Notes under the pieces: generated by a model | What the model was told of the DNA's origin: nothing | The model's input: only the letters and a program-made list of their open reading frames with translations | Database searches by the model: none | Virus record (IMG/VR): IMGVR_UViG_3300005253_002810 | DNA: 64,000 bases | Reading direction: 5' to 3' (one strand) | From: an uncultured virus (IMG/VR IMGVR_UViG_3300005253_002810) | Taxonomy: Duplodnaviria; Heunggongvirae; Uroviricota; Caudoviricetes | In this document: positions 1 through 64,000 of the stretch, in pieces | Position numbering within the stretch: the stretch's first letter is position 1 | Layout: each line of letters begins with the position of its first letter | Translations under genes and position numbers: made by a program

Positions 1-2
1 AC

Positions 3-3000
3 GATGGAATTATAAGTGATTTTGCTCTGCCAGGCATTTTTGGGGCGGTTGATTCATTAAATGCAGCAGCGCCAAGTATTTTTAAAGATGGTAAGACGCT
101 TTCTACGATTAATAAAATCAAAAGGATTAAGTCTTTTTCAGATCCTAACTTCTTTACAACCTGGATTAAAGATGGTGGATTACCCTTTGCCAGCCCTATA
201 GGCGATGGTACCGGAGTTTTTGAGCTAACTACCGTTAGCGGTATTACCGCTTCAAACTCAGTAGATTTTGGGCAAGGCAAAGCAACTCTGACAGTTGAAG
301 ACCCTTACCGATTAATGGTTGTAACAAGAGACGATATAGATCGCGCAATCACAGATGCCGTCAATCTATTCAAACAAAACAGCTTTTTTAGAGTAACTCA
401 ATTTCAATTAGAGCAGAGCATACTAGATCTAACAGCTAGGCTTAATCAGATTCGTAAACAAACTGGAGCTTCAGAGATAAGGTTCCAAATAAACGAAGAT
501 ACAATTCTATATAAGAAATTAACTGCTCGTATAGATAGATCTGGTAGGGAAATTGAGTTCAAGTTTGATTCTGGCATTTTAGGTTCAAACCTTTTTGCTT
601 TTGACAATTCGGCCGTTAGTTTGAGTCATGATGCAACTGAGGGGCAAGAGGGGCTTCAAGGTAGTGAAATTGATTTGTTTAAGCAGATTGTTCAAAACAC
701 TTATACTCTGATGGGCCTTAAGTATACAACTAGGTCTGAAATCAAAAGTTTTAATAAGAAGACAAATCAAGTTAGAAAGAATATGCGTCTTCATTATGCT
801 AATAAGCCAATCATTCAACCAATGGATGTTGTATCTATATTTGTTAGCACCAAAACGGTTCATGACCCATTTATGAATCAAGGGTTAAGAATAAACTATT
901 CTGATGATTCATTATTAAATGCGATTGATGATACAATAGGAAATATAGAATCAGCATGGGATGATATTAAAAATACGTTTAGTGGCGGATCAAATGGGGC
1001 AAGCTATTTAGAGAATGAACGAAATGCTATAGCGGGACCAGATTTTCCATTATGGCTCTGGGGCTTGATGAGGAATGACTTTACACGTCAGGCCGCAGGA
1101 ACTTGTGTATTTAATGGAATAGTAAAATCATCTTCTCACAGTTATGATGGCGGAAAATATACACTATCAGTGAATGCTGATGATAATTGTCACTATTTTA
1201 ACAAAGGGCAGATAAATATCAACCCATCGTTAGAGGTGTTTAATAGTGCTATTTATGATCCTTTAACACCATTTAAACTAGATTTTGATGAATCGTCTGG
1301 AATGATAAGGGGTGAGGTACCTGCGCTTTTAGATGCAAATGCTCGTCTTTTAAATAATGGGTCTGTAAAGGCTAAGCTTGGGAGATACAAGGGTCAACCT
1401 TTAGATCAGAAGACTTTCAACAGGGTAGATGTAGAGCACGTTGCGTCAAATCTAAACAATGCAAACAGTGATTTTGGAAGACAGTTTAGAAGAAAATTCA
1501 CAAACCCTGATGGATTTGTTTATCGTTGGAAGGAAGGAATTGGCTCTCTTGTATTGTGGGGTGAGCCATATTCAGATCTGACACATCTTGGCTCTATGAG
1601 GAGCGAGAGATCGCCAATCATAACACGGGATCCTTTTGCAGGCCAGGACACAATGAATGTCCTATCATTGCTCATTACTGGTCAGCCTTACAATTTTAAT
1701 ACTTTCATGAAAGGAGCATTGGAGCTTGGTCAGCTCAATAAAGATGATTTATTTAATGAAGTTATTTCGGCATCTTTCTTTAGGGGGCTTGTTAGCGATA
1801 CGACCAGACAAAATTCTATATGGGGCAATTTTATTCCGTTCAAAAAGCTGGTTGTAAATGAAAAAGAATATGTAGCCTTAGCGGGTGGCCAGCACGATCT
1901 AATTACAAGAAATAGTAGGCTTAACAAACTATTACGAGACAGAGCAGAGGCTTTTGATTTAGCCACTCAACATAATCCAGGTTTCAAAAACACCCCAATG
2001 TTTCACAAGTTTGATTTAGGTGGTGTTGTTGCTGCTGTTGCAGATGGCGCTGACATTACAGCTATACAAAAGCTGACAATGGATATTATTCAGCTTGATT
2101 TTGAAATTATAAAAGAAACTAATGAATTTGAACATAGCAAGCAGGCCTTGGCCATACAGAGTGCAGACGGAACATTAAGCATTTTTGGCGATGATGTTTC
2201 ATTTGATCCATCTTTAACCCTAGAAGGGGGCGAGGTAAATGAAACTAAGCGAAGAATAGAGCGAGCAGAGTTTAGAAACAAGATAAACAATCTCACTTTG
2301 CGCAGGCTGTGGAAGGTTAAATCAAATGAAGATACAAACTTATTTATAGTAGACGATACTTATGATAAGAATTATGATATTCAGCAGTTTGAGCGCTCAC
2401 TTTCTGGAAAGATGGAAAACTGGAAGAGCAACTATGCTACCGCATTTAATCAGATAGAAAGCGTTAGACAAATTCTTGGCCTTGAGGTCTTTGCAGATAG
2501 TCAAGGGCATATACGAGCACGACCACCGCAGTATAATAGAATGCCAAGTAGTGTATTTAGAACTATGCTACAAGAAAAGGCTGAAAAGGGCATTAAAGTA
2601 TTTCCAGATTTTCTAGAGAGCCTATTCTTCAATCAAATACAGGGTATTACAGACCAGTTGGAAATCGTAGAAGATCAGATCAGGTTGCGTGCTGCCGCAT
2701 TAGGTAACAATACTGATTCAGATGTTCAGAAGTTAATTGGTGGTGGTTTTAGGTTCTTAACAAGGCCAGATACTGGAAAGTTTGGTGGTCAAGATATACG
2801 TAGTTTGATGGAGCAAAATGAGCCGGATATTACGGAAGAAACTACATCCTCAGCATTACAATCATTAGCGGTGGAGGTTAATAGCAGGATCAATGCAACG
2901 GTTAATTTTGACGCTGTTAGAAGGGTAGAGGCTGCAAGTGCAAGTGCAACATTTACCGGAACGGCCAGGCAAGATGTAATTTCCAAAATATCAGAAAGGA

Positions 3001-4586
3001 TACGCCAGAGAACTAGGCAGAACAAAGTGCCATCAAGCGTTAAGGACATTATGTCCAATGATAGGGCGTCTCAGGGTAATGGGCGCAGTCAGGTGGATAT
3101 CCTTAGAGTATTTACTCAGATTGGACAATTTGTATCTGAAAGACAACGATTGATGAAAAGACTCAAGCCGGCAATTTCAAACTTAAGGGAAGGCCTGGCA
3201 GTTAATGGGAAGGATGTTGAGGCGGGCATGAGCCTGTTGCTTCCCAATCTAAATAGGAAGCCAGATAAAATATTCCCAGAACTTTTAGAAGGAATGATTG
3301 AAGATGAGAATACTCATGATTTAGGCACAGGATCAGGCGCAAGGTATATTCTTTCTGATGATAAGATTATTAGCTTTACTGTGAATGAGACTGAGCCACC
3401 CTACAATTTTGTACAAGTTGATGGTAGACTTGGTCAGGGCATTGTACCGTTACCCTCAGGATTAGAGGTCTCTAATGGCGGTAATGCAATTGCAACAGCA
3501 TGGGCAGTAGACTATGACATGTGGCGCATGTATGGATTCCGAGCTGCTAACCCCGTTACTTTGCCATTTTTTGATGATCCTAACTCACAGTGCGCACCTT
3601 ATGCTGTATATCTCTTAAATTTAGCTAGAAAACAAATACTAACTGCAACGTGTACCGTTATAGGAAATGAGTTTATTCAGGCTGGTGAGGTTTATTATAT
3701 AGAGAGCTATGATCTTCTTTTCTATGCAAACTCTGTATCGCACAGCTTTACATATAATGGAACATATACAACCACTTTAACTCTTACATTTGGGCGCAAT
3801 CCTGGTGAGTATATTCCAACACAGCTAGATATTATAGGAAAGGGACTATATTCAAACAGCCACCGCTCAGATCTGGTAAGGCAAGTCAGGCATAATCGTG
3901 GAGATAACTCAGTTCATTTAACTGTTCTCGTGCGTGACACTGCTCAGGGCACAATATTTGAAGATGAATTCAATAATGTTAGAAACTTAGTTCAGGGAAG
4001 GTTTGCTGAACAGAATAGGCAGAATCTTTCTAATATGTTACTTTCAGCCTCAGGGTTACTAACGCCTACTAGTTTTAATGAAGTGCTCTTTATAGAGTTA
4101 AGGATATATGAGAATACAAATCCTGATGTAAATCTACCGAAAAGCGATGACATTGAAGAAGTGGCCAAGAGCGTAAAGGCATGGCTAGAAAACCCAGTAA
4201 AGATAGATCTAGAAAATCCAAAAGAAGAGATGCTTCCTGATACAGCAAGCGAAACGAGAATTGATGCAAATCGTGTTAAAGTTGAACCTGTCAATCTAAA
4301 TAGTGATAACAGTGAAACGGGAGAAATTAGATCACCATCATCTCAGGCCTGGGCTATGGCGAGACATCTTAATGCAACAACTGCCTTCCCAGATTTTGAT
4401 ACCGTCACTGCAAACGCTGAAGCGGCAGCAGAAGATGGCGAAGAAGCAAAAGCAGGAGCATTCGAACAATCAGCAGATGCTTTATTGGCTAGGCGTGAGG
4501 TTGAGATGCTAACACAGATTATTGTCGATGTGTGGATAACATTCAAAACACCAGAAGTTATAGCGTCAGAAACCGATAAGAAGTAA
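3..4586 (+). CDS. Large baseplate hub / tail protein (gp27/gpD-like), 5'-partial
   Basis: The frame is open from position 3 (DGIISDFALPG...EDPYRL), upstream of the ORF-track start at 315, so the gene begins before the window. The late segment ATCTVIGNEFIQAGEVYYIE...SVSHSFTYNGTYTTTLTL resembles hub C-termini. It lies directly before the spike-like gene. Confidence 0.6.
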   Translation, partial: DGIISDFALPGIFGAVDSLNAAAPSIFKDGKTLSTINKIKRIKSFSDPNFFTTWIKDGGLPFASPIGDGTGVFELTTVSGITASNSVDFGQGKATLTVEDPYRLMVVTRDDIDRAITDAVNLFKQNSFFRVTQFQLEQSILDLTARLNQIRKQTGASEIRFQINEDTILYKKLTARIDRSGREIEFKFDSGILGSNLFAFDNSAVSLSHDATEGQEGLQGSEIDLFKQIVQNTYTLMGLKYTTRSEIKSFNKKTNQVRKNMRLHYANKPIIQPMDVVSIFVSTKTVHDPFMNQGLRINYSDDSLLNAIDDTIGNIESAWDDIKNTFSGGSNGASYLENERNAIAGPDFPLWLWGLMRNDFTRQAAGTCVFNGIVKSSSHSYDGGKYTLSVNADDNCHYFNKGQININPSLEVFNSAIYDPLTPFKLDFDESSGMIRGEVPALLDANARLLNNGSVKAKLGRYKGQPLDQKTFNRVDVEHVASNLNNANSDFGRQFRRKFTNPDGFVYRWKEGIGSLVLWGEPYSDLTHLGSMRSERSPIITRDPFAGQDTMNVLSLLITGQPYNFNTFMKGALELGQLNKDDLFNEVISASFFRGLVSDTTRQNSIWGNFIPFKKLVVNEKEYVALAGGQHDLITRNSRLNKLLRDRAEAFDLATQHNPGFKNTPMFHKFDLGGVVAAVADGADITAIQKLTMDIIQLDFEIIKETNEFEHSKQALAIQSADGTLSIFGDDVSFDPSLTLEGGEVNETKRRIERAEFRNKINNLTLRRLWKVKSNEDTNLFIVDDTYDKNYDIQQFERSLSGKMENWKSNYATAFNQIESVRQILGLEVFADSQGHIRARPPQYNRMPSSVFRTMLQEKAEKGIKVFPDFLESLFFNQIQGITDQLEIVEDQIRLRAAALGNNTDSDVQKLIGGGFRFLTRPDTGKFGGQDIRSLMEQNEPDITEETTSSALQSLAVEVNSRINATVNFDAVRRVEAASASATFTGTARQDVISKISERIRQRTRQNKVPSSVKDIMSNDRASQGNGRSQVDILRVFTQIGQFVSERQRLMKRLKPAISNLREGLAVNGKDVEAGMSLLLPNLNRKPDKIFPELLEGMIEDENTHDLGTGSGARYILSDDKIISFTVNETEPPYNFVQVDGRLGQGIVPLPSGLEVSNGGNAIATAWAVDYDMWRMYGFRAANPVTLPFFDDPNSQCAPYAVYLLNLARKQILTATCTVIGNEFIQAGEVYYIESYDLLFYANSVSHSFTYNGTYTTTLTLTFGRNPGEYIPTQLDIIGKGLYSNSHRSDLVRQVRHNRGDNSVHLTVLVRDTAQGTIFEDEFNNVRNLVQGRFAEQNRQNLSNMLLSASGLLTPTSFNEVLFIELRIYENTNPDVNLPKSDDIEEVAKSVKAWLENPVKIDLENPKEEMLPDTASETRIDANRVKVEPVNLNSDNSETGEIRSPSSQAWAMARHLNATTAFPDFDTVTANAEAAAEDGEEAKAGAFEQSADALLARREVEMLTQIIVDVWITFKTPEVIASETDKK

Positions 4587-4590
4587 TACC

Positions 4591-6657
4591 ATGGCAGCAG
4601 GTAGAATAGGATCAAAAATAGGCGCATTTAGGCGTGCAACCATTCGGGGCTTTAATCCGAATGGAACTGTGCGTATTGGCCTAGATGAAGGCCCTAGTGG
4701 CAAGCCTAGTACATATAATGTTCCTATATCAGCGGCGTGGACTGGTAAAGATGGTGAGTTTGTTGGGGGATATCCAGAAAAAGGGCAGTCTGTTGTAGTA
4801 AGCCAGGGCCAGAGTGGAGAATGGTATATTGTAAGTTTTATTAATTCTAATGATACTTTTAGCGCATCATTCGTAAGCAGCGGATCAACAAAGATGTCCG
4901 CATTGCGACCTGGTAGAGCCTTATTGCAATCGAAGAATGGTGTCAGGCTATTTACCGACCCTAATATCGGCATTCAGGCTGGTAGCGCACGAAGTTTCAT
5001 GCATATTAATCCAATTAGAGATATAATAAGTCATAATTTTGATTCTGAATATAGCTTTACAGAGGCGTCACGGCATATAAATCAGCCAATTAAAAGAGAC
5101 TTGTCAGATAATTTAAGTCGAAATGTACTAGGCTCTACGCTTGATTCGCAGGCATATGATTCGTCTTTGTTTTCTGTGGGTATGGATCCTTTAACCGCAA
5201 TATGTCCTCGTACTGTGGGAAGTACCATAAGAAACCTACCGCTAGTAGAAGATAGGGAGATTATATATGAGTTTGCTAGGAGCTTTAGATTTACAACAGA
5301 TGATGATGAATCTGCTAAATATGATGACCCAACTATAAGCTCACAACAGCCAAAAGTAAGTCGTCGTAATATGCGTTCGGATGCTTTTAGCTTATCTCTT
5401 GAACATCCTAACCATTTAATGGAAACCATAAAGGGTACAGGCGTAGATGCATTTGGTAACATTTTAGACATCAACAGGTCGCCACTGCCTATTGGCAGAA
5501 CAGAGCCCCTTTCATTAAGAAAGAATACAAGCAAGTCTGATGCTTTCAATCTAATCAGGGGACAACATAGAAAAGCTATCGCTTATCATTTTGAAATAAA
5601 TGCAAGGAAGGGCGGCATTGATGATGAACCTGTACCGTCAGCTCCACCAGATATAAATAAAATAGATAATTATGCAAGAGATAGAAGCAGACTATCAGTT
5701 GATATTGATAAAGAGGGGCAATTTAAGATAAACATTCCCGCTTCAAGTGAAATAGGCAATATTCCACTCTTGACTAGGCACGAAAGCTTCTCTGTAGTTG
5801 ATGCTAAAAAGACAGGAGAAATACATCCTGATGAATTTGTTAGAAATGAGGATAAGCAGGACATTTTACTAGAAAGTTTTGCAGGTAAGGCTATTATTGG
5901 CTTAAGTGCAAGTAATGATGATCTTGAAGGGTTCGCATCTCCTATAGATAGAAATACTGGAGAGCCAATAAAGTATGGCACTGCATTTCATGATATTACA
6001 AAGGTATGTATAAGCTTTACTGAAAACTCACCATTTCTTGATGCCAGCTTAGACGGTGAGCCGACCAGGGATTTTATCGAATACTATCCCGAGCATCATC
6101 TTAACACAAGTTTTACTCCTTTAGAAAAGATTGTATCAGATGAAATAATAATCTCTGGGCCAGATGCAGATGCTGGTGGTAGAAGCGGGTCTATAAATCT
6201 AGATGGATTTCTTTCACTTAATATTGGGGCAAATACTGTAGATAGGCAGTCAATGTGGATAGATACTGCCGGAGGCATTGTAGCAAATATAGGAAGAGAT
6301 CTGCGTAACGTTAGTTATGCTGGTCGATTTGATGGCGATGTCTTTATGGAGATCGGCGGTGCTGGGATTGGAAATACCTTTGATAGTAGATTTGCAGAGG
6401 TAAATGATGGACAAAGGCTTGGAAATTTACAAGTGCATGTATTAACTAGTAATGGCGTTATGGTATTTAAAATGGGCACTAATGAGAATGGCTCAGCCGG
6501 AGTGGATATATCATCACCTGGGAACATAACGATTTCTTGCCAGCAGGATATGTTTTTCAAAGCTGTTGGGGCGATAAAGTTTGACGCTAATATGATTATG
6601 TTCCATGCTGAGGACGCAAAGCGCGTTGTGCAAAAAATACCTAACAAATCAATTTAA
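4591..6657 (+). CDS. Baseplate central spike protein (gp5/gpV-like)
   Basis: N-terminal OB-fold-like pattern (RATIRGFNPNGTVRI...GGYPEKGQSVVV...WYIVSF). C-terminus made of short Gly-rich beta-strand repeats. Follows the hub gene. Confidence 0.6.
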   Translation: MAAGRIGSKIGAFRRATIRGFNPNGTVRIGLDEGPSGKPSTYNVPISAAWTGKDGEFVGGYPEKGQSVVVSQGQSGEWYIVSFINSNDTFSASFVSSGSTKMSALRPGRALLQSKNGVRLFTDPNIGIQAGSARSFMHINPIRDIISHNFDSEYSFTEASRHINQPIKRDLSDNLSRNVLGSTLDSQAYDSSLFSVGMDPLTAICPRTVGSTIRNLPLVEDREIIYEFARSFRFTTDDDESAKYDDPTISSQQPKVSRRNMRSDAFSLSLEHPNHLMETIKGTGVDAFGNILDINRSPLPIGRTEPLSLRKNTSKSDAFNLIRGQHRKAIAYHFEINARKGGIDDEPVPSAPPDINKIDNYARDRSRLSVDIDKEGQFKINIPASSEIGNIPLLTRHESFSVVDAKKTGEIHPDEFVRNEDKQDILLESFAGKAIIGLSASNDDLEGFASPIDRNTGEPIKYGTAFHDITKVCISFTENSPFLDASLDGEPTRDFIEYYPEHHLNTSFTPLEKIVSDEIIISGPDADAGGRSGSINLDGFLSLNIGANTVDRQSMWIDTAGGIVANIGRDLRNVSYAGRFDGDVFMEIGGAGIGNTFDSRFAEVNDGQRLGNLQVHVLTSNGVMVFKMGTNENGSAGVDISSPGNITISCQQDMFFKAVGAIKFDANMIMFHAEDAKRVVQKIPNKSI

Positions 6658-6668
6658 GGAAAAGGATA

Positions 6669-7082
6669 ATGGAAAAATTAAAGAAAGCACTAAAAATGAG
6701 ACTTCAAAGTTCAGGTAAAGTTTCTGGAGCTGCGAAAGATGTAGATGGCAATAAGGTTCATTTGGGTGTAGATATTTTCTCTGATGAAATATTAGAAGTC
6801 GCACTTGAAACCTCAATGTCTATGTTGAGTCAATTTGACGTGACTCCATATATTGATGGATATGATTTCAAATTGTTACGCAAATATCAGGAGTTACTGG
6901 TTCAAGGCGCCACTATTCAGCTATTAGCTGGACAGTCGTTATTGGAGAGGGGAAGAGAGTTTACACTTACTGATAGTGGTATAAAGTTCACGCCACCATC
7001 GGTTTCTGAGATATTAAACACACAATGGTGTTTTGAATATCAAATGTATATGGAAAAAATTAGACTGTTAAAAATGAAGTAA
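6669..7082 (+). CDS. Hypothetical virion protein, possibly neck/adaptor-like
   Basis: AAGGA RBS upstream; 137-aa, probably helical protein inside the structural module. The resemblance to neck proteins is from memory only. Confidence 0.4.
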   Translation: MEKLKKALKMRLQSSGKVSGAAKDVDGNKVHLGVDIFSDEILEVALETSMSMLSQFDVTPYIDGYDFKLLRKYQELLVQGATIQLLAGQSLLERGREFTLTDSGIKFTPPSVSEILNTQWCFEYQMYMEKIRLLKMK

Positions 7083-7083
7083 A

Positions 7084-9273
7084 ATGTCCTGCAGCCCGAA
7101 TGATAATAGTATCAATGTGCCCACTAATCCGGGGAATCCTTTCCCTGGATTGGGTATACCGTTTTCTCCGCTTCAGATTCCTCTGCCAGATATTGATCTG
7201 CCAACCGATCTGATCGAGGATTTTCTTGATCTGCTTAAGCAGTTAGGTGCATTGTTCCCATCTGGGCTATTCAAGCCAAATCCAGATTTTGGCATGAGTG
7301 GCATTTTAGATTTCATAGCCAATCTTCTCAGTCAGTTGGCCCCATTCTTGTCGTTCTACAATTTTATAATGGCCGCTCTAAACCTCATTATTTGTATAAT
7401 TGAGGTTCTTTGTGCAATTCCTAATCCGTTTGCTGTAGCATCAAAACTTAAAAGACTATTCTCCGAGTGTCTTCCGCCGTTCTTAAACCTATTTCCGTGG
7501 CTAGCATTGATAGCAATGATTTTAGCGTTGCTTCTATTAATTCTGGCTTTGATTATTTATATTATTGAAACAATTATCGCAATTATCAAAGAGATAATAA
7601 AAAACTTGATAGCATTGGTTAACGTACAAACTTTGAATGATGTCACAGCCGCTTTAGCTATTGTTCAGAAGATTGCTTCCTTGTTATGTTTGATAGAGAA
7701 TATACTAGCAATTCTGTTAGCAATTGCTGCTATTATGGCAGTCATCCAGGCGCTTATGGCGTTCTCTGGAACATCAATTTGTGCAGATGAGGACGGAGAA
7801 GGTTGTTGTCCTTTGGAAATCTGTCCACCATTCATTAAGGAGAATTTTGAGATAGCAGTTACCAATGGTGAATTTGTATATCATCGCAGAGTTGGTCTTA
7901 ATGTCACTGACATTCCTGGGATTCCGGCAGAACTGGCCGAGGCATTATCAGCATCGATCGCACCTAAGAGAGAGGAAAGGTGGCAGCTATTCGATACAGA
8001 TCCAGATCCTGAATTGCCTATCAAATTGATTATCACGGATTCACTACCAGCTTTGAGCGCTCTTTCATTTTTTGGACCACAGATTTTTTATCCAGAACAG
8101 AGTTTTGACGTCGACACACCTCCAACTCGTTCGCCTTATACCGTAGATATGCGAATGTTCATTGATCCTGGTGTTTTTCATCCTACTGATACTGGTGGGG
8201 CCAGATTTATGCGTATCAACGATTGTATTGTTGTTCGTAAGCCTTATGTTGGTGAAATTACATTCAACGCACTTACTGTTTTTGGAATTACGATTCCTAC
8301 TTTCAATGACACAACAGGAACTTTCAATTTAGAGGGCGGACAAGTATTTGAGGATGATGGAGAAACTCCATTTGAGGTAGAGGGAACTGTAGGCTCCTTA
8401 ACCGTTATGACCCAGGCTAGTTTGAATGATTTCATTTTTGCCGAACCTACTACCGTAACACCAAGCGTTGATGATGGTTATAGGATTACAGACGTGGAAT
8501 TTGTATGGAAGCCAAACCATCCAGCATTGGCAGGTCATTATCTTATTACAGTAGGATGTTTTCCTGAAGTTAATTTGGAAAAAGCTGCACTTAACGCATT
8601 TATAACGGCAGAGGGTACAGATGCAATTTTGGATAGATTAGATGACGCTCCAGATGGTGTACTTGTTCCATCGATAGGGATATTGCCAAATGTTATAGGC
8701 GCTCAGCAATGTGTTCAAACCGCATTGGATACGCTTAGGACTAATATTACGGTAGAAACAGCGGCACAATTTCAAGCCACAATGGAGACATGTTTGAATG
8801 ATCTTAAAGATCAAACAACTGCAGTTTTCTGTGATGCATTTATTTCTGCTGTTAGTCAATTCAAGAGCACATTCTCAATAGATACAGACGTTCAGTTTAC
8901 TACTAGACCTATCATTATAGCTGTAATTTTGCGAGATGCCGGTGGAACTAATATTGCAACAAACATACCTGAAGAGTGTTTGGATGGTATTTTAGACAAA
9001 TTGCATGTCTTGGCAACTTTTGGAGAGGCCGCAAGATTTACATATGACAGGGAGAATATACGTTTCCTTTCAGAGTTAACAAGCAATGTTTCTGGCGGTG
9101 GAGAGCTAACAATCATATTTGATGGTAACATATTCAGTACATTTAATGAGAGTACGGATTTTGATGTACCATCCTCTATTACAGAAGACATGCTCACTTA
9201 TACCTTCGTTGATGCAGCTGCAGAGCCTGCCAAGCGTCGTGATGTGATCGATGTGGCTCAGGATGGTTCCTAA
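7084..9273 (+). CDS. Putative virion protein with long hydrophobic helices
   Basis: 729 aa. Pro-rich N-terminus, very hydrophobic stretches (WLALIAMILALLLLILALIIYII; ILAILLAIAAIMAVIQALMAF) and scattered Cys. Tightly coupled to both neighbours. Confidence 0.55.
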   Translation: MSCSPNDNSINVPTNPGNPFPGLGIPFSPLQIPLPDIDLPTDLIEDFLDLLKQLGALFPSGLFKPNPDFGMSGILDFIANLLSQLAPFLSFYNFIMAALNLIICIIEVLCAIPNPFAVASKLKRLFSECLPPFLNLFPWLALIAMILALLLLILALIIYIIETIIAIIKEIIKNLIALVNVQTLNDVTAALAIVQKIASLLCLIENILAILLAIAAIMAVIQALMAFSGTSICADEDGEGCCPLEICPPFIKENFEIAVTNGEFVYHRRVGLNVTDIPGIPAELAEALSASIAPKREERWQLFDTDPDPELPIKLIITDSLPALSALSFFGPQIFYPEQSFDVDTPPTRSPYTVDMRMFIDPGVFHPTDTGGARFMRINDCIVVRKPYVGEITFNALTVFGITIPTFNDTTGTFNLEGGQVFEDDGETPFEVEGTVGSLTVMTQASLNDFIFAEPTTVTPSVDDGYRITDVEFVWKPNHPALAGHYLITVGCFPEVNLEKAALNAFITAEGTDAILDRLDDAPDGVLVPSIGILPNVIGAQQCVQTALDTLRTNITVETAAQFQATMETCLNDLKDQTTAVFCDAFISAVSQFKSTFSIDTDVQFTTRPIIIAVILRDAGGTNIATNIPEECLDGILDKLHVLATFGEAARFTYDRENIRFLSELTSNVSGGGELTIIFDGNIFSTFNESTDFDVPSSITEDMLTYTFVDAAAEPAKRRDVIDVAQDGS

Positions 9274-10991
9274 TGGCAGAACATGTGCCTAAGAGGATTG
9301 ATGAGGCAGGAGAAGAGGATGTCCAGGACATTCAACAGGACATTTCTATATTGGCCAAAAAGTACATTGTCCCGATAGATCGAATCAAAAGTATAGCCAA
9401 GCCTGGGCCTGGAGATGATGCTTATGAAGAACTAGAGCCAGACAACTCTAGACAGGTAGAGAGTAGGGCGCATGCATTCCTAAGGTTTATTGGATTCCCT
9501 GTTGTGGCCGGAAATGATAAAGAATTTTATAATCCTGGATTTGATCCGACTGGTCAGTCTATAGGAACACATTCTGGCCAAGCCACTTTAAAGCAGAGTG
9601 TCGTTTCTAGTTTTAATTCTAACTCAGTATTAAAGTCAATGGTGGAAACCCGAGAGCAAGATCCAAAAGATTTAAGGTCCATATTTGTAAGGCAGGATAT
9701 GGCTTCTTCTGTTTATAGCATAATAATGCGACATGTAAGAAATTTTAAGATGTTTGACGCTGGGGATCCATTTAAAGACGATAAACAGGATAAAAAAAAC
9801 GAAAATAGATCGTCTGAGGCAATATCTTTCTTTTTAGCAAATTTGCAAATAGATACAGGTCTTGTTATTGATGCTTTTACCAAGACACCAATCGGGCCAA
9901 ATTTTTCTGGCATAAGGCACATATTACATCCATTTGTTGTTGATCCTAGAATCGATATTACAGTAATGCCCGATGTTAATCAGATAGCTGTACCTTTTTT
10001 ACTAAACAAAGAGGCACTAAAGCTTGATAAGGGTATATTTGTAAAAAGGCCAGGAATTGAATTAATAATAAGAGAGAGATTGAGGGATACCGGTAATGAT
10101 GCTACAGATTTCTTTAAGAATGTTGAGAAGCTTTTAAATAATGAGCAAACTCCAGTATCGGATACAGACACTAGAACAGAAAACGAATTAAGGCTAACCG
10201 TAGAGGCTTTATTGGATGATAATGAGATAAGCCAATCTGCAATTGACTCGGACATTGAAGGAATAACTAGCGTACAGGTAAGAAACATACAAACACTGGT
10301 TAAAACTATAAGAGCTATTATTAGCAAGCTAAACGAATCTATATTGGCAATTGACAGGGTAAAACAGGAAATTAACTTGGTACCATTGCCAATTGCAGAA
10401 GGCCCTGAGACAGGGCAAGCAACTCTTAATCGACGAGATATTTCGAATATTACAGATATAGATAAAAGAATTGTAGAGCTAAATATAAAGAAACATAATG
10501 CGGAACGCAGAATTGCAGCAGAATTAGATCTAGGGGAGTTTGCATCACCTTTTAGTAGCAGTGTAAATGATGACGATGTAGTTAAGATAAGCGAGAAATT
10601 ACAAGAAGATATTGATCAAAGGGCCAATTTAGCTAATAAGGCTTTTAAAGCAATGGGAGATATAGAGATTATATCTGGAGAGGTTAGCGGATTAGGACTG
10701 CTTGATATACTGGCTATTTATGTGGCTTTATGGGCTATGGATGAAAAATCGTTAATAAGCATGCTTGATGATCAATCATTCAGCAGGCTGAAGAATTTCT
10801 TTAAGCCATTATTAAAGGGTGCGGCAGCCGATCGAGGTCAAAGCAGCTCTGAGAAGTATGACATTAAAATTGCTTTAGAGAATTTTGAGAAAAAACTTGT
10901 TAACGTACTAGCTTTTATAGATAGAGAGATAGAGCGCCAGGGGGTGGCGCCTGGCGAGGAAGCTAGTGGAACAATATCAGCAGACAGCTAA
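9273..10991 (+). CDS. Hypothetical protein in baseplate module
   Basis: 572-aa ORF overlapping the upstream stop (TAATG); coiled-coil-like C-terminal half. Confidence 0.5.
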   Translation: MAEHVPKRIDEAGEEDVQDIQQDISILAKKYIVPIDRIKSIAKPGPGDDAYEELEPDNSRQVESRAHAFLRFIGFPVVAGNDKEFYNPGFDPTGQSIGTHSGQATLKQSVVSSFNSNSVLKSMVETREQDPKDLRSIFVRQDMASSVYSIIMRHVRNFKMFDAGDPFKDDKQDKKNENRSSEAISFFLANLQIDTGLVIDAFTKTPIGPNFSGIRHILHPFVVDPRIDITVMPDVNQIAVPFLLNKEALKLDKGIFVKRPGIELIIRERLRDTGNDATDFFKNVEKLLNNEQTPVSDTDTRTENELRLTVEALLDDNEISQSAIDSDIEGITSVQVRNIQTLVKTIRAIISKLNESILAIDRVKQEINLVPLPIAEGPETGQATLNRRDISNITDIDKRIVELNIKKHNAERRIAAELDLGEFASPFSSSVNDDDVVKISEKLQEDIDQRANLANKAFKAMGDIEIISGEVSGLGLLDILAIYVALWAMDEKSLISMLDDQSFSRLKNFFKPLLKGAAADRGQSSSEKYDIKIALENFEKKLVNVLAFIDREIERQGVAPGEEASGTISADS

Positions 10992-11036
10992 TATTTTGTC
11001 CTATTTATGAAGCATTAGCTTATATTGTGAAAATTA

Positions 11037-11471
11037 ATGTCATTTGACTTCAAAATTTCGGATGGTGACCTCTCAATAGGGCAAGATGGTGATCTTAAAA
11101 AGGTTGAAAACACTGAGAAGTTAATTCAAGATATCCTTAAGATTGTTATCACGCCAATGGGGTCTAACCAGTTTTATCCCTGGTATGGCTCTCGTGTATC
11201 TAAATCTCTGATAGGCCAAGTTTTTGATTTTGAATTCCTGTCAACCGTGGCCTCCAGCCAGCTTCAGAATGCACTGGAAAACCTTCAAAGATTACAGCAA
11301 GAACAGGCTCGACAGCAAAGTGTAACGCCGTTTGAGCAGCTCGCAGCCCTTAAAGGGGTAAGGGTAGAAAGAAACCAGGTAGACCCCAGATATTTCCTGG
11401 TTGTAATTAGTGCTGTGACTCGCGCGCTAACCGAAGCAAACACTTCGCTTACAATCAAACCAACATTGTAA
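11037..11471 (+). CDS. gp25/GPW-like baseplate wedge protein (sheath initiator)
   Basis: GDLKKVENTEKLIQDILKIVITPMGSNQFYPWYGS matches the gp25-family pattern; 144 aa; lies upstream of the baseplate J-like gene. Confidence 0.8.
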   Translation: MSFDFKISDGDLSIGQDGDLKKVENTEKLIQDILKIVITPMGSNQFYPWYGSRVSKSLIGQVFDFEFLSTVASSQLQNALENLQRLQQEQARQQSVTPFEQLAALKGVRVERNQVDPRYFLVVISAVTRALTEANTSLTIKPTL

Positions 11472-11529
11472 GTTAGCAATTTTCCAGCATATAATTGATA
11501 TTACCTGCGCGGGTAAAGGTATAATAAAA

Positions 11530-11690
11530 ATGGTTTGTATAAAGGTATGTAAAATATGTGGAAAAGAAAAAGATACGGTGGAATTTTTCGTTCAATGAAC
11601 GACAACAAGTTTAAAAAGTGTTGGGCTCTTGAAAATTTAAGGCCATATTCCGCTAAGCAAAATTGTCTAGACAACTGTAGGCGGGTGTAG
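11530..11690 (+). pseudogene. Internally deleted HNH-type homing endonuclease remnant
   Basis: MVCIKVCKICGKEKDTVEFF (CxxC N-terminus) is joined out of frame to SMNDNKFKKCWALENLRPYSAKQNCLD*, a typical C-terminus of phage HNH-like endonucleases. The core is missing. Confidence 0.7.
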
Positions 11691-11693
11691 TGA

Positions 11694-14600
11694 ATGGTGC
11701 GCATAAGGTCAGCCAACGAAATTATTTTAAGTCTAATAGACTATTACAGATCTACTGCGGCTTTGTTAGACACAAAGCCCGGAACAGTTACTAGAGATGT
11801 AATAATTGACGGGCCGTCATCGCAGCTAGCCAGACTTTATGAAGAACTTGCAGGTGTTGCTAATTTACAGTCACTATCTCTTACAGTTGGTGCCGATTTA
11901 GATCGATTATCTCAGAATTTTGGAGCCGTCCGACAGAGGGGCGCTAAGGCAAGCGGCCCCGTGCTATTTACTTTTAACAATTTAGATGCTGATATTCCGA
12001 TTAATAAAGGAGACATAGTTCGGGCTAAAAATGGTCAGACCTTTGTAGTTCTTAATAGCTTCACAATAAGCACAATTCTTGAGACCACATTTCGCGCAAC
12101 AGCTGCTAGATTTAGATCCGATTTAGACTTTGTAGGCATTACTGATGCGTTTGTGGCTGAGATTCTTGTTGAAGCAACGTCTTCGGGCATTCAGGGTAAC
12201 ATTTCAAAATATTCAATAACTAGCACTGCTATCGCAGCTATCAATAATGTGACTAATGCTTCGCCATTTGGTGGCGGAAGAGATACAGAAGATGATTCCA
12301 CTTTCCGTAACAGAGTATTGGCGATTTTCAGTGGTGCTAATACGGGCACAGCTTTAGGATATAAAAATGCCGCACTATCTGATCCGTCAGTAATTGATGC
12401 CATAGTAATTGAGCCTGGCGACGATCTTATGACTCGTGATGGCACTCAGGTTTCTGTATCTAGCGATGGTACTAGAACTATAACTTCGACAGGAACTGGC
12501 GGGAAAGTAGATGTTTTGATTTTCGGAACAAGGATTCAGGAAACTGTTGATAGTAGAATCTTCCAAGAACTTAGCAATACCGGTGATACAACTAATTCAG
12601 AAAATGATTTTGTTCTTGGTCAAATTGCTGCCGATGTAAATAAGACCGTTGCAAGAAAAAGGCTCGATAATCTTGATGATGGAACCCTCCCAAGCCAGCC
12701 AGTTAATAGCATTGTGTCAGTTAGCGGATCTTTAAGTGGTGGAAATTTTGTCGAAAAAGCAACTGACAGTTTGGGCAGAGTTACAGGAAATTTTGAAATT
12801 GTAAAGGATACAGGAGCTTTTGCCGGAAGCCCTTGGGCATTTGATAAGCTTCATTGGGTTGATAATAAGATAAACGATCTGGAAGAAGATAAAACAAAGA
12901 TTGCATTTAATGGGCAGGATCCATTATCTTTTACAGACCTTCTTGAAATTAATGTTGGACGGCAAAACATAGCTGTTATCAATGAAAATAGTCAGGTATC
13001 TTCGAGCGATAGAAGCTCGGTACAGCTTGCACATTTCCCCACATCAAACGTAACAAGAGTTTTCAACACAACTACTGGGGAAAGATATATAGTCTCAAAC
13101 CAAAATCCTGATGGGTCTGGAAGCACAAATCTGACAGGGCGAATCGTAATTAGAGGACAGAGCCTGCCGGCAATAAGTGATACCCTGCAAGTAGATTATA
13201 CGTGGGTATTTGATTACGATCCTACTTTTGATTTTGACAATCGAGCGACAACAACTAATCCACGGGCTGTACAGGACAGTATAGATTGGGGCTTTCCAAA
13301 TGCAGTGAGAAGAGAGCGAGCAATACTTATGGCCTCAGGCTCTTCGCTTTTGGTTACAGTTACTCATCCAATAAGCTCAATTGTTAGTGTTAATGTTTTT
13401 GAAGAAGATACCGGTACAGTTACCTTATCTTCAGGCAGGTTGGCCTTTATAACTTCAGTTGCCGTTACTGGTGTAATTAGCATAATCAGAAGCTCTGATG
13501 GGACCGATGTGTATAATTCAAGTGATGCTGATGGGTCTTTCAGTGGCAATACAATATTCTTACCAACAGATACGGTGGCCAGTTTTGGTGACAGTGTAGC
13601 TGTAACATATAATGCGACAGATGTTTACAATGCTGATACACAAGGTAATTTTAGTAGCAATATTATCACAATTGTACTTTCTGCAATCGCTACAGCAGGA
13701 ACATTGGTAGAAGCAAATTATATTGCGAATGTAAGCACATTATTTCCAAGCACTCTCTTGCCATCATTGCCTGCAATTCGTTCAGGAAATACTTTTGATA
13801 TTGATGGGCCGGATAATGTAGGGACGCAACCTACAACGCATGTTTTTGCTGGAGATGGTAGTATTGTTAAAAACCTAAGACGCGCTCCATCGAATTTAGG
13901 CCTTACGATATCAGGGTCTGTATCTCCGGGCATTATTACAGTAACTGGAACCACATTATTATTTGCGCAAGATGTAGTCTACACAGTTGGTACGGCAGGG
14001 TTAAAACAGAATATTTCATCTGCTGTCAAGTCATTCCTTGGCCTGGCCACAAACCAATCAGTGCCATCAAATGTAAAACTGGCAAGAGTTACAAAAGTTG
14101 AGCGTGTCAGTACGACATCTAATTTATCTATGCTTGCAGTGCTTGATACGTATGATTTGAGAGGTTACGCTATTCTTGACAATAGTTTTGTCAAAGAAGA
14201 GTCTATCGTTGATATGTTATTAGCATCAACAGAAGTAGAATTACCATCAACACCAGATAATCTAGCAAATGTGCCTAGTGTTGGAGACAGAATTCGTATT
14301 ACGTTTCATGTATCTACTACGGCAGATACAGAGAATGTATCATTTAGCAGAAGTGGACTATTATATACCAATAAACGTTTTGCGCTTGTTGATACAATGG
14401 CAGTATCTAGTGGGTTTACATCTGCACCGTCTGCCGCGGCCACATTAACTGTGACCAGTTTAAACCAGCCCATAACCAGGTCACGATATAAAGTGCTCTA
14501 TGATTATACTGCTCCAAAAGTAAATGAGAGAATAACGGTTAGATATAATCTTGATAAGCTTATAACCGATGTTACTTTGGCAATAGAAAACACGCGACCA

Positions 14601-14933
14601 ATCAATGCGGATGTTCTTGTTAAGGCCTCCGTTTCAATACCTGTAAATGTAACAATGAATGTAGTTGTAACGGAATCATTTGTCAACAATACTGAAATTG
14701 TTAGGCAGAATGTACAAGACGCCATTACTTCAGCATTAAATGCCACGGCATTAGGAACTGTTGTTGATTCAAGCGATCTGATAAATGCCGCATATGGAGT
14801 GGCTGGCGTTGACCGTGCAAGAATATTGTTCTTTAACAAAGCGAGCGAGTCAGGCTCCGTTCTTAGTATACAAGCTCTTAAAAATGAGTTTATTACTGCT
14901 AATGTTGTAACTATTACTATTGAAACACGATAA
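11694..14933 (+). CDS. Baseplate J/gp47-like wedge protein with large insertion
   Basis: N-terminal J-like motifs (GADLDRLSQNFGAVRQRGAKASG; GNISKYSIT...NVTNASPFGGGRDTEDDSTFRNR; GTALGYKNAA) and a J-like C-terminus (DSSDLINAAYGVAGVDR); 1079 aa. Confidence 0.85.
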   Translation: MVRIRSANEIILSLIDYYRSTAALLDTKPGTVTRDVIIDGPSSQLARLYEELAGVANLQSLSLTVGADLDRLSQNFGAVRQRGAKASGPVLFTFNNLDADIPINKGDIVRAKNGQTFVVLNSFTISTILETTFRATAARFRSDLDFVGITDAFVAEILVEATSSGIQGNISKYSITSTAIAAINNVTNASPFGGGRDTEDDSTFRNRVLAIFSGANTGTALGYKNAALSDPSVIDAIVIEPGDDLMTRDGTQVSVSSDGTRTITSTGTGGKVDVLIFGTRIQETVDSRIFQELSNTGDTTNSENDFVLGQIAADVNKTVARKRLDNLDDGTLPSQPVNSIVSVSGSLSGGNFVEKATDSLGRVTGNFEIVKDTGAFAGSPWAFDKLHWVDNKINDLEEDKTKIAFNGQDPLSFTDLLEINVGRQNIAVINENSQVSSSDRSSVQLAHFPTSNVTRVFNTTTGERYIVSNQNPDGSGSTNLTGRIVIRGQSLPAISDTLQVDYTWVFDYDPTFDFDNRATTTNPRAVQDSIDWGFPNAVRRERAILMASGSSLLVTVTHPISSIVSVNVFEEDTGTVTLSSGRLAFITSVAVTGVISIIRSSDGTDVYNSSDADGSFSGNTIFLPTDTVASFGDSVAVTYNATDVYNADTQGNFSSNIITIVLSAIATAGTLVEANYIANVSTLFPSTLLPSLPAIRSGNTFDIDGPDNVGTQPTTHVFAGDGSIVKNLRRAPSNLGLTISGSVSPGIITVTGTTLLFAQDVVYTVGTAGLKQNISSAVKSFLGLATNQSVPSNVKLARVTKVERVSTTSNLSMLAVLDTYDLRGYAILDNSFVKEESIVDMLLASTEVELPSTPDNLANVPSVGDRIRITFHVSTTADTENVSFSRSGLLYTNKRFALVDTMAVSSGFTSAPSAAATLTVTSLNQPITRSRYKVLYDYTAPKVNERITVRYNLDKLITDVTLAIENTRPINADVLVKASVSIPVNVTMNVVVTESFVNNTEIVRQNVQDAITSALNATALGTVVDSSDLINAAYGVAGVDRARILFFNKASESGSVLSIQALKNEFITANVVTITIETR

Positions 14934-17900
14934 TGGCTAATCTAAGGCTAGTAAGACTAAAAGTGCTTGATAGCACCTCTATTAGGGTTCGGTTTACCGA
15001 GCCATTGAGTCCGCTTATCAACACCTCAAGTGTCATTATAGTCTCCAATATTGTTGGGGTTCCAGATGCAGAGGTGCTTAAGGTAACTATTAGTGGCGAT
15101 ACGATGGATATTAAGTCGTTGCCAATGACACCATTTGCTTCGTATTTTGTCACATTCAAAACTACAAGCTCTTCAGATTTTAAGTCGGTAAATGGTAATT
15201 TCCTATTTGAAGATGGAACTACTAATGCCCCGCTCGTGCTTGGACAAGAAGATCCTGATGATCCTATTAGAGAGTTCCTTATCAACTTATTGAAGGATAA
15301 TGTTTACAATTTGGACACGGGCACATTAGTAAGAACAATAGTTAATGGCCAGTCAACTTTCCTAGCAGGTGCATTGCATGATATTGGTCAGGCCAAAAAT
15401 GACAACTATCTTCTCAACATTATTCCTGATGAAAGGAAAACCCGAGGGGGCGGACCATATGATAGATTAAACGAGGAAGGAGCATTTAAGACTGTTCGAG
15501 TTGGTCAAACTCAAACTAATGCCACATTGCCTGGAACCATAAGTTTTGCCAGTTTTCCTAGTGGTCCGATTACGCTACAAGCAGCAACTATATCCGGTGA
15601 AACACTGATGGCCGGAACTGGTGCATCAACATTCGATAGATTAACACTAACGGTCTTAAAAAGATTTGTAACCAAATTACTTAGCGTTAGCGTTAGGTAT
15701 GCGTCTGATGGTGCTACAGAAACTTATGATATAGCAACATTTGGATATCAAGTATTAAATCCAAGGTATGATCAAGCTTTTGCGTCTCCTCTGCTTACCT
15801 TAACTGATACGCAGTTCCAGTTAAGCGATTTATCATTTGAGGATGATTCTTTTAGACTACCTATTCCTGGCGATGTTATTACTGTAAGCTATGAGTTCAA
15901 GAATGAAGGAAAATTCGTTGACGAAGACAGCGTTATGGTATCTCAGGTGCTAGATGCAGTGCGTGAGTCAACTTTACCAATTGCTACAGAGTTTTCACTT
16001 AGTCATGCCCCGGTTGTAACGGCAAATGATACAATTGCAGCGGCTGATGGTGTTACATTTTTGGATCCAGAATCTAATCCTCCATTTACCGCCACTCACC
16101 CGGCATTTGCAAAAGAAATACCCTTTAGGACTGAGGGCTTGCCTAAAAATACAGGAGAATATGCTGTTGATTATACGACTGGTAGGGTGTTTACATATGG
16201 TGCCGTATCAAATGATGGAACAGGAAACTTCCCACCAACAGCAACATATAAATACAGAAGCGTATTTCGTGCTGATTTAGATTATACATATGATACCGGG
16301 CTTGTAGAGCTTGTTACTAACCCATTAAGAGATTTAACTACGCAGATAGCTAAAATTTCATTTGATTATGAGCAAACTTTAATCCCAGAAGTAGACTTTA
16401 AATCCCAAATTCACAAAGAGGTACTTGCTGAAAGAATTAATAACAGATTAAATTCAACAAATTCTCTTTCGGTCTTAAATGTTCCAGTCACAAACGTTTT
16501 TAGGATATTTAATGAGACAACCGGTGAAGTTTATAAGGCCACAAGATTTAATAACGAGAAAGTGTATTTCAATTCAAATAATCAGCCAAGAATATTCAGT
16601 ATTGAGCGCGAAAGAGCTACATTTGCCGATACTTTCAATGAAACACTACTAATAGATAGTGAGTTTGCCAATGTACTGGGAACTAGAGTATTAAAAATCT
16701 TATTACAGAATAATAATGTAATTTCTTCTACAGAAGATGTCATTGCGGCGAGTTACAACACTAGCGTAGCTTTTAGTAGGGCTGATGTCTTTGTGGAAGA
16801 GTTATATTTCGACGCACAGGTAATATCAGAGACAGCCAATACTAATAGGCTAACTATTGGTAGATATCAAGTTGATTACAGGAATGGTATAATCTTCCTA
16901 GGCGTCTCGTCAACCCAAACTGCTGATCTAGGCTCAATTAGCTATAAAAAGCCAGCTATACTTTCAGATAATAATCATTTAATTAGCGTTTCTGAGCTTT
17001 ATCACAGTATAAGCACAATTATAGGAATTAATAAGCGAATAGCTTTAAGCTCATTTAGTGACACTGAGATATTGCCAAATGTTTTCGATATTGCTGACGA
17101 AAGATTTTTGAATGGTGATACTGCTCTTTCTTATCTGGTATTGGGCGGAACTATTACCGTACAAGATGATATCAAAAATGTAAGGAACATTTATGACGCA
17201 TATGACCTAAATAATAATGCTACATTGACAAATTTTGCTGAAGGTGCAACTGTATCTGCAAATGTTATTACTTTAGATTCTAGTGGCGTATTAAAGCAGG
17301 ACCTTGCAGTGGTTCAGACCGGATTAGTTGTATCGGTTCCAATGGTGTCTCCTGCGGCTGAGATATTTTCGGTTATTAGTGTAACAAGAACGTCTGATAA
17401 TGTTGAGCTTTTCGATGGTAGTGGATCATTTACTGGATTTGATATAACCCTATCTGGTCTTGGGACCCCTGTTGTTGGCGAGATTGTACAAGTTACATAT
17501 AGGGCTGCATTAACAGGGGCGGCAACTCCAATTGTAGATTACAATAGGGGCGATTATTTTGTTGATTATACTTATCTAGCAGATGAAATAATTGTCAGCT
17601 ACGAATATGGTGATAATGTACTTGATTTTAGGGAAGGAAACGCTCTTGATGAGGGCGATGAGTATTTTGTTACTTATCATGTGGGCGCTTTAAGAGATGC
17701 ACTATTAAAGAACTTTGGAAGTCTTATAGATATTCCAGTAATGCAGACTTTCGATACCACATTGCCAAGAGAAAGCTATCGAGACGCTTTGAAGGGAGCA
17801 TTGCAGTCATTCACTAAGGGGCCTACCATCCCTTCTATGAAGAGTTTAGTTTCTAACATATCCCACATAGAGCCAGACATTATCGAGGCGGCTTTCCAGG

Positions 17901-20900
17901 TCTGGTCATTGGGCGTAAGCCATCTATATCCCAATGTAGTAGATTATACTGGAGATATACAGTTATTGTCCGCTAAGTTTGATAATGGCGCATTGGTCTC
18001 AAATTCGAATGAGACAATAACATTCCCCGTTTCTAGTAATCTCAAAATAGAAGACGGAACATTGGAATTTTGGACCATTCCAGATTGGAACGGACTTGAC
18101 AATGATGCAACATTAACATTCCAGGTCTTAAAAGATGGGTATATTATAGATGCATCGGAAGTATTTATTGGGGCCTCAAGCTTCAATCCTACATATGATA
18201 CGCAAAATAAATTCACAGTAAATAGGCTTGATGACCCAAGCCCAATCGGCCTGCCATCTAAAGTTTATACTGATGTAGGTTTTTTTGTTTATTATAATGT
18301 TGACGATAAGCGCTGGAATGTATTAGCCAAAGAGAAGCTAGACAAGTCAGATGGCTATATGTTCTCGGGCACGATCGAGTCGTCTGGCGAAGTATATGAT
18401 GTTAAGTTCATTCCAGAATTGGGAGAGATTAACGACGTATTGAGGAGCGGTACTAGCAAGATAGAATTTGAATTTAATCTAGATGGGCAGGATGTATTAA
18501 GCGCCGATGGGTACACTACAGGCGATGGATATTCTCCTAGTGATGGTTATGTGATTGGATTCTCGTTTGATGGCATATCACTCATGGCTGATGATGAGCA
18601 TTACCTATTTGATTTTGGAGAAACGGAATCAATAAATAGATTCTCATTATACAAAGACGGAAAGGGTTATTTGAATTTTAGGGTCCAAGATCGGGGAGAT
18701 CCGATTACTGGCAGGACTAATCAATTTAAGGTGAGCGCTGATATTTCTGATTGGCTAGCAGGCCAGAGGCATCATATAGCCGCCGCATGGAAGTTGAATA
18801 CTTCTGATAGGCAGGATGAGATGCATCTGTTTATAGATGGCGAGGAGGTTCCAAACATTTTGAAGTTTGGAGGCAGGCCTGTAGCAACATCTACAGATAG
18901 GTTCAGAACCGTTAAACCAGAGCTTGTAGTGGGCGTACTTCCTAAGAATGCTGTTGCGGGAAATGATCTTAGTACGACCGCAGGATCGACTACAGTTACT
19001 TCAGAATCGGTAGATTTTAGTGTAGCAGGAATTGTGCCTGGTGATACGATTAATATTCGAGAGACAGGGTTTGGTACTTTTACAATCGTAGGAGTATCTG
19101 GCGGCGTGCTTATCCTTTCGGCGCCAATGACAACTACTTTATCAGATGCTCGATTCTCAGTAAATGAATTCTCTTCAGTTGTAGCAACGCAACTTGATCT
19201 GTTCTCAAATTTAGCGGTATCCATTATAGACGGGTCAACCAGTGTAGAAACAGAAATACCCGGATTAAGAGCGGCAATACCAGCATATACTATTAGCAAG
19301 AACAGCTCTAATGAAGATGTGTTGACAATTCTAGGTAGCGCTAATGCCGGAGACACTGTTGTTATACGTACATTAGGATTAAACCACAGAAGGTGTCGTG
19401 AAACACATTATGTTTGGGGCAATACGAATAGTATAATAAAGACACAGCTTCCATCGCCTATTAGCCTAGATGAGGTAAAGGTTTTACCAGTATTATTGCC
19501 ACTTACTCCGATAGGCCCAGATAATGCCGTACTAATTGTTGGTAGATTCTTTGCCACTGGGCTGGCAGCAACTCAGCCATCTAATGTCACAGAAGGCAGG
19601 ACACTGTCTGTTCGTATTACTGGCGGCAATGTATCATTTTCTACACCACCGACTGTTACGATTAATGGAACTACGGTTTCTGGGCCTCTTTTTGAGACAT
19701 TGACCTTCACCTCCTCCGGGACACAGACAACAACTGAAAGGTTCTTAACGGTTACATCTGTTGATGTTGCGACAACCCCGCTTGCAACTTCAAAGAATTC
19801 AATTGCTGTCGAAATAAAGGAAGAACTTTCTATCACTGTAGCAGATGGAAACACGACATTCCCAGTAATCAGATTTAGCTACCAACTTCAGACAAGCACT
19901 TCACTTGCCGGTACATCTGGCTCAACGCTATTAACGGATACTGATGCCGTTATAGTGGAGTCATTCGTTGACAATCTTATAGTAATAAAGGCTCCGGCAC
20001 CTGCTGCGGGATCGTATACCATAACGGACAGAATTGATAATGATAGTTTTACAGTAACCCCTGCGCTCCCCGCTACATTTACAGGGGGAGAATATGACAT
20101 ATTCAATATCTCAGTTGGTAGGAGCGGATTCCAGAATGGATGGTTTGTATTTGAGGAGGCCGGTGCGGGCACAATTCCATTCCCACTTAAAGAGGGCCTA
20201 TATGAATTTGATTATTCTGCCTATATGGAAGTTAAGATTGATCCAGTTCAAAACTATACAGCATATATAGGCTCAGATCTTAATGGAAACAAGCAATCTA
20301 AGGCCATAATTGATGAGTTTAGATTGCTTTCAGGGTCAATTTCTGATGTTAGAGTCGGAGAAACATTAGCAGTAAACGAAAAATCAGTTACTGTTGACTT
20401 TACTACCTTAACGCCTTTTAGCGCGGATAGTGACACTTTAATGCTCTTACACTTTAATTCTAAGCCATTTGAAAATTCGGCAGATTTTTGGGTTACTGCA
20501 GATAAGACATTCTTACAGTCTGGAAGAGCTGTTAATGATAATTTTGGGCAAAGCCTTGTTGTGACGGATAAGGGAATAAGAAAAGAAAATAAGGGATTAT
20601 TATCGACTATATCTGAAGGCAGTATTGAATTTTGGGCAAGTCCAAGGTTTGACACTCATAACGATCCGGCTACTAGATTCTATTTTGACGCCAGTTCATC
20701 GGTAATAGAAGAAGTAGTTAGCATTACTAATACAACAGTAAAGGCATCCGGCTCTATCTCCAGCATATCTAGCGTAAGACTACAAACAGACATAGACAAC
20801 ACTGGTATAGATTTCTTTGCTGGTGGAACAATAGAGGAAAATTTCAAGACCATTAAGCTAGGAAAGGCCTTACCATCACAAAGGACGCCGGTCAAAATCG

Positions 20901-21625
20901 GCTATGTACCATTGGGTCTTTCTGGAGATAGAATATCTATATATAAGGACGGTGATGGATTTATTGTTTTCAACATTAGAGCTAATGGTGTAGATTATCA
21001 GGTTCGTCAGTTTGTGTTCTGGGCTAGAGACACCTGGCACCGCATTAGGGCAACATATAAGTTAAATAGAGCTGATAATCAGGATGAGCTTCGTTTGTTT
21101 GTTGACGGGGAAGAGCGAGGGACAGTATATTTCGGTCTAGGATTATTATTTGGACAAGGCATTTCATTCGGACAGGGATTTGCCGGAGCAGACACATCTG
21201 CTTTGACAAGCGATATTAACTTTACTGACCCAATAAATGACTTTTTCATAGGGTCAGACTTCTTAGGGGTTAATACTGCAAATGCAAGAATAGACAATCT
21301 AAGACTAAGTAATAGGGCCAGAAGCCCATTAACAGTAGCTGGTCAGGATATCGATATCAACTATAGTACTAATCTTGATATAGTATTTCCTGTAATAGAA
21401 GACGCATTCACAACCTTTCTTTGGGATTTTGACGCTATTAGGTTTAAAACAGATGATCTTTCAATACTTAGAGATGAAGAATTCGGAATCTTCAACTTTA
21501 CCCTGAATGTCATTGATTCTTTTGACATAGTATTAGGTAATGCCAAGATTCAACAGGTTTTGGAGTCTCTAGTATTTGCATTAAAACCAGCTCAATCAAA
21601 AATAGAGATAAATTACATTCAATAG
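14933..21625 (+). CDS. Giant baseplate wedge/appendage protein with gpI-like segment and LamG/ConA-like lectin domains
   Basis: 2230 aa. gpI-like core (NFGSLIDIP...ESYRDALKGALQSFTKGPTIPSMKSLV). LamG-like motifs (GTLEFW, RHHIAAAW...MHLFIDG; GSIEFW, WHRIRATY...LRLFVDG...FFIGSD...IDNLRLS). C-terminal ALKPAQSK. Confidence 0.7.
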   Translation: MANLRLVRLKVLDSTSIRVRFTEPLSPLINTSSVIIVSNIVGVPDAEVLKVTISGDTMDIKSLPMTPFASYFVTFKTTSSSDFKSVNGNFLFEDGTTNAPLVLGQEDPDDPIREFLINLLKDNVYNLDTGTLVRTIVNGQSTFLAGALHDIGQAKNDNYLLNIIPDERKTRGGGPYDRLNEEGAFKTVRVGQTQTNATLPGTISFASFPSGPITLQAATISGETLMAGTGASTFDRLTLTVLKRFVTKLLSVSVRYASDGATETYDIATFGYQVLNPRYDQAFASPLLTLTDTQFQLSDLSFEDDSFRLPIPGDVITVSYEFKNEGKFVDEDSVMVSQVLDAVRESTLPIATEFSLSHAPVVTANDTIAAADGVTFLDPESNPPFTATHPAFAKEIPFRTEGLPKNTGEYAVDYTTGRVFTYGAVSNDGTGNFPPTATYKYRSVFRADLDYTYDTGLVELVTNPLRDLTTQIAKISFDYEQTLIPEVDFKSQIHKEVLAERINNRLNSTNSLSVLNVPVTNVFRIFNETTGEVYKATRFNNEKVYFNSNNQPRIFSIERERATFADTFNETLLIDSEFANVLGTRVLKILLQNNNVISSTEDVIAASYNTSVAFSRADVFVEELYFDAQVISETANTNRLTIGRYQVDYRNGIIFLGVSSTQTADLGSISYKKPAILSDNNHLISVSELYHSISTIIGINKRIALSSFSDTEILPNVFDIADERFLNGDTALSYLVLGGTITVQDDIKNVRNIYDAYDLNNNATLTNFAEGATVSANVITLDSSGVLKQDLAVVQTGLVVSVPMVSPAAEIFSVISVTRTSDNVELFDGSGSFTGFDITLSGLGTPVVGEIVQVTYRAALTGAATPIVDYNRGDYFVDYTYLADEIIVSYEYGDNVLDFREGNALDEGDEYFVTYHVGALRDALLKNFGSLIDIPVMQTFDTTLPRESYRDALKGALQSFTKGPTIPSMKSLVSNISHIEPDIIEAAFQVWSLGVSHLYPNVVDYTGDIQLLSAKFDNGALVSNSNETITFPVSSNLKIEDGTLEFWTIPDWNGLDNDATLTFQVLKDGYIIDASEVFIGASSFNPTYDTQNKFTVNRLDDPSPIGLPSKVYTDVGFFVYYNVDDKRWNVLAKEKLDKSDGYMFSGTIESSGEVYDVKFIPELGEINDVLRSGTSKIEFEFNLDGQDVLSADGYTTGDGYSPSDGYVIGFSFDGISLMADDEHYLFDFGETESINRFSLYKDGKGYLNFRVQDRGDPITGRTNQFKVSADISDWLAGQRHHIAAAWKLNTSDRQDEMHLFIDGEEVPNILKFGGRPVATSTDRFRTVKPELVVGVLPKNAVAGNDLSTTAGSTTVTSESVDFSVAGIVPGDTINIRETGFGTFTIVGVSGGVLILSAPMTTTLSDARFSVNEFSSVVATQLDLFSNLAVSIIDGSTSVETEIPGLRAAIPAYTISKNSSNEDVLTILGSANAGDTVVIRTLGLNHRRCRETHYVWGNTNSIIKTQLPSPISLDEVKVLPVLLPLTPIGPDNAVLIVGRFFATGLAATQPSNVTEGRTLSVRITGGNVSFSTPPTVTINGTTVSGPLFETLTFTSSGTQTTTERFLTVTSVDVATTPLATSKNSIAVEIKEELSITVADGNTTFPVIRFSYQLQTSTSLAGTSGSTLLTDTDAVIVESFVDNLIVIKAPAPAAGSYTITDRIDNDSFTVTPALPATFTGGEYDIFNISVGRSGFQNGWFVFEEAGAGTIPFPLKEGLYEFDYSAYMEVKIDPVQNYTAYIGSDLNGNKQSKAIIDEFRLLSGSISDVRVGETLAVNEKSVTVDFTTLTPFSADSDTLMLLHFNSKPFENSADFWVTADKTFLQSGRAVNDNFGQSLVVTDKGIRKENKGLLSTISEGSIEFWASPRFDTHNDPATRFYFDASSSVIEEVVSITNTTVKASGSISSISSVRLQTDIDNTGIDFFAGGTIEENFKTIKLGKALPSQRTPVKIGYVPLGLSGDRISIYKDGDGFIVFNIRANGVDYQVRQFVFWARDTWHRIRATYKLNRADNQDELRLFVDGEERGTVYFGLGLLFGQGISFGQGFAGADTSALTSDINFTDPINDFFIGSDFLGVNTANARIDNLRLSNRARSPLTVAGQDIDINYSTNLDIVFPVIEDAFTTFLWDFDAIRFKTDDLSILRDEEFGIFNFTLNVIDSFDIVLGNAKIQQVLESLVFALKPAQSKIEINYIQ

Positions 21626-21632
21626 GTAAAAA

Positions 21633-24557
21633 ATGATAGCTCGCAAAGACGTAAGCATTATCCATAATCGTTGGCATGACGCCCAACGTGTCGATAAGAC
21701 AGATATGGATGTTGAACAAAATAGAGGCATTGATACAGATGCCGCAACCATTCATAATCATTTTGGTTCTGGCGTCTTGCTTGAAAGTCCAGAGCAACCG
21801 ATTATTTTTGACTCTGATAATTTAATAGCTAGCCAGGCAGCAATTGAGGCTGCGGGCAATTTTGATGGCATTGGCCTTGCTGCTCATTTGCAGCCAAGTG
21901 ATATAAACTTAGGAAATCAATTAGAGGTAAATCTTACTGGTTCTAGTGTAATTGGGCGTTTATCAATTAAAGTTGCAATTATAGGATTGTCATTTGATAA
22001 TACTGTTCAGATGGATAGGCTATATTTCTACAAGAATGAGAAACAGGTCACATCGAAGCATTATAAGCGAATTTTAACAATTTTCTTCAATGATTTTAAA
22101 GGAAACAATAACTGTTCTCGTAGTTTAGGCGGTAGAGTTGTAATTAGAGAGACTTCATCATTCCAGCTTTCCACAGATCCGATGATGGAAAGACAGGATG
22201 TTTCTCCTGATTTATTCTGGAGAGATTTTAAGGTATCAGACTCTGCAATATCATTATTTGATACGATACAGAATGGTATGGGGTCAGAATTTAGTGCGGA
22301 CGCACTATCGCTTGATATCAGCGGCACAACCGATCGTGAGATGGCAGCTAATGATGTGACATCTCAGGTTGGGCAGAAATTTCAAGCAAATACAGACAAT
22401 ATTCAGAAGGTAACTCTTCTTATTGGTGCCCGACAGAAGGATACAGGGCCTGAAGCAGATAAATTCGACTGGACCGGAGACATTGTCGTTAGCATTTATC
22501 CGCTTCAGACCAGCGTGAGCTGCCCAGTAGATATTGTACCATCATTGGCGATAGATTTTGAGCCGAGCAATGAGCCGATAGCACAGCTAAGCTTTGACCA
22601 GGCCTCGCTAGAAGATGCTGGCTATGTACTTACAAGCGTTGCTCAGCCGGTTGACTTTGTATTTAGTTCGACTAAGTTGGGCGATCCCGCTACCAGTAAT
22701 GTCGTCAAAGATCGTTTCTATGCTGTTACTATAAAGCGATCTGGATCTGCAACATCTGGCACGCTATTTTTAGGCGTAGGAATTAATAGGACCGCAGATT
22801 CCCGCGTAACACTATTTAGTGGAGTTTGGGTTGATGTTCCAGAAGAAGACTTATGGTTCCAAGTTTGGACTGATGCTGCAAAGATAGCCGATGGGCGTGG
22901 ATATGATGAAGGAAATGGAATTCAATATGATAAGACCACCACTGATGAATTAACCGGCGCAACCATAGATAATCAGGTTAGGCATTTATCATTTGCTGAT
23001 ACTGGAGAAAATATACTCAATATTGCTGTTATTCAGGCTATTGGGGAAGAAACCGTAACGGTACAAGACGAAAGAACTGGCAATAATGTAAATTCTCGCA
23101 GGAAATTCGTTCCGTCTTCTAGTTTTGTAGATGAGTCTGGATTAAGTTCGCTGCAAGGCGTTTCTAACCCATTTATTATTGGATGCACACAAGATACTAA
23201 CCCAAAACAAAATGCCATACTTGAGAAAGTCCAAACAATACCTGGCCTTGCAAGTGGCGACCAGTTTTGTATAGTAAATCCAGATCCTGATTCTCTCTCA
23301 TTGAACGTTATAGGAAGTAAGCTTATTCCGAATATAAGTAGCGCTTTCGATTATCGAATTTTTGGTGCCGATCTTTGTACTGATGGATATGGAGATGTAA
23401 ATGGCGATGGTTATATTGATGCAGCTGATATTGCTGCAGCATCACAGTTAATTGGCGAGAGTTTGTTATTCAATTCAACTCAACAAAAAATCATTGATGG
23501 ATACTTCTCAGCTCTTGAAGTATTGCGCGCAGATGTAAATGGCGATGGTTATGTTACCGCCACAGATGTTGACCTAATTACACAGTTCGTTAATAGACAA
23601 ATTAACGCATTCCCGGCTGGAGGTTCATTTACACACATATGTTATACTGTTCAGCAAAGCACAGGTAGATATGATGGGTATTTCGATTGTGATGGCTATG
23701 TGCGACTTGATGGTTATACTGGGCTTAATATTATAGATCCTGGTGACTTGTCTGCTGAAGAGCTTAAATATGATGGCTATTTAACCACACCAACGATAGA
23801 GGGCGACAGCACGTTTACTACTGTGCCATTCCCTGGGGTGACATATAGGATTGACCCACAACCATATTGGAGGCCAGAATCCCTCGCATTAAGCAGTGAA
23901 ACTAGAGCTGTGCCTGCGACATTCTTTGTTAGTACTTCTATAGACCCGCCAGATTGTTCTCAAACGCTTTCATTTGAGTGTACAGATAGAACGGCTGTCA
24001 CACCAGAGTGTGATCCTGGCAGAAATGACTTCCTAGTACCTGACAACCTAATTATAGGCAAGGGAGATATTGTCAGTCTGGATGGCACTAAACATAAGTT
24101 GGATTTTGAAATTGGAACAGTAATTTTGCAACTTCCTCAAACTCCTTTTGAAGAGGCTTCAATTAATCTATTCGATAAATTAGTAGCTGATCGTGGAGAT
24201 GGTATAACTAGAGGAGGTCTGCCCGCAATGAGGTATTCTGACTGTACAACGGTACAGGATGCAGACTTTGCATTAAATAGGATTAGATTTTCTGTTTCTG
24301 TGCAGGCTTTTGTGCCAAATATAGATGGATATACTGAGGAAGATGGTTATGGCGTTATTGTAGATGACATAATCGGTGTCCATTTGGATCATTCAACCGG
24401 AATCTTAAAACTTACAATCAAGGATCTTTTTGTGGACACGGTATTTATGACACTAGTTACAAAGTTGCAGATATTAGTATATCTGAAAAAGGCTGGGTGG
24501 AATAATGTCATTACAGTTGTCGAGCCGAGTCAGATCGCAGGATTGTTGAGCACATAA
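21633..24557 (+). CDS. Virion/tail-associated protein containing a dockerin-like domain
   Basis: 974 aa with two Ca-binding repeats, GDVNGDGYIDAAD and ADVNGDGYVTATD...INAFP; last gene of the structural run. Confidence 0.65.
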   Translation: MIARKDVSIIHNRWHDAQRVDKTDMDVEQNRGIDTDAATIHNHFGSGVLLESPEQPIIFDSDNLIASQAAIEAAGNFDGIGLAAHLQPSDINLGNQLEVNLTGSSVIGRLSIKVAIIGLSFDNTVQMDRLYFYKNEKQVTSKHYKRILTIFFNDFKGNNNCSRSLGGRVVIRETSSFQLSTDPMMERQDVSPDLFWRDFKVSDSAISLFDTIQNGMGSEFSADALSLDISGTTDREMAANDVTSQVGQKFQANTDNIQKVTLLIGARQKDTGPEADKFDWTGDIVVSIYPLQTSVSCPVDIVPSLAIDFEPSNEPIAQLSFDQASLEDAGYVLTSVAQPVDFVFSSTKLGDPATSNVVKDRFYAVTIKRSGSATSGTLFLGVGINRTADSRVTLFSGVWVDVPEEDLWFQVWTDAAKIADGRGYDEGNGIQYDKTTTDELTGATIDNQVRHLSFADTGENILNIAVIQAIGEETVTVQDERTGNNVNSRRKFVPSSSFVDESGLSSLQGVSNPFIIGCTQDTNPKQNAILEKVQTIPGLASGDQFCIVNPDPDSLSLNVIGSKLIPNISSAFDYRIFGADLCTDGYGDVNGDGYIDAADIAAASQLIGESLLFNSTQQKIIDGYFSALEVLRADVNGDGYVTATDVDLITQFVNRQINAFPAGGSFTHICYTVQQSTGRYDGYFDCDGYVRLDGYTGLNIIDPGDLSAEELKYDGYLTTPTIEGDSTFTTVPFPGVTYRIDPQPYWRPESLALSSETRAVPATFFVSTSIDPPDCSQTLSFECTDRTAVTPECDPGRNDFLVPDNLIIGKGDIVSLDGTKHKLDFEIGTVILQLPQTPFEEASINLFDKLVADRGDGITRGGLPAMRYSDCTTVQDADFALNRIRFSVSVQAFVPNIDGYTEEDGYGVIVDDIIGVHLDHSTGILKLTIKDLFVDTVFMTLVTKLQILVYLKKAGWNNVITVVEPSQIAGLLST

Positions 24558-25114
24558 TGGCGTTAATTGGATTGAAAATACCGGCTGAAATCTCTAGAAT
24601 CTTTACCAATGTAAAGGTGCCTGGGGAAAGAGACCCATCAGATCATGTTACTATGTTCTATATAAGCGGAGAGCTTAAGCCGAAAGATATCGCAAAAGTT
24701 TGTGCAGCCCTACCTGGTGTGTTGGAGAACATCACACCCTTTGAAGCTGTTGTTAAGACAATTACATGTTTTCCTGAGGGCGACGAAGGCGTACCTATAG
24801 TGGGCGATGTCATATCTAAAGAGTTGACGGGGTTAAGAATAAAAATCGTCAAATTGCTTAACAAAGAGAAAATTGAATACTCTAAGAAGTTTTCAAAATT
24901 CAAACCGCACGTAACCCTATCTTACAGTAATGATAAGATAGACAATATCAAGCTACCAACACCGGCAAAGTGGTTAGTAACTGAATTGATTTTATGGAGC
25001 GGCGATCAGGATGATAGTGGAATTATTATTACATTCCCATTATATGAAAAAGTGTCTGCGGCAAATATTGCCCTGGCGCTAGCTGATGTATTTTGTAAGT
25101 TGGCACATGTTTAA
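24557..25114 (+). CDS. 2H phosphoesterase (2'-5' RNA ligase/Acb1-like)
   Basis: Two HxT motifs (DHVTMFY, PHVTLSY) about 87 aa apart. Confidence 0.85.
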   Translation: MALIGLKIPAEISRIFTNVKVPGERDPSDHVTMFYISGELKPKDIAKVCAALPGVLENITPFEAVVKTITCFPEGDEGVPIVGDVISKELTGLRIKIVKLLNKEKIEYSKKFSKFKPHVTLSYSNDKIDNIKLPTPAKWLVTELILWSGDQDDSGIIITFPLYEKVSAANIALALADVFCKLAHV

Positions 25115-25316
25115 AGTTGGCGATGTTATAACAGTGAGAGAGGCCGTTTGGGCTGGCATGCACTGTGGTTCTCCAGATGAGCTGCCAAGTGGACCAATTG
25201 TCTGGATACAGCCCACGGGTGCAAACCGGGTACAAATAGAGGGTAGTGGATATTTATTCAGGCCTAAGGATGTTGAATTATTATGGGCGGATATAGATGT
25301 TAAAGAATTTGAATAA
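25107..25316 (+). CDS. Small hypothetical protein
   Basis: MFKVGDVITV start, typical of small SH3/KOW-like phage proteins; overlaps the previous stop. Confidence 0.5.
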   Translation: MFKVGDVITVREAVWAGMHCGSPDELPSGPIVWIQPTGANRVQIEGSGYLFRPKDVELLWADIDVKEFE

Positions 25317-25317
25317 G

Positions 25318-25488
25318 ATGGTTTTACGAAGCATTTATCTTGATCCAGAGATGGATCAGGTGCTATCTAGATTGGCAGCGTCTAAATTAGTTACTAAATC
25401 TGTATTGATACGTAGTCTTTTACAAGAAGTTATTGGGAAACCCCCGCTCAAGAGGACGATGGATTGTAATTGCCTTGTCCCAGTTTGA
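25318..25488 (+). CDS. Ribbon-helix-helix (CopG-like) DNA-binding protein
   Basis: RSIYLDPEMDQVLSRLA...TKSVLIRSLLQE fits the RHH beta-alpha-alpha pattern. Confidence 0.7.
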   Translation: MVLRSIYLDPEMDQVLSRLAASKLVTKSVLIRSLLQEVIGKPPLKRTMDCNCLVPV

Positions 25489-25532
25489 AAGGATCTTATT
25501 AAATATAAACCTATTATCGTTAAGGAGTAAGT

Positions 25533-26075
25533 ATGCGACGTGTTTTATTTGTAATTTTATGTATTTTTAGCTGCCTGAGCATGGGATGTAGTGAAAACAA
25601 CTACATGGTGCATCATGCAACAGTAGAAGCTGAGCAGGAACAAATCAGGTGGAACAATTATAGTCAAACGCTACTGTTAACGGCTCATTATACTAAAAAG
25701 CCCGCATTGATATATTTTCACTCAGATAGCTGTTCTGCCTGCGAAGATATGGAATCTAAAACCCTTTCTGATAGAAAGGTTATTTATTTGATTAACAATT
25801 CATATGTACCTATAAGGATTAGCGATTCTGAAGATCAATTCCACGATGTGGCAAATAGGTTTAATTTGAAGATAGACGGCGGTGTGCCAGTACCTTCCAT
25901 GATTATTTTGTCTTCAACCAATATTCCTAAAGAGATAATTAGAGTATCTGGATTTATAGATGCTATGACATTGGCCCTTGTGTTGGAGTCTTCTGTAACA
26001 ATTGATGTGCTTGCACGAGTTGAAGATAGTATAGATCAATTATTCCAATTGCCCGAAGAAGTAGTGGTCCCTTAA
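25533..26075 (+). CDS. Thioredoxin-fold lipoprotein
   Basis: AAGGAG RBS; signal peptide with lipobox-like LSMG-C; YFHSDSCSACEDM CxxC motif; VP cis-Pro-like motif. Confidence 0.75.
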   Translation: MRRVLFVILCIFSCLSMGCSENNYMVHHATVEAEQEQIRWNNYSQTLLLTAHYTKKPALIYFHSDSCSACEDMESKTLSDRKVIYLINNSYVPIRISDSEDQFHDVANRFNLKIDGGVPVPSMIILSSTNIPKEIIRVSGFIDAMTLALVLESSVTIDVLARVEDSIDQLFQLPEEVVVP

Positions 26076-26089
26076 GACGTTATAACGGC

Positions 26090-27199
26090 ATGAGGGTAAA
26101 AATACAGCAGTTTTTGTGTGGAAAGTGCCATAGTTGGGCAGTTGTAGGCCAATGCATTGGAAGAGAGCTTTTAAAGCTTGACCATAATGTTGAATTCTTT
26201 TCAACAGATGGCATTAAAGATAAGTATGTGCCAGATTATTTAAGGCCGTTTCTGAAAGATAACAAGGCTGATTCTCCAAACTTTGTGGAACCACAAGGCA
26301 CGTATGGCATGCAAATTAGCTATACTGCCATGAAGAATTTTCCACACTTTTTAAGGCATGGAAATCAAAACAAATTTGCTATTTATAATTATGATGGCTC
26401 GGTTCTCCCAGAGCACTGGGCTAAGTACAGCCATTGCGTCGATAAGCTGCTACCATCTTCTGAATATTCGAAAAAGGTATTTCTTGACGCAAAGATACCA
26501 GAAGACAAATTAGAGGTAGTTCCACATGGTATCGATATTGAAGATTTCAATGTAAAGCCATATAAACTGAAGACGAAAAAGTCAATTAAGATTCTGAACG
26601 TATGTGGCCAGTTACATCGAAGGAAGAATCTATCAGGGATTTTAGACGCTTATGGTAAGGCATTCACAAAAGACGATGATGCTTGCTTGGTGTTGAAAGT
26701 GGCTGATAAGCTACCAGAGACTAAGTTTGAGGTTTCTTTCAGAGATCTATATAATAAGTGGCGTTCCAATAATAAAAACGGCCCAGAAGTTGAAGTCATT
26801 TATGATTATATAGACAGTATAGAGAGCCTATTCTTAGCTTGTGATATACATTATTCACTTTCAAACATTGAGTGTTTTCACATTCCATCATTGCAAAGTA
26901 TGGCTGCGAAAAAGCTCACTATACAATCAAATTATGGTGGCAGCGTAGATTTCATGAATGATAGCAATTCATTGCTGGTAGAAGGTAATATTGGGCGATG
27001 CCCGCCTAGATATCAATATTGGACACCATCGCCATATGCCGAAATGTTTATTCCAAACAGCGATGATGCTATTGAAAAACTTAGATATGCTGTCGATAAC
27101 TATGATAGTCTGATGGAAAGGCTTATGCCAGCCATGGAAAAGACGGTGGAACAATATACCTGGGCTAATGTGACAAAACAAATTATAGGTTTACAGTGA
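26090..27199 (+). CDS. Glycosyltransferase family 4 (GT-B)
   Basis: VVPHGID, RKNLSGILDAY, ECFHIPSLQSMA, YTWANV motifs. Confidence 0.9.
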   Translation: MRVKIQQFLCGKCHSWAVVGQCIGRELLKLDHNVEFFSTDGIKDKYVPDYLRPFLKDNKADSPNFVEPQGTYGMQISYTAMKNFPHFLRHGNQNKFAIYNYDGSVLPEHWAKYSHCVDKLLPSSEYSKKVFLDAKIPEDKLEVVPHGIDIEDFNVKPYKLKTKKSIKILNVCGQLHRRKNLSGILDAYGKAFTKDDDACLVLKVADKLPETKFEVSFRDLYNKWRSNNKNGPEVEVIYDYIDSIESLFLACDIHYSLSNIECFHIPSLQSMAAKKLTIQSNYGGSVDFMNDSNSLLVEGNIGRCPPRYQYWTPSPYAEMFIPNSDDAIEKLRYAVDNYDSLMERLMPAMEKTVEQYTWANVTKQIIGLQ

Positions 27200-28017
27200 T
27201 AGAACTAAAGAAAGATATAAAAAACACAACATCAGATGATGATATGTTCACTGTGCAAAAAGACAGCAGCATAGATTTGAGCATAATCGTGCCGGTATTC
27301 AACAATGTTAACTTTACAATGTTAGCCCTTGAGGGGCTTGGCAAGCTGCCTAGCAATTATGAAGTGCTTATTGTGGATAATAACAGCGAAGATGACACAG
27401 AAGAAGTAGTAGAAGAATTCATAACAAAAGCACCAAAAGACAGGGCCTCTATTTCTTATATAGGATGTCCTAGAAATATGGGATTTAGTGCAGCTAATAA
27501 TAAAGGATTCAAATATTCAAGAGGCAGGAATATTCTATTCCTAAACAATGATATTCGTATTGAGGATGATTTTGAAACGTGGCCAGAGGAAATGGTGCGA
27601 TTAGCTGAAGAGGGTTATATTATTGGCGCAGATGGCGGGCTGTTGGATGGTCAATTCAACTATGTAACAACGGGTACAAACTTGCCACGGACAAACCGTT
27701 GGTATTTGAGCGGCTGGTGTTTATGTGGATCCAGAGAAACTTTTGACAAGTTAAAGCTCAACCACTACTCTAATTCAGAAGGGCAAATTGTTGAGGGAAC
27801 ACAATCGTGGGGACCTTGGAACGAAAAGTTCTTCCTTTATTTTGAGGATGGTGATTTAACTTGGCGAGCAAGAGACCTTGGAATTGAGCTTAAGGAGATA
27901 AGAGTACCAATTCATCATTTCGGCAGAATTACAGGTCGTAAATATGGAATGTTTGGATATTATAAGAAGTCCCAAAGGATATTCAAGATAGAGTGGAAAG
28001 AAAGATATAGATCATGA
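27196..28017 (+). CDS. Glycosyltransferase family 2
   Basis: SIIVPVFN, IVDNNSED, NMGFSAANNKG, LFLNND, YFEDGDL motifs. Confidence 0.9.
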   Translation: MIELKKDIKNTTSDDDMFTVQKDSSIDLSIIVPVFNNVNFTMLALEGLGKLPSNYEVLIVDNNSEDDTEEVVEEFITKAPKDRASISYIGCPRNMGFSAANNKGFKYSRGRNILFLNNDIRIEDDFETWPEEMVRLAEEGYIIGADGGLLDGQFNYVTTGTNLPRTNRWYLSGWCLCGSRETFDKLKLNHYSNSEGQIVEGTQSWGPWNEKFFLYFEDGDLTWRARDLGIELKEIRVPIHHFGRITGRKYGMFGYYKKSQRIFKIEWKERYRS

Positions 28018-28229
28018 TAAATCATTTAAAGAATATAGTTCTAATAGGGGCCATCCCGGTTATAATGTTTTGGATTGCCGTCCTTCTGGGATTTTGGTTT
28101 TATCCAGAGGACATGGATGGCGCAAGTAACCTGATAATGGTATTTGCCGGTACAGGTTGTTTGGTTGCACTATTCTTGTTAGTGCGGAACATAAGGCGTG
28201 GCATAGAGTACTTTCTTAAAAGGAAATAA
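28014..28229 (+). CDS. Small two-TM membrane protein
   Basis: Two hydrophobic helices and a basic C-terminus; overlaps both neighbours. Confidence 0.6.
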   Translation: MINHLKNIVLIGAIPVIMFWIAVLLGFWFYPEDMDGASNLIMVFAGTGCLVALFLLVRNIRRGIEYFLKRK

Positions 28230-29053
28230 TGATCTATGTATTGACGCTAACTTGGAATGGCCTTGATAGTCTTAAAAAGCTCAAAGGTGGTCTAATAAGA
28301 AATCTCAACAATGTTGATACAGATTACGACGCAGTATGGTGTGTCCGTGACAATGGTTCTACAGATGGGACTGCTGAGTGGTTAAATGAAATTAGGAAAT
28401 ACGGAAATGTTGCGACGCTTCCTTTACTTATAGATCACAATAGAGATAATTTTGCCCAGGGAGTTAACTCTTTAGCAAATATGGTTTATGACGAATACGA
28501 TTATGCTAATTCTAATGATTTTTTCTTGCTTCTAAATAATGATGTAGAATTTGTTGATGATACGTCACTATTAAAAATGATGCATCTGATGAAAGATCCT
28601 AAGGTTGGTGTGGTTGGTGCCAGGCTGCTATACAGTGGTACGAATAAATTGCAGCACGGTGGTGTCATATTCGGACGTAGGTATAGCAACATGCCATATC
28701 ATTATCGGCACCAAGAAGAATCTGATAAACACGCGGAGAAGAACCGATACTTTCAAGCAGTAACTGCGGCATGTTGTCTAATTAGGGCTAAGGCGTTTCA
28801 GAAGATGAGTGAGATATATTTTTGGAGTTTTGAAGATACAGATTTATGCTTAAGAATCAAGAAGGCCGGATGGAAGATTGCATATTGTGGAGAAACCAGA
28901 ATCTACCATGAGGAAAGTGCGTCATTGAAGAAGAATCCGGTCAACAAAATGTTCCTCCAACAGAATGTAGAGCACTTCAAGAGTAAGTGGTTTGGCAAAT
29001 ATGAGCTTGACCACGAGAAGTATTTGAAAAATCCTAACTATAAAGTGATTTAG
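28229..29053 (+). CDS. Glycosyltransferase family 2
   Basis: DNGSTDGT, LLLNNDV, AVTAACCLI, FEDTDLCLR, HEESAS motifs. Confidence 0.9.
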   Translation: MIYVLTLTWNGLDSLKKLKGGLIRNLNNVDTDYDAVWCVRDNGSTDGTAEWLNEIRKYGNVATLPLLIDHNRDNFAQGVNSLANMVYDEYDYANSNDFFLLLNNDVEFVDDTSLLKMMHLMKDPKVGVVGARLLYSGTNKLQHGGVIFGRRYSNMPYHYRHQEESDKHAEKNRYFQAVTAACCLIRAKAFQKMSEIYFWSFEDTDLCLRIKKAGWKIAYCGETRIYHEESASLKKNPVNKMFLQQNVEHFKSKWFGKYELDHEKYLKNPNYKVI

Positions 29054-30015
29054 TGGGGATGCGCAAATTAACCACTAAATACTTTCCATTCTCACCTGGC
29101 ATCCCTTGGCAAATAAAGAATGGAAGATACGTTCGGCCAGAGGTTTCTGGCTCTATATTGCGGTCTGTATTAAAAGATAAAGATATTGTTGTAGCAGCTT
29201 TTGGCGGCTTATTGGAGTCGTTTTTTTCATTATCTATTCTAGAGGCCATAAACTATATGATGCCTGGTCATAATCTGTTTTGGTGTGGCCGTTCAGAGTA
29301 TCATTCATTGGTTGAGCAAAATGGTCTAGCTAAGCCGTTTGATATGATAGATCAATCAGTTCTGGATCGATTTCCTGTGCCCGTTTTTTTTGACAAAGAG
29401 AATCGTGCCTATTTTAATTGCCTGAACAACTATTTAAGTGTAAATTCTTATTATTTGTCGCCAGGATACAACGATCTTAGGCCGGCAGTCAAGCAAATCG
29501 CAGAAAAAAGCACAACATCTTGGGAGGTGCGCTTCAGTCCCCAATTAAGGCACCACGAGAGCCGTCAGGAGCCCTTTCCATCAAGGAGAAGGGCTCCGTA
29601 TGTATTGGTGCTCCCAGACCGTACAGGGCTGTCTGAGTGCGAGATAAGCTGTCTTAATTGGGATGCCCGCAAAATACGCTCTTTCTCCACAATGTTACAG
29701 CCAGAGTTTAAACTAATTGTGATGACCAATAATCCTGGAATATATTTCAACACCAATGCTGAGGTTATTCCATTCACGTTAGAGGATATAGTACGCCTAT
29801 TACCACGAGCTTATGCTGTTTTATCTAAAGATGTTGATATTTTATTGCTGGCAATAGCTTTGTCCAATACAAAAATATTATCAAACGCTGTCTGCGCCCC
29901 AATGAGCTTGGAGAAGAATGCTAAATTCCTCTTAAAAAATAATGATATATACACATCTGAAGGCCTGTCTCCAGAAACCGCATGGGGGCATATAACAAAA
30001 TTAGGAAATATATGA
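29053..30015 (+). CDS. Divergent GT-B (GT9-like) protein
   Basis: AFGGLLESFFSLSILEAI resembles the GT9 N-terminal GxGD helix; later YVLVLP...NWD pattern. Degenerate. Confidence 0.45.
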   Translation: MGMRKLTTKYFPFSPGIPWQIKNGRYVRPEVSGSILRSVLKDKDIVVAAFGGLLESFFSLSILEAINYMMPGHNLFWCGRSEYHSLVEQNGLAKPFDMIDQSVLDRFPVPVFFDKENRAYFNCLNNYLSVNSYYLSPGYNDLRPAVKQIAEKSTTSWEVRFSPQLRHHESRQEPFPSRRRAPYVLVLPDRTGLSECEISCLNWDARKIRSFSTMLQPEFKLIVMTNNPGIYFNTNAEVIPFTLEDIVRLLPRAYAVLSKDVDILLLAIALSNTKILSNAVCAPMSLEKNAKFLLKNNDIYTSEGLSPETAWGHITKLGNI

Positions 30016-30767
30016 CTGTCTCAATAATGATTGTAACATATAATCGTCTTAGTTTGACAAAGCAAACGTTAGAAAACCTGTTTAAAGCCACAAAATATCC
30101 ATATAATCTCATATTTGTAGACAATAACTCAAGCGATGGGACGATAGGCTTTCTAGATAAGACGCTACATGGCAAGATGGAACAGTTTAATTCATTTAAA
30201 GATTATTCTATAATATCTAATAGAGACAATAGAGGGATTGCCATTGGAAGAAACCAGGGATTAGCAGAAGCCGTTACGAAATATGACAGTGAATGGTTTG
30301 CTACACTTGATAATGATGTATGGGTTCCAGAGGGCTGGTTAACTGAATGTGTCGAAATTTTACAAGCCAACAGACAATATGCTTCTATAGGGGCCAATAT
30401 GGAGAATGTAAAGTACCCTATTGTTAATTTGAATGGAAAGGAGTTTCAAAACAAACCTCAAGGAAATTTAGGTACCGCCTGCATGGTGTTTAATAGATCT
30501 TTGCATAAAATGCTTGGTTATTTTAATTACAAAGACTATGGAAAATATGGTGAAGAGGATGCAGACTGGGGGATGCGCATCCGTGTAATAGGCCTCAAGC
30601 TTGGATATATCAAAGAGAACGGAAAGCATCTAGGCGAGGGACAGCACGACAAAGGAGAGTATAGAGAGTTTAAAACGGCATCTCACAAGAGGAATTTGGC
30701 AAAGTTTAACGCAAACTGTCGAGACTATGCCCGGCGCATTAAGCCACTATACATAAATTTTCGATGA
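30012..30767 (+). CDS. Glycosyltransferase family 2
   Basis: SIMIVTYNR, VDNNSSDGT, NRGIAIGRNQG, TLDND, YGEEDADW motifs. Confidence 0.9.
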   Translation: MTVSIMIVTYNRLSLTKQTLENLFKATKYPYNLIFVDNNSSDGTIGFLDKTLHGKMEQFNSFKDYSIISNRDNRGIAIGRNQGLAEAVTKYDSEWFATLDNDVWVPEGWLTECVEILQANRQYASIGANMENVKYPIVNLNGKEFQNKPQGNLGTACMVFNRSLHKMLGYFNYKDYGKYGEEDADWGMRIRVIGLKLGYIKENGKHLGEGQHDKGEYREFKTASHKRNLAKFNANCRDYARRIKPLYINFR

Positions 30768-32893
30768 AAATTGAGATCTTACCTAATGAGTTAAAAAAAT
30801 ATACAGTATCTTCTAAATCTTGTGTTTTTCAAAAAGACGGTATAAGAATTGGCCCGAGATTTGGAAGAATTACTTTCGACTTATCTGAAATAAATGCTAC
30901 TAAATGTGATTTACATTTTAAAAGGATATCAGGTGATGGTAAGACAACAATTAAGTCGGAAAATACAATTGATGCAATAGTGGTGTCAAAAGTATCTCAA
31001 ACTTTCAGCATCCATATAAGAAATGAAGTTTATATAACTCGCGAGATTGGTAAAGGAGAAGTTGTTCTATCTAGTATAACGGCTCATTCTAATAAAGAAG
31101 AAAATATGCCTAATTGGAGAGAAATCATAAAACGGTGTAGCAAGTATAAATGCATTAGAATGGTTGGTGGACAACTATTTGCTAGCTCTGGCGGGTTTAT
31201 AGAGGATAACAATACTATAAAGAAGATTTCGACCAATCCGCCCGGTATGTTCACTCGTGAGGAAAATAGAATTAAATTTCTAGGCTCTTGCGAAATTTTA
31301 GACATACATATGGGCGGTAAAGATCCAATCTCTGTGTCATCCCCATATGCTCACCGAGAAAAACCAGGCCCCAATATTTCAACCTCTGTAGAGCGGCCGG
31401 TTAATTCAATCAAAATTGCCAATGTGCCTAATCAGATTCCGTTCCCGCTTCCTACGCAACAGGATCAGTCTCAAATGAACAACAGTATAGTATTTAACTC
31501 CACGGCACTAAATGCGTTTGCAAAATTTGGTCAGATTAAAAATAAACTTGTTAAACCTATACGCAGTAACAATAAAAACTATCTACTTATTAGAAAGGGT
31601 GCGCGCTGCTCATTATCACTCTCTGAAATACAGGACAATTCTGAATATATTGTTGTAATTAAAGCTAAGAAGCTTAATGGGAATGGTAAATTGTGGCTTA
31701 CATTTGCCTCTAAAGAAAATGATTTCACTGATAGAGTTGGAGCCGTACTTAGTGGCAATATAAGTAATAAGTATATTACGTTAAGAACGAAAACGTGTAA
31801 ATATGGGCAGTTTCATAAGCTTAATATATCAATGGAAGATACTTGCTCTGGAGAAGTTCTAATAGAAGAAATACTTATTGTTGAAAATATAGGCATTACG
31901 CGAACAAAGGGCCTTATAGAGTATGGGTTTAGCACTGCAGAGGCCCGGGATATTCCACCGTCATTATCATTTGGGCTTTCACTTAACCTAGACGATGATA
32001 CATTTGATCCGATTTATCAGGGGGCAAAAAGTTTTGCCAAATATGTCCCGATAAAAACAACAGAGACAGTGGATACGATCTCTGGAAGTGTGGCCACAAC
32101 TACAATATCTGGGATGAGCTGGTTAAATAAGGTTAGCCCTATATTTCCAGAGCTTAGAGTTATAAAGAACACGAATGCGATAGGTGGCGAAACCTTAATG
32201 ATTGGCAGGATGGGATCGTTGCTGCCGGCCAAGCGTATATGGGTTGATGCTTTTTTTGAGAAGGAAGCTATTGATAGCGATTTGGCGGTTTTAAGGAGTG
32301 CTGCGCAAATTTTTAGTCCGTCATTGTTAAATGTTGATCTGCTAAAATCAAAACTTCCTAATGTCAAAGTAGATCTGTGTACCAGGCCGGTCCCGTATAT
32401 AACGCCAAAATCAGTTCCATATTTTGAAAACAAAGAATTCGCATTATGTTTTCATAGAGGCCATGAGTCAACGTATCGAATCATAAAGGCCTGGAATCCT
32501 CAGCTTCCCAAAATGGCGCTAGTCGGAGCCAGAGGGGGCTTCCCCGACACTGTAATACCTGTTAATGAATATATGCCCTATGAAAATCTATTATTCTTAA
32601 TTTCCAAATGCAAGTTCATAATAGACATACCTACATATAGAAACTATAATTCCGCATTTTTGGATTTGGCACATCATATGGGCGTACCAATTATAAGTTC
32701 AAACTGGTTTGTCATTGATAAGGATAATTGTATTTTCCTGCCACCTGTTGAAGACATTGGGAAGCTGAAATCTCCAACTACGGAGGCAATCATAGATGGT
32801 GCAAATAGGGCTAATAATATGCCCAGGAAGAATGCCAGGACAGATCAATATAAAGCGAAGTTTATAGCAAGTTCTGCTAGATTATTTATTTAA
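30764..32893 (+). CDS. Multidomain protein: repeated beta-rich N-terminal modules plus degenerate GT-B-like C-terminus
   Basis: Internal similarity KRISGDGK...GEVVLSSI vs KKLNGNGK...GEVLIEEI. C-terminal YENLLFLISKCKFII...AFLDLAHHMGVPIISS is GT-B-like. Confidence 0.5.
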   Translation: MKIEILPNELKKYTVSSKSCVFQKDGIRIGPRFGRITFDLSEINATKCDLHFKRISGDGKTTIKSENTIDAIVVSKVSQTFSIHIRNEVYITREIGKGEVVLSSITAHSNKEENMPNWREIIKRCSKYKCIRMVGGQLFASSGGFIEDNNTIKKISTNPPGMFTREENRIKFLGSCEILDIHMGGKDPISVSSPYAHREKPGPNISTSVERPVNSIKIANVPNQIPFPLPTQQDQSQMNNSIVFNSTALNAFAKFGQIKNKLVKPIRSNNKNYLLIRKGARCSLSLSEIQDNSEYIVVIKAKKLNGNGKLWLTFASKENDFTDRVGAVLSGNISNKYITLRTKTCKYGQFHKLNISMEDTCSGEVLIEEILIVENIGITRTKGLIEYGFSTAEARDIPPSLSFGLSLNLDDDTFDPIYQGAKSFAKYVPIKTTETVDTISGSVATTTISGMSWLNKVSPIFPELRVIKNTNAIGGETLMIGRMGSLLPAKRIWVDAFFEKEAIDSDLAVLRSAAQIFSPSLLNVDLLKSKLPNVKVDLCTRPVPYITPKSVPYFENKEFALCFHRGHESTYRIIKAWNPQLPKMALVGARGGFPDTVIPVNEYMPYENLLFLISKCKFIIDIPTYRNYNSAFLDLAHHMGVPIISSNWFVIDKDNCIFLPPVEDIGKLKSPTTEAIIDGANRANNMPRKNARTDQYKAKFIASSARLFI

Positions 32894-33824
32894 TATCGCT
32901 GTGAAACTTATTGATAATTTTCTCGTAACCAACTTTAAACGAGGAAAGTTGTTGTAATTTTTGTGTTCTGAATATTTGGCCTCGTATATCGCCTACCCAG
33001 TTTTTGTATCTTTCTTCTGTGAATCCCTCGATACGACCGATTAATCCTTTTTCATTAATTCTGAATTTCCTACCAGTTTTCTGCACATAGTCCCTTAGGT
33101 CTATGTAGGAATGCTTCGGGAACTTGTGGTCATCTATATTATAGCAGCCCATATAGATAGGTATGGTCCCGGCGCGCCATACATCGGGGAGTTTCTCTGT
33201 GAAGTATCCATGTGTGTAAATTGGGTCATGAGAGTTCTCTGTGCAAATGGAGAATTTTGCCTTTCTTAGGACATCATGTTTTGATTTGGCGTTACCGCGA
33301 AAATATGGCCTTTTAATTGGCATTTGACCATACCAAGACACTTTATACTTGGACTTTTTATGCAGCAAGTCTGCTAATTGTAAGCGCAAAGAGTATAGTT
33401 CTGAATGGTGTCTTGATGACTTATTATTTGCAACAAATACGATTTCATCCGTTTTTTTATTCCATTCCACCCAGCTTTCCGCCAATTTCTCCGCTGACGG
33501 GAAGTGGTGATAAGATGGGTGATTCATGGCAACGACCTTGTTTTTCGATTTGGGAAAAGCCTTGGTAGCCCAAGAGAAAATGTATTTGAATTTTGAAACA
33601 AATTTGGGGTCATAGTCTCTATCTAATACACAATAGGGTTCAACAACCCATATACTATCGTGTGGTTTCGGTTTTCTTATTGAGTACCAACCCATTCCTA
33701 TATTTATTTTATTAGGGTCATATTTGGGGCTACGCCAAATCTCTCCTTTTTCATTTTCGAAAACTTTAGTCACAGGGCCGGTTTGTGGCGAATATACTAT
33801 GTTTATTATTGCTTTATTTGGCAT
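32886..33824 (-). CDS. Alpha-1,3/4-fucosyltransferase-like (GT10)
   Basis: GT10 signature KFSICTENS...GYFTEKLPDVWRAGTIPIYMG. The only convincing minus-strand gene in the window. Confidence 0.85.
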   Translation of the reverse strand: MPNKAIINIVYSPQTGPVTKVFENEKGEIWRSPKYDPNKINIGMGWYSIRKPKPHDSIWVVEPYCVLDRDYDPKFVSKFKYIFSWATKAFPKSKNKVVAMNHPSYHHFPSAEKLAESWVEWNKKTDEIVFVANNKSSRHHSELYSLRLQLADLLHKKSKYKVSWYGQMPIKRPYFRGNAKSKHDVLRKAKFSICTENSHDPIYTHGYFTEKLPDVWRAGTIPIYMGCYNIDDHKFPKHSYIDLRDYVQKTGRKFRINEKGLIGRIEGFTEERYKNWVGDIRGQIFRTQKLQQLSSFKVGYEKIINKFHSDIK

Positions 33825-33864
33825 GTTTTGCTCATAATTGTTATATAACGAGAATGGCGAGGCA

Positions 33865-34614
33865 ATGAATATGAAAAAGATGGTTGTACTGGTTCCGAGC
33901 TATAAAAATAGCCTTTGGTATGAGAGAAATCTTTCATCTATCATATCACAGGATTATGATAATTTTACAGTTGTTTACGTAGACGACTGCTCGCCAGATA
34001 ATACCGGAGATCTTGTTGCAAAATATATAGCCAAACATAATCAGCAAGACAGGGTAAAATTGATACGCAATTCAGAACGCAAAGGTGCCTTGTGTAATCT
34101 ATACGATATGATCCATGATTGTGACGACGACGATATAGTGGTCACATTAGATGGTGATGATTGGTTTGCTAATGCTGTAGTGTTAAAAACAATAAACGAA
34201 GTTTACCAGAACAATGACGTTTGGATGACTTATGGAAGCTATCAAGATTGTCCAGGCATGACACGCGGGTGTTGTAAGCCATATGAAAATCAAATTATAA
34301 ACGCTAACTTGTTTAGAAACGTACCATGGAGAGCAAGTCATCCTAGAACTTTTTATGCTTGGCTTTTCAAAAAGATCAAGAAAGAGGATTTTTATGACCC
34401 AAATGGCAAATGGCTAGATATGGCTTGGGATTTATCTTTTATGATGCCAATGCTAGAGATGTCTGGGAGTAGGCATAAATATGTGCATAGCATATTGTAT
34501 TCTTATAACAATGAAAATCCAATTTCAGACTACAAAGTAAATCAAGCCAGACAAGGTGCGCTTGATAGGTGGATTCGTTCAAAACCCAAATATAATAAAA
34601 TAGATCAGGCTTAA
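33865..34614 (+). CDS. Glycosyltransferase family 2
   Basis: VLVPSYKN, VDDCSPDNT, TLDGDDW motifs. Confidence 0.9.
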   Translation: MNMKKMVVLVPSYKNSLWYERNLSSIISQDYDNFTVVYVDDCSPDNTGDLVAKYIAKHNQQDRVKLIRNSERKGALCNLYDMIHDCDDDDIVVTLDGDDWFANAVVLKTINEVYQNNDVWMTYGSYQDCPGMTRGCCKPYENQIINANLFRNVPWRASHPRTFYAWLFKKIKKEDFYDPNGKWLDMAWDLSFMMPMLEMSGSRHKYVHSILYSYNNENPISDYKVNQARQGALDRWIRSKPKYNKIDQA

Positions 34615-34653
34615 TAGTATTGAAAGAAAATACAATAGATTTTTGGAGACTAT

Positions 34654-35385
34654 ATGACTGTTACATTTATAGAGTTAGGCGATAAGGGGCAATTAGGTAA
34701 TCAATTATTTCAAATAAGTAGCGTAATAGGCTCTGCTTTGTACCATAATGATGATTGGATACTGCCCAAATGGTTGTATTTTAATTACTTCAATATTCCT
34801 GCTAATTACTTTTCTAATGAAATACATATAAATAGGATACATAACGAATTATGTTTTCATTATGCAGGCATACCCAGTTTTAAAGGTGAAGTGGTTAGTT
34901 TAAGTGGTTATTATCAAGCATCTAAATATTGGCAAGATTATGCGAATGTAGTATTGAAATTACTAATGCCTAAACGGTTAGGGAGCTATAAAGATTATAC
35001 AGCAATACACGTTAGACGAACAGACTATCTAATTCACACAGAATGTTACAGTATACTGGATATGCATAACTATTATGAGAAAGCTATGATGGCGTGTCCA
35101 AGCAAAAATTATCTAATATTTTCAGATGATCTTGATTGGTGTAAAAAACACTTTGTGGGGAATGAATTCAGTTTTTCTGAAGAGAGACATCCAGCAATTG
35201 ATTTAGGCAACATGATAGGCTGTAAAAATAACATTATAGCTAATTCCTCATTTTCTTGGTGGGCAGCCTGGTTAAATAAAACACCAGATAAGAAAATAGT
35301 TGCTCCGGTCACATGGTTTGGGCCTAAATTGTCATTAACACATGATACAAAAGATCTTTTACCGAAAGAGTGGATTAAAGTATGA
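34654..35385 (+). CDS. Alpha-1,2-fucosyltransferase-like (GT11)
   Basis: GQLGNQLFQ, GYYQ, IHVRRTDY, IFSDD, IIANSSFSWWAAWL are the canonical GT11 motifs. Confidence 0.92.
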   Translation: MTVTFIELGDKGQLGNQLFQISSVIGSALYHNDDWILPKWLYFNYFNIPANYFSNEIHINRIHNELCFHYAGIPSFKGEVVSLSGYYQASKYWQDYANVVLKLLMPKRLGSYKDYTAIHVRRTDYLIHTECYSILDMHNYYEKAMMACPSKNYLIFSDDLDWCKKHFVGNEFSFSEERHPAIDLGNMIGCKNNIIANSSFSWWAAWLNKTPDKKIVAPVTWFGPKLSLTHDTKDLLPKEWIKV

Positions 35386-35483
35386 AAGAATTAGCGGAAA
35401 AGTTTAACATCTCGCCCGGAACCGTCAGATCCATTAAAAGGGGAGACACATGATCTCATGTGAAAATCATAAAGGAGGTATAA
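35382..35483 (+). pseudogene. Remnant C-terminal helix-turn-helix of an HNH-type homing endonuclease
   Basis: Reads MKELAEKFNISPGTVRSIKRGDT*SHVKII, with TGA where the familiar tail motif G.TW.HV has Trp. Confidence 0.6.
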
Positions 35484-35486
35484 AAC

Positions 35487-36474
35487 ATGGTTAAGGTTTT
35501 ATTTTTGCCCCTTAACTATGGATGAAGGTGATGTCATCCAAAAGGGCGTATATGATGCTTTTCGCGAAGCTGGTTGTGACTTAGAGGTATTTGATTACTT
35601 TGCTATTTATCAAAACAACAAGATGCGCATACATACGGTACGGCAGCAGTTCTATAATAAAGCTCTCGAATATAAGCCAGATCTAATACATATGCAAATA
35701 CAGCATACTAGAGTGATTGATAACCGTATTGTATCTAAAATAAAGCGCGCACTTCCAAAAACTATCATAACAAATTGGACTGGTGATGTTAGAAATGCTG
35801 TACCCAATACGTTTAAAAACATTGCCAATGTAGCTGATTATAACTTTATATCCTCTACAGGTCAGCTCGAAATGTTTAAGAGAGAAATCAAAAAGGATGT
35901 TAAATACTTGCAAATTGGATATGATCCAAAGCTTTATTATCCAGGCACAGTGCTTAAATCAAATTTTGAATGGGATTGTATTTTTATTGCCAATAACAAT
36001 ACCAAAGAGGGCTATCCCGGCCGAACTGCCAGGACACAGACATGTAGCGGTTTAAGATCGGTATTTGGAGATAGATTTGCCCTATTTGGTAATGGGTGGC
36101 CGAAGGGGTTTAAATCCAAAGGATCTATAGATCAAAAAAGAGCAGCATCCGCCTATCATAAAAGTGTATGCGCCGTTAGTGTCAGTCATTATAATGATTT
36201 GGATCATTATTTTTCAGATAGGCTCTTAATGTGTATGGCATCTGGTCGTCCTACCATTTCCCTTAAATTCCCTAAATGGGAATCTTACTTCACAAATAAC
36301 TGCGATTTGGTAATGGCTGACTCGGTTGATGATATAGCTAATAAAGTTAGATACTTAAAACAAAACCCAGAGTTGGCGAGCTATATTGGCAAATCTGGTG
36401 CAGAAAAAGTTCTAGCAGAACACACTTACACCAGCAGGATTAACGATCTTTTAAGCATAATTGGTCTTAAATAA
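35487..36474 (+). CDS. CgeB-like glycosyltransferase (GT-B), apparent +1 frameshift near the 5' end
   Basis: AAGGAGG RBS precedes ATG 35487 (MVKVLFLPLNYG*); the main frame continues from 35518. YFSDRLLMCMASG and AEHTYTSRI are typical of CgeB/Glyco_trans_1_2 proteins. Confidence 0.75.
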
Positions 36475-37085
36475 TGGATGAAGATGCACATTATCAGACT
36501 GTAATGAGATGGTATAAGGCCGATCGAGAGCAGAATCTTAGGCTGGCTTACCCGCTTACAGAAGATAGCGTAGTATTTGATCTTGGCGCCTATGATGGTG
36601 CTTGGTCTAAAGAAATACATTGTAGGTATAAATGTACCGTCCACGCATTTGAGCCCGTTAGTTCATGTTACAAGAAAGCCGCTGCAAATCTCCGAGATAT
36701 TAGGAAAATACATCTACATACCTATGCATTAAAAAGTTTTAACGGGACAGCTGATATTTTTGTTGATAAAGATGGTTCCAGTTTCCATAATATAACAAGC
36801 TCTAAAGAGACTGTAGAGGTGAAATCAGTTGTTGACGTTATTAAAGAGCTGAAAATTGATTTTATAGATTTGATTAAACTTAACATAGAGGCAGATGAGT
36901 ATGAGGTTTTGGAGGCCCTGATTGCCGAAAACATGTTAGCTATGTTTGGAAGTTTGCAGATACAGTTTCATAGAGATATACCAAACTATAAAGCTAGGCG
37001 ACAAAAGATATATGATCAATTATTAAAAACTCACAAAAGAGATTACAATTTTGATTTTGTGTGGGAGGGCTGGTCAAAGGCATAA
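36474..37085 (+). CDS. FkbM-family methyltransferase
   Basis: VFDLGAYDG, HAFEP, IDLIKLNIEADEYEVL, LQIQFH motifs. Confidence 0.9.
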   Translation: MDEDAHYQTVMRWYKADREQNLRLAYPLTEDSVVFDLGAYDGAWSKEIHCRYKCTVHAFEPVSSCYKKAAANLRDIRKIHLHTYALKSFNGTADIFVDKDGSSFHNITSSKETVEVKSVVDVIKELKIDFIDLIKLNIEADEYEVLEALIAENMLAMFGSLQIQFHRDIPNYKARRQKIYDQLLKTHKRDYNFDFVWEGWSKA

Positions 37086-37087
37086 TT

Positions 37088-37879
37088 ATGGAAATCCCTT
37101 TCACATTTGGCATCATAACATACGCTGATGAAGGCGTAAATGATCACCTATTAAAAGCTATTGAGTCAATTAGAGTGCTAAAGATACCAGAATATGAAAT
37201 TCTTATAGTTGGGCATAAGGGCAAATTAGATGCACACCCCAAAACATCTGAAAAGAATAAAGATGTACGTATTATAAATTTTGATGATACTATTAGGCCC
37301 AAATGGATTACTAAAAAGAAAAACCTAATAACAAAGCACGCTAAGTATAATAATATAGTTTATCAACATGACTATATTACTTTTGATAAGAATTGGTATA
37401 ATGGATTTAAGAAGTTTGGAACTGAATGGCATGTTTGTATGAATAAGATACAAAATAATGATGGAACTAGATATAGAGACTGGGTTCTATTTCCATACCA
37501 TTTGGTGTGGCATAGGCCTAAAACCAAGAACCTATGGGACTATGTTGGTATTAAAAACAACCGATCCATGTTGCCATATGACGAGAAGAGATTTACAAAA
37601 TGGCAGTATATATCTGGCGCCTATTGGGTGGCTAAAAAGATTGTGATGCAGGAGTTTCCGTTAGATGAAAAGCTGCTTTGGGGGCAAGGAGAAGACTGTG
37701 TATGGTCATTAGAGGTTATGAAAAGATATAACTTTACAATGAATCAACACTCTACCGTTCATCTTCTTAAATTTCATAACCCGGCATTTAGCCCTCTTAC
37801 ACCTGAGTGTTATAAAAAGCTAGACGAATATTGGAAGAAAAACATAACAGGAAAAAATGATAAAGGCAATCCTATATGA
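37088..37879 (+). CDS. GT-A-fold (GT2-like) glycosyltransferase
   Basis: FTFGIIT, WITKKKN, YQHDY, ISGAYW, WGQGEDCVWS motifs. Confidence 0.7.
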   Translation: MEIPFTFGIITYADEGVNDHLLKAIESIRVLKIPEYEILIVGHKGKLDAHPKTSEKNKDVRIINFDDTIRPKWITKKKNLITKHAKYNNIVYQHDYITFDKNWYNGFKKFGTEWHVCMNKIQNNDGTRYRDWVLFPYHLVWHRPKTKNLWDYVGIKNNRSMLPYDEKRFTKWQYISGAYWVAKKIVMQEFPLDEKLLWGQGEDCVWSLEVMKRYNFTMNQHSTVHLLKFHNPAFSPLTPECYKKLDEYWKKNITGKNDKGNPI

Positions 37880-38480
37880 TTTAGATGGCGTATTGGTTGA
37901 GGCAAGAGAGTGGCACTATGTGTCTCTGAATAGAGCTTTGGAAGAAATAGCTGGCACTACGATAAACCGCGAAGAACATGAAGGCGATTTTAATGGCTTA
38001 CCGACCAGAAGGAAGCTTGCTAAACTTGTTTCACTGGGCAGGGTTAAAAGCGAAGATCGCGACAGAATATGGAGCAAAAAACAAGACCTTACAAAGGATA
38101 CCATACGTGAGTTAGGAAAATACGACAAGGTAAAGGAAAGGCTACATCATTTTACGGCAAACAGCGGCTTTGTATCTGTTTGTGTAACAAATAGCATAAC
38201 TGAAACCGCTGAATTGATGTTAAAATATACCGGGCAATTGGATTACATGAAATTTTTCATCTCCAATCAGATGGTTACGCACCCAAAGCCCAGTAGTGAG
38301 CCTTATATTGTAGCAATGGTGCGGCTGGGACTAGAGCCAAGTGAATGTATAATTGTAGAAGATTCTGAGGTTGGAATGCAATCTGCCGTGCCAACGGGCG
38401 CGCCCATATGGGGTGTAAATAATTGCGCAGATGTTACCGAAGAGAGTTTTATGGAATTTATGAAGAACAGGGCAAAATGA
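37857..38480 (+). CDS. HAD-family phosphatase
   Basis: DLDGVL motif I, VTNS motif II, KPSSEPY, VEDS motif IV. Confidence 0.9.
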   Translation: MIKAILYDLDGVLVEAREWHYVSLNRALEEIAGTTINREEHEGDFNGLPTRRKLAKLVSLGRVKSEDRDRIWSKKQDLTKDTIRELGKYDKVKERLHHFTANSGFVSVCVTNSITETAELMLKYTGQLDYMKFFISNQMVTHPKPSSEPYIVAMVRLGLEPSECIIVEDSEVGMQSAVPTGAPIWGVNNCADVTEESFMEFMKNRAK

Positions 38481-39046
38481 GCATAAGCAAAGAGCTATTA
38501 GAGGAATTTTCTTCATATTCTCCTGTATTTATTGAAACGGGCACCTTGAATGGTGAAAACGTTAAGAGGGCCATGTCTGCTGGGTTCAATAAAGCATATT
38601 CAATTGAACTAAGCGAGATTATGTTTAAAATGGCACGGCGTAATTTGCAGAATGTACAGAATGTAACGCTGATAAATGGTGATTCTGGTGCTGAGCTAGT
38701 TAAGTTGCTTAAAAATATAAATAAGAAATGTGTATTCTGGTTAGATGCCCATTATAGCGGTGGAGATACAGCGGGGCATAGACAGGTTCCACCACTTCTT
38801 AAAGAGCTTAATGCTATTGCGCAGCATCATATTAAAAATCATCTCATATTAATAGATGATGTTAGAATATTCAAAAATGCGCCAAATGATCTGGATGTTA
38901 CTAAGTATGCCAGATATAGGCAATCTGACAGTCTAAGCTGGGCAAATATTATGTCCGGTCTTTATAAAATAAATCCTGAATATAAATTGCGTTTAGAAAC
39001 TGGCTTTGCTGAAAACGATATCTTAATAGCAACACCCGGAGAGTAA
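38477..39046 (+). CDS. Class I SAM-dependent methyltransferase-like protein
   Basis: FIETGT, SIEL, GDS, FWLDAHYSG, ILIDD motifs. Confidence 0.7.
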   Translation: MSISKELLEEFSSYSPVFIETGTLNGENVKRAMSAGFNKAYSIELSEIMFKMARRNLQNVQNVTLINGDSGAELVKLLKNINKKCVFWLDAHYSGGDTAGHRQVPPLLKELNAIAQHHIKNHLILIDDVRIFKNAPNDLDVTKYARYRQSDSLSWANIMSGLYKINPEYKLRLETGFAENDILIATPGE

Positions 39047-39050
39047 GTTA

Positions 39051-39788
39051 ATGGATACAAAAACTTTAGCAAAAATATTGAATAAAGACATTTTGCCCAC
39101 ACTTACAGATTTTAAGGGTGGTCAGCTTGTTTTCTGGGAAGTTTTCAAACAGAATGAGATAATTGGCACTCCGATAAAGAACGTTCTGGAGCTTGGCATT
39201 ATGACATTGAAGAATGGTGCCCCACCAGACTTGCCGGGACAGTCAACAAAAACGCTAATGGTATTATGTGATTATTATGAAGCTAACAAGTATATCTCGT
39301 TAGATATTGATGATTGTATGGATACCATTCAAAGATGTGCTAGATGGGCCGGCGGGCGAGGTGTTAAGGTAAGCGGTCATCGATTTATAAAGTCTAATAG
39401 CATACATTTTGATGTCAAAAAAGAATTTCCAAATGGTGCAGATTTAATATTCTTAGATACCAATCATGATGATAGCTATCCAACAAAAAAATTGCGTCAT
39501 CGCCCACAGGGGCACGCCGATTCGGGTGGAGCCGGGATGACATACAAAGAGATATGTTACTATGCTCCGCACCTTACCAGGAATGGCAGGTTGTTTCTTC
39601 ATGATACAAGGAATCGCTACGCTGTTAAGAGCTATGGTGTTAATACAGATGGGGCTATAGAAAAATTCCTAGATCATCATCCAGAATTTCTTTTCAAGGA
39701 GCACGCCCCTAATAATAATGGCCTTGGAGAGATCTATCACAAAGACTCTGAAGTTGCAACACTTTATAGGAGAAAACATAATGGTTAA
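39051..39788 (+). CDS. Class I SAM-dependent methyltransferase (Methyltransf_24-like)
   Basis: VLELGI, SLDID, DLIFLDTNH, GRLFLHDT motifs. Confidence 0.75.
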   Translation: MDTKTLAKILNKDILPTLTDFKGGQLVFWEVFKQNEIIGTPIKNVLELGIMTLKNGAPPDLPGQSTKTLMVLCDYYEANKYISLDIDDCMDTIQRCARWAGGRGVKVSGHRFIKSNSIHFDVKKEFPNGADLIFLDTNHDDSYPTKKLRHRPQGHADSGGAGMTYKEICYYAPHLTRNGRLFLHDTRNRYAVKSYGVNTDGAIEKFLDHHPEFLFKEHAPNNNGLGEIYHKDSEVATLYRRKHNG

Positions 39789-41073
39789 TGTAGTCATCCC
39801 TATGGCAGGGAGAGGAAGCAGGTTCGCACAAGTCGGTTATACATTTCCAAAGCCACTAATTGAAGTATATCATGAAGGCGTTAATAAGCCCATGATTCAA
39901 ATGGTGGTAGAAAATATAGGCGTAAAAGGAAAATATGTATTTTTAGCTTTAAAAGAGCATTGTGACAATTATGCTCTCAAGTATCTTCTTCCGCTCATTT
40001 GTAAAGACAACCAATGTGAAATTATAGAAATAGACCAGGTAACAGAGGGCGCAGCCTGTACAGTCTTGCTGGCCAAAGAGTTTATAAATAACGATGATGA
40101 GCTAATTTTGGCCAATTCAGATCAATGGATTGATTGGAGTTCGGAGCATTTTTTACAATCGTTAAGAAGTCGCGATGCTGATGGTGGTATTTGTACTTTT
40201 TATGCAACACATCCAAAATGGAGTTTTGCCAGGGTAGAGGAAGAAACAAATATTATTACTGAGGTTGCGGAGAAGAAGCCGATATNNNNNNNNNNNNNNN
40301 NNNNNNNNNNNNNNNNNNNNNNNNNNNNNNNNNNNNNNNNNNNNNNAAGCATAGCTACTTGTTTTTATTATAATACGCCTGTTTTACTTTCTAATGGTAA
40401 AACAGAACAAATAGGGAGAATTGTTAATCAGAAAAAAGAATTAGAGGTGGTGAGTTATAATTTAAACCTTAAAAAATTTGAGAATAAAAAAATATTAAAC
40501 TGGATTAAATTGCCCGGAGATGATGTCGTTTGGTATAGGATGTCATATGCTTCTGCTAATAAAACATGTAGCGGAGATAGGAAATCTGTTATTGTAACTG
40601 GAGACCATAAAATATTAACAAACAACGGCTATAAGAGGGTTGATGAGATTAAGTCAGAGAAAATTGCCACTAGGTTTTTAATTCCTAATAGTTTTGGTAA
40701 ACTAGATATATTTTATGATGATCTTGTGATTGATAAATTATCTTTACAAGAGATTGATAAATATAAAGATCGAATGTCTAATGTATATTGTTTGGAGATT
40801 GAGGATAATCATAACTTTATAGTTAATGATATGTTGGTAAGTAATTGTGGTTTGTACTATTTTCAGCATGGTAGGTATTTTGTTGATGCCGCTGAACAGA
40901 TGATCAAAGCTGACGATCGCACTAATGGAGAATTTTATACTTGTCCAGCTTTCAATTATATGATTAAAGATGGGAAGAAGGTATTTAATTATCCAATAAG
41001 CCAAATGTTAGGAACTGGAACACCAGAAGATTTGCAACATTTTATAAGCGTACAGAAGCAAATAAAGGGATAA
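39781..41073 (+). CDS. Sugar-phosphate nucleotidyltransferase containing a mini-intein (spans an N gap)
   Basis: IPMAGRGSRF...PKPLI, TEGAACTV, ANSDQ, EKKPI, GLYYF, NGEFY, GTPEDL motifs. 61 N at 40286-40346. Confidence 0.85.
   Translation: MVNVVIPMAGRGSRFAQVGYTFPKPLIEVYHEGVNKPMIQMVVENIGVKGKYVFLALKEHCDNYALKYLLPLICKDNQCEIIEIDQVTEGAACTVLLAKEFINNDDELILANSDQWIDWSSEHFLQSLRSRDADGGICTFYATHPKWSFARVEEETNIITEVAEKKPIXXXXXXXXXXXXXXXXXXXXXSIATCFYYNTPVLLSNGKTEQIGRIVNQKKELEVVSYNLNLKKFENKKILNWIKLPGDDVVWYRMSYASANKTCSGDRKSVIVTGDHKILTNNGYKRVDEIKSEKIATRFLIPNSFGKLDIFYDDLVIDKLSLQEIDKYKDRMSNVYCLEIEDNHNFIVNDMLVSNCGLYYFQHGRYFVDAAEQMIKADDRTNGEFYTCPAFNYMIKDGKKVFNYPISQMLGTGTPEDLQHFISVQKQIKG
40286..40346. other. Assembly gap (61 N)
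   Basis: Run of N in the sequence. Confidence 1.
40360..40845 (+). mobile_element. Mini-intein (162 aa) in nucleotidyltransferase
   Basis: Starts CFYYNTPV; block B VTGDHKI; ends VYCLEIEDNHNFIVNDMLVSN followed by Cys+1; no endonuclease domain. Confidence 0.9.
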
Positions 41074-41078
41074 GTCAA

Positions 41079-41744
41079 ATGGAAAGAATGCCACGGTTAT
41101 GGGAGGCCAAATTTCTTCATTACACCACCGGAAGATCTGGGTCAACATTTATTTCACAGATTCTGAAAGATGTTCTTGGCATTGAAAATGTGTGGGCAGG
41201 ACATGACCCTGTTGCTTTCCCTTTTCATAAGGGCGAAAAACTTGTTATAACCTATAGGGATTTTAGAGATGTTGCGGCCTCTTATTGGAGGATTAATAAT
41301 GATATCCAAGATCATGTCTTAAACTCTGGTGCAAGAAAAATGTCACCAAAAGACGTAAATCACTATTCGAATATGATTGCGGGTCTTGTTAGGGGGCACA
41401 TGAATCCAACATATAAAGCTCATCCGGGTGCTCTGTTAATGAAGTATGAAGATTTTTTTCCTGACAACTATGGTTATATTTTTGAGCGTATAGAAAAGCA
41501 TTTTGATATTAAACTATCTAGTGGCAGAAGGGTGGAAATTAAGAAAAAATATAGTTTGGAGCGTAACAAGCAACGAGCAGCTAAGTTTAGCTCTTTCAAA
41601 CAGGTTGATAGAGAATATGTTCATGGCCTACATATTTACAAGGGAGACATAGGAACATGGAAGAATTTGGTTCCGGCCAATCAGCACGCAGTGATGAATA
41701 AAATTCTAAGGCCATTTTTAGAAGAGTGGGGATACAGGGTATAA
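41079..41744 (+). CDS. PAPS-dependent sulfotransferase-like protein
   Basis: 5'-PSB GRSGSTF, 3'-PB YRDFRDVAASYW, KYEDF, C-terminal KGDIGTWKN. Confidence 0.85.
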   Translation: MERMPRLWEAKFLHYTTGRSGSTFISQILKDVLGIENVWAGHDPVAFPFHKGEKLVITYRDFRDVAASYWRINNDIQDHVLNSGARKMSPKDVNHYSNMIAGLVRGHMNPTYKAHPGALLMKYEDFFPDNYGYIFERIEKHFDIKLSSGRRVEIKKKYSLERNKQRAAKFSSFKQVDREYVHGLHIYKGDIGTWKNLVPANQHAVMNKILRPFLEEWGYRV

Positions 41745-42625
41745 TGGAAGTCGCCATAATTATAGTAGCCGCATCGGGCAAACAGAGGAAGTGCTTTTGG
41801 CCATCGTATAATGCTGCTGAACATGGCATTGATCATGACTTGATTGTTGTGCACCGGAACAGGGAGCATCTGACTAGTGATATTGAAAATGATTATGGGA
41901 AAATCATATACGAAAATAAAATACGACCAAATGGCGAGCTTCCTCATAAAGCATTTGGCGCCTATAGAGAATATTGGAATAAATACAAAGATAAATACGA
42001 ATTTTTTGCCTTTATATCAGACGATGTGATTATTAAAACCGATGGATGGTTATTAGAGGCTGTTCTTATGTTAGAAAGAAGCGATAAATTAGGATTTGTC
42101 GGTTCACAAATATTCAATGGTTTGAAAAAACAATATCCACACAAAAGCCATTGTAGAGCGCCAATTTGGTTTGCAAAGTCAGAGCGTTTAAAAGATATTA
42201 AGTGGAATTTTAACTCTGATCACGACGGAGAAATGAATTTAGGCCAACAGTTTCTTGCTGCCGGATATTTTGGTGCTCAGGTTGGCAACAAGTTTGATTT
42301 TGCCTATGATGCTTTAGAATATAGTGTGCATTTTAAAGGTCACCATATTTGCCACATAATGGAAAAAGAACAATTCAATAGCGCTCCTGGCAAAAAGATA
42401 AGTTATGAAAAAAGAGAGATGATAAATAAGAAGATTCTTGGAAAGCTGCATAAGGAAGATGATTCGGTAATTGTTACGTCACCAATACCGCATATAGGGC
42501 AAAGAAGGCTTGTATCACAATTACAGCCTTATAATGGTTTGATACTTGATATAGGCTCTGAGATAGCCAAACCATATAGCGATGACTTTCCTTTTGATAT
42601 TCAAATATTAAGAGGCTCACATTGA
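41744..42625 (+). CDS. Putative GT-A-fold glycosyltransferase
   Basis: FFAFISDDVII DxD-like motif, LGFVGSQ; cluster context. Confidence 0.5.
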   Translation: MEVAIIIVAASGKQRKCFWPSYNAAEHGIDHDLIVVHRNREHLTSDIENDYGKIIYENKIRPNGELPHKAFGAYREYWNKYKDKYEFFAFISDDVIIKTDGWLLEAVLMLERSDKLGFVGSQIFNGLKKQYPHKSHCRAPIWFAKSERLKDIKWNFNSDHDGEMNLGQQFLAAGYFGAQVGNKFDFAYDALEYSVHFKGHHICHIMEKEQFNSAPGKKISYEKREMINKKILGKLHKEDDSVIVTSPIPHIGQRRLVSQLQPYNGLILDIGSEIAKPYSDDFPFDIQILRGSH

Positions 42626-43290
42626 ATATATTATTATCACATCCGAGATCTGGCAATACATGGCTTAGATATTATCTTGAGTACGTGTCATTGCGCCCAT
42701 CTCATACGGGCGATATAAACCAAGCAAATAATACAGATTTGGAAAAAGCTGCAGTTGGCAAAAAACTAATACCGGGACTAAATTGTAAAAAACGGGCTAT
42801 TTGTACAAAAAGACACCATATACATTTGCCAAAAGATGAGTGGACGGGAAAAGAATCTATTATTCTTATTGTTAGAGACTACAAGGAATGTATTTTAAAG
42901 CACTTGTCGCCCAAAATGCGAACAGAGAATTTATTGAAGGAAAATATAAGGGGATATACCAGATTACTTCGTTATTATGATGAACATAAGGGTAAAAAAA
43001 TATTAGTATATTATGAGGATCTGATGACTCATCCACGAAAGGAGCTATCGCGAATTAAAGATTTTTTAGACCTGGACGACAAACGACATAATGAGTTTAT
43101 GGACAACTATAACGAGCATAAAGAGAAAATGCTCAAACATTATCACGGGGGGAAAGTACGTTTTTCATCACGTGGTGAGAAGTTTAAATTTCATCAAAGA
43201 ATGGCCGAGTCAACCACGATAAATAGTCTCAAGTCAGAAATTAGAATATACAGAGCGCTGTATAATAAATACTTGAAGAGGTATGCATGA
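42622..43290 (+). CDS. Sulfotransferase-like protein
   Basis: SHPRSGNTWLRY, IVRDYKE, VYYEDL motifs; TTG start overlapping the previous stop. Confidence 0.8.
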   Translation: MNILLSHPRSGNTWLRYYLEYVSLRPSHTGDINQANNTDLEKAAVGKKLIPGLNCKKRAICTKRHHIHLPKDEWTGKESIILIVRDYKECILKHLSPKMRTENLLKENIRGYTRLLRYYDEHKGKKILVYYEDLMTHPRKELSRIKDFLDLDDKRHNEFMDNYNEHKEKMLKHYHGGKVRFSSRGEKFKFHQRMAESTTINSLKSEIRIYRALYNKYLKRYA

Positions 43291-44246
43291 TAAACGTAGT
43301 ATATTTGCCCTATAGGCGGCATGAATTTGCAGATCTGACATTTAGTCTGCTTAGCAAATGCAAGAACAAAGATTTTCATGTATCTGTTTGTGGCTTCCAT
43401 AATAAAATAACCATTCATTCAGCAAATAGGGCGCGCCAATTAGCCAAAAGGGCACAAGATGAATACGGCCTAAATGCGTCCCCATTGATAGTTGATGCTC
43501 ATCCAAGAGATAACTATATAGCGAAACTCAAAGCTGCGTCCAAGCTGCCTTATAAACATACTATGAAGCTGGATGAGGATGTGTTTTTATCTCCAGACAC
43601 TATAGATTTTATGTTTGATAATGTGACGCGTCTTGTAGGTTCAAACATAATATTGACACCCGCGCTAAGCAATGGCGTGCCAACTTGTGATGATTTTATA
43701 GAGCATCAGCTCGACGCGAGCCAAACAAAACGTTTGCATAAAGCATTTTCTGGGGCAAAAGTTCCTAAAAACCTTTGGAGTTATAATTGGCACCATATTA
43801 ATAGGGTTATAGAATGCGGATATGAAAGAAATAAGTTCTATGCCGAGGTTGCTAAAATAAAAGCCCATTATAAAGGGATCCATCCAATAAGATTTGATGT
43901 CCCATCGCAACTAATGATGAATGAATTTGTGCTGGAAAATATAGGTAAATTCACACAAAACAAAGATCTTGAAATTAAAAGCATGAAGGCCCCCTATTTT
44001 TGTAATAGCTGTTTTATCATAAATACAGATGAATGGAAGAAGATATTATATTCTAAGTATTATATAGACCCATTTGATGAGGTACCACTAAATAGATATA
44101 GAAATGAGAAGAAAAAGAACTTTCTTTATATGCCAAATTGTTATGGAATACATATAATGTATGTCCTTGTAGCTATGAAAATTGGTAAAGAAAAAGAAAA
44201 AGAGTATTTCAAAAAATTATATCCGCTTATAATGAAGCAGCTATAA
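43287..44246 (+). CDS. Putative GT-A-fold glycosyltransferase
   Basis: MKLDEDVFL DxD motif, CNSCFII, DEVPLN; cluster context. Confidence 0.5.
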   Translation: MINVVYLPYRRHEFADLTFSLLSKCKNKDFHVSVCGFHNKITIHSANRARQLAKRAQDEYGLNASPLIVDAHPRDNYIAKLKAASKLPYKHTMKLDEDVFLSPDTIDFMFDNVTRLVGSNIILTPALSNGVPTCDDFIEHQLDASQTKRLHKAFSGAKVPKNLWSYNWHHINRVIECGYERNKFYAEVAKIKAHYKGIHPIRFDVPSQLMMNEFVLENIGKFTQNKDLEIKSMKAPYFCNSCFIINTDEWKKILYSKYYIDPFDEVPLNRYRNEKKKNFLYMPNCYGIHIMYVLVAMKIGKEKEKEYFKKLYPLIMKQL

Positions 44247-44267
44247 ATCAACTATATCTGGTGATAA

Positions 44268-45068
44268 ATGAGAAAAATAATCGCTACACTTGGGATTGCT
44301 CACTCAGGAACTAATTTGATAAAGAAAATATTCCTAGATTTATTCCATAATCAAAAAACATATAGACCGTATGAGTATCACTATTTAGGCCACAATAAAG
44401 TTAAAGATGGCAAGCTTTGGTTGGATGTTAATTCTTTGAACAGATTTAAGTCGAATTTGCTTACTGCAGTATTTAATTATAGGAATGAGTTCGATAGAAG
44501 ATTAAGCATAGATGTAAGAAGAATACTGGGTGATGGTTGTAAAGGGTGGCCACCAGGCGCTACTGATATACAGGTGAAGGATCATAAGGATAAGATTGTT
44601 GCCAGGGTAATTGAACTATTAACTGATACAAAAGAGATGCTCAAAACCCGTAATAGGTGCAATGACGTATTAGATGCAAAAAAGGCTATCATATTAAAAT
44701 GCAAAGAACTAGGAGCCCGTCCAATGTGTTTGGCTTATGAAGAATACTATGAAAATTTCGATCATATATTTGATAAATTAGCTGAGCTTAATGTTAATAT
44801 AAGTAATCGTGACAGGTCACTTATGAAAACTAAACATTCGGCCGAGAGTGCGTTTAAAAAATCAAGGGGAGAGAAAGACGCAAGGACAGTACACGTAAAG
44901 CATAATTTATTGTCAAACCATGTTAGCTCGTACAGGGGTGAACCATATTTCTGGACCAAGTTTATGGATTTTGAAGAAGTATTTGCATCATTGCCAGCAG
45001 AGAATCAGACCTATTTTCTAGAGATTGTTAAGGACCATCCGCATAAGAATCTAACTATAAAATCATGA
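44268..45068 (+). CDS. Divergent sulfotransferase-like protein
   Basis: GIAHSGTNLI (PSB-like), YRNEFD, LAYEEY, RGEPYFW occur in the same order as in the other two sulfotransferases. Confidence 0.6.
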   Translation: MRKIIATLGIAHSGTNLIKKIFLDLFHNQKTYRPYEYHYLGHNKVKDGKLWLDVNSLNRFKSNLLTAVFNYRNEFDRRLSIDVRRILGDGCKGWPPGATDIQVKDHKDKIVARVIELLTDTKEMLKTRNRCNDVLDAKKAIILKCKELGARPMCLAYEEYYENFDHIFDKLAELNVNISNRDRSLMKTKHSAESAFKKSRGEKDARTVHVKHNLLSNHVSSYRGEPYFWTKFMDFEEVFASLPAENQTYFLEIVKDHPHKNLTIKS

Positions 45069-45535
45069 AGCTAATATCGCATAGGGGCAACATTAACGGC
45101 AAAAATTCGAGAGAAAATAGCCCGGTGTATATTAAGGCCGCTCTGGCTTTGGGCTATGATGTTGAAATTGATGTATGGTATATGGATGGTCGGTGGCTAT
45201 TAGGCCACGATGAGCCTACACACCCAATAACGGTCGATTATCTAAAAGATAAGCAATTTTGGTGTCATGCTAAGAATATAGAGTCGGCCTATCAGATGTG
45301 GCTTGAAGGTGGAATTCATTACTTTTATCACCAAACGGACGATATTACTCTGACATCTAGCAATTATTTATGGACATTTCCCAGTAAGAGGCCGCTCACA
45401 CCAAGGTCCATTGCCGTATTGCCTGAGAATACAAATTGGACTGAAAATGAGATTAGTAAGTGTGCTGGAATATGCTCAGACTTTATCGATAGATATAATC
45501 CAGATTTAAGCGAAGAAGAGCATAGAAAATATTAG
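45065..45535 (+). CDS. Short GDPD/PI-PLC-like phosphodiesterase-fold protein
   Basis: ISHRGN...EN...GYDVEIDVW...LGHD...WCHAKN...GICSD motifs. Confidence 0.75.
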   Translation: MKLISHRGNINGKNSRENSPVYIKAALALGYDVEIDVWYMDGRWLLGHDEPTHPITVDYLKDKQFWCHAKNIESAYQMWLEGGIHYFYHQTDDITLTSSNYLWTFPSKRPLTPRSIAVLPENTNWTENEISKCAGICSDFIDRYNPDLSEEEHRKY

Positions 45536-45556
45536 TCATGATATATAGATAGGCAT

Positions 45557-46546
45557 ATGAAAGTGTGTATAACTGGTATCACTGGGCAAACTGGTTCTTA
45601 TTTAGCTGAGCAGCTCCTAGATGAGGGGCACGAAGTATATGGATTAGTTAGAAGAAGTAGCACATTTAATACGGAGCGTATTGATCATATATATGATCAT
45701 CCGCAACTTAAATTGGTCTATGGGGATATGGCCGATTACTCATCTCTATTAAGTTTTATTGGAGATGTTAAGCCGGATCATTTTTATAATCTTGGAGCAA
45801 TGAGTCACGTAAGAGTGTCATTCGATATTCCAGAATACACTTTTGACATTACAGGTACCGGAGTATTAAGATGCCTTGAGGCAATACGTAAAACTAGCCC
45901 TAAAACAAGGTTTTTGCAAGCTAGCTCTTCGGAAATTTTCGGAGCATCGCCTCCACCTCAAAATGAAAAAACACTATTCCACCCACGATCGCCTTATGCT
46001 GTAGCTAAGGTGGCTGGATATTGGGCTACTGTTAATTATAGAGAGGCTTATGGGCTATTTGCCTGTAATTCCATCTCGTACAATCACGAATCTAAAAAGC
46101 GCGGAGAGACATTCGTTACGCGTAAAATTACTCGCGCAGCCACAAGGATCAGGCTAGGTTTGCAAAATAAATTGATACTTGGAAATCTAGATGCAAAACG
46201 AGACTGGAACCACGCCTCTGATGTCGCTAGAGCAATGCGTATGATAATCAATCTAAATTGGGCTGATGATTTTGTGGTTGGTTCTGGCGAAATGCATTCT
46301 GTACAAGAATTTTTAGAACTTGTATTTTCAAAATTAGGTCTCAATTGGAAAGAGTTTGTGGAGTTTGATCCTAGGTTCTTAAGGCCTTCAGAGGTTGATG
46401 CTTTGTGTGCAGACCCCTCTAAAATAAAGAAGATAACAGGTTGGGAGCCGCAAATATCTTTTGAAAAGATGGTTGAGGGCATGATTGATAACGACATGAA
46501 ACTTGCCGAGAGGGAACAATTACTTAAGGATAATGATAATGGCTAA
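45557..46546 (+). CDS. gmd: GDP-mannose 4,6-dehydratase
   Basis: ITGITGQTGSYLAE, SHVRVSF, QASSSE, PRSPYAVAK, NHES, FVTRKIT, GNLDAKRDW motifs. Confidence 0.97.
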   Translation: MKVCITGITGQTGSYLAEQLLDEGHEVYGLVRRSSTFNTERIDHIYDHPQLKLVYGDMADYSSLLSFIGDVKPDHFYNLGAMSHVRVSFDIPEYTFDITGTGVLRCLEAIRKTSPKTRFLQASSSEIFGASPPPQNEKTLFHPRSPYAVAKVAGYWATVNYREAYGLFACNSISYNHESKKRGETFVTRKITRAATRIRLGLQNKLILGNLDAKRDWNHASDVARAMRMIINLNWADDFVVGSGEMHSVQEFLELVFSKLGLNWKEFVEFDPRFLRPSEVDALCADPSKIKKITGWEPQISFEKMVEGMIDNDMKLAEREQLLKDNDNG

Positions 46547-47180
46547 GGCGCATCCTACACAGGACGAGTATAATTGGAAAGTATATACACAGGAATATAG
46601 CGCCCAAGTAGGTGAGATGGAACAAACAGCTGGGCGCAATGGTAGCGATTTCCTAGTTAAGAATTCGAAAGTTACAGATAGTGGGATTAAATTCCAGGAC
46701 AATCTGCACGGTAATTGGGAGGGTATTTATTCCGAAATACATAAACTCAAACCACAAACTGTATTTGAATGTGGCTGTGGAGGCATGTATCACCTGAAGA
46801 ATATCAAAACATTATTTCCAAACATAGGTGTTTCAGGTTGCGATCTGTTACAGACTCAAATAGATTTTGGGACTGAAAGATTCAATGTTGGTCAGGATCT
46901 TTTAAAGAACGTTACGGCAAGAGATTTTACCCTGCCCAATGCGACGGACAGTCTTGGTCTATATGAATTTGTATATTCACATGCGGTCATGATGCATTTA
47001 TCACAAGAGAAGGGGTTAAAGTTTCTACGGAATATGCTTAAAATATCAACTAAATATGTTTATTTCATTGAGGGCGATCAGCATGATTATATGGATCTTT
47101 TGGTCAGTCTTGGCGAAGTGAAAAATTGGAATGTAACAAGGCCAAGAGCGCATAATTCTTGGCTACTTACGAGGGTATAA
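46539..47180 (+). CDS. Class I SAM-dependent methyltransferase
   Basis: VFECGCGG, GCDL, YEFVYSHAVMMHL motifs. Confidence 0.8.
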   Translation: MAKAHPTQDEYNWKVYTQEYSAQVGEMEQTAGRNGSDFLVKNSKVTDSGIKFQDNLHGNWEGIYSEIHKLKPQTVFECGCGGMYHLKNIKTLFPNIGVSGCDLLQTQIDFGTERFNVGQDLLKNVTARDFTLPNATDSLGLYEFVYSHAVMMHLSQEKGLKFLRNMLKISTKYVYFIEGDQHDYMDLLVSLGEVKNWNVTRPRAHNSWLLTRV

Positions 47181-47181
47181 T

Positions 47182-47553
47182 ATGGGTGACTTGAAAATAA
47201 AAATAGAGCATTTGCGACCAGAAGGCACACCTAAGGACCAAACGAACTTTTCAACCAATTGTAGGATTTATGATGAAGATACAGGTCGAGCCATTAGCGC
47301 TGTTCAGAAGTTGACAATTATTTATTCAGCAACTGATTTTATGCCAAGAGCAACGTTAGAGGTTGTAAATTTTGAGTCCGTACTAGAGGGTATAGATGCA
47401 ACTGTAGAGATTACCCAGGCCGGCCCTGAATGTAAAAGGATAGATGAAATGTCTATAACGGAGCTTGTTGCAGCATTAAAGTGGGAAGCGAAACAGCGCT
47501 GGTTAACTACGCGAAAAGCGATAGATCTATCGGAGGAATTAAAGGACAAATGA
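47182..47553 (+). CDS. Hypothetical protein
   Basis: 123-aa ORF coupled to its neighbours; no motif recognised. Confidence 0.5.
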   Translation: MGDLKIKIEHLRPEGTPKDQTNFSTNCRIYDEDTGRAISAVQKLTIIYSATDFMPRATLEVVNFESVLEGIDATVEITQAGPECKRIDEMSITELVAALKWEAKQRWLTTRKAIDLSEELKDK

Positions 47554-47830
47554 AAAGGATTGTAGTTACAGGTGCTGGCCCTCGTGGCTTTCTAGGCTGG
47601 CATAAATATTGGTTGTTAAATAGCAAATGTGCACTTAGCGGTATTGATATTAAATTTTACAATAGAGCTGAACAGCATTTAACGACGGCATCTTTAGATC
47701 GTATTGACTCAAATAAGCCTATATAAAGGGGAACATACAATGGGTTGATAAGCGAATAAATATGATGAAATATGTTTTTTCTGTTGATGAATTTGTTTTT
47801 CTTTGCAAGAAAGTGGCGGGCAATTTATGA
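47550..47830 (+). pseudogene. Orphan epimerase 5' end fused to a frameshifted HNH-type endonuclease remnant
   Basis: MKRIVVTGAGPRGFLGWH runs into KCALSG...TASLDRIDSNK, then after a 1-nt shift near 47719 YIKGNIQWVDKRINMMK...EFVFLCKKVAGNL*. Its TGA overlaps the fcl ATG. Confidence 0.8.
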
Positions 47831-48759
47831 GGATTATTATTACTGGAGCTAGTAAAGGTTCGTTTTTAGGAAATCATGTAAGGAGGCGGTTTCAGAAAAC
47901 TGGGTTTTCACCAATATATACTGGCTCAGAATACGACCTAACAAAAGAGTCAAATGCTGATGCTTTAATGAGAGATCTTAATCCTCAAACTGTAGTTCAC
48001 ATGGCTGCAAAATGTGGCGGCATTTTGGCTAACAAAAATAGCCCGGCAGAATTTATAAGAGATAATGTTAGGATTAATACTAATATAGTAGACGCTTGTC
48101 ATAGGCACAATGTAGAATATCTATTAACTCTGGGTTCAGTGTGTATGTATCCTAAATATTGTCCTGTTCCATTTAATGAGGATGATATCTTTAACGGGAA
48201 GTCAGAAGAAACAAACCACCCATACGGGGAATCAAAAAAACTAATGTTGACAACTCAAAATGCATACAGGGATCAATATGGCATGAAAAGCTGTATGATT
48301 ATACCTGTGAACATGTTGGGCGAATGGGATCATTTTGATTTAGTAAACAGTCATGTGATACCAGCTTTAATCAATAAGTTCATCAATGCTAAAGAAAACG
48401 ATTTGTCGGAAGTTCCTATTTGGGGAACGGGCGAAGCTACAAGAGAATTTCTCTACGCTGGGGACTGTGCAGAGGCCATAATAAAAGCTATCATGACAGG
48501 CCTTGACACACCTAAGCCAATTAACATCGGAACTGGAAAAGATATTTCTATTAAAGATCTCGCATACTTAATACGCAAACTCACCAAGTATGAAGGAGAG
48601 ATAACCTTTACTGGTGAGGTATCTGACGGTCAGCCAGAACGCCGATTGGATGTAAGTAGGGCGAAGAAGCTACTGGGCTTCACTGCAAAAATAGGTTTGA
48701 GAGAAGGATTGAAGAAGACAATTAAATGGTATTTGGAGAATAAAAATGGTAACAACTAG
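47827..48759 (+). CDS. fcl: GDP-L-fucose synthase
   Basis: HMAAKCGGILAN, GSVCMYPK, PYGESK, SHVIPALINKF, WGTGEATREFLY motifs. Confidence 0.95.
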   Translation: MRIIITGASKGSFLGNHVRRRFQKTGFSPIYTGSEYDLTKESNADALMRDLNPQTVVHMAAKCGGILANKNSPAEFIRDNVRINTNIVDACHRHNVEYLLTLGSVCMYPKYCPVPFNEDDIFNGKSEETNHPYGESKKLMLTTQNAYRDQYGMKSCMIIPVNMLGEWDHFDLVNSHVIPALINKFINAKENDLSEVPIWGTGEATREFLYAGDCAEAIIKAIMTGLDTPKPINIGTGKDISIKDLAYLIRKLTKYEGEITFTGEVSDGQPERRLDVSRAKKLLGFTAKIGLREGLKKTIKWYLENKNGNN

Positions 48760-49369
48760 AGAAAGAAAAGCAAAAGCAAAAACAACTAAGAGACCGGGAA
48801 GGCCAAGAAAAGTGGCAAAGAAGAAAGTTAAGAAAAAAGCCGTTAAGAAGAATGCTGCAAAAAAGAAGAAAGCGGTCAAAAAAATAGAGCCCCAAAATGC
48901 AATTAAAGAAGTAATAGCTGATCTTAAAGCATATGCTCTGGACCCAGAATCATCCTTACCTAGAAGTAGCATGGATGACTTCTTAGCCAACATGGATAAG
49001 ATTAAAAGAGAAGACCCTTTGGAGGCTAGAAATATAAAACATATAGCTAAGTCTGTAAGAAATGTGCGTAAGAAATTTGGCGTGATGGTGCACGAACCTG
49101 TGGGTCAAGATGATTTCTGGTCCGATCTTTCTGATCGCTTGACTGGTAATACATTAACGTTGAGCAAAGGTGGCAAAATTCGTGTTACCGATGTATTGGG
49201 AGTTGAAGTATTTGATGCCCTAGAAAAGCAGATATCCGAGGCCCATTTGGATTATATGCGAGCTAAGAGGCGCATGGTGCTACTCAACAAGCTAATGGAT
49301 TCTGCTTATGCACTTATAGATGAAAAGCTTAGTCCCATTTTAGCTCAAATTGCGGGAGATAATGTCTAA
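48746..49369 (+). CDS. Basic protein with AT-hook and histone H1-like Lys/Ala-rich N-terminus
   Basis: KRPGRPRK followed by VAKKKVKKKAVKKNAAKKKKAVKK; helical C-terminal domain. Confidence 0.6.
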   Translation: MVTTRERKAKAKTTKRPGRPRKVAKKKVKKKAVKKNAAKKKKAVKKIEPQNAIKEVIADLKAYALDPESSLPRSSMDDFLANMDKIKREDPLEARNIKHIAKSVRNVRKKFGVMVHEPVGQDDFWSDLSDRLTGNTLTLSKGGKIRVTDVLGVEVFDALEKQISEAHLDYMRAKRRMVLLNKLMDSAYALIDEKLSPILAQIAGDNV

Positions 49370-52300
49370 GAAAAAAGTGTTATGTACAGGCTCATGTGGT
49401 TTTATTTTTTCCAACTTTGTTAGGTTAGGAATAAGATATACAACAGATTACGCCTTTGTGAGTGTGGATAAGGTTGCCACTGCGCATAGTTTAAATAATG
49501 TCTATGCGCATAACAGGCATAAATTTCACCTCGCGGATGTGGCCGATGCTCATATAATGGATAAGATTTTCGAGCTTGAAAGGCCCGATATTGTAGTTCA
49601 TGGGGCGGCAGAAAGTGTCAGTGAAGATACTATAATTCCATATATGGGTCCTAAAAAAATAGAGCACATTGAAATTAGAGATTTATGGGATAGGTTTGAA
49701 AAAAGAAATGAACTAACCGAGGATTCATTTGAAAAAACTGTTGAGGTTATGAATTTAGATAGTGAGCAGCAGCGCGCCCTAACCATCAAAAATGGTTTTG
49801 GCCAATGGCGACAAATAAAACAAATTTCTAGACATTGGTATGATGGCCCTATGATTCGTATGGTGCAAAAATGGGGCGAGATTAACGTAACGCCAAATCA
49901 TTGTATTTACAACTCTAACATGTCGCTTGTTAAGCCATCTGAAGGCGTTGAACTGTTATCAATTCGCAATATTGAGCCATCACACTCGCTGAAAGATAAC
50001 ATTGATGAATTTGGAGAATTTCACTGGAAAACATCAATAGATGATTTGCTTTTTATGGTAGCATTTTATATTACCGAAGGATGGGCAAGTTTTAATAAAG
50101 CAAATGGTGGATACATTGTAGGGTTTTGTCAGAACGAACTAGAAGATGTAAAAAGGGTTTCTAATATTTTGAAAAGTAATTTTAACTTAAACACATATAT
50201 TAATAAAGCAAGAAAATGTAAATTTGTAACTGTTTCTAACAAAAAGTTGTTTGAAAACATTATAAAACTGTGTGGAAAAAATTCTGGCGCTAAGCGTTTG
50301 CCTAGCTTTATATTTACACTTAACAAAAATTTAAAGAAGAAGTTTATTGAATATCTTGTTTATTTTGATGGGCACAAATATACTGAAACAAACAAAAAAT
50401 ATACTACCAATAGTAGATTATTAGCAGCACAACTTTCAACTTTATTTTCTATGGTGGGTCAAAATTATTCTTATGGTAGAAAAATCCATAAGGAAAAAAA
50501 ATGGTCAGACAATTTTAATTTCCAATTATCAGACAAATATAATAAATTAAACAAGTCAAGATATGAGGAACATCATTACAAGGGGTGGGTATATGATTTG
50601 GAAATAGATGACACACATAAATTTGTGTGTGGGTTGGGTAATGTGGTAGTGCATAATAGTCATGTTGATGACTCAATAGCCTCAGCTAATCCCTTTATAA
50701 TGTCCAATGTTTTGGGAACACAAGTAATTGCTGATGCCTGCGTTAAGCATAAAGTGGAGCGCCTCATCTATATATCATGTTATGATAGTATGACAAGAGC
50801 TGTTACCAGGGGTGGTTTGAAATATTGGCATGAGCTTAATGTTGGAGATTCAGTATTATCAATAAATCCAAGTACGGGTAATGTTGAAGAAAAGAAAATA
50901 AATAAAATTATAGTTCAGGACTATAATGGTAAAATGATGCGCTTTAAAAGCGAAAGATCTGATTTTTGTGTTACGCCTAATCATAGATGCATTTATACAG
51001 ATCATGCAACCAAACAGGATTCTAAACTATATTGGTCGTCAGCTGAAGGCCTTTTTAATTCTAAAAATAAGTACCTACCAACTGGCAAGCTGTGTAGCAG
51101 CACGAATCAAAATAGTACTATAAATGTTAATGGTGTGGGCGAAGTAGATGCCAGTGCATTGTTTTATATATGTGGTGTTTTTATTGCTGATGGATTTAAC
51201 GCTTACCAAGAAAAGAAAATTCCAAACAAAACAGGTCTTGATAGGCATGATTTTCTTACCAAATGCAGGGACTCTAAAACTGGGAAATTCATTAAAACTG
51301 GCAAGGTTGGCGATAATGAAACAACCACTTGTCATTCTTATAGGATATTTTTTGATGTACCACAAAATGATAAAGCCAGAGATAGGTTGGAAAGCTGTTT
51401 AAAGTTAGTTGGAATTAAGTTTTATTCACATAAAAATAAATCTGGTGAACATATTTATTTTTCTTCAAAAGAGTGGATGGGGTTTTTTAAGCAATTTGGA
51501 TACCTAGCTAAAAATAAACAAATTCCTGAACGGGTTTTTAATTATAACTACAACTTATTACTTTCTTTGTGGGAAGGTATTCATGATGGTGATGGTCATG
51601 GTAATAATATTAGCGGTAGAACAGTTAATATAACCACTGTCTCAGATATGCTGGCTGGGCAGCTTTGTTATTTGGGCGCCTGCATTGGGTTTACAAGCAA
51701 AATAAAAAAGAAACATTCAATTTCTTTTTTGGATGGCAGAAAGATTGAAGGAGACTCCAATGTTGTGTATTTTTCACAGGTTAGAAGGCCAAAAATAAGC
51801 AAACCAACAGAAATTGATTATTCTGGCAAAATTTGGTGCCTATCTGTTGAGGATAATAAAAACTTCTTAACAGAAAGAAATGGCTATATAACATATAGTG
51901 GCAATACAGATGAAGTGTATGGTCAATTAGGTAAAGATGATGATCCATGGACAGAGAATGGCAGGTTAAGTCCGCGCAATCCATATTCTGCCTCAAAAGC
52001 TGCTGGCGAACTAATCGTTAAAGCAACAAGTCAAACGCATGGATTGAAGTATAACATTACACGGTCATGTAACAATTATGGCCCAAGACAGTCAGCTAAG
52101 AATTTAGTCCCTAAGATCATAAGGAACATTCTTCATAAAAAGCCAGTTCCCATTTATGGAACAGGAAATCAATTAAGAGAATGGATTCATGTTGCAGATA
52201 ATTGCTTTGCAGTTTTGAAGATATTAGAGAGCGCTCTGCCTAACGAAACATATAATATTTCTGCCGGACACGAAATAAGCAATTTAGAAATGTTTCACAA

Positions 52301-52511
52301 CATTTGCAATATAATGGGTGTAGGCCAAGAAGGACATGATTTATTAACTTTTGTCGAGGATAGAAAAGGTCATGATTTTCGATATTCGGTAGACTATTCT
52401 AAAATAAAATCAATAGGATGGGAACCAAAATTCAGGTTCAAAAAGGGGCTTAATCAATGCATAAATTGGTATCTAAGAAACCCCTGGTTCTTTAGGACTA
52501 GTAGCGCCTAA
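49362..52511 (+). CDS. rfbB: dTDP-glucose 4,6-dehydratase interrupted by two inteins
   Basis: Exteins give TGSCGFIFSN, HGAAE|SHVD, YIS|TDEVYG, PYSASKA, NNYGPRQ, REWIHVAD, DRKGHDFRY. Spliced product about 325 aa. Confidence 0.93.
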   Translation: MSKKKVLCTGSCGFIFSNFVRLGIRYTTDYAFVSVDKVATAHSLNNVYAHNRHKFHLADVADAHIMDKIFELERPDIVVHGAAESVSEDTIIPYMGPKKIEHIEIRDLWDRFEKRNELTEDSFEKTVEVMNLDSEQQRALTIKNGFGQWRQIKQISRHWYDGPMIRMVQKWGEINVTPNHCIYNSNMSLVKPSEGVELLSIRNIEPSHSLKDNIDEFGEFHWKTSIDDLLFMVAFYITEGWASFNKANGGYIVGFCQNELEDVKRVSNILKSNFNLNTYINKARKCKFVTVSNKKLFENIIKLCGKNSGAKRLPSFIFTLNKNLKKKFIEYLVYFDGHKYTETNKKYTTNSRLLAAQLSTLFSMVGQNYSYGRKIHKEKKWSDNFNFQLSDKYNKLNKSRYEEHHYKGWVYDLEIDDTHKFVCGLGNVVVHNSHVDDSIASANPFIMSNVLGTQVIADACVKHKVERLIYISCYDSMTRAVTRGGLKYWHELNVGDSVLSINPSTGNVEEKKINKIIVQDYNGKMMRFKSERSDFCVTPNHRCIYTDHATKQDSKLYWSSAEGLFNSKNKYLPTGKLCSSTNQNSTINVNGVGEVDASALFYICGVFIADGFNAYQEKKIPNKTGLDRHDFLTKCRDSKTGKFIKTGKVGDNETTTCHSYRIFFDVPQNDKARDRLESCLKLVGIKFYSHKNKSGEHIYFSSKEWMGFFKQFGYLAKNKQIPERVFNYNYNLLLSLWEGIHDGDGHGNNISGRTVNITTVSDMLAGQLCYLGACIGFTSKIKKKHSISFLDGRKIEGDSNVVYFSQVRRPKISKPTEIDYSGKIWCLSVEDNKNFLTERNGYITYSGNTDEVYGQLGKDDDPWTENGRLSPRNPYSASKAAGELIVKATSQTHGLKYNITRSCNNYGPRQSAKNLVPKIIRNILHKKPVPIYGTGNQLREWIHVADNCFAVLKILESALPNETYNISAGHEISNLEMFHNICNIMGVGQEGHDLLTFVEDRKGHDFRYSVDYSKIKSIGWEPKFRFKKGLNQCINWYLRNPWFFRTSSA
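49614..50657 (+). mobile_element. Intein 1 of RmlB (348 aa, Ser-initiated, LAGLIDADG endonuclease)
   Basis: Starts SVSEDTII; VTPNH; FYITEG and YLVYFDG endonuclease motifs; ends VYDLEIDDTHKFVCGLGNVVVHN|S. Confidence 0.92.
50778..51905 (+). mobile_element. Intein 2 of RmlB (376 aa, LAGLIDADG endonuclease)
   Basis: Starts CYDSMTRAVT; VTPNH; GVFIADG and GIHDGDG motifs; ends IWCLSVEDNKNFLTERNGYITYSGN|T. Confidence 0.92.
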
Positions 52512-52535
52512 GTAGCTGAAAAATATAGGAAAATT

Positions 52536-53924
52536 ATGTCAGTTAAAACAGAAGAAGTAGAACAAACACAAGAAAAAATAGTAGATGATTTAGCGGAGCA
52601 TGTAGTGGTATCTGAACCAGTTACACCCGCAGTAGATGCCGACAAACTAGCATTCCTTAAGGCTCAAATGGTGGCCAAACAAGTTAAGGTAGAGGAGCCC
52701 AAAATGCCCCCACGTATTATAGAGAAGAAAAGACGTACTCTAAATTTGGGGATAGTTGGCTCTGGACAAGCAGGCTCACGACTGGCAGAGTCATTTCATG
52801 GCCTAGGATATGGGACTGTTGTAATTAATACGGCTATACAGGATTTAGAGAATATTAATGTGCCAGAAATCAACAAGGTCCTATTAAACTATGGACTTGG
52901 TGGTGCTAGTAAAGATCCACAAATCGGTCATGAGGCGGCACAAATGCATAAAGATCTAATTCGAGTAAGAATTAGAGATCTCTTACCGGATGCACAGGTA
53001 TATGTATTTTGTACATCTCTAGGTGGCGGCTCGGGTGGTGGGTCGATTGAGACTATAGTAGATGTTTTGAGCGATTTAGGCGCTGAGACGGGCATTCCGC
53101 TAGTTGTTATTACAGTGTTACCTATGACAAATGAAGATGCGCAGACAAAGAAGAACTCATTGGAGGCATTGTCCAAACTGTCTAAAGAAGTACGGGCGGG
53201 TAGAGTTCATAACCTTATTGTGGTTGATAATGCAAAGATTGAAACCATCTTTAGCGACGTCGGGCCAATGGAATTCTATAAGGTTAGTAATCAGGCTATA
53301 GTAGATCCTTTAGATGTATTCAATACATATTCGTCTATTCCATCTAATGTTAAATCGTTAGATCCGATGGAGTTTACAAAGATTCTCATTAGTGGAGGCG
53401 GCCTTAGTCTTTATGGCTCAATGACCGTATCTAACTATCAAGATGATGTAGCGCTAGCTGATGCTGTTATCAATAATCTTACCTCAGGACTTCTTGCAGA
53501 GGGTTTTGATCTTAAACAAACTCAGTATTGTGGTGTAATGTTTTTAGCTAACAAGAAGGTGTGGTCAGAAATGCCATCTTCAAGCATTCATTATGCTATG
53601 GCAATGGTTCAGGACCATGCAGGTACACCTCAAGGCACTTTCCGAGGCATTTATGAAGCTGATATTAAGGAAGATGTAGTAAAGGTTTATTCTTTCTTTA
53701 GCGGTTTGGCACTTCCCGATTCTAGGGTAGAAGAACTTAAGGCAGAGGTTGCCGCCCAGCTTGTAACCATCAAAGAGAAAACAGAGAAGCGTAATCTTAA
53801 TCTATCAATTGACACTGGAACAACCACCGCGGTGTCGGAGGCTGACAATGTTAGAACCATAATTAAGGATAAGCACTCGATATTTGGTCGGTTTAAGAAG
53901 GGCGTTGTAGATAAGCGCAAATAG
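52536..53924 (+). CDS. Tubulin/FtsZ-family GTPase (PhuZ/TubZ/CetZ-like)
   Basis: GIVGSGQAGSRLA, VINT, GLGGASKDPQIG, SLGGGSGGG signature loop, VVDNAK, LDPMEF. Confidence 0.9.
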   Translation: MSVKTEEVEQTQEKIVDDLAEHVVVSEPVTPAVDADKLAFLKAQMVAKQVKVEEPKMPPRIIEKKRRTLNLGIVGSGQAGSRLAESFHGLGYGTVVINTAIQDLENINVPEINKVLLNYGLGGASKDPQIGHEAAQMHKDLIRVRIRDLLPDAQVYVFCTSLGGGSGGGSIETIVDVLSDLGAETGIPLVVITVLPMTNEDAQTKKNSLEALSKLSKEVRAGRVHNLIVVDNAKIETIFSDVGPMEFYKVSNQAIVDPLDVFNTYSSIPSNVKSLDPMEFTKILISGGGLSLYGSMTVSNYQDDVALADAVINNLTSGLLAEGFDLKQTQYCGVMFLANKKVWSEMPSSSIHYAMAMVQDHAGTPQGTFRGIYEADIKEDVVKVYSFFSGLALPDSRVEELKAEVAAQLVTIKEKTEKRNLNLSIDTGTTTAVSEADNVRTIIKDKHSIFGRFKKGVVDKRK

Positions 53925-53978
53925 CCAGCTCTATTTGGAGACAACTTAACGCCCCCATTTGGGTGCGACAGTGTAGTT

Positions 53979-55436
53979 ATGTCTAGGATAATTGTAGGAA
54001 ATACTCTATGTACAATTGAAGAGGAGGAAGATATTATTTTTCTTCGCGCTCTTGATAGAGAACTATCTTTTAAGGTACAAGGGGCCGAACATACAAAAGT
54101 TTACAAGCTCGGTAAGTGGGACGGTATACGCAGAATTATGTCTCGGAACTTAACGTTCCCCTATGGTCTTTTGGATCGGGTTAGAAAGTTTTATCTTCAA
54201 CACAATAAAGTAGTTGATATTGATAATCGCAGACCATTAAAATCAGTGGCAGAACCTATCAGTATATACAATAGGCTAGTTGAAATGGGCAAAGAACCCT
54301 ACGACTATCAGATTGAAACGGCCAATGTCACCAACCATAATGACTGTGGCATAATTAGGGCGGCAACGGGCTCGGGCAAAACCTTGATAGCAGCCCTAAT
54401 GACGGCACAATTCGGTAAGAGTACTATCATTTATGTTATTGGTAAAGATTTGCTGTATCAATTGCACAGGTTCCTAGCTGAAGTTTTCCAAATGGACATA
54501 GGTATTGTTGGTGATGGTCTATGCGAGATTAGAGATATTAACGTTGTCAGTGTATGGACTGTGGGGCAGGCTTTGGGCATGAAGAAGTCAGCCATTATTA
54601 CAGATGGCGCTTCTGATGAGACATCAATAGACCACTCCAAGTATGTCGACATACTTCGAATGATGAAATCGGTTAAGGTTCACATATTCGATGAGTGTCA
54701 CCTGGCTGCTTGCGATACTATACAAGAGATATCTAGGAACATCAATCCTGAGCATCTTTATGGTATGTCTGCTAGCCCGTGGCGTGATGATAATGCTGAC
54801 TTGCTGATTGAGTCAATTTTCGGTTCCAAGATAGTTGATATTCCTGCAAGCCAATTAATTGAAGGAGGCTATTTAGTTCAGCCAATTATTAAGTTTATCA
54901 AGGTCAATCAAAAAAGGTATCCAAAGGCAACTAAATATCCTACAGTATATAAAGATTACATTATAGAAAATGATGAGCGCAACGGTCATATAATAACCGG
55001 GTCTCGCAGATTAGTCGAGCAGGGGTATCAGACGCTGGTGCTATATAGCAGGTTAGCTCATGGCAAATATCTTCACAAGGAGATATCAAAATCAATGCCA
55101 TGCATGTTGCTGAGCGGTAAAGATTCCTCTAAGGTAAGGGATGAAGCAAAAGCGAAGCTGGAGGGCGGTGATATTAACTGTATAGTTGCCTCAACTATAT
55201 TTGACATTGGTGTCGATTTGCCGAGCTTGTCGGGGCTTATAATAGCTAGTGGGGGGAAGTCGTCAGTAAGAGCATTACAGCGCGTAGGGCGAGTCATAAG
55301 AAAGCATCCGGGCAAGCAATATGCAGCTATACTGGATTTCTTAGACCAAGCTAAGTTTTTAAAGTCTCACTCGACAATAAGATATAAGGTATATGCAAGT
55401 GAAAAGGGATTTGATGTAAAATGGCCAAAGAGTTAG
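53979..55436 (+). CDS. Superfamily 2 helicase (UvsW/XPB-like)
   Basis: ATGSGKT, DECH, SASP, FDIGVDLP, QRVGRVIR motifs. Confidence 0.92.
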   Translation: MSRIIVGNTLCTIEEEEDIIFLRALDRELSFKVQGAEHTKVYKLGKWDGIRRIMSRNLTFPYGLLDRVRKFYLQHNKVVDIDNRRPLKSVAEPISIYNRLVEMGKEPYDYQIETANVTNHNDCGIIRAATGSGKTLIAALMTAQFGKSTIIYVIGKDLLYQLHRFLAEVFQMDIGIVGDGLCEIRDINVVSVWTVGQALGMKKSAIITDGASDETSIDHSKYVDILRMMKSVKVHIFDECHLAACDTIQEISRNINPEHLYGMSASPWRDDNADLLIESIFGSKIVDIPASQLIEGGYLVQPIIKFIKVNQKRYPKATKYPTVYKDYIIENDERNGHIITGSRRLVEQGYQTLVLYSRLAHGKYLHKEISKSMPCMLLSGKDSSKVRDEAKAKLEGGDINCIVASTIFDIGVDLPSLSGLIIASGGKSSVRALQRVGRVIRKHPGKQYAAILDFLDQAKFLKSHSTIRYKVYASEKGFDVKWPKS

Positions 55437-56026
55437 AATTTGACGAAGCTTATCTTAATCTGCTATCCAAGCCTTGGCGCAAGTTTTTTAAGAAATTTGC
55501 CGAGATAGAGACATTACCTAATTCTGAATGGAAACCAGTACACCAGCTTGCCCATTTCTCTCTAAGATATGCGCGGCATTTTGGTAAGCGTTTTTCCGTC
55601 TCTATAAAAGGCGCTCCTTGCAGATGTACTGAGGTATATATGTTAAAAAGGATAGGCGGCATGCTAAGCACATCAAACCAGAAAACGCTTCGTGAATATA
55701 TAGATTGGGTATTCGACACTAAGATTATTCCAAGCAAGCGTAAGATACGATCACTAGGATTCTTTGCTAATACTAATTTTTGCAACGAATTCCATATGTA
55801 TATTGCTGAAAAGAATAGGATTTATAGACACACAGAGCTTCCCAAGGAATACAAGCAAATTGCAGAATCATTAGATATTCCCGCTAGTACATTTGGAGAT
55901 TTAGCCTTTGCAAAAGGAGCTATCGATATGAGTGGGGACACTGACTCTGTAGTAACTTACCGAACATTATTTAATGAGCTTTATAAAATTGGATTCGAGT
56001 TTGAAATGATAAAGGATTTGAGATGA
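55421..56026 (+). CDS. Hypothetical protein in replication module
   Basis: 201-aa ORF overlapping the helicase end; no motif recognised. Confidence 0.55.
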   Translation: MAKELEFDEAYLNLLSKPWRKFFKKFAEIETLPNSEWKPVHQLAHFSLRYARHFGKRFSVSIKGAPCRCTEVYMLKRIGGMLSTSNQKTLREYIDWVFDTKIIPSKRKIRSLGFFANTNFCNEFHMYIAEKNRIYRHTELPKEYKQIAESLDIPASTFGDLAFAKGAIDMSGDTDSVVTYRTLFNELYKIGFEFEMIKDLR

Positions 56027-56214
56027 CTATGTATCCCAATTTTGATGATCTCATAAATGAGATATTTGGTGACTATAATCCTCCCGAGGATAAGGTAAAG
56101 AAAACAAATAAAGACGGAATGACATGCACTAAGTGCAATACTATAAATGAATACGTAACGGAGTCCAATCAAGATGATGGAACATATGTCTGCTATAAAT
56201 GTAGGAAGTTTTAA
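56023..56214 (+). CDS. Small zinc-ribbon protein
   Basis: CTKC...CYKC motif pair. Confidence 0.6.
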   Translation: MTMYPNFDDLINEIFGDYNPPEDKVKKTNKDGMTCTKCNTINEYVTESNQDDGTYVCYKCRKF

Positions 56215-56635
56215 CAACAAGCACATCAAAGTTATTTTTAACAACGGAATGACGTGTGAAGGCCGGGTTATTTTATGGGGTGATGGCCGCTCTGTATTGA
56301 TCGATGAGGAAAGCGGAAGCCTTCTATATATCTACAACACTAAAGAAAATGTGATGTTGGTTAAAGTGCCTGATGAGAAGATTAAGCACCCAAGTCCGGG
56401 CCCTACTGTTGAGGCGGTTGATGTCAAAAGACCTCCAGCTGTCGTGACTCCATTTACTGAACAGCCTACCAAACTGGACTATGAATCAGACCCTAATTTA
56501 CGTCTAAAGAAGCTAGTAGCGTTAAAGGACATGCAACGTACCGCGATGAAGGACGTATTCACAAAACGCTTAAAAACCTTCACTCCAACCCATGCAATGC
56601 CAGCATATTATGACACGCCAAATTTCACGAAGTGA
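56174..56635 (+). CDS. Hypothetical protein, N-terminus possibly Sm/LSm-like
   Basis: KHIKVIFNNGMTCEGRVILW resembles an Sm1 motif; Pro-rich linker. The true start may be the internal Met of MSAIN. Confidence 0.45.
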   Translation: MMEHMSAINVGSFNNKHIKVIFNNGMTCEGRVILWGDGRSVLIDEESGSLLYIYNTKENVMLVKVPDEKIKHPSPGPTVEAVDVKRPPAVVTPFTEQPTKLDYESDPNLRLKKLVALKDMQRTAMKDVFTKRLKTFTPTHAMPAYYDTPNFTK

Positions 56636-58394
56636 TGCCTTTCGAACTATACCTCAGCGGAAGATACAAGAGGCATTACTGAAGACTTTGAGAGACTGCG
56701 ATACATGCGGTCAAAACGAAGCTACGCTCAATAATGCCTGTAATAATTGTATCCTGATTAATACTGCTCTGTCTCGTTTCGCAGATTCTAATATACCAAT
56801 TGGATATTGGCACCTTAAAATGGAAGATTTTAAAGGAAACAAGGTGTTGCTTGATAAGTATAATGAGCTTACCGAAAATCTAAATAAGACATATTATGAA
56901 GGTACATGTATATGTTTTGCTGGACCTCACGGAACAGGAAAGCAACTTTCATTAGAAACAGAATTGCCAACGCCCACTGGTTTTATTAAATTAGAAAACC
57001 TTAAAGAGGGTGATAGGCTATTTGATGAGCAAGGGAATGTTTGTAACGTTGTTGAGTTGCATCCGATTAATTTATCACCGGAATCTTATGAGATTGAATT
57101 TGATGATGGCACTACGATAAAAGCTTGTGCGGAACATAGGTGGCTTACGTGGGATAGAGATGCTCGGGCAGAAAAAAAAGCTAAAAATGAACCAATAATA
57201 AGAACAACAAAAGAAATACTTGATACTCTTAGGGTTGGTGGCTCTCAGCAGATAGCAAACCATTCTATTCCTTGTACGCAACCATTAAATTATCCACCCC
57301 AAAATCTCCCTATAGACCCATATGTATTAGGGATTTGGCTGGGTGATGGTACATTAATTGATGGCACTATTGAGTGTGCCGATGATGATATACTTGATGA
57401 AATTAAAAAAGCCGGATATTCTGTTAATCTTATTAACTCTTCGTTACGAAACAAATCAAAATCAAACAAATATAGAGTTGGCGATTTAATACTAAGTAAA
57501 CAAAAAAGACGTATTGGTCTATTAAAATATCAACTAAAAGAACTTGAAGTATTAAATAATAAACATATACCAAATAGATATTTATATTCTTCATTTAAAC
57601 AAAGGCTGGCTTTATTACAGGGCCTGATGGATTCTGATGGATCTTGTAGGGAAAACGGATTGTTAGAATTCTGTAGTGTTAAGTTAGATTTGGCAGATCA
57701 AGTTAACCAGCTAATACACAGTTTTGGCATTAAATCAAATATAAGAAAAAGTGCAAGTTTTCTAAATGGTGTTAGACATAAGGATAGGTACAGAATATGT
57801 TTTACAACACGTATTCCTGTATTTAGACTTAAAAGAAAATTATGTAGATTGCGTTTAGAAAAACAACAATTATGTAGAACAACACATAGATACATCATCA
57901 ATATAAAGCCCATAGATCCTCAACCAATGAGATGTATAACCGTTGATAGCTCATCACATTTGTTTTTGGTTACCCGTAGTTTTATTCCGACACATAACAC
58001 TATGACAACTTCCAATATACTTAAGAAGGCCTCGACAAGAGGATACCAGTGTTTGCATGTAACCCTAGGAGATATTGTATCAAATGCCGTATCTAATACG
58101 GCATATGATAAATTCACAGCTAGAAGAGAGTTGATGATGGTTGATTTTCTAGTTATAGATGAATTTGACTCAAGGCATATGACGGAAGGGGCCGGCGCTG
58201 ATTTGTTCGGGAGACAAATGGAAGACATCTTTAGAAGAAGATCGGAAAACAAATTACCACTTTTCATGTGTACAAACTCTCCCAATGTTATAGAGTCATT
58301 CACTGGGCCAATTAGGCAAAGTATAGATAGTTTGATGGGTTTTGCCACCATTGTTCCGGTTTTGGGTAAAGACTTTCGTAAAGGTGGAATGTGA
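56610..58394 (+). CDS. DnaC/IstB-like helicase loader ATPase with intein
   Basis: N-terminal CxxC pairs; Walker A GPHGTGK|T split by the intein; Walker B FLVIDEF; RRSENKLPLFMCTN; GKDFR; adjacent to dnaB. Confidence 0.88.
   Translation: MTRQISRSDAFRTIPQRKIQEALLKTLRDCDTCGQNEATLNNACNNCILINTALSRFADSNIPIGYWHLKMEDFKGNKVLLDKYNELTENLNKTYYEGTCICFAGPHGTGKQLSLETELPTPTGFIKLENLKEGDRLFDEQGNVCNVVELHPINLSPESYEIEFDDGTTIKACAEHRWLTWDRDARAEKKAKNEPIIRTTKEILDTLRVGGSQQIANHSIPCTQPLNYPPQNLPIDPYVLGIWLGDGTLIDGTIECADDDILDEIKKAGYSVNLINSSLRNKSKSNKYRVGDLILSKQKRRIGLLKYQLKELEVLNNKHIPNRYLYSSFKQRLALLQGLMDSDGSCRENGLLEFCSVKLDLADQVNQLIHSFGIKSNIRKSASFLNGVRHKDRYRICFTTRIPVFRLKRKLCRLRLEKQQLCRTTHRYIINIKPIDPQPMRCITVDSSSHLFLVTRSFIPTHNTMTTSNILKKASTRGYQCLHVTLGDIVSNAVSNTAYDKFTARRELMMVDFLVIDEFDSRHMTEGAGADLFGRQMEDIFRRRSENKLPLFMCTNSPNVIESFTGPIRQSIDSLMGFATIVPVLGKDFRKGGM
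56943..57998 (+). mobile_element. Gln-initiated, class 3-like intein (352 aa, LAGLIDADG) in the Walker A motif
   Basis: Starts QLSLETELPTP; block B ACAEHRW; GIWLGDG and QGLMDSDG motifs; block F MRCITVD; ends FIPTHN|T. Confidence 0.9.
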
Positions 58395-59878
58395 GCAATC
58401 TAGAAGGTTTAGATAACGAGTTCTATGAGGAAAAAGAAATCCGAGTAGAAGATCAAGACATTCGTCTGCTCAAAGCCTTAGTGTCTGATGACCAAGCCGC
58501 ACGAGAACTAACAAGCGTATACGATCACAGCTTATTTATGGGTGATGCTCGTCCATTTGCTGAGAAAGCAATTGGTTACTTTAAAACTTACAATCAGCTG
58601 CCAACCAAGCGAGTAATGCTTGACCAGGCAAAGAGTGGTAGTTTTTTTGAAGAGTTTGAGCATATATGGGATCAATTAGAGGCTGCCAAGTATGAACCCG
58701 CTGAGTTTCATTATGATTTAGATAAGGTAAAAGACAGGTTTGCTAGACATGAAGTGGCTCATTTAAGAGATAAACTTCCAGATGATATTAACGATATTGA
58801 TCTTGAAGCTGCATTGCGTGAAACCCGTGTAAGCCTTGATAAGGCCGAAAAGGTTCTGCGTGGCACGGAGCAGGTTTATACACAAAAAACTCTAAAAGAG
58901 TATATGCCTGAGTTTAGGGATGACTTCGTGAAGAAGTCAAAAGACCCCACCATTGGGCAGGGAATCCTTACTGGCTACTCATATATGGATTACATTACCA
59001 ATGGTTTGCAGCCATCGGACTTTGCTATAGTCGGAGGTCAAACGGGATCAGGTAAAAGTTTGTTGCTTGCCAATATGGCTAAGCAGATGTGGATGCAAGG
59101 CAACACCATCGACCAAACAGGTAACTTTTCCAAGGGTTACAATGTCTTGTATTTCTCTTTAGAGATGCCATATGACCAATGTGCCAGACGCACAATGGCT
59201 AGCATGTCTGATGTATCTACTTATTCTCTACGTGATTGCCAAATTTCAGATTCTGGTCAATTGGCGCGATTGGCTAACTCCGCAAACTTCATTAAGAATT
59301 ATCCGTATGAATTTGATATTGTTGATATCCCTCGTGGTGTTACCGTTGGGCAGATTGAAGAACGCTTTTTAGAGGCTGTTGCTAAAGGGCACAGGCCAGA
59401 TGTGGTTGTAATTGACTATCTTGGCCTGATGGATGCGCCAGGCGAAGATGGTGATGATTGGCTTAGACTGGGTCACATAGCTGGTAAGCTGCATGAGTTC
59501 GCACGTACATACAATATAGTGCTACTTTCTGCCGTACAGTTAAATAGGCCTAAATCTAAAGACCCAGATGACGCAATAGGATTGCATAGAATAGGCAGAT
59601 CGTCAAACATTATGCATCATGCTACACTTGGTATTCAAATTTTAACGAGAAAAAATGAGGACAATTTCGGTGATTTAGAATATCACATCATCAAGAATCG
59701 CAATGGAGAAAGAGGAAAGCATAATCTCCATAAGAGCTTTAAGACAGGGTCTTTAATAGATATTGTTGATGAAGATGGAAATAGCTATGTGCCACAGACA
59801 TCTGATGAGATAGGTGGATTTTCAAATGCCAATGTTATGGAAGATATTTCTGGCAAATTGGCTGAATTAGGTTGGTAA
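58391..59878 (+). CDS. dnaB: Replicative DNA helicase
   Basis: GQTGSGKS, YFSLEM, VIDYLGL, SAVQLNR, IIKNRNG motifs. Confidence 0.92.
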   Translation: MSNLEGLDNEFYEEKEIRVEDQDIRLLKALVSDDQAARELTSVYDHSLFMGDARPFAEKAIGYFKTYNQLPTKRVMLDQAKSGSFFEEFEHIWDQLEAAKYEPAEFHYDLDKVKDRFARHEVAHLRDKLPDDINDIDLEAALRETRVSLDKAEKVLRGTEQVYTQKTLKEYMPEFRDDFVKKSKDPTIGQGILTGYSYMDYITNGLQPSDFAIVGGQTGSGKSLLLANMAKQMWMQGNTIDQTGNFSKGYNVLYFSLEMPYDQCARRTMASMSDVSTYSLRDCQISDSGQLARLANSANFIKNYPYEFDIVDIPRGVTVGQIEERFLEAVAKGHRPDVVVIDYLGLMDAPGEDGDDWLRLGHIAGKLHEFARTYNIVLLSAVQLNRPKSKDPDDAIGLHRIGRSSNIMHHATLGIQILTRKNEDNFGDLEYHIIKNRNGERGKHNLHKSFKTGSLIDIVDEDGNSYVPQTSDEIGGFSNANVMEDISGKLAELGW

Positions 59879-59879
59879 T

Positions 59880-60070
59880 ATGAAGGAGATAGATAAATAT
59901 CACACGGTTGCAGAAGCGGTCAGAGTAGAACATGACCAGATGATACTGTATATTTGGTGTTTCAAATTATTGATGAAAAGTTTAAGAGAAAAATTAAGAA
60001 CGATTGGACTAAAGATTTGCCGCTTATGCTTATAAATAAGAGGCTTGTAGAATTTGAAGGTGATAAATGA
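59880..60070 (+). pseudogene. Small gene with an apparent frameshift near 59938
   Basis: MKEIDKYHTVAEAVRVEHD continues in another frame as DDTVYLVFQIIDEKFKRKIKNDWTKD...EGDK*, whose TGA overlaps the next ATG. The span is 191 nt, one short of a codon multiple. Confidence 0.55.
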
Positions 60071-60366
60071 ATTTTGAACGCAAAGGGCCTCCGCCGAAAG
60101 ATTTTTATTTGAGTGATTTTTTTGAGCGTAAGGGCTCTCCGTCTAAATGTTCATTAGAAGTTCAACTTAAAGCAAGATTTTTAAAGGCTGCAAACGATGA
60201 TGGTAGTCATAATCGTGAAAGTAGCAAGTGGGAAGTAATGGAAGGTGATAGGGTTGTGATTGAGTTAACTGTTAAGGAACTTACTGATAACATTGAGTTA
60301 GATTATGAATCAATAGCTACGCCTGAATTCGGTAGGGTTTTGCTTGAAAAAATAAGGAGTAACTAA
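60067..60366 (+). CDS. Hypothetical protein
   Basis: 99-aa ORF with AAGGTG RBS; coupled to the downstream gene. Confidence 0.55.
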   Translation: MNFERKGPPPKDFYLSDFFERKGSPSKCSLEVQLKARFLKAANDDGSHNRESSKWEVMEGDRVVIELTVKELTDNIELDYESIATPEFGRVLLEKIRSN

Positions 60367-60752
60367 TGCCAACATATGAACATCTATGTAACGCCTGTGA
60401 GTATGAATGGGAAGAGTTTTATAGCATAGTCAAGGATCCTCCAACACTGTGCCCAGAATGTAAGATGGACGGTAAAGTGAAACGACTTATCTCTGGTGGC
60501 TCTGGCAGGGGCATTGTGATACTTACTGGACATGATCTAAGTGCTCATTGCAAGGCTGAGGGTAGGAAGATCGCTAGACAAGCAATGAAGGACGAGAACT
60601 TAAAAGCTAATCTAATTGGTGAAGAAAAATATCATAACCAATTGCTACAGACATCGCAAATTACGAATGAGCTGGTTAAGATTGGCGAGAATGCACCGAC
60701 CAAAAAGCAACAAAAGAAAAAAGGCGTAATTAGAAGGGTCGATAAAAAATAA
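60366..60752 (+). CDS. FmdB-family zinc-ribbon protein
   Basis: MPTYEHLCNACEYEWE...CPECK...VKRLIS pattern. Confidence 0.85.
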   Translation: MPTYEHLCNACEYEWEEFYSIVKDPPTLCPECKMDGKVKRLISGGSGRGIVILTGHDLSAHCKAEGRKIARQAMKDENLKANLIGEEKYHNQLLQTSQITNELVKIGENAPTKKQQKKKGVIRRVDKK

Positions 60753-60910
60753 TGACTTATAGTGATAAAAAAACCCTGATAGACTCATTAAAAATTATTC
60801 TCGACACTAACGATGTTGAGCTCATTAAATTAATGATTGAGTCTGTTATCGAGAGGTTAGAAGAGATACCGATTGATAGTGACACTTCAAATCATATCAC
60901 TCTTAAATAG
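60752..60910 (+). CDS. Small hypothetical protein (52 aa, not in ORF track)
   Basis: MTYSDKKTLIDSLKIILD...HITLK*; TAATG coupling; fills the gap before the sigma factor. Confidence 0.5.
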   Translation: MTYSDKKTLIDSLKIILDTNDVELIKLMIESVIERLEEIPIDSDTSNHITLK

Positions 60911-60917
60911 GACGTTT

Positions 60918-61556
60918 ATGAAGAGGCTTTCTCAGGAAGAAATTGATGTTATTTCACGAAAATACTTAGAACTTAAAAACAAATCTAATTCTGGCTTACC
61001 AGAAGACGTGGCAAGGTTTAAGGCTTATCAAAACTATTGTATGGGTAAGTTTGGCTACCTGGTAAAAATCAGATCTGCTAAGTATCGGAAATTCTCCAAC
61101 CATCCAGACTTAGAACAAGATGGTTTTGAGGCGCTTATATTAGCGTTCAACACTTTTGATCCAGATAAGGGTAGCTTTTCTTGGTGGGCCGATAAGTATA
61201 TCAGCACCCGGATTTCGAGGGCTGCCAATGCACATTCTACAATTAGATTCCCAATTAAAAAGGCTAAAAAGCTTAAGCCTTACAAAACAAATACCATTCC
61301 AATTATAATTGATAAAGGCGCAAGTCCTTATCAATCAGTGGAAGAGTATGAAAGCAGTATAAATATAAGCGACGCTATAAGCCGTCTTTCTGGTTCGCAT
61401 AGGGATGTTATTAATATGACTTATGGATTCAATGGCGTAAAAGAACGAACTGTTGGTGTAGTATTGAAGGATCTCGACATTAGCAGGCCACAGTATGCTA
61501 AGCTCCTCAGAGAAGCAAAAGAACAAATTAGACAACAACTTGTAATATTGAAGTGA
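60918..61556 (+). CDS. Sigma70-family RNA polymerase sigma factor
   Basis: Region 2 DLEQDGFEALILAFNTFDPDKGSFSWWA; region 4-like LSGSHRDVINMTYGF...LDISR. Confidence 0.85.
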   Translation: MKRLSQEEIDVISRKYLELKNKSNSGLPEDVARFKAYQNYCMGKFGYLVKIRSAKYRKFSNHPDLEQDGFEALILAFNTFDPDKGSFSWWADKYISTRISRAANAHSTIRFPIKKAKKLKPYKTNTIPIIIDKGASPYQSVEEYESSINISDAISRLSGSHRDVINMTYGFNGVKERTVGVVLKDLDISRPQYAKLLREAKEQIRQQLVILK

Positions 61557-61563
61557 TTAATAA

Positions 61564-64000
61564 ATGAATGAAATATATACTTATGATGAAGCACTTAGTG
61601 TTTCTACAGAATATTTTTATGGTGATTCTCTGGTGGCAGGAGTTTTTGTTGATAAATATGCTTTAAAAGATGGCGATGATATTTATGAGTCTACTCCGCA
61701 TGATATGCATGTCCGTTTAGCGAAAGAGTTTGCAAGAATAGACTCCGAAAAGTACGGATTAGATTACCAAGAAAGATATGAAGTATATTTTGATGCTCTA
61801 AATGGGTTTTCTAGAATTGTACCGGGCGGAAGCGTCATGTCTGCAATTGGTAATAAATTTCAATATATGTCAGCATCCAACTGTGTGGTCGTTGAGCCAC
61901 CACAAGATAATATAGGCGACATTTTTGATACAGCCAAGGCATTAGCTCAACTCTTTAAACGAAGGTGTGTCGCATCAGGATCAAAAGTAATCACGCAAGA
62001 ATACGGCGTTTTAAATATTGATAATGTTGAACCGGGCATGCATGTTCTTTCCTACGATATCAATTATCGCCAAACAGTGTTTAAAAAAGTGCTTGAGACA
62101 CTTAAAACATATGTAGCACCAGAAGATCGTGTTGTTTTGAAATATTCTAATGGCACAACATTAAGAACATCTAAAAAGCATCCAATACTTGAGGTTAATA
62201 ACTCAGGGCATGCTTATATCAAAGCAGGAGATATATGTACTGGAAGCATTAATATAAAGCCAAATATCAGTACAGACGTTAATCTTTTTGAAAGAAATAA
62301 TTTGGCATGGTTTATTGGTGCCCATATGGGAGACGGAAGCGCAGATAAAGTTGTTGTAGGTGATGATCGTGGTAGATATGATAGGGTAAGATTTAGAATA
62401 TTAGGCGATAATGAAGATATAATTAGTAAGTATTGCGAAATTCATAATAATATAACAGGGAATAATTCTAATTATCACCCCAGTTATAGGAAAAGTTATA
62501 AAACAGCCTGTTGGGAGTTCTCATCATCTGTTGTAGGGAACGAGGAGCTTATAAAGTGTGTTTTTGACAATCAGGTTGGTTCAAAAACCTATACTGGTTT
62601 TATCCCACAAGTTATTCGTGGCGACAGATTGTGGTGGTCATTTTTAGCTGGTTTAATTGACGCGGATGGTACAGTAAAAAGCGGTGGTCAGCGAATTGTT
62701 ATTGGCATTTGTGCCCATAAAATTATAGATCAATTGTCAGCCTTTTTGCATGCGCAAGGAGTTAGTACACATTTATTGATCCGTGAAAATGTTCGCCCAA
62801 ATGAGAAGCCAATTTATCAGCTTGGTATTCATTATGATGTTGGCTTATGGAGACTGATCTCTAATTTGTTAGTTCATCCACATAAAAAATGTTTATTGGA
62901 ACTCTATGATGGGAAACAGCATTCTTTAAGAAAACCATTGTTGGATACAGAGTTTGAAACAATAATAAGCAAATACGAAAGTTTTAAGAAAGACTGGAGT
63001 AATTATGATCATAGGCTATTAGCTGTCAACATCTATTATCTTAAAAAGGAAAAAAGCCCCGGAATCGGCAAGGCTTTTGCAAGCCAGCTAGTTAGACTGG
63101 GTATTTTTGAGCCCAATGAGATGATTCATATTATGAGCAGAATATCATTGGTTTCTATAGAACAAGATCACGATTCAGAATTATATTTTGATATAGAGGT
63201 TGAAAATACAAATAATTTTTACTGTGGCAATTTTGGTTTGGCAGTGATTCATAATTGTGGTGTCGGAACGGATTTGTCTGTTTTGCGCCCAGAACAATCA
63301 GCTGTTACAAATGCCGCCAAGACATCTAGTGGGGCTTGGTCTTTTGCAGAGCTGTATTCTAATGTTACCGGCATGATCTGTCAAAGCGGCCGTAGAGGCG
63401 CCTGCATGCTGACACTGGATGTGCATCACCCAGATGTGTTGCGATTTATCAAGATGAAGTCTGACAAAACTAAAGTTACAAATGCTAATGTATCTATCCG
63501 TCTTAGCGATGAGTTTCTTAAGGCAGTAGAAAAAGAAACGGATTATGAGCTGCGCTGGCCATGCCATGGTGAGACCAAAATATCACAAAAAGTTAGCGCT
63601 AAAATGGTTTGGGATGAAATTACTAAACATGCCGCCGAAGATGGAGACCCAGGCATTATGTTTTGGGATAATATTTGCGACAATCTGCCGGCTAATAATT
63701 ATGAACAATTTCGCGCAGTTACAACAAATCCATGTGGCGAAATTCCATTAAGCAGTTATGATTCTTGTCGATTAATTTCTATAAACTTAACGGCCTATGT
63801 AAGAAATCCATTTGTAGATAATGTCTATTTTGATAATAAAGCATTTGTGAAAGATATTAGAATTGCCATGCAGATGATTGATAATTTGGTAGATTTAGAG
63901 ATTGAGCTTATAGATAGAGTTAAAACTGTTTGTGATAAGGGTTTTGAAACTGATATTTGGAATAAGCTGCAAAAATCTGGAGAATTGGGCAGAAGAACGG
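61564..64000 (+). CDS. nrdJ: Ribonucleotide reductase, probably class II (B12-dependent), with intein; 3'-partial, missing from ORF track
   Basis: Manual translation: MNEIYTY...DKYALKD...VPGGS...SASNCVV...KRR|CGVGTDLSVLRP...QSGRRGACM...HPD...NANVS...PGIMFWD...TNPCGEIPL...DSCRL. No stop seen before the window end. Confidence 0.9.
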   Translation, partial: MNEIYTYDEALSVSTEYFYGDSLVAGVFVDKYALKDGDDIYESTPHDMHVRLAKEFARIDSEKYGLDYQERYEVYFDALNGFSRIVPGGSVMSAIGNKFQYMSASNCVVVEPPQDNIGDIFDTAKALAQLFKRRCVASGSKVITQEYGVLNIDNVEPGMHVLSYDINYRQTVFKKVLETLKTYVAPEDRVVLKYSNGTTLRTSKKHPILEVNNSGHAYIKAGDICTGSINIKPNISTDVNLFERNNLAWFIGAHMGDGSADKVVVGDDRGRYDRVRFRILGDNEDIISKYCEIHNNITGNNSNYHPSYRKSYKTACWEFSSSVVGNEELIKCVFDNQVGSKTYTGFIPQVIRGDRLWWSFLAGLIDADGTVKSGGQRIVIGICAHKIIDQLSAFLHAQGVSTHLLIRENVRPNEKPIYQLGIHYDVGLWRLISNLLVHPHKKCLLELYDGKQHSLRKPLLDTEFETIISKYESFKKDWSNYDHRLLAVNIYYLKKEKSPGIGKAFASQLVRLGIFEPNEMIHIMSRISLVSIEQDHDSELYFDIEVENTNNFYCGNFGLAVIHNCGVGTDLSVLRPEQSAVTNAAKTSSGAWSFAELYSNVTGMICQSGRRGACMLTLDVHHPDVLRFIKMKSDKTKVTNANVSIRLSDEFLKAVEKETDYELRWPCHGETKISQKVSAKMVWDEITKHAAEDGDPGIMFWDNICDNLPANNYEQFRAVTTNPCGEIPLSSYDSCRLISINLTAYVRNPFVDNVYFDNKAFVKDIRIAMQMIDNLVDLEIELIDRVKTVCDKGFETDIWNKLQKSGELGRRT
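61966..63255 (+). mobile_element. Intein (430 aa, LAGLIDADG) in ribonucleotide reductase
   Basis: Starts CVASGSKV; RTSKKHP; GAHMGDG and a literal FLAGLIDADG (62641-62670); ends YFDIEVENTNNFYCGNFGLAVIHN|C. Confidence 0.93.

What the first reader, a model, noticed from the sequence alone, without database searches (positions are those of the whole stretch)
18134..24350. Asp-Gly-Tyr (DGY) tripeptide strongly enriched in virion proteins: candidate modification sequon
Seen: 10 DGY copies in the C-terminal ~40% of the 974-aa protein (e.g. RYDGYFDCDGYVRLDGYTG, NIDGYTEEDGYG; two lie in the dockerin loops). Five more cluster in the 2230-aa protein (KDGY, SDGY, ADGYTTGDGYSPSDGY), with one each in the 729-aa and 137-aa proteins. 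I saw none in the non-structural proteins downstream. A rough chance expectation is well under one per 1000 aa. Codons vary (ggt/gga/ggc/ggg, tat/tac), so selection acts on the peptide rather than on a DNA repeat. Known: Tyr in acidic context is the substrate of tyrosine sulfation, and Tyr O-glycosylation occurs on some S-layer proteins. Inference: DGY may be the acceptor motif for the adjacent GT or sulfotransferase island, or else a metal-binding or docking motif.
Basis: partly seen in the sequence, partly recalled or inferred. Interest (0 to 1): 0.85.

Follow-up and report, generated by a model that had tools for sequence, protein, structure and literature searches.

The report
DGY motif on giant-phage tails
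The outer tail, baseplate and fibre proteins of this uncultured giant phage and its relatives carry the exact tripeptide Asp-Gly-Tyr far more often than chance, at turns and in floppy surface loops; it looks like an undescribed surface tag, perhaps a sugar-attachment site, but no modification has been shown.

Summary
There are 17 DGY in the 9 tail and baseplate ORFs (8,080 aa; 1.04 expected; P 2e-15; the top tripeptide). There are none in the 39 ORFs downstream. The signal is at peptide level: 17 of the 20 plus-strand GAYGGNTAY sites are in frame, against 1 on the minus strand.

The motif is lineage-wide. The DGY columns are kept in 102-115 of 116 homologues of the 974-aa protein. In homologues of the 2230-aa protein one loop holds 2-7 intact DGY units between freely varying spacers: 285 DGY against 26 one-letter near-misses, and no DGF. 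In 64 of 65 related loci the structural genes are enriched at least 4-fold; summed, 762 observed against 44.8 expected. Relatives also carry DGY in a sheath insertion and in giant fibre-like proteins.

Four sites in the 974-aa protein belong to a dockerin module, two of them in its Ca loops. Other sites sit at tight turns or in low-confidence loops.

My best reading (0.4) is a sequon-like tag read by a soluble phage transferase from the conserved glycosyltransferase block. Direct binding units and a purely structural turn remain live rivals. The sulfation reading is weak. Nothing shows a modification.

Two earlier notes of this scan report the same motif on other genomes of the clade.

The parts
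14933..21625 (+). 2230-aa distal baseplate/fibre protein with 5 DGY. It follows the Baseplate_J-like gene.
   Evidence: ORF. Pfam Laminin_G_3 at aa 1997-2065. 570 homologues. DGY sites.
17930..18952 (+). Modelled part (aa 1000-1340) of the 2230-aa protein, beta-sandwich folds, carrying all 5 of its DGY.
   Evidence: AlphaFold model, pLDDT 79.2, pTM 0.70. Only weak Foldseek rows, to laminin LG pairs, E 5e-3.
18134..18142 (+). DGY at aa 1068. D-G forms a tight turn after a strand and Tyr starts the next strand.
   Evidence: model residues 69-71, block pLDDT about 98. DGY at this loop in 40 of 80 aligned homologues.
18350..18358 (+). DGY at aa 1140. D-G ends a loop and Tyr is the first residue of a strand.
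   Evidence: model residues 141-143, pLDDT about 94. 45 of 80 homologues have DGY in this loop.
18506..18550 (+). Array DGY-TTG-DGY-SPS-DGY (aa 1192-1206) in a hypervariable loop.
   Evidence: Model segment 191-207 has pLDDT below 50. In 85 of 87 anchored homologues this loop holds 2-7 DGY units, and 86 of the 87 loop sequences are distinct. 285 DGY against 26 near-misses.
21633..24557 (+). 974-aa baseplate/fibre protein with 10 DGY in its C-terminal 40%.
   Evidence: 356 homologues. 6-12 DGY in each of 116 full-length homologues.
23382..23594 (+). Dockerin type I module (Pfam span aa 586-654) with 4 DGY at aa 584, 592, 622 and 638. The sites at 592 and 638 are D5-G6-Y7 of the two Ca loops.
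   Evidence: Pfam Dockerin_1 1.8e-10. PDB profile hits to dockerins, best 8e-8. Foldseek dockerin rows with prob 1.00 and TMt 0.7-0.8. pLDDT 87-96.
23673..23780 (+). Block RY-DGY-FDC-DGY-VRL-DGY (aa 681-695) plus DGY at aa 714.
   Evidence: These columns are kept in 114, 105, 110 and 102 of 116 homologues. pLDDT 47-58 in the model. The block is absent from the far clade.
24324..24350 (+). DGY-TEE-DGY (aa 898-906), a site whose copy number varies.
   Evidence: Kept in 115 and 110 of 116 homologues. Relatives have 1 to 4 units here. pLDDT 53-64.
6855..6863 (+). Single DGY in the 137-aa ORF (6669-7082).
   Evidence: No family hit.
8473..8481 (+). Single DGY in the 729-aa ORF (7084-9273).
   Evidence: Weak PHROG tape-measure hit, 5.5e-5.
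11037..14933 (+). Context: gp25-like sheath initiator (11037-11471) and Baseplate_J-like protein (11694-14933). Both have 0 DGY.
   Evidence: Pfam and PHROGs. Counts.
26090..27199 (+). GT4-like glycosyltransferase, first gene of the glycan block and the candidate reader of the motif.
   Evidence: Pfam Glycos_transf_1 4e-5 and PHROG glycosyltransferase 4e-22. Homologue in 12 of 15 related records. ECFxLPGLE consensus, an E-x7-E spacing. No TM-like segment.
27196..49369 (.). Rest of the glycan island: GT2 x5, GT10 (minus strand), GT11, Glyco_trans_1_2, FkbM methyltransferase, HAD, nucleotidyltransferase with intein, two sulfotransferases (41079-41744 and 42622-43290), GDP-mannose dehydratase and an epimerase.
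   Evidence: Pfam. NCBIfam gives only generic polysaccharide GT2 hits below cut-off. No polytopic membrane protein.

Best explanation
DGY is a selected short surface motif on the exposed tail, baseplate and fibre proteins of one lineage of giant myophages.

Most likely it is a sequon-like tag. The Tyr hydroxyl would be the acceptor, the Asp at -2 a recognition element, and the Gly would permit the turn. A soluble phage transferase would read it; the conserved GT4-like and GT2 genes just downstream of the baseplate genes are the best candidates. The variable remainder of the island (fucosyl-, methyl- and sulfo-transferases, sugar-nucleotide enzymes) would then elaborate the glycan into a coat on the tail.

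Shown: the enrichment, its strictness, its conservation, its confinement to virion proteins, its turn or loop placement, and the linkage to a soluble glycosyltransferase block.

Inferred: that any residue is modified, which enzyme does it, and what the glycan is for.

Four of the ten sites in the 974-aa protein are at the same time ordinary parts of a dockerin module.
For: (1) Strictness. In the hypervariable loop of 87 homologues there are 285 DGY against 26 one-letter neighbours (6 xG-aromatic, 7 DxY, 13 DGx), with no DGF. In seven other virion proteins of relatives the counts are DGY 47, NGY 0, EGY 0, DGF 2, DGW 0, DYG 2, GDY 2, YGD 2 (these regions were picked because they held DGY pairs).

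(2) Spacers of 0-8 residues and 2-7 copies vary freely while the units stay intact. 86 of 87 loop sequences are distinct. No wider consensus surrounds DGY.

(3) Arrays sit in different loops of the same domain in different clades, which points to repeated gain.

(4) The Tyr hydroxyl is kept. Phe makes up 8 of 941 residues in the 8 conserved DGY Tyr columns, against 201 of 1,416 in 12 other conserved aromatic columns.

(5) The motif marks outer virion parts only:
- A sheath insertion, and 531-, 1747-, 1857- and 1481-aa proteins of relatives.
- In a complete 459-kb relative, 71 of 101 coding-strand sites lie in two blocks totalling 78 kb.
- In 65 loci, 762 observed against 44.8 expected upstream of the GT4-like gene. 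Downstream, 17 against 26.0 in 69 loci.

(6) Sites are turns or low-confidence loops.

(7) A GT4-like gene at 30-58% identity lies next to the structural genes in every relative with enough sequence. The island has no polytopic membrane protein, and 26 of its 30 proteins have no TM-like segment. This suits a cytoplasmic acceptor.

(8) The motif is invariant across hosts while the spacers diverge. Its reader is therefore something inherited with the phage or something universal.
Against: No modification has been observed.

Co-occurrence with the glycosyltransferase block is total but comes from a single lineage, so it carries little weight. No natural knock-out was found.

The island could instead decorate DNA or a host polysaccharide.

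Several DGY are highly conserved, well-packed positions (the dockerin core, pLDDT 87-96). These look structural, and a transferase may be unable to reach them.

At both well-modelled non-dockerin sites D-G makes a turn and Tyr starts a strand. A purely structural motif would look the same.

I know of no Tyr O-glycosylation sequon.

Outside the virion blocks of the complete relative, DGY-coding words are about as frequent as the control, roughly 25 against 23, so avoidance is not clear. The depletion downstream (17 against 26.0) is weak and the loci are related.

The GT4-like protein has no PDB relative by sequence. It is only about 23% identical to glycosyltransferases of Streptomyces phages.
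Confidence: 0.4

Rival explanations
1. DGY units are themselves the working parts: small Asp+Tyr hot spots that bind a common ligand, such as a cation or a sugar of the host envelope. Many weak sites on the sheath, baseplate and fibres would give reversible adsorption.
For: The units are on outer tail parts and in flexible loops of lectin-like beta-sandwich domains. Copy number varies as it does for avidity repeats. Both the Asp carboxylate and the Tyr hydroxyl are kept. Two sites are true Ca loops.
Against: Binding loops of receptor-binding proteins usually vary with the host. Here the unit is invariant across proteins only 35-40% identical while everything around it changes. A generic Tyr/Asp/Gly paratope would not need a fixed order: DYG, GDY and YGD occur only 2 times each against 47 DGY. 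The arrays contain no DxDxDG-type Ca motif.
Confidence: 0.25
2. DGY is purely structural: a favoured tight turn (Asp-Gly) followed by a Tyr that clips the next strand or an inter-subunit contact. It was inherited and multiplied by duplication.
For: At both well-modelled non-dockerin sites D-G is the turn and Tyr starts the strand. Four sites belong to the dockerin fold. Columns in the 974 family are kept in 102-115 of 116 sequences, like core positions. Exact 12-nt tandem copies in one relative show that units arise by duplication (G006 13383-13415).
Against: Asn-Gly makes the same turn (from general knowledge of turn propensities) but is almost absent: NGY 0 against DGY 47, and 1 against 285. 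Structural Tyr usually exchanges with Phe, but here it does so in 8 of 941 cases. Arrays with spacers of 0-8 residues in a segment with pLDDT below 50 are not a fixed fold element. T4 structural proteins show no such enrichment.
Confidence: 0.2
3. DGY is a docking peptide for another virion protein or an assembly chaperone, for example decoration fibres that clip on to the tail.
For: The motif is confined to virion proteins and is multivalent.
Against: No candidate partner was identified. Three residues is very short for a protein-protein motif. Some sites lie in compact domain positions.
Confidence: 0.07
4. The Tyr of DGY is sulfated by the island's two sulfotransferases.
For: Two sulfotransferase-domain proteins lie in the island. 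The Tyr has an acidic neighbour.
Against: Sulfotransfer_1 was found in only 2 of 5 relatives. A record rated 100% complete gave only a sub-threshold Sulfotransfer_3 hit, yet it has 101 coding-strand DGY words. The far-clade island examined runs from the GT4-like gene to the tubulin gene with no sulfotransferase. Next to fucosyltransferases and GDP-sugar enzymes, glycan sulfation is the simpler role.
Confidence: 0.05
5. There is no function: low-complexity D/G/Y loops generated by replication slippage.
For: Tandem 12-nt copies exist in a relative. Unrelated G/Y/D/S low-complexity proteins are common in viral contigs.
Against: In the window the codons differ between units. Synonymous variants abound while one-letter neighbours are rare. 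Single DGY sites at many non-repetitive positions are conserved in more than 100 homologues.
Confidence: 0.03

Closest known systems
Virion glycosylation of mycobacteriophages by phage-encoded glycosyltransferases (Freeman et al. 2023; seen only as cited in PMC12619734; details recalled)
   Same: Phage glycosyltransferase genes lie beside structural genes, and the idea is that a cytoplasmic phage enzyme decorates virion proteins.
   Different: As described in the passage read, the glycans there sit at the C-termini of capsid and tail-tube subunits. Here the candidate sites are Tyr in a strict DGY unit on tail, baseplate and fibre proteins, and nothing has been shown chemically.
Extended bacterial N-glycosylation sequon D/E-X-N-X-S/T read by PglB (recalled, not from a call)
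   Same: A very short tag with an acidic residue two positions before the acceptor, usable in any exposed loop and tolerant of any flanks.
   Different: The acceptor is Asn rather than Tyr. The enzyme is a periplasmic membrane oligosaccharyltransferase. The island here has no polytopic membrane protein.
Tyrosine O-glycosylation of S-layer proteins (Paenibacillus alvei, Thermoanaerobacter; passages of PMC2943079)
   Same: Tyr is the O-glycan acceptor on a surface array protein.
   Different: There are two to four sites per protein and the passages read give no consensus. Transfer is of a lipid-linked glycan outside the cytoplasm.
Dockerin type I / EF-hand-like Ca loop DxNxDGxxD
   Same: DGY at aa 592 and 638 are D5-G6-x7 of such loops, and the module is a true dockerin.
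   Different: This explains only 2 of the 17 sites as Ca-loop residues, or 4 as part of the module. Position 7 is free in the family at aa 592 (DGY in 61 of 116). The arrays have no Ca-loop pattern.
His-x-His iron-binding repeats of the T4 long tail fibre tip (recalled, not from a call)
   Same: A tiny repeated motif in a phage fibre protein, selected for chemistry rather than fold.
   Different: Those repeats have fixed spacing on a trimer axis and bind metal. DGY spacing is free, and metal binding is untested.

Membership tests
Dockerin type I (PF00404) | Two tandem F-hand Ca loops (DxNxDGxxDxxD), each followed by a helix | tested here: met
   Pfam 1.8e-10 over aa 586-654. PDB profile hits to dockerins. 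Foldseek prob 1.00, TMt 0.7-0.8. The model shows loop-helix twice at pLDDT 87-96.
Dockerin type I (PF00404) | Binds a cohesin partner | not tested
   I did not search for a cohesin in the window or in relatives.
Protein glycosylation sequon | The acceptor residue carries a glycan | not testable with these tools
   Needs mass spectrometry of virions or of co-expressed protein.
Protein glycosylation sequon | Short invariant core, free flanks, located in exposed turns or loops | tested here: met
   No coordinates were available, so solvent exposure itself was not computed.
Protein glycosylation sequon | A cognate transferase co-inherited with the motif | tested here: inconclusive
   A GT4-like gene is present in 12 of 15 records (the 3 without are 5-18% complete). 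64 of 65 GT4-bearing loci are DGY-enriched upstream. All belong to one lineage, and no lineage has one without the other.
Protein glycosylation sequon | Enzyme-substrate contact | not testable with these tools
Tyrosine sulfation site (TPST/RaxST type) | A sulfotransferase present wherever the motif is | tested here: not met
   PF00685 in 2 of 5 relatives. PF13469 gave no hit over its cut-off in 4 records.
DxDxDG-type calcium-binding motif | Asp at positions 1, 3 and 5 with Gly at 6 | tested here: not met
   Met only in the two dockerin loops. Arrays read P-DGY-V-DGY-SII-DGY and so on, with no such spacing.
G/Y/D/S low-complexity phage proteins | Long runs made almost only of G, Y, D and S | tested here: not met
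   Such proteins turned up in the viral-contig scan. The window's DGY sites lie in ordinary beta-sandwich and dockerin sequence.

The most novel reading that the evidence does not exclude
DGY is the first sequon for cytoplasmic tyrosine O-glycosylation. A conserved soluble phage GT4-like/GT2 pair primes Tyr in D-G-Y turns on the sheath, baseplate and fibres of a whole clade of 300-470-kb phages. A fast-changing set of fucosyl-, methyl- and sulfo-transferases then builds a lineage-specific glycan coat on the tail.
Probability: 0.3. Interest if true: 0.85.

Novelty: new variant of a known kind. Interest (0 to 1): 0.7.

Why it matters
A three-residue unit kept intact in hundreds of divergent virion proteins, while everything around it changes, is a clear mark of selection with no described reader.

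If it is a tyrosine glycosylation tag, it would give a portable sequon for cytoplasmic glycoengineering. It would also explain why giant phages carry large glycan islands next to their tail genes.

If the units bind ligands directly, they would be a new minimal adhesion element of phage tails.

Either way the question is now testable, using one soluble domain (aa 1000-1340 of the 2230-aa protein) and a handful of enzymes.

Two searches of the held library found no paper on such a motif: 'DGY motif' gave 0 papers, and 'Asp-Gly-Tyr' and variants gave 18 papers (15 listed), none of the listed ones on phage (listing only).

Tried and rejected
DNA-level motif (methylation or restriction site): rejected, because the enrichment is specific to frame and strand.

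Diversity-generating retroelement: rejected on reasoning. DGY codons contain adenines and would be mutated rather than spared. No call tested this.

General property of myophage structural proteins: rejected by the T4 control, 5 against 1.87.

Cultured relatives: none for the 974-aa or 2230-aa proteins in 50,697 phage records.

Host: one 3-kb contig of a metagenome bin and one source label on a homologue disagree, and neither is reliable. I left the host open.

A conserved unknown protein of about 325 aa in the island: the far-clade ORFs of that size are only 10-13% identical, so it is not a shared core gene.

ESM Atlas search of aa 655-974: best score 0.77, below the lead level.

PDB sequence searches: the GT4-like protein has no hit, and the GT2 gives generic hits only. 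NCBIfam gives only generic polysaccharide GT2 models far below cut-off.

Earlier notes of this scan: none for this genome or for this sequence.

Whole genome of the window: not held.

Structure prediction: the first full-length job failed, so I modelled two parts instead. No coordinates are returned, so burial of the tyrosines could not be measured.

The paper on tyrosine O-glycosylation (PMC4397588) is not held, so the sequence context of known Tyr-glycosylated sites was not seen.
Full report
**What the window is.** All but one of the ORFs of at least 100 aa that I took as genes lie on the plus strand. The first 25 kb encode a contractile-tail baseplate module:
- a gp25-like sheath initiator (11037-11471);
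- a Baseplate_J-like protein (11694-14933);
- a 2230-aa protein with a Laminin_G_3 hit;
- a 974-aa protein with a dockerin type I domain.

Next comes an island of about 23 kb holding glycosyltransferases (GT4-like, GT2 x5, GT10, GT11, Glyco_trans_1_2), an FkbM methyltransferase, a HAD protein, a nucleotidyltransferase, two sulfotransferases, GDP-mannose dehydratase and epimerases. After that come a tubulin-like protein, helicases, a sigma-like factor and ribonucleotide reductase, several of them with inteins. Relatives lie on viral contigs of up to 459-473 kb. This is therefore an uncultured giant myophage. No cultured phage has a homologue of either large protein.

**The observation.**
- From each protein's own composition, 1.04 DGY are expected in the nine structural ORFs (8,080 aa) and 17 are seen. 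P is 2.2e-15, by far the strongest of 3,674 tripeptides.
- The 39 ORFs downstream have 0 against 2.07 expected.
- Twenty-two T4 structural proteins have 5 against 1.87, so this is not a general trait of myophage tails.
- Asp is always GAT, but the Gly and Tyr codons vary.
- The word GAYGGNTAY occurs 20 times on the coding strand, 17 of them in frame, and once on the other strand. Selection is on the peptide.

**Conservation.** The 974-aa protein has 356 homologues.
- In 116 full-length homologues the DGY count is 6-12.
- Eight of the ten columns are DGY in 102-115 of 116 sequences. The other two are DGY in 61 and 77.
- Replacements are rarely Phe or Asn. In the eight conserved DGY Tyr columns Phe is 8 of 941 residues, against 201 of 1,416 in twelve other conserved aromatic columns. 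However, six of those twelve columns are just as strict.
- A more distant clade (37-43% identity) keeps the dockerin loops but lacks the DGY-FDC-DGY-VRL-DGY block. At aa 584 it has IYGD where the near clade has DGYGD, so there D-G was added in front of an existing Tyr.

**The 2230-aa family.** It has 570 homologues, and 114 full-length ones carry 3-9 DGY each.
- My anchor pattern found the loop before the xSFDG strand in 87 of 120 sequences; the other 33 were dropped.
- 85 of those 87 loops hold 2-7 DGY units. The two without are longer proteins anchored in another domain.
- 86 of the 87 loop sequences are distinct, and spacers run from 0 to 8 residues.
- In these loops there are 285 DGY against 26 one-letter neighbours, with no DGF and one NGY.
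- In an 80-sequence alignment DGY sits in three different loops: 40, 45 and 75 sequences have at least one DGY in each. The far clade has its arrays in a different loop from the near clade.
- Still more distant homologues carry arrays in these and in other loops.
- In one relative, exact 12-nt tandem copies show how units multiply.

**Beyond the two proteins.** In five related records, DGY pairs 0-5 residues apart occur 7-14 times on the coding strand. They never occur on the other strand or with the reversed control pattern.
- I fetched three regions because they held such pairs, which is an ascertainment bias. They encode a tail sheath with 3 DGY in its insertion domain, proteins of 531 aa (6 DGY) and 1747 aa (5 DGY), and two paralogous giant proteins with 17 and 13 DGY. 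DGY is the top tripeptide in five of the seven proteins.
- In a record rated 100% complete (459 kb) there are 101 coding-strand words, 9 on the other strand, and 28 and 19 for the control. 71 of the 101 lie in two blocks totalling 78 kb. Elsewhere the density is close to the control.
- Five further large records show the same strand bias. One is less clear: 71 against 22, with controls of 50 and 33.
- In 14 loci around homologues of the 974-aa protein, the three structural genes hold 186 DGY against 12.6 expected. The downstream ORFs hold 13 against 5.5, and four of those 13 are in a protein with nine Ig-like repeats.
- In 65 loci around GT4-like homologues, the upstream ORFs hold 762 against 44.8 expected. 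64 of the 65 are enriched at least 4-fold. The exception is a glycosyltransferase only 23% identical, from what looks like another kind of phage.
- Downstream ORFs in all 69 loci hold 17 against 26.0. These loci overlap the earlier sets and are related to one another.

**Structure.** For aa 1000-1340 of the 2230-aa protein, the model has pLDDT 79.2 and pTM 0.70.
- DGY 1068 and DGY 1140 each have D-G in a turn and Tyr as the first residue of the next strand, at pLDDT 94-98.
- The triple array lies in a segment with pLDDT below 50.
- Foldseek gives only weak rows, to laminin LG pairs.

For aa 501-974 of the 974-aa protein, the model has pLDDT 74.2.
- Four DGY lie in the well-modelled dockerin: at a strand end, in a Ca loop, at a helix end, and in the second Ca loop.
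- The other six lie in segments of pLDDT 47-64.
- Foldseek confirms the dockerin and nothing else.
- Coordinates are not returned, so I could not measure burial.

**The neighbouring enzymes.** A GT4-like gene at 34-56% identity is present in all ten large relatives I searched. It is also present in two of five more distant fragments; the three without it are 5-18% complete.
- Its family alignment shows an ECFxLPGLE consensus, which has an E-x7-E spacing.
- Island content differs between relatives. In a far-clade record it runs from the GT4-like gene to the tubulin gene in about 7 kb. In the window it spans about 23 kb.
- None of the 30 proteins from 24557 to 52511 is polytopic, and 26 have no TM-like segment. 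No flippase, polymerase or oligosaccharyltransferase is evident.
- Sulfotransfer_1 is found in 2 of 5 relatives. The complete record has only a sub-threshold Sulfotransfer_3 hit.

**Reading.** The pattern to explain has four features:
- an exact ordered tripeptide;
- intolerance of Asn, Glu or Phe;
- free flanks, spacing and copy number, with repeated gain in different surface loops;
- restriction to outer tail parts, and invariance across a clade whose other loop residues diverge freely.

This is what a tag read by a co-inherited enzyme would look like. The conserved soluble glycosyltransferase block next to the tail genes is the obvious candidate. I put this at 0.4.

It is not shown. No modification has been seen, and the co-occurrence comes from one lineage. 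The island may serve DNA or a host glycan. Several sites also look like ordinary fold positions.

Direct binding by the units (0.25) and a purely structural turn (0.2) both remain live. A docking peptide (0.07), tyrosine sulfation (0.05) and neutral slippage (0.03) are less likely.

**Earlier notes.** Two notes of this scan (e1-5369563, e1-5829547) report the same motif on other genomes of the clade and lean to the same reading. They are not independent evidence. One prompted the Tyr-to-Phe count that I made here.

**Literature seen.**
- Passages of PMC2943079: S-layer tyrosine glycosylation, with no consensus in the passages read.
- Passages of PMC12619734: glycosyltransferases as core genes of another large-phage lineage, and its citation of mycobacteriophage virion glycosylation.
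- Search listings only for the rest.
- Supplements were not consulted.

Noticed in passing
window 23388-23594: A true dockerin type I module sits on a baseplate or fibre protein of a phage. It could anchor the phage to a cohesin on the host surface or on another virion protein. I did not look for a cohesin.
   Followed up: partly
window 39718-41073, 49350-52511, 56592-58394, 61564-63999: Intein and LAGLIDADG homing-endonuclease domains interrupt a nucleotidyltransferase, an epimerase/dehydratase (1053 aa) and ribonucleotide reductase. The 600-aa ORF at 56592-58394 also carries LAGLIDADG and Hom_end domains.
   Followed up: no
window 40286-40346: A run of 61 N lies inside the intein-bearing nucleotidyltransferase ORF.
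   Followed up: no
window 52536-53924: A tubulin/TubZ-like protein directly follows the glycan island. A tubulin-domain gene follows the shorter island in far-clade locus L014.
   Followed up: no
window 24557-26075: A LigT-like 2'-5' RNA ligase/phosphoesterase and a thioredoxin-like protein with an N-terminal hydrophobic segment lie between the fibre genes and the glycan island. In L003 the LigT-like protein also weakly matches the anti-CBASS Acb1 family, E 3e-4.
   Followed up: no
L012 13247-15865: One far-clade relative has an extra 872-aa protein with nine Big_3_5 Ig-like repeats and 4 DGY, placed between the fibre gene and the GT4-like gene.
   Followed up: no
L018 930-6500 and L019 559-5001 (record G006): Two paralogous giant proteins (over 1857 and over 1481 aa, with internal repeats) carry 17 and 13 DGY and match no Pfam or PHROG family. 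Recurrent strings include GDGYWSLDGYTLYP. A similar DGY-dense block lies 41-53 kb downstream of the fibre gene in a complete relative, which would be just past the end of this window.
   Followed up: partly
L022, L032, L047, L048, L060-L062 and many others: The viral-contig scan also pulled in unrelated proteins. Some are long G/Y/D/S low-complexity runs (DGYGDGYGSG...). Others form a family of GYD-x-x-GYD repeats with a period of about 5 residues.
   Followed up: no
G006 13371-13415 (homologue of the 974-aa protein): Exact 12-nt tandem copies (GATGGATATAGT) give four DGY where the window has two, which looks like a recent duplication at the site of variable copy number.
   Followed up: partly
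G003 55721-55801: A relative has a GC-rich DGYGSGYGDGY... run encoded with GAC/GGC/TAC codons only, unlike the AT-rich codons used elsewhere, and far from the virion blocks.
   Followed up: no
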